A stretch of 64,000 bases of DNA, taken from IMG/VR virus record IMGVR_UViG_3300045988_147264, positions 34,422 through 98,421 of that record. One strand, written 5' to 3'. This document shows positions 1 to 64,000 of this stretch, one piece after another. This DNA comes from a virus. The position numbers were made by a program, and so were the translations under genes. The notes beneath the pieces are model-generated. The model saw nothing but the letters and a program-made list of their open reading frames with translations, ran no database searches and was not told where the DNA came from. Position 1 is the first letter of the stretch; every line of letters starts with the position of its first letter.

Positions 1-803
1 GCTCCAAAGATATCCTTATCCTCCATGATAGATTTCTTAAGTTCCTCAAATGATTTACGATTATTGTCATCCTGTTCCCTTCTAGCCTTCTGTTCTTTGT
101 CAACAAGATCCTTATAAATATTCCTATAATATTCCTTGTTGGCGGCGAGAGCTTCTTTTGCATCTTCGATGTCAGTACCGGCATCGAAAGATTTCTTGAG
201 TTCTCGTTTAATCTTGTCTTCTGAATAGCCCCTGTTGAGCATGTCCTGCGCAATGATGTTGCTCCTAAGTTTGTCCGCCTCCTCATCATTCGCTGTTATG
301 TTCTCTTCAGTAATACTATCCAAATATTTAATTATCGACTCGTTTTTCTTAATCTCAGTCGGCTCAACCCCTGCGTTAAGTGCGTCATTGATGCGTTTCT
401 GTGACTCGTCAAAACGAGACTCGATAACCTTATTAATAGCCTCGGCGAAGTCCTCGGCGGTCTTCACTTTGGCAAGATCCTCATCATTAAGGCCAGAAAG
501 AACACCGTCTTTCACAAGTGCGTCAAGCGTGGAAGAGTAGAAGTTTGTTTCGTTGTTAGGAGAAGTCTCGGCACCATGACCGGTTTCCTCCTGGCCGTTC
601 TTAACAACACTACCTACGCTCTCTGGACCGTCGTCTGAGAATAAACTATCTACATCGACTGGCTCCTCGGTCTTGTGTTCCCCGTGTTTTCCTTCACCGC
701 CATCAGTGGTTGACGGTTCACCATTAGTTTCTGTGTTATTGCCAATAAAGAGATTATCAATCTCTTCCGGCGTCTGAATGAAATCAATATTTAATCCTTC
801 CAT
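1..803 (-). CDS. hypothetical protein, partial (ATG at 803, runs off the window start); acidic/coiled-coil rich
   Basis: Uninterrupted minus-strand frame from the ATG (complement of 801-803) to the window edge. The listed plus ORF 235..540 is its low-complexity antisense. Confidence 0.5.
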   Translation of the reverse strand, partial: MEGLNIDFIQTPEEIDNLFIGNNTETNGEPSTTDGGEGKHGEHKTEEPVDVDSLFSDDGPESVGSVVKNGQEETGHGAETSPNNETNFYSSTLDALVKDGVLSGLNDEDLAKVKTAEDFAEAINKVIESRFDESQKRINDALNAGVEPTEIKKNESIIKYLDSITEENITANDEEADKLRSNIIAQDMLNRGYSEDKIKRELKKSFDAGTDIEDAKEALAANKEYYRNIYKDLVDKEQKARREQDDNNRKSFEELKKSIMEDKDIFG

Positions 804-864
804 AAACTCCTAAATTAAAGATTGTTTCGCAAAGATAATCATTTTTAATCAACCAGCACAGAAT

Positions 865-1329
865 CTAACTGCCATCGTTATGAAAGTATGACGTTCTTAG
901 TTTGGTCAACGTCCTCTTTTCTACATAACGTATCGTAGAATTTTCCTTATATTTTACATTACCATACTTGTCGGCCTGTTTTTCCGGATAATGATCATAA
1001 TAGCCATCACCGGCATGCAGCCAACAACGTATACCGGAGTATGCCCCAACAACAAGCAGATAGAGCCACCCGAGACGCCTGCTTTGAAACGTATGTCCAT
1101 ATTCGTGATATAACGTCTCTTCACGTATTATTCCCTTTTTATTACAAAAACAGAACAGATACTTCCCAAGTGAGAAAGACTTACCAGTATTCCGTTGACC
1201 ATAAACAACGAATTTATGGCCCTTGTCGTCCTCATAATAATATTTTATGATAGGCTTGTAAAACATAATACAGAACAGTCCAAGTATGTTCTGAGGTAAT
1301 TGCCATAAATAAAGTAAAAATTCTTTCAT
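865..1329 (-). CDS. hypothetical protein (154 aa), Cys/aromatic rich
   Basis: ORF in operon orientation, abutting the next gene. Confidence 0.4.
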   Translation of the reverse strand: MKEFLLYLWQLPQNILGLFCIMFYKPIIKYYYEDDKGHKFVVYGQRNTGKSFSLGKYLFCFCNKKGIIREETLYHEYGHTFQSRRLGWLYLLVVGAYSGIRCWLHAGDGYYDHYPEKQADKYGNVKYKENSTIRYVEKRTLTKLRTSYFHNDGS

Positions 1330-1330
1330 A

Positions 1331-1795
1331 TTATATTATTGTAATTGTTATTTCCTGGCCTTGTGACACACTTTCATGCATCATCCCATATAGTCGCTCA
1401 AAATAAGCGCGAGAGTTCGCTATACGGCCTTTCTGTGAGTTTATACCAACCCCTATGCAACCAAGCGACTCCTCCGCTGTATTGAATGGATGAATAAGCA
1501 CACCATTATATCCTGGCACGTTGATAAGCCTTGGTATCTTGCCATCACAAAAATCCCTATAATATTTGTTCCACCTGAATTTTGGCGACACAACGTCAAG
1601 TGTTATCTTATATGTGCCGGTCGGAATGGCTGTCTCTCCATATACCTTGAGTTTATTGATTTGTTCTATCGGCATCTTTTGGTTAAGTCCACGATCCTTA
1701 TCCTCAAGTGTGCTTGAAAAATATTTACCGTCAACATATAATTTACCGATAGTATATGTATCGGCCTTGAACACCCTTTTCAATAAAAGTTTCAT
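1331..1795 (-). CDS. putative cell-wall peptidase (YkuD/L,D-peptidase-like catalytic motif)
   Basis: Motif LIHPFNTAEESLGCIGVG (His...Ser-x-Gly-Cys-Ile) resembles the L,D-transpeptidase/DUF5675-type catalytic core. It sits beside membrane proteins at the end of the tail gene block. Confidence 0.35.
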   Translation of the reverse strand: MKLLLKRVFKADTYTIGKLYVDGKYFSSTLEDKDRGLNQKMPIEQINKLKVYGETAIPTGTYKITLDVVSPKFRWNKYYRDFCDGKIPRLINVPGYNGVLIHPFNTAEESLGCIGVGINSQKGRIANSRAYFERLYGMMHESVSQGQEITITII

Positions 1796-1807
1796 ATTGA
1801 TAATTTT

Positions 1808-2554
1808 TTAGCGATAGCGTAATTTCTCAGCGACAGCGTAAGCCGTGCGTTGCTCAACATTGAATGAATTAGGCTTTTCATCGTAAGCGACGACAAGAAA
1901 TGCTATTGGAAGGTGATCTCCTGGTACCAAAAACATAGCGTAATATGTTATGCCAGGAGCAGATAAAAGTCCATATAAATACTTGTCGTTGTCTTTTAAA
2001 TCCTCGACATATCCTTGTGACATTCCTGTTCTGCCGGCATTTTGCGCAGCTTTTATGAATGCCAAATTAATGTCTTTTAGATCTTTGGCGAATGAATTAA
2101 TGTCTTGACGTAATGATTCCATTGATGGACTCGCAAATACGAATGGCATACCTCCAAAACCAACTTGTGTATTGTGTAACTCAAATAATGTGGCAGATCG
2201 AGCACTTGTGTAATTAATGACATTATCAAGGCATTTCTGAATATCTCCGCGAACATCAAGACTTTTCTGAAGCTTTTCTTCATGTACCGCATCTCTTAAA
2301 TTGGTAATGTGGTTCACAAATTTTTTAGGAAACACTAGGACCCACACAGCAATTGCGATAATGCACATCATTGCGAGATTCTTTAATATTCTTTGCCATC
2401 GATATTCTTTGCTAAGCAGCTTAAGACCCTTATCAATCCAAGCCACTATTGCGTTTCCTCTATTAACGAACTTATCGTCACTTGGGATATCTGGACCGTA
2501 ATCAACAGGCTCGTCCATAATCGGCTCCTCTATATCTTCTTTCATATTAGTCAA
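1808..2554 (-). CDS. membrane protein (central TM segment), possible holin/lysis-associated
   Basis: Hydrophobic stretch LAMMCIIAIAVWVLVF. Lies between the peptidase-like and the N-anchored coiled-coil gene. Confidence 0.4.
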   Translation of the reverse strand: MTNMKEDIEEPIMDEPVDYGPDIPSDDKFVNRGNAIVAWIDKGLKLLSKEYRWQRILKNLAMMCIIAIAVWVLVFPKKFVNHITNLRDAVHEEKLQKSLDVRGDIQKCLDNVINYTSARSATLFELHNTQVGFGGMPFVFASPSMESLRQDINSFAKDLKDINLAFIKAAQNAGRTGMSQGYVEDLKDNDKYLYGLLSAPGITYYAMFLVPGDHLPIAFLVVAYDEKPNSFNVEQRTAYAVAEKLRYR

Positions 2555-3182
2555 CTATTTTAATAAACCTTTGTTCGTCCACCTTTATATATGGATTTTT
2601 CTCTACAACTCTACCCTCGACAACGATATGTCGCTTTTGAAATATTCTTCCAATCAAGCACTTTTTGGGTTTACCAACAATTCTCTTTGATGACGATACT
2701 ACAATATACGTATCGCTGTTAAACTCTGGATGTACAGCTATCTTATTAGGATACTCTAAACTCAACGCAAGACTGTACCAATTCTTATCGGTAAGCGTTG
2801 TATCAATCTTCATATCCTTTAAAAATATCGTATCTCTAAGCGTTACGGTATCCTTCTTGGAAGACGTCATTACAAGCCTTGAGATGCTCTCGAGCTCCTT
2901 GTCTTTTACGCGTAATTCTTTGCGTACAGCATTCATTTTTTGGTTAATACTGTCAACAGAGTTATTCAGCGCGTCAATGGTATAATTAAGAACAAGCACA
3001 CTGTCTTTAAGTTCAGAATTAAATAATTCGTAAGCATTTACGTTATTATTGGATTCAGCTAATTTTCTGTTAAGCGCGACATTCTTTTTATATAGTACCG
3101 AAGACGCGACAGATAGCGAAACAATAATAACAATAATTGCCGCATAAATGTAATACCTGATCTTCATGTACTTAGCCTCCAA
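2547..3182 (-). CDS. N-terminally membrane-anchored coiled-coil protein (spanin-like candidate)
   Basis: N-terminal TM segment IYAAIIVIIVSLSVA followed by a long heptad-like K/E/L-rich region. Confidence 0.4.
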   Translation of the reverse strand: MEAKYMKIRYYIYAAIIVIIVSLSVASSVLYKKNVALNRKLAESNNNVNAYELFNSELKDSVLVLNYTIDALNNSVDSINQKMNAVRKELRVKDKELESISRLVMTSSKKDTVTLRDTIFLKDMKIDTTLTDKNWYSLALSLEYPNKIAVHPEFNSDTYIVVSSSKRIVGKPKKCLIGRIFQKRHIVVEGRVVEKNPYIKVDEQRFIKIVD

Positions 3183-3781
3183 TTAACGTTAGACATTATT
3201 GATGAGGTCTGAATACCGCCTTCAGATGTAAAATTAACAATTGTGTTACCAAAATATATGTATTTATCAACTGGCGGATCAGGTGTGTCACCGATTCCAT
3301 CCTGCGATACATTTAACGTTTTGGTTATCACATCGCCATCAGACAAAATAATCTTTATGTCTCTTGAATGAGACGATGTATTAGTGCCAACATTGATTGT
3401 TATTACATATTCATACATAGCGGTCTTTCCAGGATCACCACTAATGAATATATAATTTACACCATCCCAATTAGATAAAATTCCACCGTTTACACGAACG
3501 TTACCAGCCATTGATGTCACAATGGTCTTGACATTTGCCGCGCCGACAATAGTTACCATCGATTCGTTTGCATCAAGATGTTGGGTATATCTTGATATGT
3601 TAAGAACTTCACCGACGCCCTTTTGTTCAAGACTTATAGTCGCATATTTCTTATTATCAAACGATACCCTAAACCGTCCCATTAGTGACTCTCTTCCATT
3701 GTTTGGCGAGGATGTACTAATAATTATATCACTATTTCCTGAACCGGATGTATCGCCGCTCTTAATATAAAAATTACTCAT
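3164..3781 (-). CDS. Ig-like/BACON-like domain structural protein
   Basis: Ser/Thr/Gly/Asn-rich beta-strand pattern. C-terminal SN-x-NW-x-L motif shared with the other BACON-like ORFs. Confidence 0.5.
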   Translation of the reverse strand: MSNFYIKSGDTSGSGNSDIIISTSSPNNGRESLMGRFRVSFDNKKYATISLEQKGVGEVLNISRYTQHLDANESMVTIVGAANVKTIVTSMAGNVRVNGGILSNWDGVNYIFISGDPGKTAMYEYVITINVGTNTSSHSRDIKIILSDGDVITKTLNVSQDGIGDTPDPPVDKYIYFGNTIVNFTSEGGIQTSSIMSNVNWRLST

Positions 3782-3832
3782 GTAGCTATTATATTAAGGG
3801 ACGAGCATAACCCGTCCCCAGTGTTAAACAAA

Positions 3833-4498
3833 TTAAACAGTTGTAAGTGTCCAGGCAATATTGGAAGATATCTTTGCGTTGGTTGACGGTGTACCGTCTG
3901 CGGCAATGCGAATAAATGCTATCTCTGATCCCTGACTATTCGTAAATTTAAGATACTTTTCAGCTCCTGCCTGATTAATATCTCCAGTACCGACGATAGA
4001 TGCCGTCGTTGCTGATGTTATTGTTACAGGATACTTTACAATAGACACAGACGCATTCGCGGGAATCGTTACAACCATTGTTACGGTATACTGAGCCGTG
4101 GCTCCAGGGTCCCCCGTAGGTGTAACAGTAATATTATTTGTACCAGACAGTGAAACGGCAGAATCATTAACGCTGATGCTTTTGATTACAGGAATTTGTG
4201 AAGAATATCCTGTAGGTGCATCAACCCTTGCAATAAATGACTTACTATTTGACGTAAACACAACATTTACGTTACCGCCATCCTTAACAGCGGTTCCGAC
4301 AGAAGAGATTTTTATGAACTCTGTTGCTCCTTCCTGAGTAATTTCAAGGTTGTTGCTTGATGTTAATGTTCCGTCTGTTTCTTTTGCAGAAATGTTTACT
4401 GTACGAGAGTTTCGTCCGGTATTTTTAGTCGTGCTTATAGTCAACGTGACGTCTCCAGAACCGGAGTCAGGTGTGATTGTTGCAAAATTAGTTACCAT
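3833..4498 (-). CDS. Ig-like/BACON-like domain structural protein
   Basis: Pattern TITPDSGSGDVTLTISTT...ISAKETDGTL...ITQEGA and C-terminal SSNIAWTL. A paralog of 3164..3781. Confidence 0.5.
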   Translation of the reverse strand: MVTNFATITPDSGSGDVTLTISTTKNTGRNSRTVNISAKETDGTLTSSNNLEITQEGATEFIKISSVGTAVKDGGNVNVVFTSNSKSFIARVDAPTGYSSQIPVIKSISVNDSAVSLSGTNNITVTPTGDPGATAQYTVTMVVTIPANASVSIVKYPVTITSATTASIVGTGDINQAGAEKYLKFTNSQGSEIAFIRIAADGTPSTNAKISSNIAWTLTTV

Positions 4499-4512
4499 AT
4501 ATATGTATATAA

Positions 4513-7470
4513 TTATGTTGTTGCTATGTCTCTAAAGTAACACCAAACAGCTACATAGCCAGTCCTGTTTGGCCAAACCTTGTCGAGAACTTGCTGAAGT
4601 GTGCAAGAATTCTGTAACCCAGAAAGATTAAAATCAATAAACGAATATATTTCAGGATTACGTGACTCTGCATTAAACAAGCTTACGCCAAATATCGGTT
4701 CAACTCGACCGGTTGATTCATCAATCTGTTTTATAACATCAGATAGATTACTGTCTGTAGCTGTTGCTATAAATGGTTGATTCGATGTATCGGTCCAGAA
4801 TTTTTGGTTATTCGGCAACTGTACTACGGTCGTCGCGCCGAACGTTGTATAACAGTAAAGCCTATGGCTATTCGCATTCATATACACGTCCATAGTGGTA
4901 TCCTTGTTAAGTGGAGGAACCGATTGCGTTTTTGTATCAAAACCAGTGGCGCTCAATCTTATACTATAAGACTTGCCGCCTTCAAGATTTGCAAATGAGG
5001 CTCTGTTTTCTGTACCTGAAAGATTTGGTGCCGAACTTGTTGACTGCAATACACTACCGCTTGCATCAATAAGATCAATATTAATTGGTTCCAGTATTGG
5101 ATCTGTTAAGTTGATATTAAGACTATAATATTCCTTGTTCTCATAGGCGTTCTGAATAATTGTTTTCTCGTCTGTAGGTGTTCCTGGATATGATTTATAT
5201 ATACCAATAACATGTCTAGTTTCCTCCACGGCATTAGGCTGGCTAAGCATTGTCACAGTATATGTGGTATCATAATCATTCGACGGAGACATATTCACAT
5301 AAGAGAACGTGTCAGAACTTATTGATGACTTTGGATAATACAGTTTTGATGTTCTATAAAGATTGAATGTACTTGTACCAGCCACGTCTGTCGGGCTTAA
5401 ATTTGAGCCATTAGGAATACCGTTACTTGGATTAGGTTCACTCATAAACGCCCAGTCTTCCTTAATGACGGATCCGACGTTATATGACATCTTTTTGTCA
5501 ACAAGGCGCACAACACCAGTTCTTGCTGACAATGACGTATTATGCGAAAAATCAAGTCTATATACTGGAGAAGAGGTACCACTGTCAACAGGAGTGATCC
5601 AATCATCGTCGGATACAACTTGGTATCCAATGTTGTTCTGGTCTGTTATTGTTGGTATCAACGACGTCTCGTCCGCTTTTATGGTTTCCAGAGCTTTCAG
5701 TGACCAATATGGTGTAAGATAAGCTGCGAATGAATCCTGAATAATTGTTGTTGATTTAGAGTATTCACCTAGTCCATCTGTACGTGTTCCTGTGACTGTT
5801 ATTGTAGAAGTCTTGGCATATTGTTCCGGATTCGTAGCATAATTGAACGTGATAACATTAGAGTTGTCTTCAACATCTGTAGTTAGAATCATATTGCCAA
5901 CCACCGTGACAACAGGGTTTTTTATTCCTGTGTATTCATATGGAAGTTTAAATGTTCCATAATCACAACTTAAATGAATATTTTCTCGCTCGAACTTTAC
6001 GTCTGCCGGAACATATGTAACTGTAACGATATAATGTTTATACGTAGAATCAACCGCGCACCTTATTATAACGGTTGAATTATCAGCGCCTGGCTTAACA
6101 GTAAGAACTCCATTATTATTTATAGATGCATATGAGTCTCCTAAACCAATACTCCATGCACAATCTGTTGCACTTGTGCCATTGAGCCAATTAATTGAAT
6201 ATGTGGCTGAATTTTTAGTATTGTTTACAACCTTTTCTCCGCTAATATTCCATGTACCTGTAGGACTGCTGTATACAGAAAACCGTCTTGATCCTACTAT
6301 ACTTTTGTTGTCAGTACTCTGAGCGATAACAGTAACGCCGCCTCCTGTGGCTTTGAAAGAAATATTACATATTGAAGGATCATCTGTATTTGGTGTTAAC
6401 GTCGCATAATCAGCTCCGGACGAGATCGCCCAACTAATATTTTTTTGCGTTGTATTAGCAGGAGACAACACTGCTTGAATATCACTATCTCCGTAAACAA
6501 ATTCAGAACCGTTGATGGATATTGAGTTTACCGGAACTTCCGCCTCTTGAGTTATCTTTGTTGACTGGAATGTTATCAATTCTTCAGTACTGCTCAAAAT
6601 GGCTGGATTTACAGCCGCTGATGTAGTGTAATTGGTTGTGTATTTCTCAGAAGTTGTAGCACCGTTTACAAGCGTGCAAGTAAACACCTGATTATTCAGC
6701 ATTACACGAACATCCATGCTTCCAGCATGTGCTTCAGAAGTCACCCAATACTCCAATTGATTTTCAGAGATTCTCTTCCAATGAAGATTTACCGTTGGAA
6801 CAGGAGTATCAACATATACACCACAAACTGCTGTTACATAATCAGCCGGCGTTAAATCATTCGTGAATGGCTTGTCAGAAGCATCAACATAAAAATAGTG
6901 ATAACCTGGCTCAAAACCATATACAACATTAGGCATTCCATCATAAGAATTATTATCTCCTTCGGTATAATAGAACGACATTTCCCAAAGATATTTTGAC
7001 GTGCCGCCAGAATAATATTCATCTGTCGCTTGAGTATATTTATCAGTAGAGAATTCTGTGCCATTTAATTGAAGAGCGTTTTCTGGATCATCTTCGTTAA
7101 TTATCGATCCATCAAACGAATTTGAGTACGATACCCAGTTATCATCATCAGAAAACCTATAACGTATGTATTGTCCATTGCTATAACCAGAAAAGTCGAT
7201 GTTATATGGTTCATAATAACCAACGACTTGCCTTTTTTCTGTAAGAGAATTATCCACAAATAACGGCACAAACTCTTGCTGTAATTCAATAACTTGGGGC
7301 AATTCACCTTCACTTCCTTGAAGCGTCATCTGTTGTTTAACAACGCTTCTATCTTTTGATTTATTAGCTGAAATAACTAACGGCAGGTCGCCGATCCCAG
7401 TACCGTCAAAAGTACCGGGCTCGACTCCTTCACCATTATATTTCAGGATTTTGAACCTGCCTGCATCCAT
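4513..7470 (-). CDS. tail fibre/tail spike-like protein (985 aa) with bacterial Ig-like (Big_2-like) domain
   Basis: Segment ISINGSEFVYGDSDIQAVLSPANTTQKNISWAISSGADYATLTP...ATGGGVTVIAQS resembles Big_2. The protein is large and Ser/Thr/Asn/Tyr rich. Confidence 0.55.
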   Translation of the reverse strand: MDAGRFKILKYNGEGVEPGTFDGTGIGDLPLVISANKSKDRSVVKQQMTLQGSEGELPQVIELQQEFVPLFVDNSLTEKRQVVGYYEPYNIDFSGYSNGQYIRYRFSDDDNWVSYSNSFDGSIINEDDPENALQLNGTEFSTDKYTQATDEYYSGGTSKYLWEMSFYYTEGDNNSYDGMPNVVYGFEPGYHYFYVDASDKPFTNDLTPADYVTAVCGVYVDTPVPTVNLHWKRISENQLEYWVTSEAHAGSMDVRVMLNNQVFTCTLVNGATTSEKYTTNYTTSAAVNPAILSSTEELITFQSTKITQEAEVPVNSISINGSEFVYGDSDIQAVLSPANTTQKNISWAISSGADYATLTPNTDDPSICNISFKATGGGVTVIAQSTDNKSIVGSRRFSVYSSPTGTWNISGEKVVNNTKNSATYSINWLNGTSATDCAWSIGLGDSYASINNNGVLTVKPGADNSTVIIRCAVDSTYKHYIVTVTYVPADVKFERENIHLSCDYGTFKLPYEYTGIKNPVVTVVGNMILTTDVEDNSNVITFNYATNPEQYAKTSTITVTGTRTDGLGEYSKSTTIIQDSFAAYLTPYWSLKALETIKADETSLIPTITDQNNIGYQVVSDDDWITPVDSGTSSPVYRLDFSHNTSLSARTGVVRLVDKKMSYNVGSVIKEDWAFMSEPNPSNGIPNGSNLSPTDVAGTSTFNLYRTSKLYYPKSSISSDTFSYVNMSPSNDYDTTYTVTMLSQPNAVEETRHVIGIYKSYPGTPTDEKTIIQNAYENKEYYSLNINLTDPILEPINIDLIDASGSVLQSTSSAPNLSGTENRASFANLEGGKSYSIRLSATGFDTKTQSVPPLNKDTTMDVYMNANSHRLYCYTTFGATTVVQLPNNQKFWTDTSNQPFIATATDSNLSDVIKQIDESTGRVEPIFGVSLFNAESRNPEIYSFIDFNLSGLQNSCTLQQVLDKVWPNRTGYVAVWCYFRDIATT

Positions 7471-7476
7471 ATATTA

Positions 7477-10400
7477 TTAGATTGTGTGAATATAACATTT
7501 AAGCGACCCGCTCGAATATAGTGGAAGACTATTATCTGTTCGCGTTTTTCCGGTTATAAAGATATTTATAATATGATCGGTATCGCTATTAAAATATCCT
7601 TGTCTCATATCGTGTAGATGGGCAACAAAAAATAGCGTAGTATCCATATAGCCGCTTGTACTAGAGCTTTCCGCCATTGCCGCTTCTAGTTTAGCCATTA
7701 CACTAACGGTATAAGCGGCATTTGATACAGGAACGTAATTGAATGTCGCGTTACAATATACAGGAACACTATTTTTATGCAAAGCATACATTGTTTCTAT
7801 AGAATCAGTATCAACTTCGTAAGTGGTATTACCTGGTGATATTATTCCAGAATGCGTGTATACATATGGATTCACAATAGGAACCAGTCCTCTTATCTTA
7901 TCAGTTATTACATTAACAGAATTCTGGGTTACTGTAATGCCGCTATTAGATGTTAATATGTCAAGCACTGTGTCTCCAGAGCCGCCAATAAGACAATGAT
8001 TACTTTCGGTCAGCGAGCCAAACGATGCCATGTTTTTACCAATAAATACAGATGGATTTACATAAACACCGAATGTAGCCCCTGCATCAAAAGACACATT
8101 TGCCTGATTTATATAAGCAGAATAAGAACTAGGTTGACTATACGAATGTGTTACTGAAATTGATATTGTGCATCCAGTAGTACCAGCATAATACAGGTTT
8201 CCTATTTTATTAAAAATTAGCGGAACCTGCTTTACTTGATATACTGGTCCGTTGATTTGAACGCTTCCCGAAGCCATAATGTAATTTCTAGAACCAATTT
8301 TAGCATTTACTGTTACGCTAAAATTATTTACAGACGGCATTTCTGGATATGTATCCGCTGCATTACTTGACGAACTAGCTCTTATTATAAGATTATTGCA
8401 TAACAAGTCGTATAAATATTGGCCAGATGGTGCTATTACAAATGTGCCTACCGTATATACATTAGTTAAGCTACTTACTGTGCTTTGTGTGGTTCTTCTG
8501 GTAAAAAACGTGGTTCCAGAATCTACCTCCAATTTATATGCGTTTGCAGAATAATAATCATAACTTATTGTCTTAGATGGATCTATAACAGTTACTATCT
8601 TATTATTACTGTCTTTAGACTCAAACCTATTATCTTGTATAGTTATTCGTTCCCCGGTTTCAGAGGTTCTCACTTTCTTTGCGACAAGATCATCAGTATT
8701 AATCTTATCAGCATTAATCTTCGTAGCGTTTAAATTAATGGCTTGAATAAGGTTTGACACAACCTGCTGACTAAACAAGAAATCTGTCGCTATGTTCGCA
8801 TATTGCCCTTGGAACGCAGACCAATAAGCCTTACCCTCATCTGTATCTGGTTGAGGTGTACTCTCGTTGACAAATTTCTTTGTCTGAATAGCCATGTAAT
8901 ACTTACCGTCAACTGCTCCAGCTGACGTAAAGTAAACTATATCTACTATAATCGAGTCGTCTGTTTCGGTTCCGGTGTATAACCCATCGTTCTTCCATAC
9001 ACCTTTATATGTGACAACAGATGGTTTTGTCTTTCCATCCTTGCCGTCAAAACCACATCTGGCATAACTGATAGAGTATGTCACGGTTTCATCAGACCAT
9101 GTATAAATAATCTTTGTCCACAGATACTGACCAGGAAGGCCCTCAATAGGAGTTGAGTCTTCAAGATGCGCAGGCTCTGTCCAAGATTCATCTGAAGGGA
9201 TGACATGATTCATCGTGATCGCATATGAGTATTTTGTATCAACAATTTTAGGCGTTGAACCATCCTCAATGACATAGATGTCTTCAGCGTCCCAGAGAAT
9301 ATCGTTTACCTCGAATTCAAATCTGATTTTGCGACTTATTGTAGATGTATCAATAGCTCCTGTATAAACCTGCCTGTCGTTTGAGTCAATCTTATAATAA
9401 AGGGTTCCATCTGTGGTCTCTTCCTTCTTGGCGCCAACAACCTTGATTTTTTTGCAGGAAATTGTTAAATCACTGATTGAGCCGTCACTAAACTTCTTAA
9501 TTGCATTCGTGGATGGTTCTATCTTATACAGAACAGCATCAGCTCCTGGCTCTCCAGCCTTCACACAGTTTACTTTAAAAAACAAAAGTTTTACATACTG
9601 TGTTTCATTTACTGTGGCTTTTACTGTGATATCAACGTTAAACGATGTCAACTCAACGCCTTTTTGCCATGAAACTGAAATTGCGCCTGTTGCTTTATTA
9701 GGGACAACAACAACATTGTTCGCAAAATCTGTCTTTGTTACGACAGCTGTAAGGCTATCAAGCGTTAGTTTCTGAGAACCATACCACATTGACGCTATTG
9801 GGGTATACGATGCAGCTGCTGTTGTTTTTCCGTCATAAGTAAGTGCAATTGACTCTATCTCATTATCAAGGTCGGCAACGATCACAGATTCACCCTGCTC
9901 TCCAATAACCTCTTGCCAGTTGTAATCCTCTGGTCTCTGGCTGTCAGGATGATTGCTTGGGTTTTCAGAATAATCGACATATGTTCCCATATATCTATAT
10001 CTCTGCCCCTTCGGCTTTTGTGTCGTGAAGTTTTCATAATCAGGAGCCAATGTGTTTGCCCATGCTATATGTAGACACGCCGAGTCACCTTTGACTCTAA
10101 CCTTGCCTACATTGGTAAATCCGTTATGATTCTTGTCGTTCTCAAGAGGAGTTCCTGTATAAACCCACAGATCTTCACCAATAATATAACCGTCATTTTC
10201 TGAAGGCGTAGGAGATGTCGGCAAATCATCTATACTAGCAAGTGACCCTTTAATATTCACGGATTTTCCATTCTTGCCGTCATTACCGTTCTTACCAATA
10301 TAAGTAACAGTATAAACAACTGATGTTGTGTTGTCGGTATATGTAGTAGTTGTTCTCGACCATAGGTATTTACCCCCAACGATATCAGGACTTGTTTTTG

Positions 10401-10893
10401 ACCAACCACTTGCTGGCGGATTGTTTCCTTGATCGGATAGAACATATTCCACCAGACTAGATTTGATCCCACGCCCATCCGTTCCATCCTTAGCCGTCAG
10501 TGGCCATATATTCCAAGAACCACCAGTCTCCTTAAGTGCGGCCCAGTGATCATCGCTTGTTTGCGGAGCGGCATGCCACAAATCTGGTGCCCTATCCGGG
10601 TCAAGCGGCGCATCCTTTGACGCGACTGTTGAGTAACGCCATGTAAGTAATGCTTCACCGCCTCCGGCGACTTTAGCGTCAGTATATTTCTTCGCCTCAT
10701 CGAGGGTCATCTTGTCTTGAGAATCGACATAGTTTTTCTCTACGCCGCCAGTTGACGATCCCAACTCGAGGTCATCCACAACCTTACAGAGCGTCTCCTG
10801 AAGGCTGTTACCAGTGATCGCTTGTCTTGTATTCGTATACACGCGATCCTTTATGTAATTCTTAATTTGAGTTTTTGTTGCCATATATATCAA
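7477..10893 (-). CDS. large tail protein (1138 aa)
   Basis: Uninterrupted 3.4 kb frame in the tail module with beta-rich composition. Confidence 0.5.
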   Translation of the reverse strand: MIYMATKTQIKNYIKDRVYTNTRQAITGNSLQETLCKVVDDLELGSSTGGVEKNYVDSQDKMTLDEAKKYTDAKVAGGGEALLTWRYSTVASKDAPLDPDRAPDLWHAAPQTSDDHWAALKETGGSWNIWPLTAKDGTDGRGIKSSLVEYVLSDQGNNPPASGWSKTSPDIVGGKYLWSRTTTTYTDNTTSVVYTVTYIGKNGNDGKNGKSVNIKGSLASIDDLPTSPTPSENDGYIIGEDLWVYTGTPLENDKNHNGFTNVGKVRVKGDSACLHIAWANTLAPDYENFTTQKPKGQRYRYMGTYVDYSENPSNHPDSQRPEDYNWQEVIGEQGESVIVADLDNEIESIALTYDGKTTAAASYTPIASMWYGSQKLTLDSLTAVVTKTDFANNVVVVPNKATGAISVSWQKGVELTSFNVDITVKATVNETQYVKLLFFKVNCVKAGEPGADAVLYKIEPSTNAIKKFSDGSISDLTISCKKIKVVGAKKEETTDGTLYYKIDSNDRQVYTGAIDTSTISRKIRFEFEVNDILWDAEDIYVIEDGSTPKIVDTKYSYAITMNHVIPSDESWTEPAHLEDSTPIEGLPGQYLWTKIIYTWSDETVTYSISYARCGFDGKDGKTKPSVVTYKGVWKNDGLYTGTETDDSIIVDIVYFTSAGAVDGKYYMAIQTKKFVNESTPQPDTDEGKAYWSAFQGQYANIATDFLFSQQVVSNLIQAINLNATKINADKINTDDLVAKKVRTSETGERITIQDNRFESKDSNNKIVTVIDPSKTISYDYYSANAYKLEVDSGTTFFTRRTTQSTVSSLTNVYTVGTFVIAPSGQYLYDLLCNNLIIRASSSSNAADTYPEMPSVNNFSVTVNAKIGSRNYIMASGSVQINGPVYQVKQVPLIFNKIGNLYYAGTTGCTISISVTHSYSQPSSYSAYINQANVSFDAGATFGVYVNPSVFIGKNMASFGSLTESNHCLIGGSGDTVLDILTSNSGITVTQNSVNVITDKIRGLVPIVNPYVYTHSGIISPGNTTYEVDTDSIETMYALHKNSVPVYCNATFNYVPVSNAAYTVSVMAKLEAAMAESSSTSGYMDTTLFFVAHLHDMRQGYFNSDTDHIINIFITGKTRTDNSLPLYSSGSLKCYIHTI

Positions 10894-11447
10894 TCAAAAC
10901 TATTATCGAAACTGTCATCAAACGATCCCTTTATCTCAGGTGTTGGAGGTTCAGGATCTACCGGCTTAATATAACTACCAAGATCGCTTATCTTCAACTT
11001 TCGTATCTGCCCATCTTGGAAGATCCACATATACTCATTACCGCTCAACGGTAACGTAGCCCATGGACAACCCTTGAAATAATCGTTTATATAACCATAC
11101 ACATACTGTCTAAGGTTCTTGCTTATCCAGTCATTAAGAATTTTATTCACTATATCAGTGACACGTGATTCAAGAACCTCGTCAAGTATGTCGTAAATCC
11201 TGTTATCAATTATATCTGGAAGTACATTTGTAATAAAATCCTGCATGAGCTTATCAAATATCTGTGGCGCGAGTTCATGTATCAACCGCTCAACGTCCTC
11301 GATATTTATAGAGCCACTGATAGGATACCAATCAATAGCTTCCCAGCGATATAATCTGAATTTGTGTCGCCCGTATGGTTTAAGCCATATAAGCTCCTTG
11401 TCTCTTGGCGCCTTAACGCCATAATATATAAAACGTACTCCTGACAT
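10890..11447 (-). CDS. hypothetical structural-module protein (185 aa)
   Basis: ATGA-type overlap with the upstream giant gene, acidic C-terminus. Confidence 0.45.
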   Translation of the reverse strand: MSGVRFIYYGVKAPRDKELIWLKPYGRHKFRLYRWEAIDWYPISGSINIEDVERLIHELAPQIFDKLMQDFITNVLPDIIDNRIYDILDEVLESRVTDIVNKILNDWISKNLRQYVYGYINDYFKGCPWATLPLSGNEYMWIFQDGQIRKLKISDLGSYIKPVDPEPPTPEIKGSFDDSFDNSFD

Positions 11448-11467
11448 TATAATATAATTAAGTCAAA

Positions 11468-11485
11468 GCCGGTATTTAAACCGGC
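11468..11485 (-). terminator. perfect hairpin GCCGGT-ATTTAA-ACCGGC in the intergenic gap between tail genes
   Basis: Palindrome seen directly. On the minus strand it is followed by TTTGACTT, a weak U-run. Confidence 0.25.
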
Positions 11486-11643
11486 ATTGACAATTTAACA
11501 TTGTTTTTATAGAAACCTGATGGTTTTGTTAACTATGAAAATGTTTATTTCTAAGAAAATAAGGCAATTCATGATTGCTAGAAAAACAACAACTCAGATT
11601 ATAGGTACCAATAAATCTGGCAATCTTCTTTTATTTTCATAAA

Positions 11644-14409
11644 CTATTGTATATCAAGGAACATATCATCACAATATAAGGTAATAATTATATCGCCATT
11701 GAAACCAGTAGACACATAACTACTTAAATCTAACACAGATGGATTTTGCATCTCAAGCACGACAGACGAATCAAATCCAGGAACTTCTGTTCCAAAATAG
11801 GTTTCTGACAAATCAAAGGTAGGCAAATTTAATAAACTTAAATTACCTGTTTTGATCTCTGAAATTGACACAATACCTATAAGATTAGCTTCGGTGGCGG
11901 CAAAATCAGTAACAAAGGCTAGATTATTTAATTTAAAAATTGAGAGCGGCATTGGAATGCACCTGTATACATCCATCCTAAGTTTTGGTACTGATCCACC
12001 TGCATCTACACCCGTTACATAAGGAAATATAGGCAAGTAACTTGTATTGTCATCCCTGTTCATTAACCAAACAAGACCAAACTTCTCACTAGAGAATTGT
12101 GATGATACATAGGAGCTCAAAGGTTCATCTGTTTTAATGACTGCATGATATCTAGTTTGATATTCTTCAACAATACAATCAGATTCAAGTATAATTGAAC
12201 CATAAGAAGTAACGGCATCTTTAACTTTGGTAAAAAGATCTGCTTGAACTTTTGCAATTTCACATAACAAGAAGTTCTCATTGTTATAAAAGTCTGTATG
12301 TTCAGACGTTTCATTATTATAAACAGTATAAGGATTAGTAGATCCGTTTAATATATGAACATATAAGAACTGATTATATTTCCAGTCAACCTGCAACTTG
12401 TTGTATAATTCGGCAACATTAGACTTTGGAATATCAATGTATATGTACTGTGAATCCATTGATATAGTTGTTCCCAAAGATAAACCATCCGTTATAGTCA
12501 AGCCATTGGTATTTATATATACTTCTGGATTATGATCTGCTACATCTAACACTTGATCAGCATTTGATATTGCAATCTTCATTGCGACGGTATTCTCAGA
12601 CTCTGAAGCATCTTGTGTACAATTGCAAGTAGCAATTACATCTCCAGTAGAAGCTTTAAGAACGAGATCAAAGGTTCTCTCTGAAGAAGTGTTAACATCA
12701 GGTGCCAGAGATAAGCTCTTATTTCCGGTACCACTTATTGGTAGCTGGTCGCCACTTGCTAAACTGTTGCCAACGTAAGAAGGACCATCGATAGTCCAAC
12801 CCACATTATCTGGATCAGAGATATTCAAGTCAAGACCTGAGGCGGATAGATCACTTTGACCATTGCAGTCAAAGCGGAATGTGGCAGGAACATTCCAAGA
12901 AGGTATAACTAAAGACTCCTGATTGTAGGATATTGATGCCGTAGTTGACTTGTTTCCCTCGCCGGTTATCTTCATTTCAATAGTATCGTCCCTGGTTAAA
13001 CCTGTGACGTTCTTACCAACGGTGGCCTTGAGATTAAGCTCATCAATGGTTATCAAACTTGGTACTGATGTGAACTCATAGGTAAAATCAGTTATGGTTC
13101 TAGTAGCACCCGAAGTATAGGTGGCTGTCTGGTTCGGGGAAACCTTAGCAGCTATATCTACATCCCCACCAGTCTTTGGAATAATTACAGTAGAAGATGT
13201 GGCGCTAACTGATGAATAGGTTACCTGATTGGCCTGCTGGTACACATCAATATTTTTGGTTGTTTGGGAACCATTCCAGGTTATAGTGGCTGTAACTGTG
13301 TCAAGTTTTGTTCTGGCCTTGATGGTTGAACCAAGATTCGAGCCGTTTACCGTTTTAGACAACGTAATAATAACATCCGAAGATGTTATAGAAGGAGTAT
13401 CGGATTCTCCAGAAGAATAATCAATCTTGCCTGAAGCTGAGATAAAGCTTGGTGAGTCAGCTGAGCCACCCGATGCTGGGATATCGTCTAATGAAACAGA
13501 AGCAGAGCTTAAAGTATAGGTGACCTTATTGGGATCCTGTCTTACAAAATCGGTATGAGTTAAGGTCTGACCATTAACGATAATGGTTATCTTAATACGG
13601 GCTGACTTATAAGAATCAGTGATGTTCTTTCCCAGAGAATCCATAACTAGCTCTCCTGTATGCTCGTCTAAAGTCCAGTTATAAGGGGAACCAGGAGGAT
13701 CAGTATAATAGGTATATTTTACAGAATGAGAAGAATTAGATTGGGTAAGAGTTCCACCACCAGATGTTTTGCCATTCCATCCCCAAGGGATTGAAAATTC
13801 GTAAGAAGGGGTGGCAACACCTCCTTCTGCGCCTATATCCCAATTAGAATATCTCATATTGACACTTGCAGTGCCGTAGGTCTTCTCACCTTCTGTTTGG
13901 GTAATAGTGATGGTTTTAGAAGATACCCCAGGATCACCCGAATCGAGAAGCCTGAAAGTGATGTTCCTGGAGTACTCTGTCTGATTCTCCGCCACGTCAA
14001 AGGAGATCTCAAAAGTGTAAGAGCTAGATGCCCCAGGATCACCCGATATCTGATGAGAGACGTTTCCGTCCCAGGAATAGGCCGTCCCGTTTACTTTAAG
14101 GGCGAAATTTGAAAGTAAAAAGGAATAGCTGAGTTGATACACCGTCAGAGACGGTGAGTTGCTGGTGCCAGTGATTTTCACGGTGCCACCCAGAGCTGTG
14201 ACAGAATAGGAAGTGTTGTCTACCATGATAAACTCGCTAGCTCCATCCTGCGAGAGAACTACAGAATCAGAGGCTCCACCAGAGGTAACTCCTTTGATAG
14301 AGCCTGATCTGCTTGATCTTCCAGTATGGGGGCTTGCTTTTAGTGATCTTGTCCCCGGGCCACTTCCTATAGGCCCATATTTTATGGTTATCCAACTTGG
14401 TTTTGCCAT
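11644..14409 (-). CDS. BACON-repeat tail protein (921 aa)
   Basis: N-terminus MAKPSWITIKYGP...GRSSRSGSI...SQDGASEF parallels the 550 aa paralog. Multiple Ig-like repeats. Confidence 0.55.
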   Translation of the reverse strand: MAKPSWITIKYGPIGSGPGTRSLKASPHTGRSSRSGSIKGVTSGGASDSVVLSQDGASEFIMVDNTSYSVTALGGTVKITGTSNSPSLTVYQLSYSFLLSNFALKVNGTAYSWDGNVSHQISGDPGASSSYTFEISFDVAENQTEYSRNITFRLLDSGDPGVSSKTITITQTEGEKTYGTASVNMRYSNWDIGAEGGVATPSYEFSIPWGWNGKTSGGGTLTQSNSSHSVKYTYYTDPPGSPYNWTLDEHTGELVMDSLGKNITDSYKSARIKITIIVNGQTLTHTDFVRQDPNKVTYTLSSASVSLDDIPASGGSADSPSFISASGKIDYSSGESDTPSITSSDVIITLSKTVNGSNLGSTIKARTKLDTVTATITWNGSQTTKNIDVYQQANQVTYSSVSATSSTVIIPKTGGDVDIAAKVSPNQTATYTSGATRTITDFTYEFTSVPSLITIDELNLKATVGKNVTGLTRDDTIEMKITGEGNKSTTASISYNQESLVIPSWNVPATFRFDCNGQSDLSASGLDLNISDPDNVGWTIDGPSYVGNSLASGDQLPISGTGNKSLSLAPDVNTSSERTFDLVLKASTGDVIATCNCTQDASESENTVAMKIAISNADQVLDVADHNPEVYINTNGLTITDGLSLGTTISMDSQYIYIDIPKSNVAELYNKLQVDWKYNQFLYVHILNGSTNPYTVYNNETSEHTDFYNNENFLLCEIAKVQADLFTKVKDAVTSYGSIILESDCIVEEYQTRYHAVIKTDEPLSSYVSSQFSSEKFGLVWLMNRDDNTSYLPIFPYVTGVDAGGSVPKLRMDVYRCIPMPLSIFKLNNLAFVTDFAATEANLIGIVSISEIKTGNLSLLNLPTFDLSETYFGTEVPGFDSSVVLEMQNPSVLDLSSYVSTGFNGDIIITLYCDDMFLDIQ

Positions 14410-14440
14410 GATGATTCGTTTTTAAAATAAATTAGAAGAT

Positions 14441-14462
14441 GAGAGGGGTTTCACCCCCTCTC
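14441..14462 (-). terminator. hairpin GAGAGGGG-tttcac-CCCCTCTC between the two BACON-repeat genes
   Basis: 8-bp GC stem seen directly, with a T-rich tract after it in the minus-strand sense. Confidence 0.35.
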
Positions 14463-14476
14463 ACCTTATGACAGCC

Positions 14477-16129
14477 TTATTCAAGAGTCCAGCTATCGTT
14501 TGACTCTATAGTGAGCGTCTTGGATTCTCCGGCAGCCACAAAGGTGAGGCTCTCTGGAGTAAGGTTGATGTAAGAAGAAGATCCCTGCTGACTAAACGTG
14601 AAGTCTCTGGTGGCAGTCTTGTCGCCCTCACCGGTGACAGTTACTGTCACTACAAATCCTCCGCGAGGTTCAGTAGTAGGGTTGGCTCCAACAGAAACGA
14701 TGCCGTCAGAAGAGAGAGCAAACCCAGTTGCAGCAGTCTTGACCTTTGGACTGAGATCGAAGACAACCGCAGCGGTATCGCTGGCCTCTGTTCTGGTGGC
14801 GCCAGAAGTATAGGTGACAGTCTGCTTGGCTCCAACATTGGAGTTGTCTGTCATGTTACGGCTTTGGGTACCGTCAGCCCTGAGTGAAACTTTTGTGGAA
14901 ACAGAAGAATCAAATGTAATATCACCGTAAGTAGCGGTATTGGCTGCCTGATATACATCTACAGAAGCAGATTTGGTAGCGGTAGCTTTCCAAGTAACTG
15001 TAGCGGTGAGAGTACCTTTCTTGGTTCTATTAGTTACGGTAGTACCAAGTGAAGCAGCTGAAACTTCCTCACTAAATGTAATGGTACAATCATCAGAGCC
15101 ATTGGTGAGATCTACATCACTTGTAACCGAACCCGAGGTGTAAGTCTGTGAACCCTTAGCTGTAACGGTGGCAGAAGATACTGAACCTCCGGAAGCTGGG
15201 ATGTCATCTGGAGCAGCCAGTGTCACGTCTGTAACGGCATAGGTTACAGAGTTAGCCTTCTGGCTAACTGAAACTTCCTTGGAAGCGGACTTGCCATTGG
15301 CATTAAGAGTGATGGTTACAGTGCCTGAGATCACGTCTCCAACCACGGTTGTACGAGATTCAGCAGATACCTGACCCGTAGCTGTGGCAAGGGTAAGGGC
15401 TTCTGGCCAGCCCGTCTTAGTTGCATAAGCAACAGTGCCACCGGTAGTAATGGTACCACCACCTGAGGTAACACCGTTCCATCCCCAAGGCTGGGAGAAG
15501 GAAACAGAAGGAGCGTCAACTGTACCACCGGCAGCAGGAATTTGTTGATAAGTACCAACAGTGAGGGTGACAGCACCATAAAACTTAACACCCTTGGCCT
15601 GAGTGATGGTGATGGCTTCTGTAGTCACATCGCCGTTACCATTCTGAAGCTTGATCTCCAATGTTTTGGCAGCTTCAGTCTTGTTCTCTGGGATCTTGAC
15701 GTCGATAGTGAAAGTGAACTGAGCATCCTTGCCAGGGTCGTCATCAATGCCAGTATCAGTTTTTCCATCCCAAGAATCATCGTTTATTGCGTTGACTTGG
15801 ATTTTGTAGGCTGCCCCAGGGATAATCTTGCCCGCAGTCTCTGCCACCTTGATGTTTGCCGTATTTGCGGTACCGGTGATTTGAATGGTATCAGAACCAT
15901 CAGAATTGCTACCCTTTGCAGCCGCGTTGTAGGTCTTGGTCGGCACATTAATGAACTCAGCCTTACCTGTCTGAGAAACGGAAGTTGTGTCGGTTGCACC
16001 TCCGGTTGTTTTAGCGGTAATTGTTCCACCCCTCTGCTGACGGCCCGTGTACTCAAGGGCGGTAACAGTTGTGGAATCGTTCATGGAACCTGAGCTCTTG
16101 CCAAGTTTAATCCAATTCGGTTTTGCCAT
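14477..16129 (-). CDS. BACON-repeat tail protein (550 aa)
   Basis: N-terminus MAKPNWIKLGKSSG...TGRQQRGGTITAKTTGGATDTTSVSQTGKAEFINV is BACON-like. C-terminal ESNDSWTLE. Confidence 0.55.
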   Translation of the reverse strand: MAKPNWIKLGKSSGSMNDSTTVTALEYTGRQQRGGTITAKTTGGATDTTSVSQTGKAEFINVPTKTYNAAAKGSNSDGSDTIQITGTANTANIKVAETAGKIIPGAAYKIQVNAINDDSWDGKTDTGIDDDPGKDAQFTFTIDVKIPENKTEAAKTLEIKLQNGNGDVTTEAITITQAKGVKFYGAVTLTVGTYQQIPAAGGTVDAPSVSFSQPWGWNGVTSGGGTITTGGTVAYATKTGWPEALTLATATGQVSAESRTTVVGDVISGTVTITLNANGKSASKEVSVSQKANSVTYAVTDVTLAAPDDIPASGGSVSSATVTAKGSQTYTSGSVTSDVDLTNGSDDCTITFSEEVSAASLGTTVTNRTKKGTLTATVTWKATATKSASVDVYQAANTATYGDITFDSSVSTKVSLRADGTQSRNMTDNSNVGAKQTVTYTSGATRTEASDTAAVVFDLSPKVKTAATGFALSSDGIVSVGANPTTEPRGGFVVTVTVTGEGDKTATRDFTFSQQGSSSYINLTPESLTFVAAGESKTLTIESNDSWTLE

Positions 16130-16342
16130 ATTTTTTAATAATTTTAGAAAGTTAATAAATTAGCCTTTATTAGACGTTTAGTCGTTGTATTTGACTCCAA
16201 GAGTCCAGGAAGCATTGGATTCTACGGTTAGGTCTTTAGTGCTTTCTGGGTCCGGAAATTCTAATTTCTCTGGAACAAGTTTGACGAACTCATTCAGAGA
16301 TTGATGCTTATACATCATCAGAGCTCTAAATACACTCATAGC

Positions 16343-16699
16343 TTATACTTTTGGAAATTCTCCCCAGACGGCCAGGGATCCTATTACTGATATAACATAT
16401 ATGCGATCGGCTTGAGTTACAGGAGCCTCTCCGTTCATCCATTTAATAGTGGAGTCTCCAACGATAGCGTGAATGGTTGCTCCAACTTCGATAGTATAGA
16501 CAGTCTCTTTGTGAGATGCGCTTGACTGAACGATGTAATCGTCATTAAGCTCCGGAACATCTATGTAGTTGACCCCGTCGAGTTTATCGAGAACATCTTT
16601 TACCGTCTCATCTTTATACTTTATCTGATCTGAATTTGTGATATATTGACCCGCTAATGGTCGTCTTAGTTCGCCATAGATCTTAATATAATCTGCCAT
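16343..16699 (-). CDS. hypothetical protein (118 aa)
   Basis: Compact ORF between the fibre and BACON genes. Confidence 0.45.
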   Translation of the reverse strand: MADYIKIYGELRRPLAGQYITNSDQIKYKDETVKDVLDKLDGVNYIDVPELNDDYIVQSSASHKETVYTIEVGATIHAIVGDSTIKWMNGEAPVTQADRIYVISVIGSLAVWGEFPKV

Positions 16700-16712
16700 G
16701 ATATTCTAAATT

Positions 16713-17888
16713 TTAAGATATAACAATGGTCATAGGGTCTGTACCAGGAAGATCCTTAGTTCGATAGCACTTGTATGTTCCTAGTTGAGTAGAAGCTTCC
16801 ACTGGAGTCAAGAACGGAACATCAAAACCACCAGATGTAACCTTATTGATTGACGTAGTATTAGGGACACAGAGCCATAGGTACTTGGTGGCGTCATCAT
16901 TGATTAGAGTCTTGGTACCATTGAGAGAAGATCCTCCCTTTGTCAGTGAAGTGATAGTCAACTCATTTCCTGCGGTGGCTTTAGAAAATCCGTAATATAC
17001 CGGAAGATAGAGATTAGCACTAATAGATTTTGGTGAGTTCTTTATGGTAGTAGTGCCTTTCTTAGCAGTAACTGAGCCGAATTTATAGCCCTGAGCAGCG
17101 AGAGTGAATTTCTCCGAACCCTCCGCTACGTTCTCCAAGGTCTTAGTCTCGCCGTTGAACTGAATTTGAATAATATCGGCTACCACCGGTTTAGAGTTTC
17201 TAAGGACCCTGAAGTGTACGCTGACTTCTACCGAACTACCTGTCCACTCCACGGAAGACGGAGAAATGGAGGCCTCAAGAGAGGTAGGGAAGCAATAGTC
17301 TTGTAGTTCAGTCATAGCGGCTGCAATAGCCTTATTTTGAACTGGATTTGTTGACTCAGCATTCAGATCCGTGTCTACGGTAATTTCAGTTCCAGGTTGA
17401 ATGTTGTCAATCTTGTCCTCAAGCTTCTTTACCTCATCTTTAGTGGCGAGATTTACAAGATCCTGATCAGTTGCGTAATTACTGTCATTCTCTAAATCAG
17501 ATACCTTTGTTGGCATCTTGTCAAGCTTCGCTTTGTCTATGTCCGTATAATCATTGGTTGATAAACCCTTACCTTGTTCTTTGTCAACCTTCCCTTCGTT
17601 TAAAGACAGAATTGATGCATCGGTCTTAGACGCTATGCCATCAATATATTTCTTTACGGTTTTGTTGGCGATTGCATTTGACGATGAATCGGACATCTTT
17701 GTGTCGATTATTATATCACCGGAGCCAGATCCAACTCCAGTAACTGGAACCCATTTGCCATGGTCCCAGATTTCGACAACAGGATTATTATTCTCGTCAT
17801 GATGAACCCACAACACGTTACTCTTGTACGGGAAAGGATACGAAGAACCGCTAGTGCGAACAATCCTTAAATTTCTATTGAAATCCAT
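16713..17888 (-). CDS. fibre protein (tail or head fibre)
   Basis: Motif GKVDKEQGKGLSTNDYT..DKAKLD is typical of phage fibre repeat segments. Ser/Thr/Asn-rich C-terminal domain. Confidence 0.45.
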   Translation of the reverse strand: MDFNRNLRIVRTSGSSYPFPYKSNVLWVHHDENNNPVVEIWDHGKWVPVTGVGSGSGDIIIDTKMSDSSSNAIANKTVKKYIDGIASKTDASILSLNEGKVDKEQGKGLSTNDYTDIDKAKLDKMPTKVSDLENDSNYATDQDLVNLATKDEVKKLEDKIDNIQPGTEITVDTDLNAESTNPVQNKAIAAAMTELQDYCFPTSLEASISPSSVEWTGSSVEVSVHFRVLRNSKPVVADIIQIQFNGETKTLENVAEGSEKFTLAAQGYKFGSVTAKKGTTTIKNSPKSISANLYLPVYYGFSKATAGNELTITSLTKGGSSLNGTKTLINDDATKYLWLCVPNTTSINKVTSGGFDVPFLTPVEASTQLGTYKCYRTKDLPGTDPMTIVIS

Positions 17889-17909
17889 ATTTTGATACTT
17901 TTATTGAAT

Positions 17910-20342
17910 CTATTTTGTTGTTGGCCTGCTTTTTTGTATAGAAAGCTGTTTTTCCTTAAGTTTATTATCCTTATTGGCCTGATATTTATCGTGATTGAAT
18001 TTATCCCTGTCAAGTTGTAATCTAGCATCGAACTCACGTATCTTCTCACGCAGGTTCTGTTTTTCAGATTCACTCATTTCATCAGGTTCCATAATACCGT
18101 CATTCTGTCTGGCAGCCATTGATGCGTTAGCTGATATATTAGCGACAATTATCTTTGTCTCGTTATCTCTCTGATTAATCGCATCCTGCTGTTGCATCTC
18201 CATTGACTTTTGCTGCATTGCTGCCTCGGTCTTCTGCTGTTCAATTTGCGCTTGTTGTTCCTGCTGTTGCTGAGCTCTCTGTATCATCTCGTTTTCATTC
18301 TTTTCTACAAGGCGTTCCTTCTCGGCAAGCGAACTTGAGTTATATAACTTCATTATTGTAGAAAAGTTCAATGTTTGATTTTGCAATGCAGCCTGAGCGA
18401 GCATTTCCATCTTTTGATTGAGTTGTTGCACTCCATCAGAGGAATCAACCACAAGACCGTAATCATTCTCCGCAAACTCGTCGCCATCAATAGACATGAT
18501 TTGCATTGAATTATCGCTAAGGATATAATTAAACTTCATGGATCGTCCGCGCATCGCTATCTTTGCTGTCTCAAGAAAACATTCAAGAGCTCTGCGCTTG
18601 ACATCATCGTGAACGACAAATAGCCATTCTGTAATATGAGATGACTGCACGTTGGCCCTCTCAACTCCACCTACAGTTTCCCTATTGGATACTTGGCCCT
18701 CACGCTGCCTTGAGATACCGGCAATCTCACCCATCTCAAGTTTAATGAATTCAAGCAAGTTTATCTGGCTTTGAATCGAGTTGCCAAATTCTGCGTCGAT
18801 CACTCCAGTTGTGTTGTTATTAAGACCCCCAGCTAATTTACCGGTTGATGCGCCAATATTACCTTCCTTGAAAGAATCAACAACAGCTATACCATTGGCC
18901 TCGGCGTAATACATCCACTTCTCAATATCCCAGCCTTTAGGCACCTTGGCAATATCGAGTTGTATCAGTTTCCCCCAGTTATGAGACATTACTTTATTCA
19001 GCCTGTCATGAACGATATCATACAGATAATTATAATGTTTCATCATATCAACCATAGAGAATGGCCTGCTATCATTGAGGTTGTAGATTGAGCCGACTAT
19101 ACCGAAATGACATCTCGAAGGATTGGACAATCTGTTATACTGTACTGGACACGGACGCATATTAACATAAATATCAGTACCTATTTTGGTACCCTCCCAG
19201 GCTTGATTAACCCAGAAAGTATCCTCAACCTCCCCGATTGATGGGTCTATCTGATAATTCTCATCATAGAAGTTATAAACCTCCTCTCCGGTAATAGGAT
19301 CATACGATCTTACTTTCTTTATTTTCCTGCGCGATTTCCAGTACATTCTCATCACGCGAATATTGCCAGCAACGTCATATGGCAGTAACGAGGAATCGTA
19401 TGAATCCGGAAAAAGATTCATCGCATCAAAGAAATAACCATCTCCACGAACGTCAATCGCGTCATCAATCATTCCTGCATTGACAAAGCCTCTTCGCTCG
19501 TCAATATTACCCATAGCGTCAACATTAGATCCCTGTGCAAAATCAGGCATCTTTCTGATCCACTCCATATCTTTGGGTGAAAGAACATCATAGAAGTAAT
19601 CTATGACTTTGCCAGGAGACCAATAATCCTCGAGAATAACACAATCAGCGTCTTCTATACGGTTTGAATAACCAGACCTGAAAGCACGTATCTTAAGTGG
19701 ATTCACTCTTTCAAGAAGAGGTTCTCCACCAACGATTGAGCATTGGTATATTTCCTCACCTACTGTAAGGCCGTCCATGAAGCCATTATTAAATATCAAT
19801 GGGAAATTCTGCTCCTTTGAATAATGATTGAGCAGCGCATTGGCACGCACTTCGCGCATATCCTGCCAATCGTAAGTGTAATAATCGCTAAGCTTCTCAA
19901 GTCTTGCGTTGAACTCATCCTCACTCTGGCTCTGGTCTGCGATCATTGCCTGAACCTCCTGAAGCATTTGCCGCTTCTTTGTCTCCTCGATCTCTGAAAG
20001 AGCGTTCGGATTGGTTATGACAACCTTGTAATCAAACACCCGCTTAGATTCCTCGCCCCTCAAGACATTGAGTTTTGAGTTCATTATTGGGTAATGCACG
20101 ATATTCTCAGGTACAAGAGTAGACCTGAGGTTGTTTGGATTCAGGACTAATGCTAAATCGCTCATATGAATCCTGCCGTTAAGCAAGTCATAATTAATTT
20201 TCTTGTGGACCACAGAGTTCCTCACCGGACTATAGTTGAAGAATCCTCTGTTGTCACCCCAGTCAACACACTGCCGTCTCCAGCTCCGGGTCTTCTGGGA
20301 TAGAGGCAACTGCTGTGGCGGGAAACTAGTGTATTCCGACAT
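17910..20342 (-). CDS. portal protein (810 aa)
   Basis: Lies immediately downstream of TerL, size typical of crAss-like portals, Gln-rich C-terminal tail. Confidence 0.6.
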   Translation of the reverse strand: MSEYTSFPPQQLPLSQKTRSWRRQCVDWGDNRGFFNYSPVRNSVVHKKINYDLLNGRIHMSDLALVLNPNNLRSTLVPENIVHYPIMNSKLNVLRGEESKRVFDYKVVITNPNALSEIEETKKRQMLQEVQAMIADQSQSEDEFNARLEKLSDYYTYDWQDMREVRANALLNHYSKEQNFPLIFNNGFMDGLTVGEEIYQCSIVGGEPLLERVNPLKIRAFRSGYSNRIEDADCVILEDYWSPGKVIDYFYDVLSPKDMEWIRKMPDFAQGSNVDAMGNIDERRGFVNAGMIDDAIDVRGDGYFFDAMNLFPDSYDSSLLPYDVAGNIRVMRMYWKSRRKIKKVRSYDPITGEEVYNFYDENYQIDPSIGEVEDTFWVNQAWEGTKIGTDIYVNMRPCPVQYNRLSNPSRCHFGIVGSIYNLNDSRPFSMVDMMKHYNYLYDIVHDRLNKVMSHNWGKLIQLDIAKVPKGWDIEKWMYYAEANGIAVVDSFKEGNIGASTGKLAGGLNNNTTGVIDAEFGNSIQSQINLLEFIKLEMGEIAGISRQREGQVSNRETVGGVERANVQSSHITEWLFVVHDDVKRRALECFLETAKIAMRGRSMKFNYILSDNSMQIMSIDGDEFAENDYGLVVDSSDGVQQLNQKMEMLAQAALQNQTLNFSTIMKLYNSSSLAEKERLVEKNENEMIQRAQQQQEQQAQIEQQKTEAAMQQKSMEMQQQDAINQRDNETKIIVANISANASMAARQNDGIMEPDEMSESEKQNLREKIREFDARLQLDRDKFNHDKYQANKDNKLKEKQLSIQKSRPTTK

Positions 20343-20370
20343 ATTATTTAGTATTTAAATTTCAATTATG

Positions 20371-20378
20371 CAAAGATA
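20371..20378 (-). promoter_or_regulatory. Bacteroidetes-type -7 promoter element (TATCTTTG on minus) upstream of the portal
   Basis: Plus strand CAAAGATA equals minus TAtcTTTG, matching the TAnnTTTG consensus. Sits 26 nt upstream of the portal ATG. Confidence 0.35.
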
Positions 20379-20406
20379 TAAAAAAAGCCCCGTTTCTCAA
20401 CGAGGC
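20379..20406 (-). terminator. rho-independent terminator after TerL (minus strand: GCCTCG-ttgagaaa-CGGGGC then TTTTTTT)
   Basis: Hairpin plus a 7-T run, read directly from the sequence. Confidence 0.45.
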
Positions 20407-20445
20407 TAATCATAAAAGTTAACTATCCGTTACACTATCGCTATG

Positions 20446-22686
20446 TTAGCGCAACCGATTGTCATAATTTCTAGTGAAGTAATCATCATTACCTAAATAA
20501 TCACTCTCAATAACGTTTTTGGATGAAGATGGATCGCCATTATACGTAACCATAAACTGTTCGCGATAGAGCATTAAAAGGCCTAAGGCACGAACACGGT
20601 CAACATTTATGTCTGGATTATAAAGCATAAGTTCCTTTATGAGCGCCCTGTTGCGTATTCTCGCAAGATTAAACACAGTCGTTTCTTCACCGTCTTCACC
20701 CGATTGTATGGTTACCGGCTTAAGAAGCCAATCTCGAATCAACCTGTTGGCGTAATCGTTTACCGGCTTAGTAGCCTTTACTCCCTTACTGTTGTTGCCA
20801 ACACCTATGTTTTTAATAATATCCTTGTCTTTAAGATATTCGGGAGTATCTGCTAAGAGATATAAACAATTCATTCTGGAAAAATATGAATATGCTCCCT
20901 TAACGTTGCTTTCATATAGACACTTTGCGTTATAGAAAACACATAGTTTTCTAAGCATCTCGAAATTGTCATCGGCAAATTGATGTCTTCCAGTATACTC
21001 GGCCACAATCGTGTCCGTCCATAAGTCCAGTACAAATGTTGAGGAAAGTGACATTGTATCGGCCTCATCATTATCAACCGGGTCGTGGCCTATGATATAT
21101 CTCTGAGGAAACACTTTTCCTTGTGCGTCTTTCTCTGGCATTTTGAATATCTCAAGAGCTCCGGAAACTTTGTTGTCCTTTAATGGGAAATCACGAATCG
21201 GCTGATCGCCTGTCAATTTGAATGATACCGTACCATCTTTCTCCTGCATTAAGTCTCCGACATAGACATCGTCAAACGTGTGCGGATCATTGTCAATCTC
21301 CGCAAGGCGCTGGGTAAGATCAGCGACAGGAAAAATATTACCCCTTGTGCGAAGAATGGCTTCCTGTGGCGTTATTGGAATCTCAGCAATACACTTTGTG
21401 ATTGTATTGATATCGGTTGAGTTGTATTTAACGTTATACCTATTAACGAGAATCTCAAGCAACGCCTTGGTTACATCAGAGTTACCCTGTTCGTCATAGC
21501 AGTCTGATCTGTTGATGTATGCCGGGAAAAAATATGTAAACGTTGGTCGCCCCTGACCCTCCTTATCGTAAACATTTTTAAGTCCATATGTTTTATATCC
21601 GACAGGGTTATACATAATCTCCTGCATTGCTGCAAAGTCAGATTGTTGGTCGCCGGAGGTACCGAAGAGATACATAAGGCCGAACACAGATTCTCCATCA
21701 GAAACCGAAGGCAATAGGTTACTCCACAATGTAAGAAGATTATCAAACGTACCAGCCTCCTCAAAGAGATATAACACGCCTCTGGTTCCCCTAAGCTTTG
21801 ATGCGTCGTTCTGGGAAGACTTGCCGACCACCGAGTTAAGAGTTCCTTTATTTGTGCCAGTGTTGAGATCTTTATAACCCATTTGCCAGTTCATATCGGC
21901 CAATGAGTTATACAGTCTTCTTGACGGCCACTGCATGTTCTCCGCAATGAAATCTATGTAGAACTGAAACTTATCAAGCGTCTGGTCACCACCAGTCAAC
22001 TTTGCCTTGTCAGTCGCTGTTATATATGAAACAACACGCTTGTTTACCTCAAATGATTCTCCTAATATAAAGCGCTTGGCAAGCATTGCGGCGGCACAGA
22101 ACGACTTACCACACCCTCGTCGAGCCAATTCAGCAGCCATCAGACCATGTTCCCTCGCTTGATTGAGATAATGAAATCTATAATAATTCCCCTCCCAGGA
22201 GAATGGGAAGTCAATCACACGCATCGCTTTTCTACCTCCATTGCTGGATTTCTTTAAGAGAGAGATGGGACAATAATTCAAAAAGAAATAATGGTCTCCA
22301 GTTATCCACTCACCGTCATATGGTCTTACGTAGCCATACAAGCACCTTCTGCGCTCTTCACGTATCCATTTGCCAAACTCGCTATTAGGATTGGCATTCG
22401 GTCTTAAATCGGTAAATCTGCCATATTTTTGATAATGTATCGCAGATGGCCTGAAATAATCAATATCCTCAATTATATGTGGCTTAGTTATATCGACTAT
22501 TATCTTGCCCTCTGAATCCCTGGGAAGATCACACGCCCTTGGCTTGTTCGGAGACACCATAGACTGTATGAAAGGAACGTTATTGAAGAAATCCCAGAAC
22601 TGATCCTGGACCTCCTGCGGTTGTTTATCAAGCCCCAACTCACTGATCGGGGTCTGATATTTATTAAGAACAATATCCTCGTACAT
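20446..22686 (-). CDS. terL: terminase large subunit
   Basis: Walker A ARRGCGKSFCAA, Walker B-like VLYLFEEAG, 746 aa, adjacent to the portal. Confidence 0.85.
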   Translation of the reverse strand: MYEDIVLNKYQTPISELGLDKQPQEVQDQFWDFFNNVPFIQSMVSPNKPRACDLPRDSEGKIIVDITKPHIIEDIDYFRPSAIHYQKYGRFTDLRPNANPNSEFGKWIREERRRCLYGYVRPYDGEWITGDHYFFLNYCPISLLKKSSNGGRKAMRVIDFPFSWEGNYYRFHYLNQAREHGLMAAELARRGCGKSFCAAAMLAKRFILGESFEVNKRVVSYITATDKAKLTGGDQTLDKFQFYIDFIAENMQWPSRRLYNSLADMNWQMGYKDLNTGTNKGTLNSVVGKSSQNDASKLRGTRGVLYLFEEAGTFDNLLTLWSNLLPSVSDGESVFGLMYLFGTSGDQQSDFAAMQEIMYNPVGYKTYGLKNVYDKEGQGRPTFTYFFPAYINRSDCYDEQGNSDVTKALLEILVNRYNVKYNSTDINTITKCIAEIPITPQEAILRTRGNIFPVADLTQRLAEIDNDPHTFDDVYVGDLMQEKDGTVSFKLTGDQPIRDFPLKDNKVSGALEIFKMPEKDAQGKVFPQRYIIGHDPVDNDEADTMSLSSTFVLDLWTDTIVAEYTGRHQFADDNFEMLRKLCVFYNAKCLYESNVKGAYSYFSRMNCLYLLADTPEYLKDKDIIKNIGVGNNSKGVKATKPVNDYANRLIRDWLLKPVTIQSGEDGEETTVFNLARIRNRALIKELMLYNPDINVDRVRALGLLMLYREQFMVTYNGDPSSSKNVIESDYLGNDDYFTRNYDNRLR

Positions 22687-22688
22687 AA

Positions 22689-23252
22689 CTAATCGTCAAA
22701 ACCATCCTCAAATATGGTCTTCTCGCCGCCACCTCTGATACGACCGATCTCATTAAGCTCCTGTGTGACCGCACGCTCCGCATCAGAAAGATCCTTTACA
22801 AGCTTAGGGACCATTGAACCCATTGAGACCATGTTCTTCAGAGCGAGGATTTTGTCCTTCTCCTCAAGCTGGGATAAATCTGTAGCACGCATTTCCTTAC
22901 GTATTTGGTCTACCATAAATCGCGTATCCTCAAGGAGAAGAGTGCTTGATGTTGTGGTATGTTTCTTATATACCTCCATGGCTTGTTTAAGTTCGTCTGA
23001 CGGCTTGAATTTCGCCGGCAGACCCTCCTGTGCTATAATCTCTTTTGCTCGTTCCTGAGGATCCGTAATGTACATATATGTACTTCTTGGATCAACCATG
23101 AAATAAAGATATGACATCTGCTGGTAGAAAAAATCCTTCACGCGGGTCTTGTCTTTTCTGTAAAGCTCACGTATCGGCTTTATAAGCATCGCCTCTGGTG
23201 TCACAACTATCTTGTAATCCTCGAAATCTATTAATCTCATAACTATAAACAC
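22689..23252 (-). CDS. putative terminase small subunit (position-based)
   Basis: Lies immediately upstream of TerL with a 3-nt gap. 187 aa, charged and helical. Confidence 0.3.
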   Translation of the reverse strand: MFIVMRLIDFEDYKIVVTPEAMLIKPIRELYRKDKTRVKDFFYQQMSYLYFMVDPRSTYMYITDPQERAKEIIAQEGLPAKFKPSDELKQAMEVYKKHTTTSSTLLLEDTRFMVDQIRKEMRATDLSQLEEKDKILALKNMVSMGSMVPKLVKDLSDAERAVTQELNEIGRIRGGGEKTIFEDGFDD

Positions 23253-23297
23253 AAATAGCCGACCCTTGCGGACCGGCTAAATTAACAAATCTATATA

Positions 23298-23735
23298 TTA
23301 ATGAATCTTTGATGTCTTGATTTTATTGTCCGGTGCGTATATCGTTCCAGACTTAACCTCCTCGTATTCCTCAATCACGTAGTCAATATCACTGTCATAT
23401 ATATATAGAAAATCAGTTCCATTGATATTGACAATAGGGAAATTGTATCGAATCTCCGAGTGATGTGTCTCAACGACACTCTTGAGAGAATTCTCGTCTT
23501 TGACTTGCACGGTTTTACCATACCTCGTAGGGTTAAAACATACGACATCACCTTCCTTGACATCCCTTACCATCGGCCCTACGGAAATAACCTTCTGCAC
23601 AGGCATCAGCACACCATGCTGCTTTGTCGGGTCAATAAGTCCAGAATCAGAAACCTGATCTTCGGTAAACTTATCAGCGGTGATAAGAACTTTATTATAC
23701 AGAGGCCGTATCTTCTTTATCTTTGAAAGATTCAT
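23298..23735 (-). CDS. GroES-like co-chaperonin (start moved to Met-14 of the listed ORF)
   Basis: KIRPLYNKVLITADK..SGL..P....GVL.PV..V..VG.....VKEGDVVCF parallels GroES IRPLHDRVIVKR..SGI......G.VLAVG...VKVGDIV.F. Confidence 0.5.
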   Translation of the reverse strand: MNLSKIKKIRPLYNKVLITADKFTEDQVSDSGLIDPTKQHGVLMPVQKVISVGPMVRDVKEGDVVCFNPTRYGKTVQVKDENSLKSVVETHHSEIRYNFPIVNINGTDFLYIYDSDIDYVIEEYEEVKSGTIYAPDNKIKTSKIH

Positions 23736-23736
23736 A

Positions 23737-24156
23737 TTAATTAAAATGCTGGTTGAACCATTTGATAAAATCATCTGCGGATACAGTCATTGTGCTGTTG
23801 GTCTCACTAGATCTCTTTGTCTCGTTGGCCTCAGAGCTTGTACTTTTTGGGTCATATTCTAGTGCGTCACCAATTCCGTTTCTGACAGTTTCCATCCTTG
23901 GTGCCGGCGCCGGATAAGCCTTAACTGACCTTCCTGCCTCTGACTCGAAATTCGGCGTGCAAAACAGTCTTGTGATACGTCTTGCGAGAACCTCAAGATA
24001 ACCACCCATGTAATGAAGCTGCTCCCTTAGCAACGATCTGTCCATTGCCTCAAGATGTCTCTGCCCCTTCTCTACCTCAAGGAACGCCTTGAGCTTATAA
24101 TACTTCTTGACGAGGTCTCCATATTCCTCAATCATCCGTGTCTTGTACTCTTCCAT
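23737..24156 (-). CDS. hypothetical protein (139 aa)
   Basis: ORF in operon orientation. Confidence 0.4.
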   Translation of the reverse strand: MEEYKTRMIEEYGDLVKKYYKLKAFLEVEKGQRHLEAMDRSLLREQLHYMGGYLEVLARRITRLFCTPNFESEAGRSVKAYPAPAPRMETVRNGIGDALEYDPKSTSSEANETKRSSETNSTMTVSADDFIKWFNQHFN

Positions 24157-24460
24157 ATCTTTTACCTATTCTTTTTTGGTTTATATACGCTTTTCGCAGG
24201 TATTGGAACCTGTCATAGGGAAGTCCTATCTTCCCGACCGAAGGTATGTTAAAGTTTGTTCTCAACTGTTTGAACTCCTCTTCGGTCATATCTTTCGAGA
24301 GGTCTATCTCACCCATAATGTCAATCAAATGTTTTATGAACATCATATATGTATATCTGACCTCTTCTACGGTTATACCCATATCCTTGGCAACCTGTGG
24401 ATATATCTCCCTTTCAAGATAATCCATATTAACTCGATACTTGTTTGCCATTGAAATCAA
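24128..24460 (-). CDS. hypothetical protein (110 aa)
   Basis: ORF in operon orientation. Confidence 0.4.
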   Translation of the reverse strand: MISMANKYRVNMDYLEREIYPQVAKDMGITVEEVRYTYMMFIKHLIDIMGEIDLSKDMTEEEFKQLRTNFNIPSVGKIGLPYDRFQYLRKAYINQKRIGKRYGRVQDTDD

Positions 24461-24830
24461 AGTATAACATCAGTTTAAATGAATCGTCACCGTCATTAAA
24501 TCTCGGCACAAACCTTGGATTTATCTTACCGTCAGTAATAAAATTGGCGCGCTTCAGTTTTGTGAGCAGCATCTGCAAATGCTCAGGTGTGACACCACAC
24601 TCCTCTTCGATTCTCCTGCGTGAGTCAGCGCTCATCACAACCTTGTCAAGCAAAAACTCATCTGTTATTACGCGCCCCAACTCGAATCTCAGGTTAAGCA
24701 TCGTCGCGGCGACGTCTACCTGTCTCTCGGACATCATGTGGAAAGGCCTCAGGAAATTCAGCCACATCCTGAAGAACTCCTTCCCAGGTGACGAGGGGAT
24801 GCGTATCACGCTGTTTATTCCATTAGCCAT
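24429..24830 (-). CDS. hypothetical protein (133 aa)
   Basis: ORF in operon orientation. Confidence 0.4.
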   Translation of the reverse strand: MANGINSVIRIPSSPGKEFFRMWLNFLRPFHMMSERQVDVAATMLNLRFELGRVITDEFLLDKVVMSADSRRRIEEECGVTPEHLQMLLTKLKRANFITDGKINPRFVPRFNDGDDSFKLMLYFDFNGKQVSS

Positions 24831-24836
24831 AACCGA

Positions 24837-25169
24837 TTATCCTTTTGTGCCTACATTCTCTCCCTCATCAGTATCCTCTTTATCGGAATCACCGCTCTCC
24901 TTAAACATTGCGTCTGTAATCTCCTCTATCGTGTCAGCAACAACACTCTTAGGAAATAGCGGAGCCTGCTCAATGATTTTAAAAAGGAAATTCAATCTTG
25001 TGAAGAAATTAGATGCGTCGGCACGCTGAAGCTTATCGTACAACGACTTCGCCTGAGCCGAAAGCTGTCTGTTAAAATCGACTGCCTGATCATACTTCTC
25101 CTTAAGCTCCTTGTATTGAGCCTCGTAATCAACCTTTACAGACGGTGTAATTTTCTTTACTTCTCCCAT
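24837..25169 (-). CDS. hypothetical acidic protein (110 aa)
   Basis: ORF in operon orientation. Confidence 0.4.
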   Translation of the reverse strand: MGEVKKITPSVKVDYEAQYKELKEKYDQAVDFNRQLSAQAKSLYDKLQRADASNFFTRLNFLFKIIEQAPLFPKSVVADTIEEITDAMFKESGDSDKEDTDEGENVGTKG

Positions 25170-25181
25170 AACAATATAATA

Positions 25182-25391
25182 TTAATTTTTATTTTTATCT
25201 TCCTCTTTCATTGCCAGCCACTCATTAATATGGCACTGGCCTATGTCGGTGCTACCACAGTCGTCACAATAATCACCGAATCCATCACCTACCATAATCC
25301 TCAAAGAATGACAGTGCTTGCAATAAAACACGGGTTCATCCTCATATTGAGACGGGTGTGTGAGATACATATCACTATCAACTTTAGCCAT
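25182..25391 (-). CDS. small zinc-ribbon protein (CxxC...CxxC)
   Basis: Motifs CKHC...CDDC, 69 aa. Confidence 0.4.
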   Translation of the reverse strand: MAKVDSDMYLTHPSQYEDEPVFYCKHCHSLRIMVGDGFGDYCDDCGSTDIGQCHINEWLAMKEEDKNKN

Positions 25392-25525
25392 ATGATAATT
25401 TTATGAAAACAATAAAACCGGGGTTTCTCTCGGTACCCGGCCCCCCAGCTCGCTAATACTGGACCGATCCTCCACGGCTGGTTACTGCCCGAGGCATCTA
25501 CGGCGTTTGTACCCTGTCCGCAGCC

Positions 25526-25864
25526 CTACTGCTCCTTCGCTTTCTTTGACTTAGTTGTAACTTTAGCAGCCTTCTTGGTCTTTGTACCACCCTGTTTAAA
25601 ACCAATAGGCTTTGGTTCGGTTTTAGGCTCATCAACCTCCACCGGAGTGTCATCACCATTCACCGTCTGGCAAAACTCCTTGATAAACCAATAACCGGAG
25701 AGAAATGACGCCACGATAACCACGCACTTCGTGACGTTGCCGCCAAGGGTGGCGGCCGATGCAAGTGACCATATTGTCGCAAGGCACCATATCAACCATC
25801 CTGCGGTTGATTCAATAAAAGCACAAACTTTCTTCATAACAACAAAATAATTTGAACAAAACAA
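25526..25864 (-). CDS. membrane protein with lysine-rich basic C-terminal tail
   Basis: Two hydrophobic segments followed by KKAAKVTTKSKKAKEQ. Confidence 0.4.
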   Translation of the reverse strand: MFCSNYFVVMKKVCAFIESTAGWLIWCLATIWSLASAATLGGNVTKCVVIVASFLSGYWFIKEFCQTVNGDDTPVEVDEPKTEPKPIGFKQGGTKTKKAAKVTTKSKKAKEQ

Positions 25865-25869
25865 ACTTT

Positions 25870-25941
25870 GTTGCGGGGGCAGGGATCGAACCTGCGGCCT
25901 CCAGATTATGAGCCTGGCGAGCTACCACTGCTCCACCCCAC
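25870..25941 (-). tRNA. tRNA-Met(CAT) (elongator or Ile2-type; not initiator-like)
   Basis: Cloverleaf folded manually. Acceptor TGTGGGG/CCCCGCA with one G-U, D stem GAGC/GCTC, anticodon loop CTCATAA, T loop TTCGATC. Confidence 0.65.
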
Positions 25942-25947
25942 AATATT

Positions 25948-26019
25948 GATGCCGGTACCGGGCTCGAACCGATATCCTTGGATTACAAAACCAAGATGCT
26001 ACCCATTACACCAACCGGC
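25948..26019 (-). tRNA. tRNA-Thr(TGT)
   Basis: Acceptor TGCCGGT/ACCGGCA, anticodon loop TTTGTAA, T arm ATCGG-TTCGAGC-CCGGT. Confidence 0.6.
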
Positions 26020-26036
26020 ACTATCTTAACTTGACA

Positions 26037-26054
26037 ATACAAAGATACAAAGAA
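26037..26054 (-). promoter_or_regulatory. Bacteroidetes-type promoter motif (minus strand TTTG..TATCTTTG) ~12-18 nt upstream of the tRNA-Thr/Met pair
   Basis: Plus strand ATACAAAGATACAAAGAA. The same 13-nt core recurs at 26742 upstream of the next minus-strand gene. Confidence 0.4.
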
Positions 26055-26202
26055 TTTTTGAATTATGCAAATTTTTCTTCATTTTTATTAAACTTATTAG
26101 TAACACCACAAACAGCGCTTAAATTATTCAATATCCGCTTATCTACGTGAAGAAATATATAACCCATGCCGTCTTTGTTAATTACATCGAATTCAAGGCC
26201 AT

Positions 26203-26700
26203 TTATTTGCGTTTTAAGCGCTTTTTCGTATCGCGCATATAATTACACATCTCAATCATAGATCGCGTGTCAAAGCGCCTTAAATTGAGAAATTCCTTAA
26301 TGGCGTCTATCATAACAAAACGATATTCCACCGATGTGATATTATCGTATCTTATGTCGCGCCATGAGGAACATGAGCACCTTGGGTCAATAAACATTAT
26401 AGCCTTAACGATACTGCGCCGCTCAAGAAAGTAACTGAACCTTATGTCTCTTTTAGTAAATGTCGCTAAAGGAATGATATCAAACGACTGAGACTGTTGA
26501 GGATTCCTGTAAGATATGATGCTGTCGAAGATAATATTGTCAATATCTTTCAATGGGAGATCAACAACAGAATCGGCATTCATCTTTTTAGGAAGACCAC
26601 CGCTCCTTTTCCTGTAATTATAAAACGGTGGTTTTGATAATATCTTGTCATAAACGTATTTATCAATTTCGCCGATAACTCCAATCTCTAATGTATCCAT
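26203..26700 (-). CDS. hypothetical protein (165 aa)
   Basis: ORF flanked on both sides by the repeated promoter motif. Confidence 0.45.
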   Translation of the reverse strand: MDTLEIGVIGEIDKYVYDKILSKPPFYNYRKRSGGLPKKMNADSVVDLPLKDIDNIIFDSIISYRNPQQSQSFDIIPLATFTKRDIRFSYFLERRSIVKAIMFIDPRCSCSSWRDIRYDNITSVEYRFVMIDAIKEFLNLRRFDTRSMIEMCNYMRDTKKRLKRK

Positions 26701-26741
26701 ATATCTAATATACTATTATTGCCATTTCTTTGTTCGCCATG

Positions 26742-26760
26742 ATACAAAGATACAAAAAAA
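26742..26760 (-). promoter_or_regulatory. second copy of the ATACAAAGATACAAA promoter-like repeat
   Basis: Direct repeat of 26037..26054, ~40 nt upstream of the ATG at 26700. Confidence 0.4.
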
Positions 26761-26825
26761 TTCTGACATTTCGGCTATTTTTGCGACAATGTTATCAACT
26801 ATATTATAAACAATTGCTGTAACCG

Positions 26826-28763
26826 TTATTCATATATTGATTCTCTCCATGGATTAAAGTACCCAACATTTCCCTCAAGCGACTTTATTTGATTCGGTGA
26901 AAACACCGCTGTTTCATTAAATCTGAAACCGGTTGTACCGGAAATCCCATTATAACCCAATGATTCAATATAGGCTCTATTTTCTGGAGTTATATTTTGC
27001 AGAATCCATGCAGGCATCTTTCCCATACGTGGATCTGTTATATCAATCGGATTTACGCCCGTGCTGACGATGTATGTTCTCCCACCGTTATACCAGTCAG
27101 GTTTATAGCCCGTGTGAACTCCTATACCAGGCTGCTCATAACGCTCTGCATATCCTCTTTGATTAGTTAAGTATATACCTTCGGGACCAGTACCTGTTCC
27201 TCTGACCTGTCCTCTATATAAATGATGCGACTTTTGTGGAAATATAGTGGCATCGGCATACGGAGCGCCGTGGTACTGTATATTAGGTGTTCCGCCAAAA
27301 TGACTAAGATAATCAGCGTAAGCCCTTGATTTCATTTGTAGGTAAGCTCTAGGATCTACACCCAATTTAGCGGCGTCTTCATACACATTTCTGTGATCTA
27401 GTCTTTGCTTTCTATATATATCAGAGTATTCATTGCGCAAGAACGTCGGAACCTCTTCGCCGGATTTAGACCATCCAGTAAAATATGGCATACCATCATT
27501 AAGGTATTCATCAGCTATCCGCGCTCTAAACCTCAGATCTTTATCAAGCCCCTTATATGGTTTAACGATCTGCCTGAACGCATCGGCATAGAGTTCTCGC
27601 GGAACCACATCAATATAATTCTTATCAGTAGTGTTTATATTATGTCCCTCATATACGTATTTGCCATTATCATATAATAAACCTATACCTTTCCTTTCGA
27701 GCTTATTACCGACAGAATGGCCGAACTCATGGGCAAGTGATGTCTTTGATGTCCAGGGAGCGTATCTTATGGAATTAGTCTTATCATTATACGCTTGTAT
27801 AGAACCGGATTCATCGCGTAACTTGAAAACTAATTCAGGTTTGGTCTGTATGGCTGCTCTATATTCCTTACTATTCTTACCGAAAGCCTTTTCTATATCA
27901 TCGAGAACATCATAAAAATGCTCTCCCCTTAATCTTCCAGATACTTTTGTTCCGGAAAAATTCAATGGATTCGTAAACTCAAGAAGCGAACTTAAAACAG
28001 GGTGTTGATACCTATCGACAAACAGATCTCCCCAGCTGTCACGCAAGCCTCCGGTGGTCTGATTTATACCAGCATCGAAGATTGTGTTAGCCATTCCAGC
28101 AAGCATGCCGGCAGGGCCAGCGATTCCACCTGCTATAACGGGAAATACATACTTAGTAGCAAACCTGTCTCTACCGAGGGTTATATAGTCATTAAACGCC
28201 TGCTTGTCACCATTTCTGATCGCATCCAATAATTGTTTATCAATGTATTTATCAGCTCCTTTATCGCGCCACCTTTTCTGTGTCCTGTTGAATATTCTCG
28301 ACTGTCTTCTGGTTCCGATAATGTCGTCGTTAAGACCATATCTATCCGCAAGATCATAAGCCTTGTTTTTTATCTGCTTTCTGCTCAGGCCACGAAGATT
28401 TATCGCGATCTTTTCTGATGGCGTTATCGAATCAAACATCTGTTCAATCTCCCCGCCATCGCCGTGCCACTTTGCAGAATTGCGCGCGAAATTAGCCTTC
28501 TTCACCATCGCGGTGCTATAATCATCCTTATTGGAAAGGACACGCGACGCAAACTCCTGCACGCCCATGCCGTGCCTTTTCGCGGCCGACGTGAACGTGC
28601 CTTTCTTTGACGGATCAATATGTATGCCACCACCGTTGCTATACTCGTTATACAATGCCCTCATCTCATCAAGACTCGTCACACCACTCCCGGTAAATAA
28701 CGAAATAAGTGAGGCCCTCTCGGACATGCTGAGAGAACCCCACTTGCCAATATTATTATCCAT
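26826..28763 (-). CDS. large protein with zincin-like HExxH motif (start moved to Met-37 to remove the overlap)
   Basis: SLAHEFGHSVGN matches the HExxH motif. ~645 aa, Gly/Tyr/Asn-rich C-terminal part. Confidence 0.45.
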   Translation of the reverse strand: MDNNIGKWGSLSMSERASLISLFTGSGVTSLDEMRALYNEYSNGGGIHIDPSKKGTFTSAAKRHGMGVQEFASRVLSNKDDYSTAMVKKANFARNSAKWHGDGGEIEQMFDSITPSEKIAINLRGLSRKQIKNKAYDLADRYGLNDDIIGTRRQSRIFNRTQKRWRDKGADKYIDKQLLDAIRNGDKQAFNDYITLGRDRFATKYVFPVIAGGIAGPAGMLAGMANTIFDAGINQTTGGLRDSWGDLFVDRYQHPVLSSLLEFTNPLNFSGTKVSGRLRGEHFYDVLDDIEKAFGKNSKEYRAAIQTKPELVFKLRDESGSIQAYNDKTNSIRYAPWTSKTSLAHEFGHSVGNKLERKGIGLLYDNGKYVYEGHNINTTDKNYIDVVPRELYADAFRQIVKPYKGLDKDLRFRARIADEYLNDGMPYFTGWSKSGEEVPTFLRNEYSDIYRKQRLDHRNVYEDAAKLGVDPRAYLQMKSRAYADYLSHFGGTPNIQYHGAPYADATIFPQKSHHLYRGQVRGTGTGPEGIYLTNQRGYAERYEQPGIGVHTGYKPDWYNGGRTYIVSTGVNPIDITDPRMGKMPAWILQNITPENRAYIESLGYNGISGTTGFRFNETAVFSPNQIKSLEGNVGYFNPWRESIYE

Positions 28764-28780
28764 TATGAAAAAAGTATTTC

Positions 28781-29737
28781 CTATCTCGCGGGAGACGTCA
28801 ATGGAACAACCCTCTTGTTGTCCTTGTTGAGATTCTCCCTGCCACGCACAACAGCCCCGCAATCGATGCACCTGTAAAGCTTATACCTACACGTGCTAGT
28901 GTTGTAATACCTGTCAGGTATCTCAACCAAGTGATCCTCCGAGGAACCACATACAGGGCACCTCACAACGCCGTCATCAAAGGTCGCTGCGACATTCGGA
29001 TGACTCTTCATCCACGGCCTCAGCTTAAGGTAAACCAACTCAAGAATCTTGACATCCTGCTGGTTGTACACAGCCATCTCCTCAAGAGCCTTTCCGTCAC
29101 CGTTGAGACACTTCTCCCACAAGGAGAAATCAGTGCCTATCTTGTGAGGAAAACCAAAGTAACCGGCCAGGGCGTCAAGCTTGTTGCTCTTGAAGCCAAA
29201 GTATCTCTTCGCGACATCAAGGGTGTCTATGATATAATACGGAGAAGGACACTTCAGATCGTTCAATATAAACCTCGTGTTCATCCACGGCACGTCAGCC
29301 CTCTTGGCGTTATGCGCCACAACGACATCTGCCTCGTCAATAAGCTTCCACAATGACCGCATGATCCTCGAGTCATCCTGCCTAAGCGCCTCCTCGGAAG
29401 TCAGCACGTCACACATCTCCTCGCCGCCGTAAAGCCACTTTGCGGACCAGCACAACATGAACCAATCTTGCCTGACATGATCCCACGCGATGTCCTGTTT
29501 CCATAAACCCCAGATATAACCCAACATAGGAGCTGTCTCGGTATCAAAGATCAACACCTTAGGCATCTTTTTGGGAGGACCAACAACAACATTGTAACCA
29601 CCGCTTGACCGCACAACATCCTTAGCCCCGCGTATGTCGTCAACACTGCATTTCAAATAACGGCTCAACTTGCCAGAACCCATACCCAAAAGGTACGGCT
29701 TGCGCCTCATGCGCTCAACTATCTCATCAAAAACCAT
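28781..29737 (-). CDS. DEDD-type 3'-5' exonuclease with C-terminal zinc ribbon
   Basis: VLIFDTETAPM is an Exo I motif. C-terminal CPVCG...CIDCG. Confidence 0.55.
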   Translation of the reverse strand: MVFDEIVERMRRKPYLLGMGSGKLSRYLKCSVDDIRGAKDVVRSSGGYNVVVGPPKKMPKVLIFDTETAPMLGYIWGLWKQDIAWDHVRQDWFMLCWSAKWLYGGEEMCDVLTSEEALRQDDSRIMRSLWKLIDEADVVVAHNAKRADVPWMNTRFILNDLKCPSPYYIIDTLDVAKRYFGFKSNKLDALAGYFGFPHKIGTDFSLWEKCLNGDGKALEEMAVYNQQDVKILELVYLKLRPWMKSHPNVAATFDDGVVRCPVCGSSEDHLVEIPDRYYNTSTCRYKLYRCIDCGAVVRGRENLNKDNKRVVPLTSPAR

Positions 29738-29740
29738 AAA

Positions 29741-30172
29741 CTAAAACTCAATCTCTGAAACAAACTTCGGACGACGACGCCCGTTGAGAATCGTACGGAT
29801 CTCAAACACACTCGACCCCTCTGGAATGACGTCATAACTCATATGAACCTTACGCCACGCGTTCCTTGCCATACGATGGTCAACCTTTATACCATCCGGC
29901 ATGAACACCCTTGGAGGCCTGTAAGTGGACAACGCGACCTTGTGCATCATGTTGTCCCTGATCACTATCGGCGTGATGAACGCCTGGACACACAGACCAT
30001 CGTCGTTCCTGATGAAAGTCGGAACCATGCGCTCAAACCTGACACCATGATTCGTCAAACAATTGGCCGTAAAAGCCTCGTCAGAGTTAAACCTCAGTTT
30101 CTTCGCGTAGGCATAAACCTTGCCTACAAAAACCCTGTTCGCAGAACTAACAACACCCATTTTAAAAAACAA
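29741..30172 (-). CDS. hypothetical protein (143 aa)
   Basis: First gene of the minus-strand block, 4-nt gap to the exonuclease. Confidence 0.45.
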   Translation of the reverse strand: MFFKMGVVSSANRVFVGKVYAYAKKLRFNSDEAFTANCLTNHGVRFERMVPTFIRNDDGLCVQAFITPIVIRDNMMHKVALSTYRPPRVFMPDGIKVDHRMARNAWRKVHMSYDVIPEGSSVFEIRTILNGRRRPKFVSEIEF

Positions 30173-30235
30173 GACTTAATGTAATTATACAATACCCTGA
30201 ATACCCAGGAAACCCAATGGGAGAACAGATCGCCT

Positions 30236-30274
30236 AACATTAACATTACCTAAACTTAACTTAACTTAACTTTA
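30236..30274. repeat. microsatellite-like tract (TAACAT)2 ... (TTAAC)3-4
   Basis: Seen directly: taacattaacattacctaaacttaacttaacttaacttta. Confidence 0.6.
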
Positions 30275-31140
30275 TTTAAGTAATTTCGTTAACTATTAAA
30301 CATAATTAGCCCCCCCCGCTACGACCTTGGACGCCTAAAATTAATAGAAACGCTTACAGCAATAGCGGGGCGAGTACTCGCGATCACTCGCCACCCCCGT
30401 TATCCTTGACCGGTAATTCAATCGTCTAGCATATAGCCTTACCGCAACCTAACCATACAGGAATTACAGGCCTGTCTCTCTTTTCCCCATCCGGCAAAAT
30501 GTCATTCCGGGAGAGATAGAATACCAGTATATTATGCATTTTAACCGCCTCAACAGCGGAGCACGCGCGCTTACTTTTCGCAACGCTTCATCAAGGACTG
30601 TTCTCGTTCGTAGGGGTGAAACTCGCCGTAGTTCCTACCCATTTTACATGTTGGCCATGCGGGACACTTGTTTGACGGTGGTTAAAATATTACTACACCA
30701 GCCAGTGACAAGATCGGTTGAAACCCCTGTCTTTAATCCACACCTCATAAGGCTCCGGAAAAGAGTACGCGAAATGACATTAACGCGTCGAACAATGCAA
30801 ATATACAAAATATTTATGAATCCACCAAATAATTATACAAATAATTATATACACCAAACTGAAATTGTTGGGCCATGACCCCAAAATATTATAAAAATTT
30901 TGAAAATTTTTGAAAAAAAATATTTTTATAGAGATAGTCGTTTGGGTGGGATACTCCCTAACAACCCCACCCCGTTGCTCCCGATTGGGGACCCACCCCC
31001 GGGGTGCTTTCGCTTCTCCCCAATCGCTCGCGACTTTACTCACTAGCAATCCCACAATGCTTTTTATCGGCGTGCAACAGTTGCATACCACGAGCGTCAG
31101 CGTTTCGTGCGCGGCTTGCTGGTATGGCTGAATTGCACCA

Positions 31141-31629
31141 TTGACTGCCAAATCATCACTATTTATGGCACGTTTCACATTGGGCAACGCTGGTGCCACT
31201 AAGACCAGCAACGATTTCTACGCAGGCGCAAACGCATTCGGTGCAAAAAGAGTCGAACTTCCTCGCATTCCAATCGATGTCGATGAGACGTCTGGGCTTG
31301 CTGTCTGGAAAATCGCCGGCAACTCCGACAAATCCAAGGGCGCGATAACACCAGATCGTTACTTCGCAATCCTGTCGGGCACCGTGGTCGAGAGAACCCG
31401 CACAACCCGCGACGGCGAAGAATTCATCACCAAAGAGATCGAACTGACCTGCGCGCAGGCTGGAACGGACGACACTCACGGCACCTTCAGGGTAAGCCTG
31501 CGTTGTTCCTCCGAATCTCAACTCGTTGTCGGCGAGAGCGTAGACACAACAAAAATTGAAGCGCTCCCGTTCCTCAATCCGCTCGACAACAAAGTGCGCA
31601 CCTACTACGACGCACCTGCTGCTCAGTAA
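31141..31629 (+). CDS. ORF with foreign (GC3-rich) codon usage inside the GC-rich island; alternative start at 31165 (MARFTLGNAG...)
   Basis: Strong third-position C/G bias (ttc aac acc ggc atc...) unlike the rest of the phage. Protein-like composition. Weak N-terminal resemblance (xTLGNxG) to levivirus coat proteins. The mirror ORF on the minus strand is an expected GC artefact. Confidence 0.35.
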   Translation: MTAKSSLFMARFTLGNAGATKTSNDFYAGANAFGAKRVELPRIPIDVDETSGLAVWKIAGNSDKSKGAITPDRYFAILSGTVVERTRTTRDGEEFITKEIELTCAQAGTDDTHGTFRVSLRCSSESQLVVGESVDTTKIEALPFLNPLDNKVRTYYDAPAAQ

Positions 31630-31780
31630 TACAAACAGCGCCAACACCCGCTCATAACGGCCGGGTCGCGGCGCTTCTCTTTATTGGCGTCAGGGCATCT
31701 TAGACCAACATCTTGGGTGACTTGACGCCTTAGATCATCTCGCGCTACGACATACAGCGCCGGTATATATTATGTATCCA

Positions 31781-31827
31781 ATAGTTTAAGCTATCCATAG
31801 CTTAAGCTAACCGATAGTTTATGCTAT
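31781..31827. repeat. three tandem iteron-like repeats ATAG(T/C)TTA(A/T)GCTA, with related inverted copies at 32002-32031
   Basis: ATAGTTTAAGCTAT / ATAGCTTAAGCTAA / ATAGTTTATGCTAT read directly. Nearby inverted repeat CCAGGAAGACC/GGTCCTCCTGG at 31832 and 31899. AT-rich flank. Confidence 0.5.
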
Positions 31828-32087
31828 CTCTCCAGGAAGACCAACATTTGCGGCCATAGCCTCGCTAAGCCGCACCGTTCATCAAGCCATTCACTTTGGT
31901 CCTCCTGGAAGATTAGTTTAACCACCGGTTGCCTATTGGGCCATTATGTGCCGCGCTGCTACTATAGTATGCATAACTATACCTTATATTATATAGGTAT
32001 ATCTTATGCTATCCATTATTTAAACTATTGGAGAGTTTAAGTTTACTATGGTTTATGTATTATACCGCGAGATGACTTTGAGTGAAC

Positions 32088-32208
32088 CACAAGTAAAACA
32101 ACGCCTCTTTAAAGGTAAATAGACTAACAAACAGCTGACTAGTAACTACGGTGAACGTCCATCTAATAGTCGAAATATCCTTTCTCTTGGCGGTTGTTTT
32201 ACTTGTGG
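32088..32208. repeat. 19-20 bp inverted repeat (CCACAAGTAAAACAACGCC / GGCGGTTGTTTTACTTGTGG) enclosing ~82 nt
   Basis: Seen directly. 19 of 20 positions complementary with one indel. Confidence 0.5.
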
Positions 32209-32394
32209 CATTACTATATTAGACCACACCTAACGCATTGATACTGAGTGTCTTTTCTATCGATGAGATTATTTAATCATTGATAGCTCTGATACTCCCC
32301 CCACAAGCCTTAATGTTTAGGTGTACTAGTATCCTAATACACTCAAAGTAAGACAGTCATTACTCATTTGTCGTGAGATACGTTTGTAGTGCTG

Positions 32395-32514
32395 GGCCAC
32401 ATTGCCTGATTTGGGGTAACACAAGACACATTTTTAACAGAATATACATAAGTTAAGTATTGCGCCAATTATCAAATGTCTTGTGTTTTTATGGTTCGAG
32501 TCCATGTGTGGCCG
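32395..32514 (+). tRNA. tRNA-like gene with ~47-nt insertion in the anticodon loop (anticodon undetermined)
   Basis: Perfect 7-bp acceptor GGCCACA/TGTGGCC, T arm TATGG-TTCGAGT-CCATG, 19-nt D region, anticodon stem ACAAG (32421-25)/CTTGT (32480-84) separated by 54 nt. Confidence 0.4.
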
Positions 32515-32806
32515 CTTATGCGCATGTAATCACATTTTAATTCGACTTTCCATCTGTTTTTGTAATTGAGGTTAGATATTAGTTGTTACTTGCTAAAAAC
32601 AAAAAAAATCCAATGTTCTAAGCATTGGTGATGGCGATAATATGTTTATTGTGAAATAAACATATTGGTAACACTGTGAGGTATTACAGTCATCATGATT
32701 ACATGTGCATATTGTATATTGTGAATCTTTTCTTTAGTTATGTATTAAGTTTTAGTGTTATTGTATCATGCCAAGACATGTCGTGAGATATAATCGAGGC
32801 TGGTTA

Positions 32807-32920
32807 TGGTCATGTAGCTCAGTATGGTTCAGAGCGGCGGCGATGTTAGATTAGTTATGTCAAAAATATTCTGATTGATACAAAGCCCGCAGGTCGCTGG
32901 TTCAAATCCAGCCATGGCCA
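32807..32920 (+). tRNA. tRNA-like gene with ~37-nt insertion in the anticodon loop (anticodon undetermined)
   Basis: Acceptor GGTCATG/CATGGCC (one G-U), D arm GCTC-11nt-GAGC, T arm GCTGG-TTCAAAT-CCAGC. Anticodon stem GCGG(C)/(C)CCGC separated by 44 nt. Confidence 0.45.
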
Positions 32921-33001
32921 CGATGTTGTTTAACATTTTGTAGTAAAACATACATAATTGTTATGATGTTTCGTCGTGAGATGAGGTGTCATAAGATCGA
33001 T

Positions 33002-33073
33002 TGTTGTGTGATGTAATGGTTAGCATAGGAGATTTTGGTTCTTCTCGTAGAGGTTCGAGTCCTCTCACAACAA
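33002..33073 (+). tRNA. tRNA-Gln(TTG)
   Basis: Perfect acceptor TGTTGTG/CACAACA, D stem ATGT/GCAT, anticodon arm GGAGA-TTTTGGT-TCTTC, T arm AGAGG-TTCGAGT-CCTCT, 72 nt. Confidence 0.7.
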
Positions 33074-33132
33074 CAAATCAATCGGGAGGTTGGTTTCCGC
33101 TCAAACAATAATCCATGGATAAAATTGAGCGG

Positions 33133-33204
33133 GAGGCGATAGTTCAGATGGTTAGAATACTCGAGACGCGTTGGGGGAAGTTGGTTCGAGTCCAACTCGC
33201 CTCA
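33133..33204 (+). tRNA. tRNA-like gene with aberrant (2 nt short, non-canonical) anticodon arm; possible pseudo-tRNA
   Basis: Perfect acceptor GAGGCGA/TCGCCTC, D arm GTTC-AGATGGTTA-GAAT, T arm GTTGG-TTCGAGT-CCAAC. Only 20 nt lie between position 26 and the T stem, and no clean 5-bp anticodon stem exists. Confidence 0.35.
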
Positions 33205-33209
33205 CAAAT

Positions 33210-33294
33210 GCCTTGGTGGTGAAATGGTAGACACGAGGGACTTAAAATCCCTTGGACAGAAATGTCCGTATGGGTTCGATTCCCATCTGGGGCA
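33210..33294 (+). tRNA. tRNA-Leu(TAA), long variable arm
   Basis: Anticodon arm AGGGA-CTTAAAA-TCCCT, variable stem-loop TGGACAGAAATGTCCGT, T arm ATGGG-TTCGATT-CCCAT, 85 nt. Confidence 0.7.
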
Positions 33295-33328
33295 CAAAAC
33301 AAATAACATAATGTTTTCTTCCAACATT

Positions 33329-33451
33329 TTAAGGTTAAGCAAGTCAAACCGGACGAGGTTAAAAGACTGGGCACGGAAATGAGTTATGGTCAATACTCAC
33401 ATTAATCAAAATTGTATCGGGCTGTCGAGCCCTGCCATTGCTTAACCTTAA
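33329..33451. repeat. 14-bp perfect inverted repeat (TTAAGGTTAAGCAA / TTGCTTAACCTTAA) flanking a 95-nt segment with an internal GGGCT-gtcg-AGCCC hairpin
   Basis: Seen directly between tRNA-Leu and ORF 33506. Confidence 0.5.
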
Positions 33452-33505
33452 TTTTTGTAGATTAGTACTTAAGAAGTTATAAATTAATATCGTTATATAA
33501 TTGCT

Positions 33506-33934
33506 ATGTGTTGGTTATCTAATAAATTAAAAATAAAGACCGCTAAAAAAGACATTGCTGTTTGGAAAGTTGTCCTTTTTGATAGAAGAAAAGGAATTTA
33601 TGTATCTCCTATTATTAATTATCGTTATATTTTAGGCGTAATTTATAAAGTGGAAATGATTTTTAAAGTAAATAATTATCCTTTAATAGGAGGGCATGAT
33701 GGGTTTCATTCCTTTTCTAATAGAGTATATTACCGTTACTTTAATAACAAAATTCACATATTCAAAAAGCGCATTTTTGCAGAGGATGAACATGTATTTA
33801 ACATTAGTGGTAATGACGGTTTTAACTTTGCAATAGCCAAAGGACGATTACCAAAAGGCACAAAATATGCAATAAATAAAAATGGTGAAATAATCTCATC
33901 TAGTATAGTTATAGATGATTTTATTGATTTGTAG
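33506..33934 (+). CDS. hypothetical protein (142 aa), AT-rich, embedded in the tRNA cluster
   Basis: Only sizeable ORF between the tRNAs. Lys/Ile/Asn-rich. Confidence 0.35.
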   Translation: MCWLSNKLKIKTAKKDIAVWKVVLFDRRKGIYVSPIINYRYILGVIYKVEMIFKVNNYPLIGGHDGFHSFSNRVYYRYFNNKIHIFKKRIFAEDEHVFNISGNDGFNFAIAKGRLPKGTKYAINKNGEIISSSIVIDDFIDL

Positions 33935-33949
33935 CCACAACTTAAAATC

Positions 33950-34022
33950 AGGGCGTTAGTTCAGTGGTTAGAGCACGAAGCTTATACCTTCGGAGTCAGG
34001 GGTTCAAATCCCTTACGCCCTA
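33950..34022 (+). tRNA. tRNA-Ile(TAT) (AUA-decoding)
   Basis: Perfect acceptor AGGGCGT/ACGCCCT, D arm GTTC-AGTGGTTA-GAGC, anticodon arm CGAAG-CTTATAC-CTTCG, T arm AGGGG-TTCAAAT-CCCTT. Confidence 0.7.
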
Positions 34023-34158
34023 CTTATAGATTTTCTTTAGTTCCTGGATCATGGCCAGGCTGTGTTCTTCTGAAAAGAAATTCAAAAAGCTTACAAAAAT
34101 CAAATGTAGGTGGGAACATGGTAGATTAAGTGGAAACGATCTGGAGAAAATCTATTTT

Positions 34159-34355
34159 GATCTCGTAGCTCAGTTGGCAGAGCACAATATTTCAGACAAT
34201 AGTCCAAACCACAAAAACTTAAAGATATAAGGTTCATCCCTTACACTTCTCAGAAATGATGGAGGATAGTTTAATGAAAACATTAAGTTTGCCTATATAA
34301 AAGCAGGTGTGGCAGGTTAATATTGAAGTCGCGGGTTCGATTCCCGTCGGGATCA
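34159..34355 (+). tRNA. tRNA-like gene interrupted by ~124-nt insertion in the anticodon loop; the 5' side loop reads TTTCAGA (candidate anticodon TCA)
   Basis: Acceptor GATCTCG/CGGGATC (one G-U), D arm GCTC-AGTTGGCA-GAGC, anticodon stem CAATA (34185-89)/TATTG (34321-25), T arm GCGGG-TTCGATT-CCCGT. Confidence 0.45.
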
Positions 34356-34619
34356 CACAATATATAAAAATAGTGGATAGGCCTGGAAGTAGCCATTCCT
34401 TAAAGAGTAATTGACCACCCGATCTATTAACGCTCCTTGGTAAAAGAGGAAAACGCAACTTAGTGGGATAAATGGAATAAGAAATGTAATGCACAAATCT
34501 GTATAACAGAGAGCATAAGATTCAATCTTTTACAGAGAAAACTGAAAAGGTAGTTGTATAACATCTTTGTAAGAGATAAATTTATTTTTGGTGTAATAAC
34601 ACGCTATTTTTATTATTTT

Positions 34620-34692
34620 CTTCATGTGGCGAAGTGGCTAACGCGGCGGTCTGCAAAACCGTTATTCGTGGGTTCGAGTCCCACCATGGAGT
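34620..34692 (+). tRNA. tRNA-Cys(GCA)
   Basis: Acceptor CTTCATG/CATGGAG (one G-U), anticodon arm GCGGT-CTGCAAA-ACCGT, T arm GTGGG-TTCGAGT-CCCAC. Confidence 0.65.
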
Positions 34693-34720
34693 CTAAGTTA
34701 AACAAATAAAGACAAACATC

Positions 34721-34990
34721 ATGGACGTAAAAACTTTTAACGAATTCTTTAACGAGCTCGCAAATGAGCAAAAGCGCAACATTGATAATGTTGTTCATTA
34801 CAGATATTCAAACAAGCCGGCAGTTGTAGCTACTGTAGATATGCCGAAAAATGAAAGAGTCCCAAGCTACAGGGTTGTTCGTTTCCTCGAATCCCAAGGA
34901 ATCAAATTTGATTACCTTGCGTACGACAGAGAAAAATGCCGTTACTATGCTATGCTTAATAAAAATAGCTTTGAGAGATGCGAACAGTAG
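34721..34990 (+). CDS. hypothetical protein (89 aa), first gene of the plus-strand module
   Basis: ORF immediately downstream of tRNA-Cys. Confidence 0.45.
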   Translation: MDVKTFNEFFNELANEQKRNIDNVVHYRYSNKPAVVATVDMPKNERVPSYRVVRFLESQGIKFDYLAYDREKCRYYAMLNKNSFERCEQ

Positions 34991-35616
34991 ACAATGCGGT
35001 AGACAATTTTGAACTGATTCGTGGATTCATGCGTTTTGAGTCTACGGATCAGTTTTATTTTCTACAGATTCTTCAACGGAAAAAGGATGGTCCTGGACCA
35101 AACGGCATTGTATATGGCACAAACAATAAAGCCAGAGCAATCAAGAGTTACTGCATAACGTCTGTCGAGATGTTGGATAGAATCTCTATTGAAGTCAAAC
35201 ATTTATGTAAATACTTCAATGCCAGGGCTTATTTTTATCCTGCGAGAAGATCTTTCAAAAAGGTTGCCATGAGGAACATGGTGTTGCTTGCAAACAACAT
35301 TTCTGAAGGTAATTACAACCACGCAAAGACTAATTACTGGTCGGCATGTGGTACCACTGAGATCGAGAAGTTATATTTAGTTGATGTGGATAATGACAAG
35401 TGCGACAAGGGTCGAGTGATTGACATAAACGTGGAAATTGAAACGAATGTAAGATCCGGCGCTTCTGTCGGCCAACGCATAAAACTTTGTGTTCCCACAA
35501 AGAATGGCATTCATTTCATATGTTCGCCGTTTGACGTGGCTTCATTTAAGGAGAAGTATCCAGACATTGATGTACACAAAAGCAATCCTACAATATTATA
35601 TTGTTTAAAAGATTAA
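34978..35616 (+). CDS. hypothetical protein (212 aa)
   Basis: ORF with short overlap, consistent orientation. Confidence 0.5.
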   Translation: MRTVDNAVDNFELIRGFMRFESTDQFYFLQILQRKKDGPGPNGIVYGTNNKARAIKSYCITSVEMLDRISIEVKHLCKYFNARAYFYPARRSFKKVAMRNMVLLANNISEGNYNHAKTNYWSACGTTEIEKLYLVDVDNDKCDKGRVIDINVEIETNVRSGASVGQRIKLCVPTKNGIHFICSPFDVASFKEKYPDIDVHKSNPTILYCLKD

Positions 35617-35620
35617 CATT

Positions 35621-35824
35621 ATGGACATTAAATTTTCAAAGAAATCCATTAAGGACAATGGTTTCATTGTTCTTTATTGGGTACCAAACAACGAGATTGG
35701 GTTTAATCTATTTAAATCTCGGGAAGTCGCGCGAAAATTTGCCCTTGACAAGGTATCGGAAGGTTGCTCTGTAACTACATTCACTAAAGACTGTGAACTA
35801 CAGCCTAAAAGAAGGATTCTGTAA
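35621..35824 (+). CDS. hypothetical protein (67 aa)
   Basis: Compact ORF. Confidence 0.35.
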   Translation: MDIKFSKKSIKDNGFIVLYWVPNNEIGFNLFKSREVARKFALDKVSEGCSVTTFTKDCELQPKRRIL

Positions 35825-35827
35825 ATT

Positions 35828-36028
35828 ATGAAACCATACAGTAATGGCAAAGAATTCTTGCAAGACTCTATGAAACACGGTCCATACATTAAGGATGAAG
35901 TTCATGATTGTTGGAGATTTCCGACGAAAATCGAGAACAACGGTGTATGGCTTGACGATTATAGGTTTTGCAACTATATCGCCTTGTCATCATATTGTTG
36001 GCAAGACGGTAAACGTTGTTGTCGATAA
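35828..36028 (+). CDS. hypothetical Cys/Trp-rich small protein (66 aa)
   Basis: Compact ORF. Confidence 0.35.
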   Translation: MKPYSNGKEFLQDSMKHGPYIKDEVHDCWRFPTKIENNGVWLDDYRFCNYIALSSYCWQDGKRCCR

Positions 36029-36274
36029 TAAATAATACCTGATTAAATGTTGGATGAGAGGCATCCACCATCTAAGGAGTTGATTCATTCCAGAGGGTTG
36101 AGTGTAATCTCAGGTTGGCTATACGTGTATAGCTGACTGTTCCGGCTAGGCTGGCGGAGTTAATAGCCGCACATACGGTGCCTTGAGCATCTGGTGATAA
36201 GCGGGGTGGATAATCATTGAATCATTTGGCGTAACAGCACATAATCAGGTATTTAAATTACGTATTAATCAAAC

Positions 36275-36523
36275 ATGAACACACTAGAACAAGGATTACT
36301 TGTACCCATCAGGTCAGAACTTATAGGGCACAATGCAATATTTTACTCTTTTAGTGGTAAGACAATTGCAGAAAACATTACGGAAGTAGAGCTTGACGGT
36401 TATGGAAAATTCATTAGAATTACGGCCGATAAGATTGTCTATGCTATTCCCGGAACAAGAGCAACACTTGAAACGAATCAACGTCGTTTTCATGTTTCAA
36501 GCAAATATGAAGTAACAAAATAA
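36275..36523 (+). CDS. hypothetical protein (82 aa)
   Basis: ORF. Confidence 0.4.
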   Translation: MNTLEQGLLVPIRSELIGHNAIFYSFSGKTIAENITEVELDGYGKFIRITADKIVYAIPGTRATLETNQRRFHVSSKYEVTK

Positions 36524-36533
36524 TAAACAATAA

Positions 36534-36755
36534 ATGAAAAAGTTTATAATAAAACATAAAACAGACGGTTCCATAATTGGCACGCTTAACACAAAGAAAC
36601 AAGCATCTGACTTTGTCATGAAATTGGTTGAATTAAATAAGATTGACAACATATTCAATGTGGTGTGTGAGGAACAAGACATTGATGATTATCCCCTCAC
36701 TTTCGGCGATGCTTATGCGAAGTTAGACATCACTGGAAGCGCTCTTGAACTGTAA
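36534..36755 (+). CDS. hypothetical protein (73 aa)
   Basis: ORF. Confidence 0.4.
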   Translation: MKKFIIKHKTDGSIIGTLNTKKQASDFVMKLVELNKIDNIFNVVCEEQDIDDYPLTFGDAYAKLDITGSALEL

Positions 36756-37312
36756 GGCGACAATAATCTTGCGAAATCCGCCGTGGCTTTCTATAAACTG
36801 GCTGTCATTGCAAGGGCTTGGAATAAAACTGATGGCTTTACGCCAGATCGTTCCAATATCGAACAGCGAATATATTATCCGTGGTTTGTCTATGAAGAAC
36901 GAGTCAAAAGATTTTATTGAGGAACTTAAAAAGAAATAGTTATGTCTAAAGAAGAGTATGAAGATAATATTACAGCCGCATTTAAAGCAGGCGCAAGATG
37001 GATGCTTGAAAAAGCCTGTGAATACATAAGGAGTCAATATCCAGTTCACTATCAAGAATGGTATGAGTTGGCTGAAAAACGTGTTAAACAATTCAAGAAA
37101 GCAATGGAGGAATAAACATGACAGAAGAAGAGTTAATACAATTTCTAAAAAAGAATTTAGCCGTTGAGGTTTGTCATCCGGAACATAATGTTGGTTATTA
37201 TCACATTGTAAAGGAGCCTGATGAACACAACATCACGGTAAAAATAAAACTATTAGGAAGGACAATTTGCGAAGGCACATCTTGTTCTTAAAACTTAAAG
37301 AAACAAAATAAT

Positions 37313-37882
37313 ATGGGATGTCATACGTGGTTTTATGTTTGTCTTCCTGACAAACAAGAAAAATGGCTCAATGAGTGGAAGCGCATTAAAATAAGAGCCG
37401 TAAACAGACACATCAAGAGCGTCAATGACCTTAGTACGTTGCAGTTGAAGAATCGCATTAAGGAATGGGCGAATATGTATCCTAATAGTGGAATTGAAAA
37501 CTTCACTGTTGAACAATTCAAGGAAGCTGTTCTTAAAACGGATCTTAGGATTAAAAAGATGTTCGACGACAATCTTGATATCTTGCATATAATGAAGAAC
37601 TGTGACCAGGTTGATACATGTTGTATCTATGGCCTATATATGATTCATGACAACAAGATTTATCGCGAGATGAATGCAAGTTATCCTAACGGGAAGCCAG
37701 TTTTCCCTGATGGGTTACACGATCTATTTAGAGTCTATGATTATGAAGCCAATGCTTGCCTAAACATAGATGACTGCTATACCTGCCTTAAAGATCACAA
37801 CGTAACGTTGTCAAACTCGCAAGACAGGGAACTCAAATCATTCTGGAATAAATACCCTGACAGTATTATATGTTTTGGTTGA
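37313..37882 (+). CDS. hypothetical protein (189 aa), Cys-rich C-terminal part
   Basis: ORF. Confidence 0.45.
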   Translation: MGCHTWFYVCLPDKQEKWLNEWKRIKIRAVNRHIKSVNDLSTLQLKNRIKEWANMYPNSGIENFTVEQFKEAVLKTDLRIKKMFDDNLDILHIMKNCDQVDTCCIYGLYMIHDNKIYREMNASYPNGKPVFPDGLHDLFRVYDYEANACLNIDDCYTCLKDHNVTLSNSQDRELKSFWNKYPDSIICFG

Positions 37883-38123
37883 TATGATAATGACAATCTA
37901 CACAGTGATTTTCATCGCGATAGTGGTGATAATCTCTGCCAACATAGTCAAGAATCACGGCAAAGACTGTGTTAGTGTTGACATATTTGGCTATACAGTG
38001 ACATCCGGCGAATTAGTTGTGATTGCAATGTTTTGGCCACTCGCAATAGTATATCTCATGCTCTGGCTTGTATGGAAAGCGTTCTGCGCAATCCTACAGG
38101 CTGTAGGTATCCTTCGTTCATAA
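37875..38123 (+). CDS. small membrane protein (2 TM)
   Basis: Hydrophobic segments IYTVIFIAIVVIISANIV and VVIAMFWPLAIVYLMLWLV. Confidence 0.4.
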   Translation: MVDMIMTIYTVIFIAIVVIISANIVKNHGKDCVSVDIFGYTVTSGELVVIAMFWPLAIVYLMLWLVWKAFCAILQAVGILRS

Positions 38124-38126
38124 TGT

Positions 38127-38924
38127 TTGCACAAGTCACAAATCGCTGTGTTTGTGGCTTATGTTTTAACTAAAAAAGACATGCAGTATTATTTAAAAAT
38201 CGATACGTGCTTCAAGCGCGTACAAGACAAAGATAATCCTTTGTTTAACTGTATTATTCCTGACGAATTCACTCGGGATGAATTCGCTGTTCTACAGGAT
38301 TGCAGATGGTTGGCTACTGAAAAAGTTGACGGTACAAACATGTCATATCATTTCAGATATGAAGCCAATCCGACGGGTAATGAACCACCGCTCGTGGATA
38401 TTCTTGAGATTCATGGTAAAACTCCGGACTCTAAGATACCTATTCCTTTAATCGAGAAGATGCAGTCTCTTGTTTCCAAGGAAGACTTTCATAGGTTGTT
38501 CCTTAGAGAAGATAAGCCTAACTCGCTTGTCGATGTTTGGATTTTTGGTGAAGGTTATGGCAAAAAGATTCAAAAGTTCGGCAATGATTACATCAGTAAT
38601 GGCGTGAATTTCATTGTCTTTGACATCAAAATCGGCAATATTTGGCTCACAAGAGGATCCGTAGAGGAGATTTGTCGGGAGTTACGCCTTGACATTGTGC
38701 CTATCATTGATTATATGACCTTAAATCAAGGTATAAGACTTGTTGAAAAGGGTTTTAAGTCAAGGGTTGCAGAGAATGAAAACCTTAATGCCGAGGGACT
38801 TGTGCTGTCAGCGCCATGTATGATGCTTGACAGGCTCGGCAACAGGATTGTCACCAAGATTAAGACATGTGACTTCAATCAGTTAAAAGCAAAACTCAAA
38901 AGTAATGGAACAGTTCTCGGTTAA
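38127..38924 (+). CDS. Rnl2-like ATP-dependent RNA ligase (nucleotidyltransferase superfamily)
   Basis: Motif I KVDGTN (KxDG), motif IV EGLVLS, motif V IVTKIKT, size ~265 aa. Alternative start at Met 38181. Confidence 0.55.
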   Translation: MHKSQIAVFVAYVLTKKDMQYYLKIDTCFKRVQDKDNPLFNCIIPDEFTRDEFAVLQDCRWLATEKVDGTNMSYHFRYEANPTGNEPPLVDILEIHGKTPDSKIPIPLIEKMQSLVSKEDFHRLFLREDKPNSLVDVWIFGEGYGKKIQKFGNDYISNGVNFIVFDIKIGNIWLTRGSVEEICRELRLDIVPIIDYMTLNQGIRLVEKGFKSRVAENENLNAEGLVLSAPCMMLDRLGNRIVTKIKTCDFNQLKAKLKSNGTVLG

Positions 38925-38951
38925 CAAATGGCTTAATAGTTACAATTTAAT

Positions 38952-39362
38952 GTGCAGGCTAATATGATTCTCACTGGAATATCACATATGTATTGGATAA
39001 CAAGGTTATCATTAATACATGACGCGTTTTTATTCGTTTTTATCATTGCTGCAACTGTGGCGTCCCTTACCGGAATAATTGTTTTTTTATCGACTGGTGA
39101 TGATAAAGATGACTATGCTTGTTTTAAGCGCGTAAAAAAGTGCTTTATTACAGCAATTGTAGCTGTTGTTCTTAGTGGTGTAGGATTGGTATTTGTTCCA
39201 AAAACAAATGAGGCTCTGCTCATTTATGGCGTAGGTACAACAATTGATTACGTTGACAACAACGAAACCATTAAACAACTCCCGGATAAGGCTGTACAGG
39301 CACTTGACAAGTACCTAGACTTGCTTAACAAAGACAGTGAAAATAAAAATTCTCATAACTAA
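38952..39362 (+). CDS. membrane protein (136 aa)
   Basis: Two hydrophobic helices. Confidence 0.4.
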   Translation: MQANMILTGISHMYWITRLSLIHDAFLFVFIIAATVASLTGIIVFLSTGDDKDDYACFKRVKKCFITAIVAVVLSGVGLVFVPKTNEALLIYGVGTTIDYVDNNETIKQLPDKAVQALDKYLDLLNKDSENKNSHN

Positions 39363-39363
39363 A

Positions 39364-40185
39364 ATGAATTTAATCAAATCATCTGTTGAAGAATGGGTGC
39401 AAGAAAACTCGCTTCAAGGGGCTTACAAACAAATCGAGAAAGCCGCAAGAGTCTGCTATAAGTCAGATCTTGGAAAGAATCCCGCTGAATTTGTTGACAA
39501 GCTCGTTTCTAATGGCCATATGGCTATGCTCGAACACGGCATTCTATATTTACGTATCGAGTTTAACCATTTACTCGACCATACGGTACATAAAAGTGTC
39601 AATAAGTTGTTATCATCTCCTTACGTCAAATTCAAAACATTTGGCGTCAACGGAAAGCCAATAGAATGGCACATAACAGCCAACATGCGAGTGTTCTATG
39701 AACTTAATGTTCTTGATCTGCTACAATATGCTGTTACTCCTGACGACTCGTATGAGAAGGTCAGGTGTTTCCACTTTGTGCTGAACAGGGCGATAGCAAA
39801 TGAGTTCGTTCGTCACAGAAAATTCAGTTTCGCCCAGGAGTCTACCAGATTCTGCAATTACAGCAAGGACAAGTTTGACAATCAGGTAACTTTTGTTATA
39901 TCTGATGAGGTTGAAAACTCTTCCTCAAAAGACCTGTTCAAACGAGCCATGGCTGATGCTGAAAGGCATTATCTCACGGCATTGAAAGATGGTCTTAAAC
40001 CAGAAGAAGCGAGAGACATGTTGCCATTATCAACAAAGACAGAGCTTGTAATGACAGGATTTTTGTCAGATTGGCAGCATTTTATCGATTTGCGTTCCAT
40101 TGGCAGCACAGGAAGGCCGCATCCGGAAGCGAAAAAGCTGGCAGACCAAGTAAAAGAAATACTTTATGGATCTACGAACACTTAA
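39364..40185 (+). CDS. thyX: flavin-dependent thymidylate synthase ThyX
   Basis: ThyX signature RHRxxSxxxxSxR (VRHRKFSFAQESTRF) and N-terminal AARVCYKS. Start set at Met 39364 directly after the upstream stop. Confidence 0.75.
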   Translation: MNLIKSSVEEWVQENSLQGAYKQIEKAARVCYKSDLGKNPAEFVDKLVSNGHMAMLEHGILYLRIEFNHLLDHTVHKSVNKLLSSPYVKFKTFGVNGKPIEWHITANMRVFYELNVLDLLQYAVTPDDSYEKVRCFHFVLNRAIANEFVRHRKFSFAQESTRFCNYSKDKFDNQVTFVISDEVENSSSKDLFKRAMADAERHYLTALKDGLKPEEARDMLPLSTKTELVMTGFLSDWQHFIDLRSIGSTGRPHPEAKKLADQVKEILYGSTNT

Positions 40186-40414
40186 GAAATACTTTGCTCG
40201 ATGTAGAATCTCATATACTGTAGTTTGGACTCCTAATCAAGAAATGTATGTTTCATTACCAACGTGTTCTGACAGGAAGCCAATCTATCGATTAATTGTT
40301 ATTGATAACGGGCTGGTTGTTATCGTTACTAACAAGATTGTCGTTTATAATCAAATAGAAGAAATCAAACAAATAAAGTTTTATGATTCTAAAGGTAAAG
40401 AAATTGCACAATGA
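40166..40414 (+). CDS. hypothetical protein (82 aa)
   Basis: ORF bridging thyX and the dUTPase. Confidence 0.35.
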   Translation: MDLRTLKKYFARCRISYTVVWTPNQEMYVSLPTCSDRKPIYRLIVIDNGLVVIVTNKIVVYNQIEEIKQIKFYDSKGKEIAQ

Positions 40415-40808
40415 TGCTCAGTTGCCGTTCTATGCCACAAAAGGTTCAGTTGGAATGGATCTTACATGCGTGAGTGCCGAGTGGGATCGTGAACATAACG
40501 AGATTAAGTATGGCACTGGTCTTGCATTCGAGATTCCTCAAGGATATGGTGGATTCCTGTTTCCAAGAAGCTCTGTATGCAAGAAAACTCTTGACATGGC
40601 TAACTGCGTCGGCGTGATTGACTCTGATTACAGGGGAGAGGTTTCTGCTGTGTTCAGAATCACAAATCCAGCTGATGAAAAGGTATATGCTATTGGTGAA
40701 AGATGTTGCCAGATTGTAATCTTGCCGGTAGCTATATGCGAAATTGTTGAAGGCGATCTTAGCGAAACAGCAAGAGGCGCTCGTGGATATGGTTCAACAG
40801 GTAAATAA
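40383..40808 (+). CDS. dut: dUTP diphosphatase
   Basis: dUTPase motifs KGSVGMDL, PRSS, GVIDSDYRGE. Confidence 0.8.
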   Translation: MILKVKKLHNDAQLPFYATKGSVGMDLTCVSAEWDREHNEIKYGTGLAFEIPQGYGGFLFPRSSVCKKTLDMANCVGVIDSDYRGEVSAVFRITNPADEKVYAIGERCCQIVILPVAICEIVEGDLSETARGARGYGSTGK

Positions 40809-40815
40809 TTATATC

Positions 40816-41052
40816 ATGAATGTATTTAAGTTTGTTTTCGGCTACAACGACGGTAAAGTAAAAGAAAGGCTTATGGTCTTTGACCATGTGTGCGCCGCAT
40901 CCTTTGCTGAACTGGAGGGTAAAAGGCCCGGTTGCGTTTCTGTAGACAAGGAGGAAGTTACGCCTGAAATGGCAAGAGAAATCCTTGAAAAGGATAATAC
41001 TCTTACCGACATCGGCAGAATGCTTCTTGAACAGATAGCCAACAAGAAATAA
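40816..41052 (+). CDS. hypothetical protein (start moved to Met after the dut stop)
   Basis: In-frame ATG at 40816 eight nt after the dut stop. Confidence 0.4.
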   Translation: MNVFKFVFGYNDGKVKERLMVFDHVCAASFAELEGKRPGCVSVDKEEVTPEMAREILEKDNTLTDIGRMLLEQIANKK

Positions 41053-41276
41053 TCTTCAAATCCCGTGTAATATACTTTGTAGCAACATTGTATATGAGAT
41101 GGTATTATCGGTTCAACTCCGATCACGGGATCCATCAACAATCAAAAAAACATTATGAACAAAGTAATTAAAGATTTTCTGATATTCGCGGGACAGAGTT
41201 TCGCGTTTATCGTTACGGCAATAATTTTTGTCGTACTGTTTACTCTATTGTTTGGCGTTATAATAGCTATATTCCA

Positions 41277-41528
41277 ATGATACGAGTTAAGGTAGATGAC
41301 ACTCCTGCGACATGGCTGGAATTCAAAGATGGCACGTCGGAAGAATATATAGCGAAGAGAGTCGCTATATATAAGAAAACCAAGGATGACGAGTTGAAAT
41401 CAATCATCGAAGGATGCAAAAAAGATCTTGGCACAAAAGTAGCAAAGAACAACCATCACTATAAGAAGATGCGTGCTTTGCTTGAGGTCAATATTTCAGA
41501 TGCCTCCGGAGGTAAAATACTATACTAA
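41277..41528 (+). CDS. hypothetical protein (83 aa)
   Basis: ORF. Confidence 0.4.
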   Translation: MIRVKVDDTPATWLEFKDGTSEEYIAKRVAIYKKTKDDELKSIIEGCKKDLGTKVAKNNHHYKKMRALLEVNISDASGGKILY

Positions 41529-41531
41529 AAA

Positions 41532-41861
41532 ATGTTAACATTCAAAACAAATGTTTTAGGCGGACCCCCCTTCTATATGGGGACTGTAACTTATAATAAG
41601 ACTCCAACAGATTCACACAGGAGCGCTTATTATGGCCATTTAAGCTCATCTTCAAGACCGATCGATCTTGACAACAACAGAAGAAGTGTATGTGTTCATT
41701 ACTCGCCGGTAAAAGACAATACCAAGCCGTTCGATTTGCGACAAGTAGCCGTCGCGATGAGGGCTATTATGAAAACAATTAATAATTGTGAAAAAGATAG
41801 AATTAGATCCCGCGGACGTCGCATTATTCTCGGCGACGCAAATGAACCTTTTATTATCTGA
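41532..41861 (+). CDS. hypothetical protein (109 aa)
   Basis: ORF. Confidence 0.4.
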   Translation: MLTFKTNVLGGPPFYMGTVTYNKTPTDSHRSAYYGHLSSSSRPIDLDNNRRSVCVHYSPVKDNTKPFDLRQVAVAMRAIMKTINNCEKDRIRSRGRRIILGDANEPFII

Positions 41862-42405
41862 TGGACATCAGTTCATTCAATATTATTCACAAAGAAGGGT
41901 ATGTTATCCAGATTATGGTTCCGGAACAGATCTTGTTGACAAATTAAATCTATATGATGGTATTCAAAATGTAGAATCAATCGCGGATTTCTGCTTTGAT
42001 GGATGTCCTCCTATCGAGATGCCAATCAAGATAGATGTGATTTGTGACGATGTGTTATATATTGAAAGAAATATTGAAGATTGCCCTGAAAATCTGAAAC
42101 AAAAAATCTTGGATACAATCATGATAGAAGCGGTTAACTTACTTACAATGTATAATGATAGCCTTAGATTCAAGTTGTCACGAAAACAAGGTAAGACAAA
42201 CTTTTATATGCGTGAGGCATCTAAGATCAAAGTTTTCACAGGTAGCGGCTTGTTTTCAATACGAACAAAAAAGCCTATGGCTATTCGTGCATTCATGAAG
42301 ACAAAACTGAAATCAATCTTTGATGCCAGAGCTGCCATGTGTTGGGATTCAAGATATCTCGCGAAAACAAACAGATTCTATAAAAAAATGATTGAATATG
42401 TTTAA
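41842..42405 (+). CDS. hypothetical protein (listed ORF starts at GTG 41788; first ATG at 41842)
   Basis: ORF. Confidence 0.4.
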   Translation: MNLLLSDGHQFIQYYSQRRVCYPDYGSGTDLVDKLNLYDGIQNVESIADFCFDGCPPIEMPIKIDVICDDVLYIERNIEDCPENLKQKILDTIMIEAVNLLTMYNDSLRFKLSRKQGKTNFYMREASKIKVFTGSGLFSIRTKKPMAIRAFMKTKLKSIFDARAAMCWDSRYLAKTNRFYKKMIEYV

Positions 42406-43066
42406 TTTTGACATAAGGAGGATCCATACCAAATATCGTATCAGTATACCTTCTATTATATATAAATCTGCATCGAATGGTATGGTCGTGGATCAGCCTC
42501 GAAATTTAGGCGCAAAATGTTATTTTAGTATATATATGTTCAAACCGAATCGAAAAGTCCTTGCCTTGGTTCTATCACGACCATATCTAAGGGAGATTGT
42601 GTTGCTAGCAATCGATTATCTCGAGTCAAAGTTCGGAAAAGACAGGAAGAATCTCTTTAGATTAGCTTATGTTTTATCCGGAATGTATGGCATTGATTTG
42701 ATTAATACGATCATAACGCAAGCCATGTCCATCTATTATAGCGTTGGTGATATCTTTGACGAAAAAGCAACTGTTGAAAAAGCTATTGCCACTATAGATA
42801 TGGGCAATAAAGTCAAATTTAACCTTAAAAATGGTGTATGTTTGCCATTCGCGTCAAATATTTTTCTAGAACCATGGGTGAAAGAATATTATTCCAATCT
42901 TATACAACAATATGATCAGAATGTATTCTATATCCACTTAATTGATTCAATGGCGTCAATGGAGAAATATAATATTCTTGACACAACGCTTTCATGGGCG
43001 CATTGCAGCGAATCGTCGGATGTATGGATGGATCGTAACCGAAAATTCAATGAGAAATATGACTGA
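42392..43066 (+). CDS. hypothetical protein (224 aa)
   Basis: ORF. Confidence 0.45.
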   Translation: MNMFNFDIRRIHTKYRISIPSIIYKSASNGMVVDQPRNLGAKCYFSIYMFKPNRKVLALVLSRPYLREIVLLAIDYLESKFGKDRKNLFRLAYVLSGMYGIDLINTIITQAMSIYYSVGDIFDEKATVEKAIATIDMGNKVKFNLKNGVCLPFASNIFLEPWVKEYYSNLIQQYDQNVFYIHLIDSMASMEKYNILDTTLSWAHCSESSDVWMDRNRKFNEKYD

Positions 43067-43073
43067 GACAACA

Positions 43074-43274
43074 ATGAATATTAATCCCAGAGACAAGTAC
43101 TTTGGAATTACGCCTTTGACCGGCCACGATGAGGCTATCGGTAAAATCAAGGATAAGATTACATCACAGAAGGACTATATCGACCTTCCGTTTCAGACGT
43201 CAAGAGAATCTCGCGCAGTCTGTGATGGTCTGTATGAATTCATTATGAACATAACAAGATTCAGCGATGAATGA
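43074..43274 (+). CDS. hypothetical small protein (trimmed to the first ATG after the upstream stop)
   Basis: ATG at 43074 verified in the sequence. Confidence 0.35.
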   Translation: MNINPRDKYFGITPLTGHDEAIGKIKDKITSQKDYIDLPFQTSRESRAVCDGLYEFIMNITRFSDE

Positions 43275-43908
43275 TAATGAGTTCAGGTTAACAGAACTTT
43301 TTGAGTACAGCGCTACCGAGTTATACATGATGAGGAAATGCAGGTCAAACATCGGTTTTATAGCCATAAAATATGATGTTATGAAGCATCTTAAAAAGCT
43401 TCCGGAATTTGATAAGGAAGAGAATGGATATATGAGACCATGGGATCTGCTAAAAGAGTTGAGGCCAAATAGGACGAAATATACCGATAACGAACCGTTT
43501 TCATTTCATCACGTTGGGCGCGGATCGATTGGCATAAGCACAACTCTTCCAGTATCAGATTACGGAACGTTTATCTTTCCTTATCCGAAGTGCATCAACG
43601 ATAAGCAAATGTACTATCGTTATATAGGTAAGACAGGCGCGGCATCTGCCTTGTGGAGATACGGGGCCAATTTTATCATGTCAGCCAAGTCTGATACAAA
43701 GAGGCATTGTAGCTACGTAGCTGATTTCTATTTCGTCTATGGAAACAAGGTTGTTCTGGTCTCATGTACTAACTATAATAAAGTTGTGGACGCGCTGTTT
43801 ACCAAGGCAAGATCATCTGAAAACCTTGGATTAGCAAAGGCTTACGACAGGGAACATCCAAATATCTATCATGATATTTATGGTTGTATTGACATTAAGG
43901 TGTTATGA
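43267..43908 (+). CDS. hypothetical protein (213 aa)
   Basis: ORF. Confidence 0.45.
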   Translation: MNDNEFRLTELFEYSATELYMMRKCRSNIGFIAIKYDVMKHLKKLPEFDKEENGYMRPWDLLKELRPNRTKYTDNEPFSFHHVGRGSIGISTTLPVSDYGTFIFPYPKCINDKQMYYRYIGKTGAASALWRYGANFIMSAKSDTKRHCSYVADFYFVYGNKVVLVSCTNYNKVVDALFTKARSSENLGLAKAYDREHPNIYHDIYGCIDIKVL

Positions 43909-44207
43909 AAACGTTTAGAGAGATAGCAACAGAACAAATTGACATTTACGAAAAGAAAAACGCCGATTATGGTGATGCCGCTGAATCGTTATATCGTGAA
44001 CACGGTATGACGTACTTCATAATAATGCTGAAGCAGAAACTTCTCAGAATTGAGAGTATATGTAAACAGCAGTCTGTTAACTTTGAGTCTCTCGAAGACT
44101 CTTTCAGAGATATATCGAATTATGCAATTATGGCCGCGATGCGTTGCCCCGACAAGAAAGAACCGGTACAGCAAGCCGCCACAGTGCATATTCCGAAAAG
44201 ACGTTAA
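43905..44207 (+). CDS. hypothetical protein (100 aa)
   Basis: ORF. Confidence 0.4.
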   Translation: MKTFREIATEQIDIYEKKNADYGDAAESLYREHGMTYFIIMLKQKLLRIESICKQQSVNFESLEDSFRDISNYAIMAAMRCPDKKEPVQQAATVHIPKRR

Positions 44208-44291
44208 ACATTAAAAAAACAATGATAAACAAATCACCACCAAAACAATCTGTATAAGCAGACTATTGTAATAATAAAAAAAACAAAACAT

Positions 44292-44894
44292 ATGGATATA
44301 AACATAAAGGGTAAGGTCTTAGACAAATGTAAGGTCGATGTACAGACCGCTCTTGCATTGGTGTTGTTGAAAAAGTGCGGGAATATTCCTCTCCTGTTAA
44401 ACAATATGTACGAGCGTGGTCTCGTTAATATGGTTGACACGGATTTTGGATATTCCTTAACTAACGAGGGGATAGATGCCGCTAATTTCATTCTGTGTGA
44501 GGGGAAAGTTCAACAATCCTCGCAATCAGAAGAGGCGATTGAAGTGGCATTGGCAATGATGGAAATATATCCAAACGGCCGAAAAGAAAGTTCCGCGTCG
44601 GTACCACAGTCTTGGAGAGGAAATAAATATGACATAACCAACAGGATAATTAAATTCTGGAACGCATATGGTCATCGCTCCAAAGAAGAGATGGTTGACG
44701 CCACAAAGAGATACGTTGATAGTTTTAACGGAGATTACACTTATATGAAGTTATTGAAATACTTCATCTGGAAGTGTGATGGCCTTGGTAGTAGTATCGC
44801 CAACGGTGACTCCACATCGCTGTTAGCTGATTTTCTTGAAAATAAGTCTTTAGAGCCAGCAACAATAGCCAGTCCTTTCGCTCATATCAGGTAG
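44292..44894 (+). CDS. hypothetical protein (200 aa)
   Basis: ORF. Confidence 0.45.
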   Translation: MDINIKGKVLDKCKVDVQTALALVLLKKCGNIPLLLNNMYERGLVNMVDTDFGYSLTNEGIDAANFILCEGKVQQSSQSEEAIEVALAMMEIYPNGRKESSASVPQSWRGNKYDITNRIIKFWNAYGHRSKEEMVDATKRYVDSFNGDYTYMKLLKYFIWKCDGLGSSIANGDSTSLLADFLENKSLEPATIASPFAHIR

Positions 44895-44897
44895 CGA

Positions 44898-46160
44898 ATG
44901 GGAGAGCTTGTACATAGAATCATTGGCAATCTTGAACAAAGACGCCAAAGAGTATTGAACGGAGAGATAAACTGCATACCGTCGCCGTTATCTCGATTTC
45001 GATGTGATTTTCCCGGTGTGGAACAGGGTAAGTTCTACCTTGTGTCAGGAGGCTCAAAAGCAGCAAAAACACAAATCACGTCGTTTCTATTTCTTTTCAA
45101 TAGTGTATTATATGCTTATCAACATCCAGAAAAAGCAGATTTGACTGTATTCTATTTTCCATTGGAGGAAACGCCGGAAGCGATAACCCTAAGGTTCATG
45201 AGTTTTCTGCTATATATTCTTTCTGGTGGGAAATTAGTTGTATCGTCAACGGATCTCAAGTCAGTGGATGAACGTAATCCATTGGATGAGTCTATACTAA
45301 AGGAACTCAATTCTGAGCGATATCAGCGCATTCTGGACTTCTTTGAGACACATGTACACTTCTATCAAGAAAAGAATCCTACTGGCATATTCTTGAAGGT
45401 TAAATCCTATGCCGAACAACACGGTACGACTCATTATAAAGAGATGAAGTTCAACCGAGATAACGGCAAGGAAGAAACGGCACAGGTGTTTGATTACTAT
45501 GTGCCGGATAACCCAAATGAGTATGTTATCATCATCACCGATCACGTGTCGCTCTTATCCACAGAGCGCGGTGGGTCATTAAAAGAAGCCATTGATACAT
45601 ACAGTACGTATATGGTGACACTTCGTAACAGGTATAATTATACGCCTATCGCAGTTCAGCAGCAGAACGTTGAGACGATTGGTCTTGATGCGTTCAAAGC
45701 AAACAAGATTAGACCGACACTTGCCGGTCTTGCTGACTCTAAGAATACCGGCAAGGATTGTACTGTTATGCTGGGAATAACCAATCCATTCGCGTTTGAA
45801 ATACCTACCTGGGATAAGTATGATATCACGAGACTTCGCGACAGCGCGAGATTTCTTGAGATAGTACTCAATCGGGAAGGTCAGTCAAACTGTAGGATAG
45901 GACTGTATTTTAATGGTGCTTCAAATTACTTTGAGGAACTCCCGCCACCCAATGACAAGGAGAGGCTCAACGCTATATACAACAGGATAGATGCTCTTGA
46001 AAAAGAGAAACTTTCAATTTGTTGTATGAGTTACTGTTCGCCTAATAATAAAGATACGAGAGAGAGAAATGGCAAGCGTAAGTATAATACTTGGTACTAC
46101 AGGTACCGGAAAAAGCACAAGCATTCGTGGACTGGATCCCAAAGAAACAGTTATAATTAA
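44898..46160 (+). CDS. DnaB-like replicative helicase (RecA-fold)
   Basis: P-loop-like GKFYLVSGGSKAAKT, Walker B-like VIIITDHVSL, DnaB C-terminal-like LRDSARFLEIVLNREGQSN. The last ~30 codons overlap the next gene and may not be real. Confidence 0.6.
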   Translation: MGELVHRIIGNLEQRRQRVLNGEINCIPSPLSRFRCDFPGVEQGKFYLVSGGSKAAKTQITSFLFLFNSVLYAYQHPEKADLTVFYFPLEETPEAITLRFMSFLLYILSGGKLVVSSTDLKSVDERNPLDESILKELNSERYQRILDFFETHVHFYQEKNPTGIFLKVKSYAEQHGTTHYKEMKFNRDNGKEETAQVFDYYVPDNPNEYVIIITDHVSLLSTERGGSLKEAIDTYSTYMVTLRNRYNYTPIAVQQQNVETIGLDAFKANKIRPTLAGLADSKNTGKDCTVMLGITNPFAFEIPTWDKYDITRLRDSARFLEIVLNREGQSNCRIGLYFNGASNYFEELPPPNDKERLNAIYNRIDALEKEKLSICCMSYCSPNNKDTRERNGKRKYNTWYYRYRKKHKHSWTGSQRNSYN

Positions 46161-46749
46161 CGTTCTCGGTAAAAGATTGCCCTTTAAAGGAAGCAATACT
46201 GTTTACAATCGCGAGAAGAAAAACCTTTTCCAAGTAGAGTCTTCGGAGGAGATCGTGCGTTTAATCGAACAGATAGACAAGAACGCTCCTCACGTAAAGA
46301 ATGTGATCATAGATGATTGCAGTTATACAATGAGAAAGGAATATTTCAATCGAGCGAAAGAACGCGGTTATGACAGGTTCGTTGACATTGCGGTCCATAC
46401 ACAACAAATAATTCAGGCATGCGAGAAAGCAAGGGAAGATATTGATGTCTTTCTTATGTATCATAGCGAGGACGTGGTTGACAACGGCACAATAGTGACG
46501 TATAAGATTGCGACCATCGGCAAGATGCTTGATCAAACGTATAATCCTATGGAGGTAGTTCCAGTAGTCCTTTTCGCCACAACGAAATTTGATGATAAGG
46601 GTATGCCGACATATGGATTTATCACACATCGAATGCAACTTAACGGTGTAGCCATTCCGGCAAAATCGCCGCATGGCATGTTCAAGGATGATTTCATTCC
46701 TAATGACCTTGGATTGGTCAAGAAAGCTTTTGTTGAATATTATAACTAA
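46069..46749 (+). CDS. AAA/AAA_24-like P-loop ATPase (replication/recombination associated)
   Basis: Walker A GTTGTGKST at the N-terminus, Walker B VIIDDCS. Confidence 0.55.
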   Translation: MASVSIILGTTGTGKSTSIRGLDPKETVIINVLGKRLPFKGSNTVYNREKKNLFQVESSEEIVRLIEQIDKNAPHVKNVIIDDCSYTMRKEYFNRAKERGYDRFVDIAVHTQQIIQACEKAREDIDVFLMYHSEDVVDNGTIVTYKIATIGKMLDQTYNPMEVVPVVLFATTKFDDKGMPTYGFITHRMQLNGVAIPAKSPHGMFKDDFIPNDLGLVKKAFVEYYN

Positions 46750-46758
46750 CAGTGACAT

Positions 46759-47709
46759 ATGATAGATAATTTAAATTTTCTTTTAATGGCATGGGGTGCC
46801 AAGGATACATCAGTTCCATCTGTAGAGTTTCCAAAATATGTTGGTATCGCTCCGATCAAGATTCTCGCTGTCAATCCTACCGAAAAGGAAAGATGTGCGA
46901 TTTTTGGTACAGAGCCGACCGGCAAGGAACCTGAGTATGTCACAGAAGTTGACTACAACGGAAAAAAGATTCGCAGAGTGAGGATTTGTTTTGTGATCAA
47001 GACAGTCAAGGAAGTCTGTGGCGTTGATCTCACGACTACAGTGAATTTCTTTGTGTCAAACAAGAAGTTTATGTCAAAAAACGGTGAGAAACTTATGGTC
47101 ATGGACAATTATGGACGCGATTGCTGGGTAACAAAGGAGCAGTTTGCAAACAAGACCGTTCCTGAATTCAGAGTTGGCAGGTTTGGCAAGGATTATCACG
47201 CCGCGTTTGAAGGAGAACGTGAGCTCGTTGGATTCATGAGGGCTTATCTCAATGTAGATGATCCGGAGGTTTATGATAACAGTACCGGTCTATTTGTTGA
47301 AAGAGCAGATCTTACATCTGCCGAAGGAACCCTTGAAAACATCGCCAATTACTTCAATGGTGATTTTTCCGAGTTGAAGGGACTTCTCACGATCTTTCCT
47401 GACAATGCGTTCAAGGCTTTATTCGGCGTCAGACATACTGATGACAATAAAGATTATCAGGATGTGTTCACCAAACTGTTTGTTAAGAACAATGTAACTC
47501 ATGCAAGAACAGAAAAGCTCTTCCAGAAGGCGCTTGATGATATGTTAGCATATTCTCCTGGTCACACAGACTATGAGATCTGTCCAATCAAGGAAGCTCC
47601 GAAACCGCAACCAGCCGACCTTTCGGCTCCAAAGACGACAGCCCAACCAGCCGCTGTGGTAGATGACCTTCCATTCGGTGATGACAATAACCCGTGGGGT
47701 AACCTGTAA
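46759..47709 (+). CDS. putative ssDNA-binding protein (acidic C-terminal tail DDLPFGDD)
   Basis: C-terminal acidic tail ending in a D-D-L-P-F motif like SSB DDDIPF. Lies between the ATPase and the primase. Confidence 0.3.
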   Translation: MIDNLNFLLMAWGAKDTSVPSVEFPKYVGIAPIKILAVNPTEKERCAIFGTEPTGKEPEYVTEVDYNGKKIRRVRICFVIKTVKEVCGVDLTTTVNFFVSNKKFMSKNGEKLMVMDNYGRDCWVTKEQFANKTVPEFRVGRFGKDYHAAFEGERELVGFMRAYLNVDDPEVYDNSTGLFVERADLTSAEGTLENIANYFNGDFSELKGLLTIFPDNAFKALFGVRHTDDNKDYQDVFTKLFVKNNVTHARTEKLFQKALDDMLAYSPGHTDYEICPIKEAPKPQPADLSAPKTTAQPAAVVDDLPFGDDNNPWGNL

Positions 47710-48698
47710 TGTTCGCAGGCAAATCCAGTGTATGCTTGGATGATATTCGTGCCAGGGTCTCTGAAGAGGCTCTGGCATTTTATTATCTTGAGGCGGCTGT
47801 TCCTTCGCTTATAAACTCTCCTTTCAGGAGGGATGACAAGCCATCGTTTAGCCTGTATTTCAATAGCGAAGGAAATGTGCTATACAAGGATTTCGCTACC
47901 GATGAAAAAGGAACCATATATCACGCGTTAATGAGACTGTTTAACATGTCTTTCAATGATATGCTTCAGACAGTTTATAATGATGTCGTGAATGGTAAAA
48001 TAAGCTCAAATGGAACACAGTTTGGCGTGAAGAGGAGTTACTCCTCACACGAACGCACAAATGACATCAAGATTGATATATGCATCCGCAAATGGATGCC
48101 ATGGGATGTCGAATATTGGTCGTCGTTTGGCATAAATACAGACTGGCTCGATTATGCCGATGTGTATCCCATAACACATTATTTCCTTACAAAGAACAAC
48201 AAAACATCTGTAATACGTGCGGAAAAATACGCTTACGCCTATGTTGAGCGTAAAGAAGGCAAAATCACTGTCAAGGTGTATCAACCATATTGTCCAATGT
48301 ATAAGTGGCCGGCGAACAACAATGACGGCACTACGATCGCATTGTGGTCGAAAATACCTCTACATGGAGACGTTGTTTGCGTGTGTTCTTCAGTAAAGGA
48401 TGCTTTGTGTTTATGGAGCAATACCGGCGTTCCTGCCGTTGCTTTGCAAGGTGAGGGATATCCAATGTCTAATCATGCTGTAAACGACCTTAAAAGCCGT
48501 TTTAAGCGCGTTTTGATTATGTTGGATAATGATATACCAGGCCTTGAGTATTCAACAAAACTAGCCAGGGCTACGGGTTTTACTAACGTTATTCTTCCAT
48601 TCTTCAGTGGTGGAAAGGATATATCAGACTACTATAAAGCTATAAATAACAGACAAAGGTTTATTAAAGATATATTAAATGTCATACATGGATTATGA
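47709..48698 (+). CDS. DNA primase (Toprim domain)
   Basis: Toprim-like segment VVCVCSSVKDALCLW..GVPAVALQGEG and DxD motif LIMLDNDIPG. Confidence 0.55.
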   Translation: MFAGKSSVCLDDIRARVSEEALAFYYLEAAVPSLINSPFRRDDKPSFSLYFNSEGNVLYKDFATDEKGTIYHALMRLFNMSFNDMLQTVYNDVVNGKISSNGTQFGVKRSYSSHERTNDIKIDICIRKWMPWDVEYWSSFGINTDWLDYADVYPITHYFLTKNNKTSVIRAEKYAYAYVERKEGKITVKVYQPYCPMYKWPANNNDGTTIALWSKIPLHGDVVCVCSSVKDALCLWSNTGVPAVALQGEGYPMSNHAVNDLKSRFKRVLIMLDNDIPGLEYSTKLARATGFTNVILPFFSGGKDISDYYKAINNRQRFIKDILNVIHGL

Positions 48699-49566
48699 TT
48701 CGGCTAAACGAATTGCGTGTTATATTGAATGCATAAGCGAATTTGAGGCGTTTGATCGCGATAAAAATATTGTTCTTAAAAGAGCGGTCAGAGCGTGTTT
48801 CTCTTCGTTACGAAAGCGGGAAGATATAACTCGCATAAAGATTTATATGTACGCATATGAGCCGAAACTTTCGATCGAAGATAATGTTTTCTATTATAAT
48901 AAACATAAAGGTATAAAGAGATATTATCCAGTTACCGATTTATCAATTACGATGATGAGGAAGATCTTAGATCTTGCAAAGAGTATTGTTGACTTTAAGT
49001 CCTCAATTTCTATTGAGCATATCATCGACGAAAACGGCAACGATAGGTTTCAATATTGCACAGATCTTCTGTTTCCAAGCGATACAAATACCATTCAAAA
49101 ACTGTTCGTGTGTACCGTTGTAAGATGGTTCTATGAACAACAGAACCGTTATATCGCATTAAAAGCTTATGAATTGTATAACACCGAGAAGTATCATCGC
49201 TTTGGTTTTTTCAATTTATACTGTTTCGTAAAGGAACAATGTTACGATAATGTGAATGATTTTGGACACGATCTTCTTGATGGTAAAAGTCTTGTTCGTA
49301 GAACATTTTTCGTTCCAGAAAAACTCAAATCGTTATACGAAATGAGTTCCTCGTTACGCAATGGTAAAAGTATCACATTACTTTGGATGGGGTGTGGCTA
49401 TTCTGGAATACCAGTAGAAAACACTTCAATGCAAGTTACAGAAATTTACTGCAAAGGCGGTAAACAAGGATTTGATCTTCAAGAGAGGCTTGAAAGCAAT
49501 ATTGATTTCATTATTTCAAAAATAAAAGGAAATGAGACATTTGACTGTGAGAACGAGGAACAGTAA
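48679..49566 (+). CDS. hypothetical protein (295 aa)
   Basis: ORF. Confidence 0.45.
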   Translation: MSYMDYDSAKRIACYIECISEFEAFDRDKNIVLKRAVRACFSSLRKREDITRIKIYMYAYEPKLSIEDNVFYYNKHKGIKRYYPVTDLSITMMRKILDLAKSIVDFKSSISIEHIIDENGNDRFQYCTDLLFPSDTNTIQKLFVCTVVRWFYEQQNRYIALKAYELYNTEKYHRFGFFNLYCFVKEQCYDNVNDFGHDLLDGKSLVRRTFFVPEKLKSLYEMSSSLRNGKSITLLWMGCGYSGIPVENTSMQVTEIYCKGGKQGFDLQERLESNIDFIISKIKGNETFDCENEEQ

Positions 49567-50332
49567 ATGTTATGCGTTGCGTGACATTGAAGTTCCCCAA
49601 AAAACGATCCTCAGGCTTGGTAGCGTCACGCCTACTGCGGAAATAACACGTAAGACTGACATCATTGAGATAAATCCAGCGGAAGCATGCGCCATATCGT
49701 CAGATAAGCGCGCCACAAGAAGGATTCTTCTCGAAGCAGGTGTGTCGATTGCAGACGAATGCGTGATTCCAGAAGATGTTCGTGACAATCACGACAACAT
49801 TATTGCCATAATCCTTAAGTATATGCAAGATAATGATTGTAACATCATTGCAAAGCGTTATAATTCCTCAAAAGGGAAGGGGTTACTGCTGCTGGACAGT
49901 CCTGATGCAGTTGAGTCTTTTGTGAATTTCGCTAAAATTGAGAATTGGGTGCTTGAGCGCTATTACACGTATTCCCGTGAATACCGTATTCATGTAACCA
50001 AGGATGGTTGTTTTCTCGCAGATAGAAAGATGCTTATTAACGGAGCCGATGAAAGATGGCATCGTCACGAGACAAATTCTGTCTGGATTAACGAAAATAA
50101 CGAATTATTTAACAAACCGATTAACTGGGAAGATATAGTTGCCGATTGTGTAAAGGCAATGCATGCAATCGGTTTGGATATCTGTTGCTTTGATGTCAAG
50201 GTGCAGAATGACAAACATGAGAATCCTAAATGGATAATCATGGAGTCAAATAGCGCACCTGGACTCAATGACTCTTCTATTGAATTATATAGAGAACAAA
50301 TTAAAAAAATTATCAATGAAAGAACGGTATAA
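49532..50332 (+). CDS. RimK-like ATP-grasp ligase
   Basis: ATP-grasp motifs IIAKRYNSSKGKGLLLL, EYRIHV, IMESNSAPGL (compare RimK EVNSSPGL). Confidence 0.55.
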   Translation: MRHLTVRTRNSKCYALRDIEVPQKTILRLGSVTPTAEITRKTDIIEINPAEACAISSDKRATRRILLEAGVSIADECVIPEDVRDNHDNIIAIILKYMQDNDCNIIAKRYNSSKGKGLLLLDSPDAVESFVNFAKIENWVLERYYTYSREYRIHVTKDGCFLADRKMLINGADERWHRHETNSVWINENNELFNKPINWEDIVADCVKAMHAIGLDICCFDVKVQNDKHENPKWIIMESNSAPGLNDSSIELYREQIKKIINERTV

Positions 50333-51428
50333 CAACCTTCTGAAAATGTATCCACGGCTTAAGCCGCGTATGTTATTTGGTCAGTCAAGAACAGTTTACA
50401 AATCAACTACCATAAGACTTGACGGTGAGGAAAAAGGAGCCATATGTAAAGACTCTAAATTCGGCGAAAAATGTTGTTTTGGCAACACGACTAAACAAAG
50501 ATTTATTTCCGCAAAAATCTCTTATGATATCTTCTTTACGGACGATATTAGGTTTGTCGAACGCTTGATGCCAGTAACGCTGTTCACAAAGGACGAGATT
50601 GAATCATTCTTGAATTATCTTAAAAACGTGGTCGATTTTGAGTTTACTGTAGAATATGGCCAAGTAAAGAATTTTGATCTTTTCAAAAATGATGGTAATT
50701 TCGTTCATTATTTAGAAAATAGTTGTAAAGAAACCAAAATAGATTATCGTGAATTAACGGGTTTTCTCCTGCACGTTACAATCGATGCCATAAGGCCTAT
50801 TCATGCGTTCATACTTCAATGGATAAGGCAAATATATGACGGACGAGCTCAATTTTATACCGGCATAGTATATGAACTGAAGAAACGAACCGAGTTCAAG
50901 AATCTGTCTCTGTTTACCATAATGAGTCTTGTATATAGCTCATTACGGTTTAGTGAGGGCTCGACCGACATGTGTGTATTTCCTACGGATATGTATGAAG
51001 GAAGGTTGTCTTTCCCAAAAATGAAAGACAGGTTCAGCGATATGAATAAAATGTTTAAAAGATTCGTCAATACAAGCATTTATTCAAGCAAACGGTACGA
51101 TCATGAAAAAGAAGTTCCAGCAGATCTCAAAGAGTATACTTATGGAGATTGTCTTGAATTCATAGACATGGTTTGGTGCAATCTTTGCAGAGACTTGTTC
51201 ATTGAGAATCTGGAAGTGAAAATCAACGACTCTGATAGAATTTCAGTTTTTGGCGATTATCGTGAAATGAGTGATTTCATTAATCGTTATGACGAAATTG
51301 TGGAATTGTTCGCCAGAATAGCGTCTTTAATTTTGTCCGGAAAGTGGAAACTTGACAAAGAGAGTCTCGATTGGAGAATCGACACAAAGCGAATCATCAA
51401 TGACACCTATAAATACTTGAGTGAATGA
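50316..51428 (+). CDS. hypothetical protein within the amide-ligase module
   Basis: ORF. Start moved to Met-17 (ATG 50316 verified). Confidence 0.45.
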   Translation: MKERYNNLLKMYPRLKPRMLFGQSRTVYKSTTIRLDGEEKGAICKDSKFGEKCCFGNTTKQRFISAKISYDIFFTDDIRFVERLMPVTLFTKDEIESFLNYLKNVVDFEFTVEYGQVKNFDLFKNDGNFVHYLENSCKETKIDYRELTGFLLHVTIDAIRPIHAFILQWIRQIYDGRAQFYTGIVYELKKRTEFKNLSLFTIMSLVYSSLRFSEGSTDMCVFPTDMYEGRLSFPKMKDRFSDMNKMFKRFVNTSIYSSKRYDHEKEVPADLKEYTYGDCLEFIDMVWCNLCRDLFIENLEVKINDSDRISVFGDYREMSDFINRYDEIVELFARIASLILSGKWKLDKESLDWRIDTKRIINDTYKYLSE

Positions 51429-52078
51429 TGAACAAAACAAGAAAAGTATACGTTGTTGGAATGGGCACCGGATATGCTCATCCCATAAAGAACAAACAGT
51501 TGGTCAATACCATTCAAGAAGCGGACATTGTCCTTTTCACAGGTGGCGCTGACGTAGATCCATCAATCTATGGTAAGAAAGCCATAGAAGCAACATGGCC
51601 CAACCTTCGTAGAGATATCTATGAAAAGGAGTTCTATGAAGCCATGAGGCCAGACCAGTTGGCAATCGGTATTTGTCGCGGATTGCAGTTATTTTGTGCT
51701 CTTAATGGAGGCAATCTTGTGCAGGATACCACAAATCACGCTGGACCAGACCATACAGTGAAGATTCTCGAAACCGGAGATACATTCATGGTTTCATCGC
51801 TGCATCATCAAATGGTCTATCCTTTCGATATGTCAAATAGAGACTATACCATTCTTGGCATATCAGAACACAACAGAAGTCTTTATTACGCTGGTGACGG
51901 TATTGATCCTGAGGTAATAAAGGACTTTGGTGAACCTGAAATCGTATTGTTTCACAAAGAGGGAAGGCCAGTCAGCTTCGGCATTCAGGGACATCCGGAA
52001 ATGATGTCTCCAAACAGTCCTTTTGTGCAGTACGAAAACGAAATGATTGAAAAGTTGTTAAAACAAATCAAAGGCTAA
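51425..52078 (+). CDS. class-I glutamine amidotransferase-like / gamma-glutamyl hydrolase (peptidase C26)-like
   Basis: Nucleophile elbow AIGICRGLQLF (G-x-C-x-G-x-Q) and GIQGHPE (His-Pro-Glu) triad elements. Confidence 0.65.
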   Translation: MMNKTRKVYVVGMGTGYAHPIKNKQLVNTIQEADIVLFTGGADVDPSIYGKKAIEATWPNLRRDIYEKEFYEAMRPDQLAIGICRGLQLFCALNGGNLVQDTTNHAGPDHTVKILETGDTFMVSSLHHQMVYPFDMSNRDYTILGISEHNRSLYYAGDGIDPEVIKDFGEPEIVLFHKEGRPVSFGIQGHPEMMSPNSPFVQYENEMIEKLLKQIKG

Positions 52079-52081
52079 CAA

Positions 52082-52951
52082 ATGATCAAAGAATTTACAG
52101 TCGGGGCAGACCCCGAGATGTTTATCATTAATGAGACAACCGGAGAGGTGGTCTCCTCGATTGGATTAATCCCTGGCGAGAAAGGTGACGCCTATCGCGC
52201 CGAAGACATGCCAGAGGGTTACGGCATTGAAACAGACAACATTCTTGCTGAATTCAATATCCCTCCTTGCAAAACCAAGGATGAGTTCATTAATGCCATG
52301 AACTACATGAAGGATTATATTCGTAAGTTCGTGAAGAATGTCAATCCTGAGTTGAATATCAAGTGCTCTGCCAGCGAAATGGTCGGAAGCGATCAATTAA
52401 GGTCTCCTGAAGCCAAGATGTTCGGATGCTCTGTCGATTTCAATGCTTATACAGAAGACTCCAATCCTAAACCTTGCGGAGAAAGCACCAACCTCAGATC
52501 TGCCGGATGCCATATTCATCTTGGCTATGATCCGAAGAGTTACGAGTCAAGCATCGAATTGTTGAAACTCATGGATGTGTTTGTTGGCTTGCCATCAATA
52601 CTTATCGACAAGGATGATCGTCGCCGCAGTCTTTACGGCAAAGCCGGTTGTTTCAGGCTTACGCCGTATGGCATTGAGTATAGAGTGTTGTCGGCAAAGA
52701 TGTATGACACCAACGATCTCATGTCGCTAGTCTGGGACGGTGTCATGCTTGCGATTGCTGCCTATAATAACAATTTCGAGTATAACGCCGGAGCAGAGAT
52801 GGTTATTCAGGCCATCAATGAAAGCGATGAGAAACTCGCAAATGCTGTGCTTGAAGATGTGTTTGGAAGCATTTTCAAAAATTTCCCTGCAATGGCTGAC
52901 CAAGCAAAATCGTTTATTACTGAATTAGGAACCATAAAGAATAAATTGTAA
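52082..52951 (+). CDS. GS/GCS2-like carboxylate-amine ligase (amidoligase) paralog 1
   Basis: N-terminal VGADPEM and GCHIHLGYD. Shares the HIHLG motif with 54353..55672. Confidence 0.4.
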   Translation: MIKEFTVGADPEMFIINETTGEVVSSIGLIPGEKGDAYRAEDMPEGYGIETDNILAEFNIPPCKTKDEFINAMNYMKDYIRKFVKNVNPELNIKCSASEMVGSDQLRSPEAKMFGCSVDFNAYTEDSNPKPCGESTNLRSAGCHIHLGYDPKSYESSIELLKLMDVFVGLPSILIDKDDRRRSLYGKAGCFRLTPYGIEYRVLSAKMYDTNDLMSLVWDGVMLAIAAYNNNFEYNAGAEMVIQAINESDEKLANAVLEDVFGSIFKNFPAMADQAKSFITELGTIKNKL

Positions 52952-54375
52952 TGTGTGGAATCTTTGGCTTTATAGGCCAACGGCAGAAACCGTTTGACAA
53001 AAGAGCATTCGTTACCTTGGGTGTCGCAAATGACGCCCGAGGCGGCGATTCTTGCGGCATATTCATTGACGGACAGTACGAATATGGTGTCGATAAGCTT
53101 AAGTTGTTCGGCGATTTCTGGTATCAATCAAAACTTATCAAAGAGACAAAAAGCGCTACAATCGCTCTTGGGCATGACAGAAAGGCTTCTGTCGGTGGAG
53201 TGAAGGCTGAGTTGGCTCAACCTGTCATCATTAATGGAGAAAACGGACCGGAGTTTGTCTTTATCCATAATGGTACAATGGTGAATCATACCGCTCTCGC
53301 AAAGAAATATCTGCCAGATATGGATACCGCTCATATGAGCGACTCTCAAATCATGGCGCATATTTTCTATCGTCACGGATTTGATTCCATTGAGGAATAT
53401 ATCGGAGCGGCTGTATTTGTCGCTGTCGATTATCGTTCCGGAAAACCTGTGTCGTATTTCTTCAAGGGAGAATCAAAAGAGTATAGTTATTCGACAAAGG
53501 CCACTGAAGAAAGACCATTGTTCTTCACGATGTCTCACCAGCAGGTCTATTTTTCTTCAATCTATTCTACGCTTGCTACTCTATTTCCTGATAAGGCATT
53601 TGCCAAAAACATTTATTTTCCTAATGGGAATATACTTTATACAGTAAATCCTGATGGAGATTTTGCTGTTGTCAAGGAATACGACAGGAGCAAGTGCTAT
53701 CAGAAAGAATCGTATACGAGCGCCGCTTATAACTATTATGGATATAATCGAAATGTCGATTTTGATGACGAGGAGAGTTATTACGATTACTACAGAGGCA
53801 AAAACAATAATAACACCCCAACAAACCTGTTGACGTCTGGTAACAATGGTAAGCTTACGTTTGATTCCAAGACGATGCTGTATTACGAAGGAGATGATGT
53901 CGCGCATGGGTTGTATTATGTTGTTGACAACGGCTCAATCGTGCCAGCAAGAACAGCCAATGCGTTTGAGGCGTTCTTCTTCAATGGCGTTCTCATTAAG
54001 AATGCAGATGCGTTATTCTTCTTGATAGAATTTATGGTGACAATGCAGTTGACTGAAGATAAGGTTTTCGAGAAATATGACTCCCTTGTGAGGTACTTAA
54101 GTCCATTGCCGGCGGTTAGCCTTGGTGATGACGGTACTCCCACCTTTCATAAGTATGTCACGCCTACCGAATGTGAGCTGTTTAGCGGTACAATGTTTCC
54201 ACTGTTTGCCGGTAGGTCAATTATGTGTCAAGCCGGTGCTGTATCGTCTTCAACGCTTATCGCCGATTCAGTAGGAGAGAACATCTATAAGAAATTTAGC
54301 GAAGAGCCTATCAATATGGAATTACTTGATGACTTTTTAGATTCAACCGTAAATGAAACTGAAAATAATAAATAA
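52951..54375 (+). CDS. class-II (Ntn) glutamine amidotransferase domain protein
   Basis: N-terminal MCGIFG places the catalytic Cys at position 2, typical of Ntn GATases (PurF, AsnB, GlmS type). C-terminal ~270 aa of unknown function. Confidence 0.55.
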   Translation: MCGIFGFIGQRQKPFDKRAFVTLGVANDARGGDSCGIFIDGQYEYGVDKLKLFGDFWYQSKLIKETKSATIALGHDRKASVGGVKAELAQPVIINGENGPEFVFIHNGTMVNHTALAKKYLPDMDTAHMSDSQIMAHIFYRHGFDSIEEYIGAAVFVAVDYRSGKPVSYFFKGESKEYSYSTKATEERPLFFTMSHQQVYFSSIYSTLATLFPDKAFAKNIYFPNGNILYTVNPDGDFAVVKEYDRSKCYQKESYTSAAYNYYGYNRNVDFDDEESYYDYYRGKNNNNTPTNLLTSGNNGKLTFDSKTMLYYEGDDVAHGLYYVVDNGSIVPARTANAFEAFFFNGVLIKNADALFFLIEFMVTMQLTEDKVFEKYDSLVRYLSPLPAVSLGDDGTPTFHKYVTPTECELFSGTMFPLFAGRSIMCQAGAVSSSTLIADSVGENIYKKFSEEPINMELLDDFLDSTVNETENNK

Positions 54376-55672
54376 TCTTTCCGAAGATTCAAGACAAGAT
54401 CGTGATGGATATGTCAGAGGAATCTTGCAGGCCACAAAGAACTCCATTGTTGTAGGATGGGTTCCACTGTCTCCTCTTAATGTGCTTATCTGTACGAAGC
54501 TGAGAATTCCTGGACTTTATGAATATGTCAATATGTCACGTGTTTATGGTCATTCATATGAAGAGCTTAAAGACGTATTGCATTTTGACAATTCGATAGG
54601 GCTTTACAGGTTCATATTTGAGTCTACTCCAGAAACAATTGCCATGGCTACTGCCGTCATGGGTAATGGTCAGTATCCATATCTCATTGAAAGAGAGTAT
54701 GAGGCATTGAATAATCTAGGTAGGTTCAATGATTCTCACATTGTCGAACAGCACAAGACATATACTCTTGGCGACAAGCTTAAATACACGTTTGGCATTG
54801 AGTTTGAGACATCCTGCGGTTACGTTCCTTGCGATAGGACATTCATAGATGGCCTTATTCCGTTAAGAGATGGAAGTATTTCTGGAATAGAATACTCAAC
54901 AATTGTTCTTAAAGGAAATGACGGATTGAATACACTTAAACAGTGTATGGATGACCTGACCAAATACACTATGTTTAACAAGGAGTGCGCGTTACACATT
55001 CACCTTGGTGGGTTTCCGGTAAAACAGGAATATATCGCAGCATTGGCCGGCGTACAGAAGAAACTTGAGGATTCAAACTATCTGTTTACTCTGCCTGAAT
55101 GGTCATTTAACACAGAGCTTTATAAGTCTAACGGCAAAAGCTACTGCAAGAAGACACCGATATACGAAAGTTTCGATGAGTTATTCCACGGCGTGACTGG
55201 TAAAGATTTCAAGGGTTCATTGTCAGAACCACATCCAAGGGATCCCGAAAGAACTTCCAAGTGGAATATATCTTCCAGATATTATGGACTCAATCTTGTC
55301 AATATGGTCTGCTATAAGACTCCAAAGACTGTTGAGTTCAGATTCCTCAGACCAACAGACAACTTCAAAAAGGTGTATATTTGGCTTGCGATATTTAACG
55401 CGCAGCTGGAGTTCACCAAAATGCTTGTTGAAAAATACAAGAGAGCCATATCAGAGGATGCAAATGCTTCGTTCATGTTAGATTATATAAATGATCTTAA
55501 TTTTGACCTGACAACCGTTTTGTCAAGTGTATATGAAGGAGACTTTCTTGATTGGCTTATTGACGGTCTGAAACTCATGAAGCGAGTTATTAGTGTTCAA
55601 AATGGAGCAAATGACCACTACGGATCACTTGTAAGTGTTGAAAACAAGATTCTTGGCACTGATGTACTTTAG
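54353..55672 (+). CDS. GS/GCS2-like carboxylate-amine ligase (amidoligase) paralog 2
   Basis: TFGIEFETS (G-x-E-x-E) and CALHIHLGG motifs. Confidence 0.45.
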   Translation: MKLKIINNLSEDSRQDRDGYVRGILQATKNSIVVGWVPLSPLNVLICTKLRIPGLYEYVNMSRVYGHSYEELKDVLHFDNSIGLYRFIFESTPETIAMATAVMGNGQYPYLIEREYEALNNLGRFNDSHIVEQHKTYTLGDKLKYTFGIEFETSCGYVPCDRTFIDGLIPLRDGSISGIEYSTIVLKGNDGLNTLKQCMDDLTKYTMFNKECALHIHLGGFPVKQEYIAALAGVQKKLEDSNYLFTLPEWSFNTELYKSNGKSYCKKTPIYESFDELFHGVTGKDFKGSLSEPHPRDPERTSKWNISSRYYGLNLVNMVCYKTPKTVEFRFLRPTDNFKKVYIWLAIFNAQLEFTKMLVEKYKRAISEDANASFMLDYINDLNFDLTTVLSSVYEGDFLDWLIDGLKLMKRVISVQNGANDHYGSLVSVENKILGTDVL

Positions 55673-55748
55673 GATTGGAAATATTTTGTCACACTGATAT
55701 TGCGTAATTCAATATTATTCAGTATCTTTGTGACAAAAATATTTTCAT

Positions 55749-56231
55749 ATGAATAAAAAGATTAAAAACGCTACTCCCGTCGATATTGACGGAATACACT
55801 TCAGATCAAAAATGGAGGCAAGAGTTTACTCTATACTTAAAGAGAATGGGTTTGACATTGATTACGAAAAGAGAACTTTTGATTTGCTTAGTGGGTTTTA
55901 TCCCACTGTTGAATGCTATGACAGGCATTACGACCGCAAACAAAAAAGTGAAATGTTCGGACTTAGCCAAGACAAGGTTATGGCCATAACATACACTCCA
56001 GATTTCTCTATTGAAATAAATGGAATACTCGTTCTTCTTGAAGTAAAGGGAAAAGAAAATGATACTTATCCATTAAAGAAAAAGATGTTTCGCAGGCTGC
56101 TTGAGTCTCTTAAAGAGATGACTGGCAAGCGATTTATCTTTATTGAAGTGCATACGTTAAGGGAAACGAGGAGCGTTGTAGAATTTTTAAAGACATTAAA
56201 CAATGAAGAAACCAATGCTTCAAATGATTGA
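55749..56231 (+). CDS. hypothetical protein (160 aa)
   Basis: ORF. Confidence 0.45.
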   Translation: MNKKIKNATPVDIDGIHFRSKMEARVYSILKENGFDIDYEKRTFDLLSGFYPTVECYDRHYDRKQKSEMFGLSQDKVMAITYTPDFSIEINGILVLLEVKGKENDTYPLKKKMFRRLLESLKEMTGKRFIFIEVHTLRETRSVVEFLKTLNNEETNASND

Positions 56232-56568
56232 AGATCTAATTGATTTCTTGCCCGAAAAAGACATTCCAATAGCGAAGCGTCTTCTTAAGGAAAGAAAACT
56301 TGAAGATCTTGTTAATCTGATATCATCCGCGCTATTTAAGGTTGAGAAGGTGCTTAGCGGCAAAAGCAAAGGCAACGAGCAATACGACAAATACTTTGAT
56401 GAAAATTCTGAGAATATCACGTGGCTTCAAAAATTGTATTCAGAGGCTTCAATGTATTCAGAATTGGTCAACGGAGATATTGTTGACCCTTATGACGATG
56501 ACGATTACGGCATAGTTGTAAACGATCTCAATCCAGACAGTTTCTGTGAGGAGGACGCCATATGGTGA
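56203..56568 (+). CDS. hypothetical acidic protein (121 aa)
   Basis: ORF. Confidence 0.4.
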   Translation: MKKPMLQMIEDLIDFLPEKDIPIAKRLLKERKLEDLVNLISSALFKVEKVLSGKSKGNEQYDKYFDENSENITWLQKLYSEASMYSELVNGDIVDPYDDDDYGIVVNDLNPDSFCEEDAIW

Positions 56569-57653
56569 CGTTTAAATCAATAAAGAATCTGTCAGTCAAT
56601 ATTACCGAGAGTGAATATCGTAAAATGAACGCGATGCACTACTCGATGTTGTCTCATTTCAGCGAAGGCGGATTTGAATCAATAGACCATCTGGATGATC
56701 CTTTGTCAACTCCAAGTCTTACATTCGGCAAGATGGTTGACTTGATGGTTTCCGATAGATCTTCGTTTAACGATGTGTATGCCATAATTGAAGACAAGGA
56801 TATGCCGTCAGATAAAACAAAGGAAATGATGGACTATCTCGCTGATGTATATGGCCATTGTTATGACAAGTTCGCTGATATTCCAGAAGAATTTATTGAG
56901 AATTCGTGTCAGAAGATTGGCTATCGTAAAACATATCTTCCAAAAACAAGATATTCATCACTTGACAAGTACCGCCAGTATTACGAGTTAATCAATTTCG
57001 CAAGAAAGACGAATAAAACTCTGGTAACACAAAGTGAGCGAAGAGCGGCAATAGCATGCTATAACGCACTTCTTGACAGCAAGGCTACAAAAGAGTTCTT
57101 TAAGGAAGACTTGTTTGAGGCGAACAGGGATATTGAGCGTGTCTATCAGCTGAAATTCGTATCAGATTATGAACATAACGGACATAAGATAACATTCAAA
57201 GTGATGCCGGATCTATTGATAGTTGATCACAAGGCGAAAACGGTGAGAATCATTGACCTCAAGACGTCAAGTTTCAAGGAATATGAGTTTCCATGGGCCT
57301 TTGTTAAGTTCAATTATCAGATTCAGGCCAGACTTTATTATCGTGTGATTCGTGATGTTCTTGCAAGAGACGAATATTTCAAGGACTTTACGTTCTTGCC
57401 GTCTCAGTTTGTTGTCATAAACCGTGACACTCTCAATCCACTTATATGGACGTTTGATTCATTTGACAAAAACGGAACACTGTCTATGGGGAAAACAAGT
57501 ATGCGTGACCCGTATGACATTGCCGAAGAATTGGATACATATCTTCATATGTCTGCTGATGAACGCATAGTTCCTATAGGTGTGTCACTTGAGAGCTCTG
57601 GTAACAGCATTGAAAACTGGTTCAAAAAGGAGGTTGGATATGCTGACGCCTAA
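56562..57653 (+). CDS. PD-(D/E)xK family nuclease
   Basis: Motif DLLIVDHKAKTVRIIDLKT (D...E/D-x-K core). Confidence 0.45.
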   Translation: MVTFKSIKNLSVNITESEYRKMNAMHYSMLSHFSEGGFESIDHLDDPLSTPSLTFGKMVDLMVSDRSSFNDVYAIIEDKDMPSDKTKEMMDYLADVYGHCYDKFADIPEEFIENSCQKIGYRKTYLPKTRYSSLDKYRQYYELINFARKTNKTLVTQSERRAAIACYNALLDSKATKEFFKEDLFEANRDIERVYQLKFVSDYEHNGHKITFKVMPDLLIVDHKAKTVRIIDLKTSSFKEYEFPWAFVKFNYQIQARLYYRVIRDVLARDEYFKDFTFLPSQFVVINRDTLNPLIWTFDSFDKNGTLSMGKTSMRDPYDIAEELDTYLHMSADERIVPIGVSLESSGNSIENWFKKEVGYADA

Positions 57654-58026
57654 GGATACTGGATTCACAGACATACACGGAAATCCAATAAAAACGGGCG
57701 ACTGGTTTATTTTCAAAGGTGGTTTTTACCGCGTGAATGGAACTCCTGAAAAACCGGTTCTCGCAAAATCTGGAAAGTACGGGCATGATGACATTCCCTT
57801 AGAGGATGCGATTGCGAATACGCGAGACCAAATATTCACAATGACGCCAGTGAAATTCAATGGAGTTAAGCGTTGTGCTCAATGCGGAGAATCAAAACCG
57901 TACGACGAGTTCGCGATTAACCTCAGTAGGAAAGATTTACACTTTCCATATTGCCGTAGCTGCGCGAAAATGCGCCAGATGGGTTATCATACTCCTGTCG
58001 AAGAAAAACGCGCTCAGGAGGCCTAA
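57640..58026 (+). CDS. hypothetical protein with C-terminal zinc ribbon (CAQCG...CRSC)
   Basis: ATG at 57640 preceded by AGGAGG. Start trimmed from the listed 57580. Confidence 0.4.
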   Translation: MLTPKDTGFTDIHGNPIKTGDWFIFKGGFYRVNGTPEKPVLAKSGKYGHDDIPLEDAIANTRDQIFTMTPVKFNGVKRCAQCGESKPYDEFAINLSRKDLHFPYCRSCAKMRQMGYHTPVEEKRAQEA

Positions 58027-58076
58027 AAATGGCCTTTAAATCAATATTAACAATTAACAAGTATAGTGTTTGAATT

Positions 58077-58595
58077 GTGAGAGAGAAAATACTTGGAGTA
58101 ATTGCTGTAATTCTCATCATAGTTGTCGTGATTATCATGGCAATTCTATTTTGTGATTTCATATCGAGAAAAATATCAGCAAAGCGACGCAACAAAACAG
58201 CAGTGTCGTTCTTTGAAACATTGAATCTTGTCGGTCTCCCGATAATAACTGTCAATAATAATGGTCACAAACTTAATTTCTTGCTTGATACAGGAAGCAA
58301 TACTTCCTATATTAATGAGGGATGTATTGACATGCTTGATTATAAGAAGACCGATGAGAAAGGTAAGATTGTTGGTATGAACGGTACTGTCTCGGCAGGG
58401 GAGTTTATAGAGATGAATATATCGTATCGAAACAACTCTTTTGAAGAGACATTCCTTACCGCAAACCTCAATGACCTGTTCGCTAAGATTCGTGCGAATA
58501 AGGGCATTGAACTTCATGGCCTGATTGGAGTAAGTTTTTTCGATAGATATCGTTACATTCTTGATTTCAAAGAATATGCGGCATATCAGGGGTAA
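58077..58595 (+). CDS. membrane-anchored retropepsin-like aspartic protease
   Basis: N-terminal TM segment ILGVIAVILIIVVVIIMAILF. Aspartic protease motif FLLDTGSNTSYI (D-T-G-S). Confidence 0.45.
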   Translation: MREKILGVIAVILIIVVVIIMAILFCDFISRKISAKRRNKTAVSFFETLNLVGLPIITVNNNGHKLNFLLDTGSNTSYINEGCIDMLDYKKTDEKGKIVGMNGTVSAGEFIEMNISYRNNSFEETFLTANLNDLFAKIRANKGIELHGLIGVSFFDRYRYILDFKEYAAYQG

Positions 58596-58596
58596 T

Positions 58597-58965
58597 ATGT
58601 CAAAAACATTGACAATGCATGTAAATCATTTGTGTGAGACGTCGTATAAATTGTTCGTTGACGGAATAAATTTCGTTCCCAAAGAAGAAATAAACAATCT
58701 TAAGATTGGCTCAATGGGAAAAGACGGAATTTGTGTCAATTTTGTAAAGGATGACAATAATAACGTGTTCTATGATATAGAGCGTTGGCATTTCGAGCCA
58801 AACTATGCTGGCGAAGACGTTTATGTCAGGGACCCTACGATAAAACACGTCAAGTTGCTTCCGTTCACGTTTGATATATATCAATGGACATTGTTGTTAT
58901 CTTTAATCGATAAGTATGACAGAAGGGATAAGACGGGTGTTGATGAAAAAACGTGTGATAATTGA
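58597..58965 (+). CDS. hypothetical protein (start at first ATG after the upstream stop)
   Basis: ATG 58597 verified. Confidence 0.4.
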   Translation: MSKTLTMHVNHLCETSYKLFVDGINFVPKEEINNLKIGSMGKDGICVNFVKDDNNNVFYDIERWHFEPNYAGEDVYVRDPTIKHVKLLPFTFDIYQWTLLLSLIDKYDRRDKTGVDEKTCDN

Positions 58966-59221
58966 TGACCTTTCTTGTTATTCAAGAAACGATAAGGCAT
59001 ATACACCTTCGTATTCAATAGGAAAAGACAAGGATACGCGTCATTATGAACTCGACAATCACGATGTCGGTGTAGCATATTATGACGGAGAATTGTATTT
59101 TCTCAGGGCATACAACAGGAGATGGGTCATCGAATCCACGATCAAACAGGAACAGGCTATTCATATGTCACACGTTATGTCAAACATGTGTCAATGGTTA
59201 AAAACTAATGGACTACACTAA
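58943..59221 (+). CDS. hypothetical protein
   Basis: ORF. Confidence 0.35.
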   Translation: MKKRVIIDDLSCYSRNDKAYTPSYSIGKDKDTRHYELDNHDVGVAYYDGELYFLRAYNRRWVIESTIKQEQAIHMSHVMSNMCQWLKTNGLH

Positions 59222-59813
59222 ATCTTCTTATGTACAGGAGGCTACAAGGCTCCGTGATCGCATGGATGGAAAAGATCTAACAAAGATATTTTTCACATCT
59301 GATACGCATTTTGGTCACGGAAACATAATAAACTTCTGTAAAAGACCATATGAGAACGTTTCAAAAATGGATAACGCTCTCATAGAAAACTGGAATGCCA
59401 CTGTCGGACCAGCCGATGATATATATCATCTTGGTGACTTCTGTTTTAACGGAATACAACGATGGTGGGAACTGATTGGAGCCCTTAACGGGCGGATACA
59501 TCTTATACTTGGCAATCATGATTTGAAATATATCGATAAAGGTATATTATATATGTTCTGCGAGGTTGAGCACCAAAAAGTGTTATACCTTAACGACAGA
59601 ATGATATATCTTAATCACGTACCTTTCTTGAGTTATGGAGGTGATGAGCGTGGGAACATACAGTTGTACGGTCACGTTCACTCTGGACCAGACTCTACAA
59701 GTCGTGATTTGCCTAGACTCGAAATGTGTTACAAAACTCAATATGATGTCGGTGTTGACAATAACGGATACAAACCGATAAGCTTACACGACATCTTGTG
59801 TAAAATCGAATAA
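59208..59813 (+). CDS. calcineurin-like metallophosphoesterase
   Basis: MPP motifs FFTSDTHFGH (D-x-H), GDFCFNG (GD-x-x), GNHD. Confidence 0.6.
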   Translation: MDYTKSSYVQEATRLRDRMDGKDLTKIFFTSDTHFGHGNIINFCKRPYENVSKMDNALIENWNATVGPADDIYHLGDFCFNGIQRWWELIGALNGRIHLILGNHDLKYIDKGILYMFCEVEHQKVLYLNDRMIYLNHVPFLSYGGDERGNIQLYGHVHSGPDSTSRDLPRLEMCYKTQYDVGVDNNGYKPISLHDILCKIE

Positions 59814-59816
59814 TGG

Positions 59817-60209
59817 TTGGGATATTTTGTTTTATTCTTGTCATTGTTTGCGTTTTTTATCTATTATTGTATAGTTTGGAATCTAAGAATAGGAAATATG
59901 TCTCGTCGAAGAAAAGGAAGGAGAACTTCTGCAACGCATCGTCATCACGAAAATCGTAGAAAGATGTTTATTAAGTATTCAGAGGAATCCAAACAAAAAC
60001 AAAAGCAAATGAATCTGATAACACTCTATACGTGTACGAATGCCAAAATAAATATTAATCCGGCGTACGTGATTAATTGCTTTCAACGTTTCGGTACTGG
60101 TCGTGTCGTGCTTATTTTGTCGAATGGAGATCATTTCGTTCTTGCGGAACACGAAAAATACCGAAGCGTTGTCACGAGAATAAGAAACGCAAATAATTTA
60201 CCATTCTAA
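59817..60209 (+). CDS. hypothetical protein with hydrophobic N-terminus and arginine-rich segment
   Basis: ORF with alternative start at MSRRRKGRR. Confidence 0.35.
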   Translation: MGYFVLFLSLFAFFIYYCIVWNLRIGNMSRRRKGRRTSATHRHHENRRKMFIKYSEESKQKQKQMNLITLYTCTNAKININPAYVINCFQRFGTGRVVLILSNGDHFVLAEHEKYRSVVTRIRNANNLPF

Positions 60210-60213
60210 TAAT

Positions 60214-60510
60214 ATGCCACAAACAGCAAAAGCAATTAGCAAGTATCTGCGTGCGCAGAAATGGTTTCGCGAGTACTTGCATGAAATGTATACAAACAAC
60301 GATGTCACGAACAAAGCAGGTGTCTCAGACTATCTCAATGGAAAGCGCGGAGAATACACCATCTCAGGTGGATTTGACTGGTCGAAGTCGTCCATTGAAG
60401 TCTGGACCAAAAGGAATGACCGGTTCTGGAACTGGTATTGGGAGGAAGACAATGATTCACGAAAACAAAAAACTCGTAGACAGGCTGTGCGAGCAGATCG
60501 ACGACCTTAA
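60214..60510 (+). CDS. hypothetical protein (98 aa)
   Basis: ORF. Confidence 0.4.
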   Translation: MPQTAKAISKYLRAQKWFREYLHEMYTNNDVTNKAGVSDYLNGKRGEYTISGGFDWSKSSIEVWTKRNDRFWNWYWEEDNDSRKQKTRRQAVRADRRP

Positions 60511-60709
60511 GAGGATTGTTGACTTTATTGATGACCACAAAGGAAAATCAATTGGTGTCGGTATGAGCAACACAAGAATCACATTACGTGATATCAGGTG
60601 GGGCGGATATATCAATGCCATCATTGATGATAATGAACTTATCGAAAGGTTTCGTGGGTTTGTATGCAACGAAATAACTTTGCTTGAGAAAAAACTCAAG
60701 GAACTTTAG
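60452..60709 (+). CDS. hypothetical protein (85 aa), overlapping the previous ORF in another frame
   Basis: ATG 60452 preceded by GGGAGG. Only the C-terminal part of the listed 60251 ORF looks protein-like. Confidence 0.35.
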   Translation: MIHENKKLVDRLCEQIDDLKRIVDFIDDHKGKSIGVGMSNTRITLRDIRWGGYINAIIDDNELIERFRGFVCNEITLLEKKLKEL

Positions 60710-60716
60710 TGATATT

Positions 60717-60753
60717 AGAGGCGATGGGCTACGGCTTGTCGCCTCTTTTTTTT
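60717..60753 (+). terminator. rho-independent terminator (AGAGGCGA-loop-TCGCCTCT followed by T8)
   Basis: Seen directly: agaggcgatgggctacggcttgtcgcctctttttttt. Confidence 0.6.
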
Positions 60754-60896
60754 ACCATGATTGGTCGTGACATGTTGTTCGTCAATAATTAAGATTGTTG
60801 CAATGCTGTACGATTGTAGTAATTCATTGGGTCAATTGCGCTTTTTTGATTATCTTTGTCGCATTGTTTAAACAATTTTAATTTATAATATATTAT

Positions 60897-63800
60897 GAGT
60901 GAATTTTGTCCTATTATCAAGAAAGGTGGGGCATTCGATGCGTTCGCAAAGAAATACCACATTTCAGAAGACGAATTAAAGGCCTCAATACGAAAGGTTG
61001 GTATTGACAACCCTAAACTTCAAGAAGTTTCGGAAGATGAGTTGTTGAATTCCCCTGAATTTCGTAAACAGGCATCAAACGACTATTGGATTAATCCTTC
61101 TGGTTGGATTGCGTCTAATAAGGAACATTTTGAAGACGTAAATGCAGAGTTTTCTGACTTCAAGAGAACACTGAGCGACAATGTGCAATGGATTGATGAT
61201 AATACTATTTATTTTAAGCGTGACGAAATCGATCAGGATGACATTGATGACATCGAGTATATTGAGGGAATTATCGGTCATGAAAATGTGTTCAATAGAG
61301 AAACGAATGATGGTGTAGTCATTTCATTTGCTCTTCCAAAAGGATTTCAAAGCGCCTTAGAAAAACGAGTAAAACCGGCTACTGAAAAGAAACAATATGA
61401 TATAAATAATCATATTCAAATTCATAAAGGAAATTGGTCTAGAAAAGAAGCTGAACAAAATCCAAATATTCTTTATATATTTACAGATAATACTGATAGA
61501 GATAGCGGTTCTGGAATTATTCCTAATAATAGTTGGTATTCTGAAAAATATGGTAAGGGACATCACTTCCCTACCACGACAGCTGCTGTTATTAGGGGCT
61601 TGAATAATGCACGACCTGTTAGTACACAAAGGTGGTATCATCAAGGAGCAAAGGGTGCCACTGGCAGATGGACCGATGCCGATATAAATGAGTTTAAGAG
61701 TGTTATTAGAGAGGAGCTACAAGAAATTATTAATGAGTTTAATACCGGAAAGTATGATACTATTATGTTTCCAAATGGTGATGGATTGTTTAATACACGT
61801 ATTTCAAACATCACTAAAGACAGAACTCCACAATTATATCAAGCACTTGGGGAACTTTTACATGAATTTAGTTTTGATAATTTGGTTCCATCTGATATTC
61901 AAATAAATTCAACCATTTCACAAATCAATGAAGATGATTGGAAAGAAGTTCAAGATATATTAAAAAAACTTAAACAAACACTTGGCAAACGTATTCGTAA
62001 GAGCGATAACTTTGAAAAGGATCATACATACTATATATTAAATCCTCAGACGGGTACTTGGGAAAAGGCACAAACAAGCGTATCGGCAATCGCTGAAAAC
62101 GTGTATAAACGTGGTGTTTGGGGACGCTCCGAAGACGATATGGCTTTTGATACAAATCAGCCAGATGAAAACAATCCGGCCATTAGACTTGGCAAGGACT
62201 TTGACAGATTTGCGAGAGACTATTTTTCTAAAAAAGGCGTAAAGCAAGAAAACTTTCCTAACTACTCTAATGAAGAGTTTAATGCCCTTAAGCGTGATTT
62301 TAAGGCGTTTACAGACATGCTTGACGAAAGATTCGGTAAAGATAATTGGAGAATTAATTCAAGCCCTATAACCATTGGAGGAGTGGTTAAACGTGGAAAG
62401 AACAACGTTACTGTAGGAGGAGAACTTGATTTGCTTCTGTACACAAAAGACAAGCGCTTCTATGTCATCGATATGAAGACGTGGAACGCAAACAATAAAG
62501 ATTCTTACTGGAATCAAGCAGCCCTTGGTTATGCAAGACAACAGTCTCTTTACATAGCCTTGATGCAACAGAATCTTGCTGAACTTGATCCGAACAACCC
62601 AAATATGTCAGGTGTAATCGATGGTGCATTTCTTTTGAGGGCGACACAAAACTATCCTCGATACAACGCTAATAAGGAAAAGTACACAATTGACAAGGAT
62701 GGTAAGATATTCATTAAAAACGTTCGTGGAGAATACATTCCTTTAGTTAATTCAAGTGAATATTCTGCTGCAAGACTTGTTCTCGCAAATCAAGATGACG
62801 GTTCGTACTTTATTAATATTGACGACATAGACGGCTCAAAGGAAATGATTGATTCATTCCTGAAGGACATGGATACCGAGTCGGCAAAGGAGTTTCTTGA
62901 AGGTGCTACACAGGAAGATATTGCTGCCGCTTTGAACAGAATTAAAGAACTTAAGAAACAGACCATTCTCGGAGACGATAAAAGAAGCATAGGCTTGTCA
63001 ACAATATTTGATTCTGAGATTGGTATTCTTCCGTCAAAGGTGACGAGAGTTGCCAATAAGATGGCAAAGCTGTTTTCGTTTTATTTGAATTTGTTGCAAA
63101 ATGATCCAGCGGCAAAGACCAAAGGTTATCTAAAGAATCAATACAGTGACGACATTGACTTCTCTAAAATGTCTCGTAAGGATATTCTAATGATTCCGCG
63201 ATTCGCCAGCGATCTTATGTATACATCTGTTAGGCAACATCTGGAGAACGCGCGTGTCATGCTTTCAGATCCAGGACTTATCGCTGAGATGGATTTGTTT
63301 CTCGCCAATTATGATACAATGGTAGAGCTCGCAAGCAAGCAGCTTATTAAGAACGAACATATGTATATTACTGTTGATGGGAAGCTCCTGGAAGAGGAGG
63401 AATCAACAGAGGATGTTGAGGGCAATGATTCGCAGGATAATGGTTCCCCTGAAGCCAACGAGTCTGGTGAAGTTGAGATGATTTATGGCGAAACAAAACT
63501 ACATCAGTCGGCCATCAAAGCGGTATCTCTCGATGTAAAGACGATTCTATCTACAATCCGTGAATCAACTGACGACGGTCAATACTTTGTTGATGAGTAT
63601 GGCTTATGGGATTTCATGGATTACAGTACAGTGGCGTCAAGCATCCTTAAATGGACTCAGGGAACAACGTCAAAATCGGAGTTCTTAGATGCACTTAGGG
63701 AACACGCTAAGTCAACACCTTGGCTAAGGGATGTTCTTGCAATGGTTGACGTTTATGCTCCAAATATAATACCTACAAAGATAACTTATGAACGCTCGTC

Positions 63801-64000
63801 TTCCCTATATAGGAATTTCGCCAAGTCAGAACTACCATTCTATTCATCAAGGCTTGTCCGTGGAAATGATGGCAATCTTGTAATGAAGACCATTATGGAG
63901 AACACTGGTAAGACAGCCAATTATGTTCTTACAAGACTTATGGCTGATTATGAAAAGGGTAACGCTCCAATATTCAAGAATAATAGGCTTGATATTTTTG
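60897..64000 (+). CDS. large multidomain protein, C-terminally truncated by the window (>1030 aa), with an internal PD-(D/E)xK-like motif
   Basis: Open frame from ATG 60897 to the window end. Motif GGELDLLLYTKDKRFYVIDMKTW (E..D...D-x-K). Confidence 0.5.

What the first reader, a model, noticed from the sequence alone, without database searches (positions are those of the whole stretch)
32395..34355. Three tRNA genes in the cluster are interrupted by short insertions inside the anticodon arm
For the loci 32395..32514, 32807..32920 and 34159..34355 the acceptor stems (7 bp), D arms and T arms (TTCGAGT, TTCAAAT, TTCGATT loops) are fully canonical. The two halves of the 5-bp anticodon stem, however, are separated by 54, 44 and 131 nt instead of 7. 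At ~40-125 nt these insertions are far too short for group I introns, the only intron type known in bacterial and phage tRNAs. They are not protein-coding. A fourth gene (33133..33204) has a 2-nt-short, non-canonical anticodon arm. This points to tRNA pseudogenes, tRNA-like decoys, or a novel class of small tRNA introns needing a dedicated splicing and ligation route.
Basis: seen in the sequence. Interest (0 to 1): 0.75.

Follow-up and report, generated by a model that had tools for sequence, protein, structure and literature searches.

The report
Broken and remodelled phage tRNA genes
In the tRNA cluster of this crAss-like gut phage, one interrupted gene is a tRNA-Lys still carrying the dead stump of a self-splicing group I intron, and the others are conserved tRNA-shaped RNAs whose anticodon arm has been replaced by a long hairpin, so no new kind of small tRNA intron is needed to explain them.

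Summary
There are three tRNA-shaped genes with 44-131 nt between the halves of the anticodon stem, and a fourth with an abnormal anticodon loop.

They are two different things.

Locus 3 (34159-34355) is tRNA-Lys(UUU).
- A relative (L024) carries the same gene with a 505-nt group I intron between nt 34 and 35. That intron has P1 with a U.G pair, a GAAA-capped P2, P3, P7, P8 and omega-G. It is homologous to the intron that splits the primase gene of IAS virus and cr116_1.
- The window keeps only the last 124 nt (J8/7-P7'-P9). It cannot self-splice and is most likely a recent pseudogene.
- ARAGORN's "UCA suppressor with a 37/38 intron" is an artefact.

Loci 1, 2 and the fourth gene are not pre-tRNAs.
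- Their tRNA frame and lengthened anticodon helix are kept by compensatory changes across relatives.
- No register gives a conserved U33 or anticodon.
- No bulge-helix-bulge motif or splicing endonuclease was found.
- Loci 1 and 2 each sit behind a conserved promoter-like motif.
- Locus 2's insert and the fourth gene are hypervariable islands in otherwise 94-100% identical DNA.

I read these as tRNA-derived non-coding RNAs. Their function is unknown; tRNA mimicry in host conflict is the leading guess.

The parts
32370..32379 (+). Promoter-like motif GTCGTGAGAT, 15 nt upstream of locus 1
   Evidence: Exact copies lie before locus 1, locus 2 and tRNA-Gln in the window and in all relatives. The degenerate form CGYGAGAYR gives 9 hits against 2.45 expected, clustered at the divergent switch. 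Promoter function is inferred.
32395..32514 (+). Locus 1: tRNA-shaped RNA gene with a 7-bp acceptor stem, weak D arm, canonical T arm and a 10-bp helix in place of the anticodon stem
   Evidence: Ten variants (9 in alignment A3, plus L127). Pairing is 97.9%, with 4 pairs changed on both sides; the slid controls pair only 29-51%. Model R1 scores 110-134 bits in clade members only.
32419..32428 (+). 5' strand of the 10-bp helix of locus 1 (ACACAAGACA)
   Evidence: Pairs with 32477-32486. All cells are paired in the 9 variants of A3, and two pairs changed on both sides (AU/GU/UA/UG and CG/UA).
32429..32476 (+). Insert of locus 1 (48 nt). Its length and sequence drift among relatives except for the invariant AAGTATTG at 32455-32462
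   Evidence: Alignment A3. Single-sequence folds show no shared strong structure. No similarity to the group I intron family.
32477..32486 (+). 3' strand of the 10-bp helix of locus 1 (TGTCTTGTGT)
   Evidence: L127 has one C.A mismatch here.
32780..32789 (+). Promoter-like motif GTCGTGAGAT, 18 nt upstream of locus 2
   Evidence: In L015 and L025 this motif is fused directly to tRNA-Gln, so locus 2 has been deleted there.
32808..32920 (+). Locus 2: tRNA-shaped RNA gene whose anticodon loop is replaced by a long irregular hairpin
   Evidence: Rfam tRNA 50.2 bits with a 46-nt insertion. ARAGORN intron mode at default threshold. The minimum-free-energy fold is a cloverleaf with an extended arm. 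All substitutions in helix 4, inside the insert, among 4 close variants keep pairing.
32842..32885 (+). Insert of locus 2 (44 nt): a hypervariable cassette
   Evidence: Only 29.5% identical to L127, while the flanks are 94-100% identical and tRNA-Gln is 100% identical. The L127 version folds into a different hairpin of similar architecture. L115 and L116 carry a short form with a 9-nt loop.
33133..33205 (+). Fourth tRNA-shaped gene with a non-canonical anticodon loop (GACGCGU, no U33)
   Evidence: Rfam tRNA 45.8 bits and the ARAGORN drawing. It is 68.9% identical to the L127 allele. Changes in the acceptor and D stems are compensatory, and the L127 allele has an 8-nt loop.
34159..34192 (+). 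Locus 3, 5' exon of tRNA-Lys(UUU), ending with U32 U33 U34
   Evidence: Homologous to the 5' exon of L024 and L025, which ARAGORN calls tRNA-Lys(ttt) with an intron at 34/35. Joining the exons in silico gives a clean tRNA-Lys(UUU).
34193..34316 (+). 124-nt 5'-truncated remnant of a group I intron: J8/7, the 3' strand of P7 (AATAGTCC), an expanded P9, and the terminal G
   Evidence: It aligns only to positions 468-491 and 507-579 of the 579-nt L024 gene. Positions 27-467 (P1-P8) are absent here and everywhere else in the window. The terminal G is A in L127.
34317..34355 (+). Locus 3, 3' exon of tRNA-Lys (U35 U36 A37 A38, the rest of the tRNA, and discriminator A)
38127..38924 (+). RNA ligase gene (context only; not shown to act on these RNAs)
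   Evidence: Pfam PF09414 at 6.3e-13 and PHROG 548. It is syntenic in all relatives. In the phage collection, homologs occur only in cr116_1, IAS virus, Lak phages, tRNA-rich Streptomyces phages and a few others.

Best explanation
The three interrupted loci have two different origins.

(A) Locus 3 is a tRNA-Lys(UUU) gene that once carried a self-splicing group I intron between U34 and U35.
- A deletion removed the 5' four-fifths of the intron: the internal guide (P1), P2, P3, P4-P6, the 5' strand of P7, and P8.
- What is left is 124 nt (J8/7, the 3' strand of P7, P9, and the terminal G).
- The transcript therefore cannot fold a catalytic core and cannot excise the insert. The gene is a recently inactivated relic.
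- Shown: homology, the intron anatomy in relatives, and the absence of the core in the window. Inferred: loss of splicing and of tRNA function.

(B) Locus 1, locus 2 and the fourth gene are tRNA-derived non-coding RNA genes, not precursor tRNAs.
- Loci 1 and 2 each have their own upstream GTCGTGAGAT motif, probably an early promoter.
- Each keeps the acceptor/T-arm half and the elbow of a tRNA. I infer from this that they are trimmed by RNase P and RNase Z and receive CCA like tRNAs.
- In loci 1 and 2 the anticodon stem-loop has been replaced by a longer rod-like hairpin; the fourth gene has a degenerate anticodon arm. None can decode.
- Selection keeps the fold. The interior of locus 2 and the whole fourth gene turn over very fast between near-identical phages.
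- The most likely role is a tRNA mimic that engages a host or phage tRNA-binding factor, for example a tRNA-directed defence enzyme. This is a weak inference. A tRNA-scaffolded small RNA is the close second.
For: (A) Locus 3
- L024 carries gatctcg...CACTT | 505 nt | TTAAtgtat..., and ARAGORN calls it tRNA-Lys(ttt) with the intron at 34/35.
- The intron has P1 (exon CACUU paired to GAGUG, with U.G at the splice site), a 7-bp P2 capped by GAAA, P3 AUCUCC/GGAGAU, P7 GACUAU/AUAGUC and a terminal G, as read from the sequence.
- L001 has compensated P7 (GACUUU/AAAGUC) and P3 (UCCUCC/GGAGGG). IAS virus has a compensated P9 (CUAC/GUAG against CCAC/GUGG) and a fully different but still paired P2.
- The core is 73-91% identical to the sequence that splits the DNA primase gene of IAS virus and cr116_1. 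That is a gene type reported to carry group I introns in crAss-like phages (PMC7886860).
- The window retains only gene positions 1-26, 468-491 and 507-579, and has no second copy of the core.
- In the 99% identical L127 allele, the terminal G is A and ARAGORN's 'UCA' reads UUA.

(B) Loci 1, 2 and the fourth gene
- Covariation in locus 1.
- Architecture of locus 2.
- The 'U33' position covaries with a pairing partner.
- Orthologs with near-identical acceptor stems get different ARAGORN anticodons.
- Against L127, the locus 2 insert is 29.5% identical and the fourth gene 68.9%, while the flanks are 94-100%.
- Promoter-like motif.
- No Pfam hit to a splicing endonuclease, RtcB or a polynucleotide kinase in 40 window ORFs of the replication (+) arm and the region around the strand switch; the late-gene arm (1-16129) was not scanned with Pfam.
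- No known Rfam family apart from tRNA.
Against: - There are no expression or processing data of any kind.
- The clade is small: 10 variants of locus 1, 5 (plus 2 short forms) of locus 2, and 6 of locus 3. Covariation counts are therefore modest. Among the four closest locus 2 variants, no pair changed on both sides.
- Some copies look damaged. In L112 the T loops of loci 1 and 2 have lost C56. L127 has a C.A mismatch in the 10-bp helix. Locus 2 is deleted in L015 and L025. The genes are therefore dispensable and may be decaying in places.
- The exons of locus 3 are intact. Its anticodon stem shows compensated differences between lineages with short inserts (CAAUA/UAUUG against CAACA/UGUUG). 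Three lineages independently kept the same 3' piece of the intron. That could hint at some retained use.
- Many early ORFs have no annotation, and an RNA ligase is encoded nearby. A protein-dependent cut-and-join route cannot be excluded.
- Rfam's group I model detects none of the full-length family members. The group I assignment therefore rests on my reading of the helices and on homology to primase-splitting sequences.
Confidence: 0.55

Rival explanations
1. All the interrupted genes are simply decaying tRNA pseudogenes, dead remnants of intron invasions or other insertions, with no present function. The apparent conservation reflects short evolutionary distance.
For: - Locus 3 is clearly a truncated-intron allele.
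- L026 has a degenerate 3' junction.
- In L112 both T loops have lost C56.
- Locus 2 is deleted in L015 and L025.
- The cluster is visibly eroded by recombination, for example the tRNA-Gln/tRNA-Cys fusion in L112 and the Leu/Lys hybrid in L001.
Against: - The tRNA frame of locus 1 is about 86% identical between lineages whose surrounding DNA is 67% identical.
- Its non-tRNA 10-bp helix changed on both sides at two pairs after the insert was acquired, and every cell stays paired.
- The fourth gene differs from its L127 allele at 31% of positions, yet keeps its acceptor and D stems by compensatory changes, inside DNA that is 98-100% identical.
- The promoter-like motifs are 100% conserved.
Confidence: 0.22
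2. Loci 1 and 2 (and perhaps 3) are precursor tRNAs carrying a new kind of short intron. An unidentified phage or host endonuclease cuts it out, and the phage RNA ligase at 38127-38924 rejoins the halves.
For: - The exons are conserved while the insert interior drifts, which is intron-like.
- An RNA ligase gene is syntenic in every relative.
- That ligase is otherwise rare among crAss-like phages.
- Many neighbouring ORFs have no known function.
Against: - No excision register yields a 5-bp stem with a 7-nt loop carrying U33 in locus 1. The 10 bp are continuous, followed by C on the 5' side and preceded by CAAU on the 3' side.
- In locus 2 the would-be U33 is U, C or G and covaries with its partner.
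- The implied anticodon changes (Asn, Arg, Tyr) among orthologs with nearly identical acceptor stems.
- There is no bulge-helix-bulge motif in the folds.
- There is no Pfam hit to a tRNA splicing endonuclease, RtcB or a polynucleotide kinase among the ORFs scanned.
- The ligase also occurs in relatives and phages that lack interrupted tRNAs, for example IAS virus.
Confidence: 0.08
3. The truncated intron in locus 3 is still removed. The missing catalytic core would be supplied in trans, by a full-length intron of a co-infecting relative or by another structured RNA of the cluster. The gene would then still make tRNA-Lys.
For: - Three lineages (the window with L127, L025 and L026) independently kept the same J8/7-P7'-P9 segment, with intact exons in the window and L025.
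- Two conserved structured RNAs of unknown function lie nearby. One of them is directly upstream of tRNA-Lys in L024 and L025.
Against: - No sequence in the window resembles P1-P8 of the family.
- The deletion also removed the internal guide sequence.
- The terminal G is mutated to A in L127.
- The junction is degenerate in L026.
- The deletion end points share microhomology with the exon end (ACTT, TTT; my reading). That explains the repeated outcome without invoking selection.
Confidence: 0.03

Closest known systems
[quoted passage not shown]
   Same: In the relative L024 the intron follows U34 of the loop (CUU/a...g/UUAA). This is the same loop position (site 3, 'Ug') as the classical tRNA-Leu intron. 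It has U at -1, a terminal G, and P1-P9 helices.
   Different: - The host gene is a phage tRNA-Lys(UUU). I found no report of such a case in the papers searched.
- Rfam's group I model does not detect this family.
- In the window itself only the 3' 124 nt survive, so it is a relic and not a working intron.
Group I introns of crAss-like phages in core protein genes (primase, MCP, PolB; Yutin et al. 2021, PMC7886860)
   Same: The core, S element and P9 of the tRNA-Lys intron are 73-91% identical to the sequence that splits the primase gene of IAS virus and cr116_1. The 5' splice context is also shared (ACUU|AA, guide GAGU(G), P2 with GAAA).
   Different: It is inserted in a tRNA gene instead of a protein gene, it has no endonuclease ORF, and it is truncated in the window.
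Bacteriophage T4 RNA C and RNA D (small stable RNAs encoded in the T4 tRNA region)
   Same: These are small non-coding RNAs encoded among phage tRNA genes, with no known function (PMC3014915, PMC9697503). From my own memory and not checked here: they are processed together with the tRNAs and have partly tRNA-like folds.
   Different: There is no sequence relationship. The RNAs here have a full cloverleaf frame with only the anticodon arm rebuilt. Loci 1 and 2 have their own promoter-like motifs. T4's RNAs are classed as late (PMC9697503), whereas the position here suggests early expression.
Archaeal and eukaryal protein-spliced tRNA introns (bulge-helix-bulge, position 37/38)
   Same: A short non-coding insert in the anticodon arm extends the anticodon helix, and ARAGORN's intron mode reports them.
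   Different: There is no bulge-helix-bulge motif, no conserved 37/38 position and no conserved anticodon. No endonuclease or RtcB gene was detected. The host is a Bacteroidota-type phage system.
Phage tRNAs with altered anticodon loops that escape host anticodon nucleases (van den Berg et al. 2023, PMC10264068)
   Same: They are phage-encoded and tRNA-shaped, and variation is concentrated in the anticodon arm. Here the anticodon-arm cassette of locus 2 and the whole fourth gene are hypervariable between near-identical genomes.
   Different: Those are still decoding tRNAs with 7-nt loops. Here the loop is replaced or malformed, so the RNAs cannot substitute for cleaved host tRNAs. A decoy role would be a different mechanism and is untested.
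Engineered 'tRNA scaffolds' for expressing recombinant RNAs
   Same: The architecture is the same: a foreign hairpin replaces the anticodon loop of a tRNA body, which gives the RNA stability and tRNA-type processing.
   Different: Those are artificial. No natural phage counterpart is known to me, and no cargo function was identified here. No antisense target of 13 nt or more exists in the window.

Membership tests
Group I intron (insert of locus 3, 34193-34316) | P1: an internal guide sequence pairing with the 5' exon end, with a U.G pair at the splice site | tested here: not met
   It is present in L024 (CACUU|AAAAUAA GAGUG) and in IAS virus, but that segment is deleted in the window.
Group I intron (insert of locus 3, 34193-34316) | Catalytic core: P3, P4-P6, both strands of P7, and P8 | tested here: not met
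   The window aligns only to positions 468-491 and 507-579 of the L024 gene. Only the 3' strand of P7 remains. In L024, L001, IAS virus and cr116_1 the core is present with compensated P3 and P7.
Group I intron (insert of locus 3, 34193-34316) | A terminal G (omega-G) before the 3' exon, preceded by P9 | tested here: met
   ...GTGTGGCAGG|TTAATATTG in the window. The P9 helix CCACA/TGTGG is conserved and compensated in IAS virus. The terminal G is A in L127.
Group I intron (insert of locus 3, 34193-34316) | A match to the curated covariance model (Rfam Intron_gpI) | tested here: not met
   There is no hit in the window, in L024, or in the primase-splitting sequences of IAS virus and cr116_1. 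The model is blind to this whole family, so the miss says little.
Group I intron (insert of locus 3, 34193-34316) | Self-splicing activity | not testable with these tools
   Needs in vitro transcription with GTP and Mg2+.
Canonical decoding tRNA (loci 1, 2, 3 and the fourth gene as encoded) | A 7-bp acceptor stem and a T arm with a T-psi-C-type loop | tested here: met
   ARAGORN drawings and covariation for locus 1.
Canonical decoding tRNA (loci 1, 2, 3 and the fourth gene as encoded) | A 5-bp anticodon stem closing a 7-nt loop with U33 and a conserved anticodon | tested here: not met
   - Locus 1: a 10-bp helix followed by 48 nt.
- Locus 2: a 44-nt hairpin, with 'U33' covarying.
- Locus 3: 124 nt inserted between nt 34 and 35.
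- Fourth gene: loop GACGCGU.

Canonical decoding tRNA (loci 1, 2, 3 and the fourth gene as encoded) | A score above the Rfam tRNA gathering threshold | tested here: inconclusive
   Locus 2 scores 50.2 bits and the fourth gene 45.8 bits, both above the threshold of 29. Loci 1 and 3 are not reported.
Protein-spliced (archaeal/eukaryal-type) tRNA intron | A bulge-helix-bulge motif at the exon-intron junctions | tested here: not met
   The predicted folds show a continuous helix (locus 1) or symmetric internal loops (locus 2), with no 3-4-3 motif.
Protein-spliced (archaeal/eukaryal-type) tRNA intron | A splicing endonuclease and a matching ligase available | tested here: inconclusive
   No Pfam hit to tRNA-intron endonuclease, RtcB or a polynucleotide kinase in the ORFs scanned. 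An ATP-dependent RNA ligase (PF09414) is present. Many ORFs are unannotated, the late-gene arm was not scanned with Pfam, and the host genome is unknown.
Protein-spliced (archaeal/eukaryal-type) tRNA intron | Excision leaves a functional anticodon loop that is the same in orthologs | tested here: not met
   ARAGORN's best registers give Asn, Arg and Tyr for locus 2 orthologs and Leu, Val and Lys for locus 1 orthologs.
tRNA pseudogene | An inactivating lesion together with relaxed constraint on the rest of the gene | tested here: inconclusive
   - Locus 3: the lesion is shown. Relaxed constraint is seen at the junction in L127 and L026, but the exons are intact.
- Locus 1 and the fourth gene: constraint on the stems persists. 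This argues against a plain pseudogene.

The most novel reading that the evidence does not exclude
Loci 1, 2 and the fourth gene would be a family of phage tRNA mimics transcribed from dedicated early promoters. They keep the acceptor/T-arm half of a tRNA but carry a long anticodon arm that diversifies rapidly. Two roles are possible. They could be decoys or inhibitors for a host tRNA-directed defence or tRNA-processing enzyme. Or they could be natural tRNA scaffolds that display a small effector RNA. [quoted passage not shown]
Probability: 0.3. Interest if true: 0.75.

Novelty: new variant of a known kind. Interest (0 to 1): 0.45.

Why it matters
- It removes a tempting false lead. Nothing here requires a new class of small bacterial or phage tRNA introns or a dedicated splicing route.
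- Group I introns of crAss-like phages also invade tRNA genes (tRNA-Lys, and tRNA-Leu in L001). They can then decay in place, leaving stumps that intron-permissive tRNA finders misread. ARAGORN called this one an opal suppressor, which matters for predicting genetic-code recoding in gut phages.
- It points to a small set of tRNA-shaped non-coding RNA genes that are conserved in fold yet partly hypervariable in sequence. They lie at the start of the early region of an abundant gut phage group, and loci 1 and 2 have promoter-like motifs. If they are tRNA mimics engaged in host conflict, they would extend the emerging picture of phage tRNAs as counter-defence tools. They are easy to test by small-RNA sequencing.

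Tried and rejected
- **Opal-suppressor reading of locus 3** (ARAGORN UCA, intron at 37/38). Rejected: homologs place the splice site at 34/35 with anticodon UUU, and the 'UCA' reads UUA in the 99% identical L127. The window's late genes also have long uninterrupted ORFs under the standard code.
- **Known RNA families or small ribozymes in the inserts.** An Rfam E-value search of 31000-36000 found only tRNA.
- **Rfam group I model** on L001, L024, IAS virus and cr116_1: no hit. I therefore read the helices by hand and relied on homology.
- **Loci 1 and 2 as remnants of the same intron family.** There is no similarity beyond 9-10-mers.
- **Antisense targets of the inserts in the window.** Only chance-level 11-12-mers were found. 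The invariant AAGTATTG is not enriched. Its complementarity to the window's tRNA-Lys exon end is not kept in relatives (my reading), so it is probably chance.
- **Wider distribution.**
  - Covariance model R1 found locus 1 only in the close clade among 93 sources.
  - DNA pattern scans of IMG/VR found two contigs.
  - More distant homologs of the neighbouring ORF sit in other contexts without these genes.
  - The IAS virus tRNA cluster has no interrupted tRNAs.
- **The small ORF inside the cluster (33506-33934) as a clue.** It has no Pfam or PHROG hit and no relatives, and it is absent from L127.
- **Fourth gene as a degraded tRNA-Tyr like that of IAS virus.** The alignment was not convincing.
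- **Sigma-70 promoter and terminator scan.** At chance level.
- **Literature searches** for phage tRNA introns or crAss tRNA-like RNAs gave no direct precedent.

Full report
**Setting**

The window is a crAss-like phage.
- Its portal protein is 65-68% identical to those of cr128_1, IAS virus and Kehishuvirus/PhiCrAss001-type phages.
- Portal and large terminase lie on the minus strand. An exonuclease-type DNA polymerase subunit ends at 29737, and replication and nucleotide-metabolism genes run on the plus strand from about 34.7 kb.
- The strand switch and the GC-skew minimum are at about 30-32 kb.
- The finding lies in the non-coding stretch that opens the plus-strand arm.

**Checking the observation**

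- Default ARAGORN finds five ordinary-looking tRNA genes here: Gln UUG, an odd 'Ala CGC', Leu UAA, Ile UAU and Cys GCA.
- In intron mode at the default threshold it adds 32808-32921 and 34159-34356. Only at a relaxed threshold does it add 32395-32515.
- Twenty shuffles of the window gave no call at the default threshold and about three per shuffle at the relaxed one. Loci 2 and 3 therefore stand on their own, while locus 1 needs other support.
- Rfam's tRNA model hits locus 2 at 50.2 bits with a 46-nt insertion. It hits the fourth gene (33133-33204) at 45.8 bits with a malformed loop.
- In locus 1 the 'anticodon stem' is actually a continuous 10-bp helix enclosing 48 nt.

**Relatives**

The phage collection holds no close relative at the DNA level. 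I used the neighbouring 212-aa ORF (34978-35616) to fetch relatives from IMG/VR, JGI, ENA and Logan. The informative ones are L001, L015, L019, L024, L025, L026, L112, L115, L116 and L127. More distant homologs of the ORF lie in other contexts without these genes.

**Locus 3 is a tRNA-Lys with the stump of a group I intron**

L024 carries the same exons around a 505-nt insert...AGAGCAATACACTT | AAAATAAGAGTG... ...GTGTGGTAGG | TTAATGTATGGGTC.... ARAGORN calls it tRNA-Lys(ttt) with the intron between 34 and 35, and does the same for L025 with a 107-nt insert. Joining the window's exons at the homologous point gives a clean tRNA-Lys(UUU).

The L024 insert reads as a group I intron:
- The exon end CACUU pairs with GAGUG 7 nt into the intron, and the splice-site U sits opposite G (P1).
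- A 7-bp hairpin capped by GAAA follows (P2).
- AUCUCC pairs with GGAGAU (P3).
- GACUAU pairs with AUAGUC (P7), with a hairpin domain between them (P8).
- CCACA pairs with UGUGG (P9).
- The last base is G.

These pairings are my reading of the sequence, but they are compensated in relatives.
- L001 has GACUUU/AAAGUC and UCCUCC/GGAGGG.
- IAS virus has CUAC/GUAG in P9 and an entirely different but still paired P2.

The core is 73-91% identical to unannotated DNA that splits the DNA primase gene of IAS virus and cr116_1. It also hits Lak phages. Yutin et al. report group I introns in crAss-like primase genes (PMC7886860). Rfam's group I model detects none of these sequences. That is a limit of the model and does not count against the assignment.

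The window aligns only to positions 1-26, 468-491 and 507-579 of the 579-nt L024 gene, and no other part of the window resembles the missing core. What remains at 34193-34316 is J8/7, the 3' strand of P7 (AATAGTCC), a P9 with a lineage-specific expansion shared with L026, and the terminal G. Without P1-P8 it cannot fold an active site.

In L127 the allele is 99% identical, yet the terminal G is A, and the triplet ARAGORN read as UCA is UUA. Neither the splice site nor a suppressor anticodon is being maintained.

I conclude that locus 3 is a recently inactivated tRNA-Lys gene. One oddity is recorded as unexplained. Three lineages (the window with L127, L025 and L026) kept the same 3' piece. The exons of the window and L025 are intact, with compensated anticodon stems. 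Microhomology between the exon end (ACTT, TTT) and the P8/J8-7 region offers a mechanical reason for the repeated outcome.

**Locus 1**

- Nine variants were aligned. A cloverleaf with a 10-bp helix in place of the anticodon stem is 97.9% paired.
- Four pairs changed on both sides, two of them in the 10-bp helix. None of 500 shuffles reached the observed pairing percentage or covariation score (1 and 6 of 500 for the two counting measures), and slid controls reach only 29-51%.
- Between the window and L019 the frame is about 86% identical, while the surrounding DNA is 67%.
- The 48-70-nt interior has many indels, no shared strong fold and one invariant octamer, AAGUAUUG.
- The helix is continuous and is followed by an invariant C. 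No register leaves a 7-nt loop with U33.
- ARAGORN's anticodon calls for orthologs disagree: Leu, Val, Lys.
- A covariance model found nothing outside the clade.

**Locus 2**

- The fold is a cloverleaf whose anticodon stem continues through a 2x2 loop, a 3-bp helix (UGU/ACA), a 6-bp helix and a small hairpin.
- Among four close variants, every substitution in helix 4, inside the insert, keeps pairing, but none is double-sided.
- L115 and L116 carry what I take to be the ortholog. It has the same promoter-like motif, a similar acceptor stem, and the same GA / NGU...ACN / UUAG layout. Its arm has a 7-bp stem, a 3-bp helix and a 9-nt loop. There the 3-bp helix is CGU/ACG and GGU/ACC.
- The base that would be U33 of an Asn-like loop therefore covaries with a partner. 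It is constrained as part of a helix and not as U33.
- L127 is decisive about tempo. Flanks, promoter-like motif and tRNA-Gln are 94-100% identical to the window, but the insert is 29.5% identical. It folds into a different hairpin of similar length and layout.
- ARAGORN reads Asn in the window, Arg in L001 and Tyr in L127 for genes with nearly identical acceptor stems and similar T arms.
- The gene is missing in L015 and L025, where its promoter-like motif is fused to tRNA-Gln.

**The fourth gene**

It behaves like locus 2. It is 68.9% identical to the L127 allele inside 98-100% identical DNA. The acceptor and D stems changed by compensation. Both alleles have abnormal loops: GACGCGU in the window and an 8-nt loop in L127.

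**Is there a splicing route?**

- Pfam and PHROG scans of the plus-arm ORFs and of several ORFs around and to the left of the strand switch found an RNA ligase (PF09414, 38127-38924) and a metallophosphoesterase (59208-59813).
- They found no tRNA splicing endonuclease, RtcB or polynucleotide kinase. The late-gene arm (1-16129) was not scanned with Pfam.
- No bulge-helix-bulge motif appears in the folds.
- In the phage collection the ligase occurs only in cr116_1, IAS virus, Lak phages, tRNA-rich Streptomyces phages and a few others. IAS virus has 18 normal tRNAs and no interrupted one.
- The ligase therefore fits tRNA repair as well as anything else. Many ORFs remain unannotated, so a protein route is unlikely but not excluded.

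**Expression signals**

- GTCGTGAGAT lies 15-19 nt upstream of locus 1, locus 2 and tRNA-Gln in every relative.
- The degenerate form occurs 9 times against 2.45 expected. There is a cluster at 31736 (minus strand) and at 32066, 32372, 32782 and 32975 (plus strand), right at the divergent switch.
- I infer an early promoter, possibly for the phage's own polymerase. This was not tested.

**Interpretation**

Locus 3 is a group I intron relic in a dead tRNA-Lys gene.

Loci 1, 2 and the fourth gene are tRNA-derived non-coding RNAs. The top half of the tRNA is preserved, which should give RNase P and RNase Z processing and CCA addition (inferred). The anticodon arm is rebuilt, which excludes decoding.

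Conservation of fold combined with cassette-like turnover of locus 2 and the fourth gene looks like a locus under conflict or frequent allele exchange. That makes a tRNA-mimic role toward a host tRNA-directed factor my leading, weakly held, functional guess. The background for this is PMC10264068. A tRNA-scaffolded small RNA is the alternative, although I found no target in the window.

The nearest precedent for unexplained small RNAs in a phage tRNA cluster is T4 RNA C and RNA D (PMC3014915, PMC9697503).

**Verdict**

The 'novel small intron' reading is not supported. What remains is one ordinary-in-kind but instructive intron relic, and a small, clade-restricted family of remodelled tRNA-like genes whose function is open.

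Noticed in passing
window 32370-32379, 32780-32789, 32973-32982 (+); also 32066-32074 (+) and 31736-31744 (-): The motif GTCGTGAGAT (degenerate form CGYGAGAYR) clusters at the divergent strand switch, 15-19 nt before locus 1, locus 2 and tRNA-Gln. It gives 9 hits against 2.45 expected and is identical in all relatives. It is a candidate early promoter, and it does not resemble sigma-70 or the usual Bacteroides promoter elements.
   Followed up: partly
window 32087-32208 (+): 'Element A' is a structured non-coding RNA of about 120 nt, just downstream of a copy of the promoter-like motif. It has a 19-bp closing stem and inner helices, and three pairs are compensated among five relatives. It has no Rfam match.
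   Followed up: partly
window 33331-33449 (+); L024 3880-3990 (-); L025 2360-2476: 'Element B' is a conserved structured RNA with a 13-bp closing stem and three inner hairpins. In L024 and L025 it lies directly 5' of tRNA-Lys. In the window it is separated from tRNA-Lys by an inserted ORF and tRNA-Ile. Function unknown.
   Followed up: partly
L001 2308-3010: L001 has a hybrid gene. The 5' half of tRNA-Leu(UAA), 100% identical to window 33209-33246, runs into a group I intron of about 630 nt that ends at the 3' exon of tRNA-Lys. This suggests that tRNA-Leu also carried this intron and that recombination between two intron copies, or a misassembly, removed everything in between.
   Followed up: partly
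L112 4676-4775; L015 2942-3044; L025 2264-2347: Recombination between repeated elements is eroding the cluster. In L112, tRNA-Gln is fused to tRNA-Cys at the shared GGTTCGAGTCC T arm. In L015 and L025, locus 2 is deleted between two copies of the promoter-like motif. Many assemblies of relatives also break inside the cluster.
   Followed up: partly
L115 930-1018; L116 4312-4401: These are tRNA-like genes with a 7-bp anticodon stem, a GA/A internal loop, a covarying 3-bp helix and a 9-nt loop UUAGUUCAU. There is a U.U mismatch at acceptor pair 6:67 in both, and CCA is encoded in L116. They are probably the short-form ortholog of locus 2.
   Followed up: partly
window 38127-38924 (+): In the phage collection, the RNA ligase (PF09414) has homologs only in cr116_1, IAS virus, Lak megaphages, tRNA-rich Streptomyces phages and a few other records. 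The first three also carry the same group I intron family. This could be shared ancestry or a functional link.
   Followed up: no
window 33506-33934 (+): A 142-aa ORF sits in the middle of the tRNA cluster. It has no Pfam or PHROG match and no relative in IMG/VR, and it is absent from the otherwise 92-99% identical L127. It looks like a recent insertion.
   Followed up: partly
window 49532-55672 (+): A run of genes encodes an ATP-grasp-like protein, peptidase C26/GATase, a phiEco32-like COOH-NH2 ligase, a class-II glutamine amidotransferase and an amidoligase. This is a peptide or metabolite ligase cassette unrelated to the finding.
   Followed up: no
window 26826-28871 (-): A 681-aa protein next to the DNA polymerase exonuclease subunit has a C-terminal ADP-ribosyltransferase domain of the 'polyvalent protein' type (PF18760, 1.6e-7).
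   Followed up: no
window 32610-32628 (-): A terminator-like hairpin followed by eight T lies on the minus strand, between loci 1 and 2. It hints at some leftward transcription through this spacer.
   Followed up: no
window 29738-31650: A stretch of about 1.9 kb at the strand switch has higher GC content (0.47-0.49) and only short, unannotated, overlapping ORFs on both strands. It coincides with the cumulative GC-skew minimum, so it is a possible replication origin or regulatory region.
   Followed up: no

Follow-up and report, generated by a model that had tools for sequence, protein, structure and literature searches.

A predicted seven-gene variant of the phiEco32/LUZ24-type amidoligase cassette in a crAss-like phage

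Phage amidoligase cassettes and the present locus

Phage cassettes that combine amidoligases, glutamine amidotransferases (GATases) and an ATP-grasp ligase are an already known type, predicted in 2009. Iyer, Abhiman, Burroughs and Aravind (2009, Mol Biosyst) is given as the origin of Pfam family PF14395 ('Phage phiEco32-like COOH.NH2 ligase-type 2'), with the neighbourhood noted for PF12224, and is cited as predicting that the cassette modifies cell-wall peptides (PMC10580990; PMC11945000). A literature search found no experimental characterisation or test of this prediction, in line with a sequence-only reading of the present DNA that had called the system uncharacterised. The gene order in LUZ24 and phiEco32 is COOH-x-AMI2-GAT2-ATPgrasp-GGCT (COOH, PF14395; AMI2, PF12224; GAT2, class-II GATase), and that of the Paundecimvirus phages PA11, O4 and TC6, which also encode a class-I GATase (GAT1; PMC6209634), is GAT1-x-GAT2-COOH-x-AMI2-ATPgrasp.

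Within the window (the whole 64,000-nucleotide stretch of viral DNA analysed), seven genes on the plus strand, at 48679–55672, form, judged by the families they encode, a variant of the phiEco32/LUZ24-type cassette. Four core families are common to both (PF14395, PF12224, a RimK-clade ATP-grasp and a class-II GATase that carries a long extension at its C terminus), as are the position next to primase/helicase genes and the restriction to phages. The present cassette differs in gene order, adds a class-I GATase and two proteins of an uncharacterised family, here named UNK, and, unlike the phiEco32/LUZ24 type, comes without a GGCT/AIG2 gene, of which the whole window has none. The ~310-aa ORFans found 5' of the ligase in proteobacterial phages have no detectable similarity to UNK. 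The Paundecimvirus cassette shares all five enzyme types with the present one, but in a different order and at 24–38% identity, and no UNK member was detected in it.

This gut phage is crAss-like, from which we infer a Bacteroidota host, as the sequence-only reading had proposed. That reading had also placed the block in an early/auxiliary module adjacent to thyX and dut; the cassette is instead part of the replication module, forming the 3' end of a helicase-primase gene array, with a primase and a DUF1064 endonuclease as immediate neighbours and both thyX and dut ~9 kb upstream. The surrounding genes are those of replication rather than of lysis or host takeover, a position that also suits nucleotide-related chemistry.

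Neighbouring cassette genes are spaced by −35 to +3 nt and share overlapping start and stop codons. The same spacing extends from the primase gene to the Amidoligase_2 gene, every gap across 44292–55672 being shorter than 25 nt. Five contiguous genes had been counted at 49532–55672, but this interval holds six ORFs, the extra one lying between the ATP-grasp and class-I GATase genes. Because this sixth ORF and an upstream ORF (48679–49566) are paralogs in the UNK family, we delimit the unit as seven genes, and its start is set at 48679 since the upstream ORF belongs to a family that accompanies the cassette elsewhere. The first real gap 3' of the cassette (76 nt, 55673–55748) is the likely unit boundary. 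It holds TATCTTTG at 55723, matching the Bacteroidota-type −7 motif TAnnTTTG, which occurs in the whole region in no significant excess over chance, and an inverted repeat (TTTTGTCACA...TGTGACAAAA). A sigma-70 scan gave many promoter-like sites within the cassette, their number no higher than chance, and the sole strong plus-strand terminator nearby is at 60717–60746.

Enzyme families and the UNK proteins

All five enzyme-class assignments of the sequence-only reading stand, on Pfam, PHROG and PDB profile matches and on intact active sites, with catalytic residues at least 93% conserved in each enzyme family (38–81 homologues per family). Peptidase_C26, PF14395 and PF12224 scored above their Pfam cutoffs. 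The ATP-grasp carboxylate-amine ligase (49532–50332, 266 aa) falls in the RimK/LysX/cyanophycin-synthetase clade. It matched PHROG 2599 (5.9e-22), and its family profile matched RimK and alpha-L-glutamate ligases in the PDB over nearly the full length (about 1e-8), with K108, E150, R152, D221, E238 and N240 conserved. Scores against the named families were lower than required: 16.5 bits for Pfam RimK (cutoff 21), 26 for TIGR00768 (cutoff 143), and weak cyanophycin synthetase and rimK_fam matches in NCBIfam, far under cutoffs. The earlier label 'RimK-like' is apt at the level of the clade, where the nearest enzymes extend carboxylates (RimK, alpha-L-Glu ligases, cyanophycin synthetase), and does not extend to family membership. 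In 27 of the IMG/VR loci, no ATP-grasp was detected beside the cassette.

The two ligases are both GS-like, as had been read, but they are not close paralogs: they belong to distinct Pfam families and can barely be aligned (hhalign probability 7%). The COOH-NH2 ligase type 2 (PF14395, GS/GCS-like; 52082–52951, 289 aa) scored 39.2 bits against Pfam (cutoff 25) and 4.4e-63 against PHROG 3815, with E12, E57, H144/H146, R181, E199 and R201 invariant. Amidoligase_2 (PF12224; 54353–55672, 439 aa) has a variable N-terminal region of ~145 aa, scored 25.9 bits against Pfam (cutoff 22) and 6.7e-13 against PHROG 2443, and has invariant E150, E152, H215, H217, E328 and R330. The motifs quoted earlier are present in the sequence, with GIEFE confined to Amidoligase_2; the other ligase reads GIETD. 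A search for solved relatives of either ligase found none.

GAT1 (51425–52078, 217 aa) has a class-I GATase fold of the Peptidase_C26 type (Pfam Peptidase_C26, 2.4e-15, 57 bits against a cutoff of 20.5; Pfam GATase, 1.6e-6; PHROG 7218, 1.7e-23) and a conserved triad of C84, H190 and E192. Its top PDB match is Lin1909 (3fij), its nearest relatives are stand-alone Peptidase_C26 gamma-glutamyl hydrolases, and NCBIfam gave a weak match to gamma-glutamyl-CDP-amidate hydrolase. GAT2 (52951–54375, 474 aa) is a class-II (Ntn) GATase with a Cys2 nucleophile in residues 1–250, a disordered Tyr/Asn-rich linker (255–298) and a conserved C-terminal domain of unassigned type (300–474). Its Ntn domain resembles PurF/GlmS and the gamma-glutamyl amidohydrolase EgtC.

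UNK-a (48679–49566, 295 aa; local family HMM, E 1e-28) and UNK-b (50316–51428, 370 aa, or 386 aa with a start at 50268) are paralogs in one phage-restricted family. The invariant Cys and Arg of the family are C40 and R149 in UNK-a, and in UNK-b correspond to Cys54-Phe55-Gly56, within a low-confidence loop, and Arg171. UNK-a had no match in Pfam, PHROG or NCBIfam, and the UNK-b model matched a UNK-a orthologue in BFVD (E 1e-5). Both evolve several-fold faster than their neighbours, with dN/dS of 0.26–0.39 (0.31–0.39 for UNK-a) against 0.01–0.12 in 12 neighbouring genes.

The order UNK-GAT1-COOH-GAT2-AMI2 is repeated in about 80 IMG/VR phage loci, on both crAss-like and unrelated backbones, and UNK is fused to the class-I GATase domain in three phage loci. 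The earlier reading had likened the block to published amidoligase/GATase/ATP-grasp neighbourhoods, and phiEco32, LUZ24, O4, Cellulophaga phi14:2 and the crAss phage cr108_1 do carry this gene set; related cassettes are present in Proteus 3H10_20 and Lbo-JY46, and the cassette is found in hundreds of phages. PF14395 is represented in 314 phage records and 506 IMG/VR stretches. Across 185,579 species genomes its relatives were found on 19 contigs only, every one from a MAG or similar binned assembly, with inconsistent taxon labels and many lengths phage-like; cellular genomes appear to lack the core ligase family.

Alternative explanations and the acceptor

Unrelated genes are often tightly packed in phage genomes, and the promoter-like sites inside the block, though at chance level, could be taken to mean that the common chemistry is a coincidence. 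This reading is hardly credible and is already contradicted by the conservation data: the same families recur in the same order in ~80 metagenomic loci on differing backbones and co-occur in distant cultured phages, domain fusions exist, and start and stop codons overlap. A small-molecule acceptor, which we consider rather unlikely, would mean that the cassette produces or recycles a metabolite of gamma-glutamyl or peptide-like type, such as a thiol resembling glutathione, a polyamine bearing a gamma-glutamyl group or the tail of a cofactor, and so aids phage replication or restores a depleted metabolite. Gamma-glutamyl pathways combine GCS/GS-like ligases, ATP-grasps and gamma-glutamyl-cleaving enzymes, a set that the cassette parallels, and PuuA/PuuD, EgtA/EgtC and BtrJ/BtrG are add-and-remove pairs of this kind, a logic also seen in the gamma-glutamyl cycle. 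The Peptidase_C26 type of GAT1, the presence of GGCT with the cassette in many phages, the PncB- and PrsA-like metabolic genes adjoining it in Lbo-JY46 and the solubility of all its proteins fit such a pathway. However, the cassette has no orthology to any of these pairs and, where each of them is a single pair, has three ligases together with two enzymes of hydrolase type, no enzyme attains a curated equivalog cutoff for known metabolic enzymes, duplicated and fast-evolving UNK partners are atypical of housekeeping-type metabolism, and the core ligase family is seemingly missing from cellular genomes.

The sequence-only reading had also raised nucleic-acid modification, in which the ligases, like CmoY on 5-carboxymethylcytosine, would join an amino acid or an amine to a base that bears a carboxyl group (of phage DNA, a dNTP or tRNA) and so evade restriction. 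This is improbable. In several unrelated phage lineages a replication and nucleotide-metabolism module contains or adjoins the cassette (primase/helicase adjacent, or UDG or RNR near), a DUF1599 'nucleotide modification associated domain' gene is present at 43905–44207, amidoligase/amidotransferase genes accompany thymidine-hypermodification genes in viral metagenomes (PMC8989533), and CmoX/CmoY provide a precedent for ATP-dependent amine-carboxylate ligation on DNA by phage enzymes, some homologues bearing a glutaminase domain (PMC12783734). Yet canonical DNA has no carboxylate, and the window yielded no supporting gene for installing a reactive handle: the plus-strand module contains no dNMP hydroxymethylase, CmoA/CmoX-like or other DNA methyltransferase, TET/JBP, 5-hmdU kinase or DpdA. 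ThyX and dUTPase indicate ordinary dTTP synthesis; CmoY is asparagine-synthetase-like (AMP-forming), with no homology to the cassette ligases; a little-finger-like match reflects a generic ferredoxin-like fold at marginal Z; and 11 of 16 restriction enzymes cut the DNA of a cassette-bearing LUZ24-like phage (PMC11945000).

A protein is one of the two leading candidate acceptors, though rather unlikely when taken alone. In the polyglutamylation of ribosomal protein S6, RimK, of the same clade as the present ATP-grasp, has the retropepsin-like partner RimB (PMC11957791). A retropepsin-like protease gene likewise lies 2.4 kb downstream of the cassette (58077–58595), but its product is membrane-anchored, comes from another Pfam family and accompanies the cassette in two lineages only, and the ATP-grasp scores under RimK cutoffs. 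RimK-family ATP-grasps also have small cofactors as substrates (F420, tetrahydromethanopterin), and the clade is therefore no proof of a peptide substrate. A peptidoglycan precursor, the other leading candidate, is a doubtful but possible acceptor. MurT/GatD, AsnB1/LtsA and Aslfm amidate and branch peptidoglycan stem peptides by similar chemical logic, with glutamine-dependent carboxylate amidation through class-I/II GATases and amino-acid addition by an ATP-grasp. Unlike them, the present cassette has no Mur-ligase or AsnB synthetase domain, and its ligases come from GS-like families for which we found no solved or characterised member. Neither a domain related to peptidoglycan (Mur ligase, peptidoglycan-binding) nor a protein target was identified. 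An acceptor outside all four classes is a similarly doubtful possibility.

A proposed peptide-carboxylate-modifying activity

The favoured account, held tentatively, is that the seven genes are functional, are co-transcribed and modify the carboxyls of a peptide-type substrate. The soluble enzymes (no transmembrane segment is predicted in any of the seven) would act in the cytoplasm during the replication phase on free carboxyls, the main candidates being a peptidoglycan stem-peptide precursor, as in the published prediction, or a protein. The two GS-like ligases would activate a carboxylate with ATP to form an amide. From gene order alone (GAT1 then ligase, GAT2 then ligase), we infer that each has as its partner an enzyme with a Cys nucleophile, active on amides of the glutamine type, which would either feed its ligase glutamine-derived NH3 or later trim a gamma-glutamyl group; against this pairing, phage O4 lacks the GAT2-Amidoligase_2 adjacency. 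The ATP-grasp would extend a terminal carboxylate by a Glu-like amino acid. The fast-evolving UNK proteins would act together with GAT1, probably as subunits for substrate presentation or targeting, which is a guess, since just two of their residues are invariant and their fold cannot be recognised.

To the previously predicted cassette type, this analysis adds the UNK-GAT1-ligase-GAT2-ligase order in ~80 loci, the UNK-GATase-I fusion and the fast evolution of UNK. Our best guess at the function of the cassette, held tentatively, is that it would modify the carboxylates of peptides in a manner dependent on ATP and glutamine.

Genomic setting and extent of the gene unit

The sequence-only reading had described five contiguous genes for amide-bond-forming and glutamine-utilising enzymes at 49532–55672. 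The block, which belongs to the replication half of the phage genome and is encoded on the + strand, is real and all five enzyme calls were correct, but the genes had been miscounted: the interval holds six ORFs, with the sixth (50316–51428, 370 aa) lying between the ATP-grasp and class-I GATase genes. An alternative form of this ORF begins at 50268 (386 aa), and its Met17 is the start chosen by gene callers elsewhere. Because the sixth ORF and a 295-aa ORF at 48679–49566 belong to one uncharacterised family (UNK; hereafter UNK-b and UNK-a, respectively), the unit comprises seven genes (48679–55672): UNK-a, the ATP-grasp, UNK-b, the class-I GATase (GAT1), a COOH ligase, the class-II Ntn GATase (GAT2) and an Amidoligase_2 (AMI2).

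Intergenic distances within the unit range from −35 to +3 nt, and no gap of 25 nt or more occurs between 44292, upstream of the helicase gene, and 55672. The first gap, of 76 nt, lies 3’ of the Amidoligase_2 gene and includes a TAnnTTTG motif. In this gap (55673–55748) an inverted repeat, TTTTGTCACA...TGTGACAAAA, is overlapped by a TATCTTTG motif, and may be a promoter or operator of the DUF1064 endonuclease gene. TAnnTTTG occurred 18 times against 13 ± 4 expected, which is no significant excess, and a sigma-70 promoter scan, uninformative for a crAss-like phage, gave 71 sites against 55 ± 10 expected. The single strong + strand terminator nearby, the strongest intrinsic terminator of the region, is at 60717–60746; together with a TATCTTTG motif at 60851, it lies on the 5’ side of an ORF of more than 1037 aa (60889–64000, +) that runs off the window end and encodes DUF7831 and PD-(D/E)XK nuclease domains.

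The closest public relatives of this phage are crAss-like. No near-identical phage record was found in GenBank, and the window DNA aligned only weakly with crAss phage cr108_1, a member of the Steigviridae (69% identity, with 7% of the query covered); the same genes occur at 95–99% amino-acid identity in two IMG/VR contigs of 92–94 kb. Ahead of the block come orf200 and then the DnaB-type helicase, Sak4-like ATPase, orf316 and primase genes; after it follow those for the DUF1064 endonuclease and the PD-(D/E)XK exonuclease, and cr108_1 has the identical order from orf200 to the exonuclease.

Other genes were noted in the window. A 100-aa DUF1599 protein (‘Nucleotide modification associated domain 1’; 43905–44207, +; 34.6 bits against a cutoff of 25) is encoded in the + strand gene series a short distance upstream of the helicase gene. 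ThyX (39337–40185, +; 282 aa) has its Thy1 domain match confined to residues 145–276, leaving an N-terminal extension of ~140 aa without explanation. An RNA-ligase-like gene (38127–38924, +; PHROG 548 at 2.3e-17) belongs to the same + strand module; an RNA ligase is also found near the cassette in a Proteus phage. Seven tRNA genes lie where the structural half of the genome gives way to the replication half: Met and Thr at 25870–26020 (−), and Gln, Ala, Leu, Ile (anticodon TAT) and Cys at 33002–34693 (+).

Enzyme families and the UNK proteins

Profile searches confirmed every one of the five enzyme domains. The ATP-grasp protein (49532–50332) matched PHROG 2599 at 5.9e-22, and a profile of nine homologs searched against the PDB matched structures of RimK and of alpha-L-glutamate ligases (~1e-8, alignment almost full-length), as well as cyanophycin synthetase. 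Its description as RimK-like is borne out by these structures, but the protein scores under the cutoffs of the RimK family, whose namesake glutamylates ribosomal protein S6 at its C-terminus (PF08443, 16.5 bits, cutoff 21; TIGR00768, 26 bits, cutoff 143.4). GAT1 (51425–52078) is a class-I GATase/Peptidase_C26 protein, as called (Peptidase_C26 at 2.4e-15). The COOH ligase (52082–52951) matched PF14395, ‘Phage phiEco32-like COOH.NH2 ligase-type 2’, at 39.2 bits (cutoff 25) and PHROG 3815 at 4.4e-63, and AMI2 (54353–55672), in the same gene array, matched PF12224 Amidoligase_2 at 25.9 bits (cutoff 22). Both are GS-like ligases, but they are not the close paralogs first proposed (hhalign probability 7%); sequence and profile searches found no solved structure for either. 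The class-II Ntn call also holds for GAT2 (52951–54375), in which C2, R77, N107, G108 and D131 are conserved. As in the reference phiEco32/LUZ24-type cassette, GAT2 combines an N-terminal Cys with a non-canonical C-terminal region, and its residues 300–474 had no PRTase, SIS or AsnB synthetase domain match.

Active-site residues are at least 93% conserved across 38–81 homologs per family. They include the Lys and Glu/Asn metal ligands of the ATP-grasp, the Cys-His-Glu triad of GAT1 (C84, H190 and E192; at least 93% in 76 homologs) and the Glu/His/Arg sets of both GS-like ligases. A search for hydrophobic segments found none in the cassette proteins, with a membrane-anchored protease encoded downstream as positive control. 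Of the five enzymes, three are ATP-dependent carboxylate-amine ligases, and two use a Cys nucleophile to cleave amides of the glutamine type; each is soluble and has an intact active site.

GAT1 is nearest to stand-alone Peptidase_C26 gamma-glutamyl hydrolases. Its gene adjoins, or is fused with, a UNK gene and lies upstream of the PF14395 ligase gene, with no known synthase present; UNK or the PF14395 ligase could be its partner. GAT2 is similar both to EgtC and to PurF and GlmS. It shares glutamine-site residues with PurF, GlmS, AsnB and GltS, but not their cognate synthase domains. The peptidoglycan amidation systems MurT/GatD and AsnB1/LtsA use a Mur-ligase or AsnB-type synthetase domain that works on stem peptides; neither domain was found in any of the seven cassette proteins.

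The 370-aa UNK-b had no match by sequence in Pfam, PHROGs, NCBIfam or the PDB. A local iterative HMM search placed it in one family with the 295-aa UNK-a (E of 1.7e-38 and 1e-28). In support, an AF2 model of the larger UNK protein, searched with Foldseek against viral models, recovered its ‘CrAss-like virus ctelJ1’ ortholog, both hypothetical proteins at the equivalent position of cr108_1 and also the UNK-a ortholog, with E-values between 6e-7 and 1e-5. The family is small, with 110 clusters at 50% identity among 1.84 billion proteins searched, and has only two invariant residues, an Arg and a Cys, the latter in a C-F-G/S motif on a low-confidence loop of the model. Among the ~310-aa ORFans upstream of the ligase in LUZ24, phiEco32, O4 and Proteus 3H10_20, HMM and hhalign searches detected no UNK homologs; the single hint was a borderline Foldseek match in an Aeromonas phage (E 0.07).

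Compared with two near-identical IMG/VR genomes, UNK-a and UNK-b had dN/dS of 0.26–0.39 and are therefore real genes under purifying selection. At similar dS, twelve other genes from helicase to exonuclease had dN/dS of 0.01–0.12, so that UNK changes several-fold faster than the enzymes alongside. This marked difference in rate points to UNK as the host-facing component. We also considered UNK as a LysW-like amino-group carrier presenting a C-terminal Glu to the RimK-like ligase, and rejected this because, of 89 members, most end in Lys or Arg and only 8 in Glu.

Distribution and gene-order conservation

By tblastn, the PF14395 ligase is encoded in at least 314 phage records, including phages of Pseudomonas (LUZ24-like and PA11-like), Escherichia (phiEco32-like), Vibrio, Aeromonas and Proteus, as well as Cellulophaga phi14:2 and a Leptolyngbya phage; in IMG/VR, 506 stretches encode it. 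The best 80 IMG/VR loci hardly depart from the order GAT1, PF14395, GAT2, PF12224, which is kept on crAss-like backbones and on unrelated contigs of 40–350 kb. In nearly all of these 80 loci a UNK member lies immediately upstream of GAT1, often in two copies, and in three loci UNK is fused behind a GATase-I domain. One phage-like contig of 206 kb carries ATP-grasp, two UNK genes, GAT1, COOH, GAT2 and AMI2, in that order. This conservation excludes chance juxtaposition of the cassette genes.

The ATP-grasp is adjacent to the cassette in about half of the loci. Some 30 loci carry at its position an unrelated, unannotated family of ~350 aa (for example, L019 5441–6508 and L012 5572–6597), which matches the ATP-grasp profile no more than marginally (hhalign probability 7.6%).

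The phiEco32/LUZ24-type cassette shares PF14395, PF12224, the Ntn GATase and the ATP-grasp with the window but differs in having GGCT. An HMM built from four phage GGCTs found no GGCT/AIG2 in the six-frame translation of the window, and GGCT is present in some lineages of related crAss-like loci, making it a variable component of the cassette. A complementary distribution, with GAT1 as functional replacement for GGCT, was rejected because the two co-occur (L056–59, L068, L075, L078 and L080–83).

A pattern-based scan of 185,579 species genomes, which divergent relatives could escape, found PF14395 on 19 contigs. All were in MAG-type bins with inconsistent taxon labels and many had phage-like lengths, so the family appears to be limited to phages.

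Several loci depart from the common arrangement. The PF14395 ligase is in two pieces with an inserted ORF between them in L084, L087 and L088, and a reverse-strand ORF of ~250 aa interrupts GAT1 in L111/L112 (7538–9169), which suggests insertions of the homing endonuclease or intron type. In Leptolyngbya phage Lbo-JY46 (L109, 2748–15000) the cassette consists of class-I GATase, GGCT, PF14395 ligase and long ATP-grasp genes together with large unannotated ORFs, and immediately upstream of it are PncB-like and PrsA-like genes, a pair reminiscent of phage NAD+ salvage or reconstitution genes.

The window also encodes a 172-aa retropepsin-like aspartyl protease with an N-terminal transmembrane helix (58077–58595, +; PF13650 at 8e-8), 2.4 kb from the RimK-clade ATP-grasp. 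RimB, the known partner of RimK, is likewise a retropepsin-like protease (PMC11957791). As a conserved RimB-like partner the protease was rejected, with linkage to the cassette in two lineages only (L002/L003 and L005/L061).

Predicted chemistry and its meaning

The interpretation as an amidoligase/GATase/ATP-grasp neighbourhood was essentially right: the families and gene set match the type of Iyer et al. 2009, and the gene set is their ‘amidoligase’ neighbourhood. Later papers (PMC10580990; PMC11945000) cite from that study the prediction that the cassette modifies the cell wall or peptidoglycan peptide so as to prevent superinfection. Descriptive genome papers list the same genes for LUZ24-like and PA11-like phages, and in the literature searched we found neither functional work on the cassette nor an experimental test of the function predicted in 2009.

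The cassette genes overlap or nearly abut in a conserved order, and the fact that GAT1 and GAT2 are each followed by a ligase gene is suggestive of two functional pairs. Within a pair, the GATase would feed glutamine-derived ammonia to its GS-like ligase for carboxylate amidation. Alternatively, it would remove a gamma-glutamyl group installed by that ligase, which would fit the position of GAT1 near the Peptidase_C26 gamma-glutamyl hydrolases and the EgtC-like character of GAT2. The RimK-clade ATP-grasp would extend a terminal carboxylate by an amino acid, and UNK, judged most simply from its adjacency and fusion to GAT1, would be a substrate-presenting or targeting subunit. We tentatively consider modification of a peptide carboxylate the likeliest chemistry, with peptidoglycan stem-peptide precursors, as published, or a protein as substrate.

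A small-molecule gamma-glutamyl pathway is plausible, if rather unlikely. Nucleic-acid hypermodification, raised in the sequence-only reading on the strength of adjacent thyX and dut genes, is the more doubtful. Both genes in fact lie ~9 kb from the block, and ThyX and dUTPase indicate ordinary dTTP synthesis. There is a precedent for such chemistry, since CmoY ligates glycine to 5-carboxymethylcytosine in DNA (PMC12783734); in viromes, amidoligase and amidotransferase genes co-occur with thymidine-hypermodification genes (PMC8989533). The location of the cassette in the replication module and the presence of the DUF1599 gene are in keeping with it. However, Pfam and PHROGs searches of the + strand ORFs found no enzyme that would install a reactive handle on the base in a 5-hmdU/5-hmdC-based, CmoX/CmoY or deazaguanine pathway (dNMP hydroxymethylase, 5-hmdU kinase, CmoA/CmoX, TET/JBP or DpdA), and DNA of a cassette-bearing LUZ24-like phage is cut by 11 of 16 restriction enzymes. 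A further, improbable reading is a phage-encoded, pupylation-like conjugation system in which UNK-guided ligases tag a host macromolecule and the GATase-type enzymes mature or erase the mark. The UNK proteins, which evolve fast, are duplicated, have an invariant Cys on a flexible loop and in some phages are fused to a thiol hydrolase, would then be targeting or carrier subunits directing the three ligases. The mark would be a gamma-glutamyl group or short peptide on, say, a defence, translation or cell-wall-synthesis protein, and such a system, if real, would give hundreds of phages a new class of post-translational chemistry for host takeover or counter-defence.

The system adds one more case to a gene set that is known, predicted and already annotated, and as an instance it is unexceptional. 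Our contribution lies in the UNK family with its link to GAT1, the arrangement in two GATase–ligase pairs, the apparent confinement to phages and the negative findings regarding DNA modification. The cassette is widespread: at least 314 sequenced phage records have it, among them those of the tractable model phages LUZ24 and phiEco32, as do hundreds of metagenomic phage contigs. The window extends it to crAss-like phages of the human gut. UNK, a previously unrecognised companion that is genetically coupled and sometimes fused to a class-I GATase, the conserved tandem of two GATase–ligase pairs and the contrast in evolutionary rate offer experimental handles. Any of the candidate substrates (cell wall, protein, metabolite, nucleic acid) would represent new phage biochemistry.
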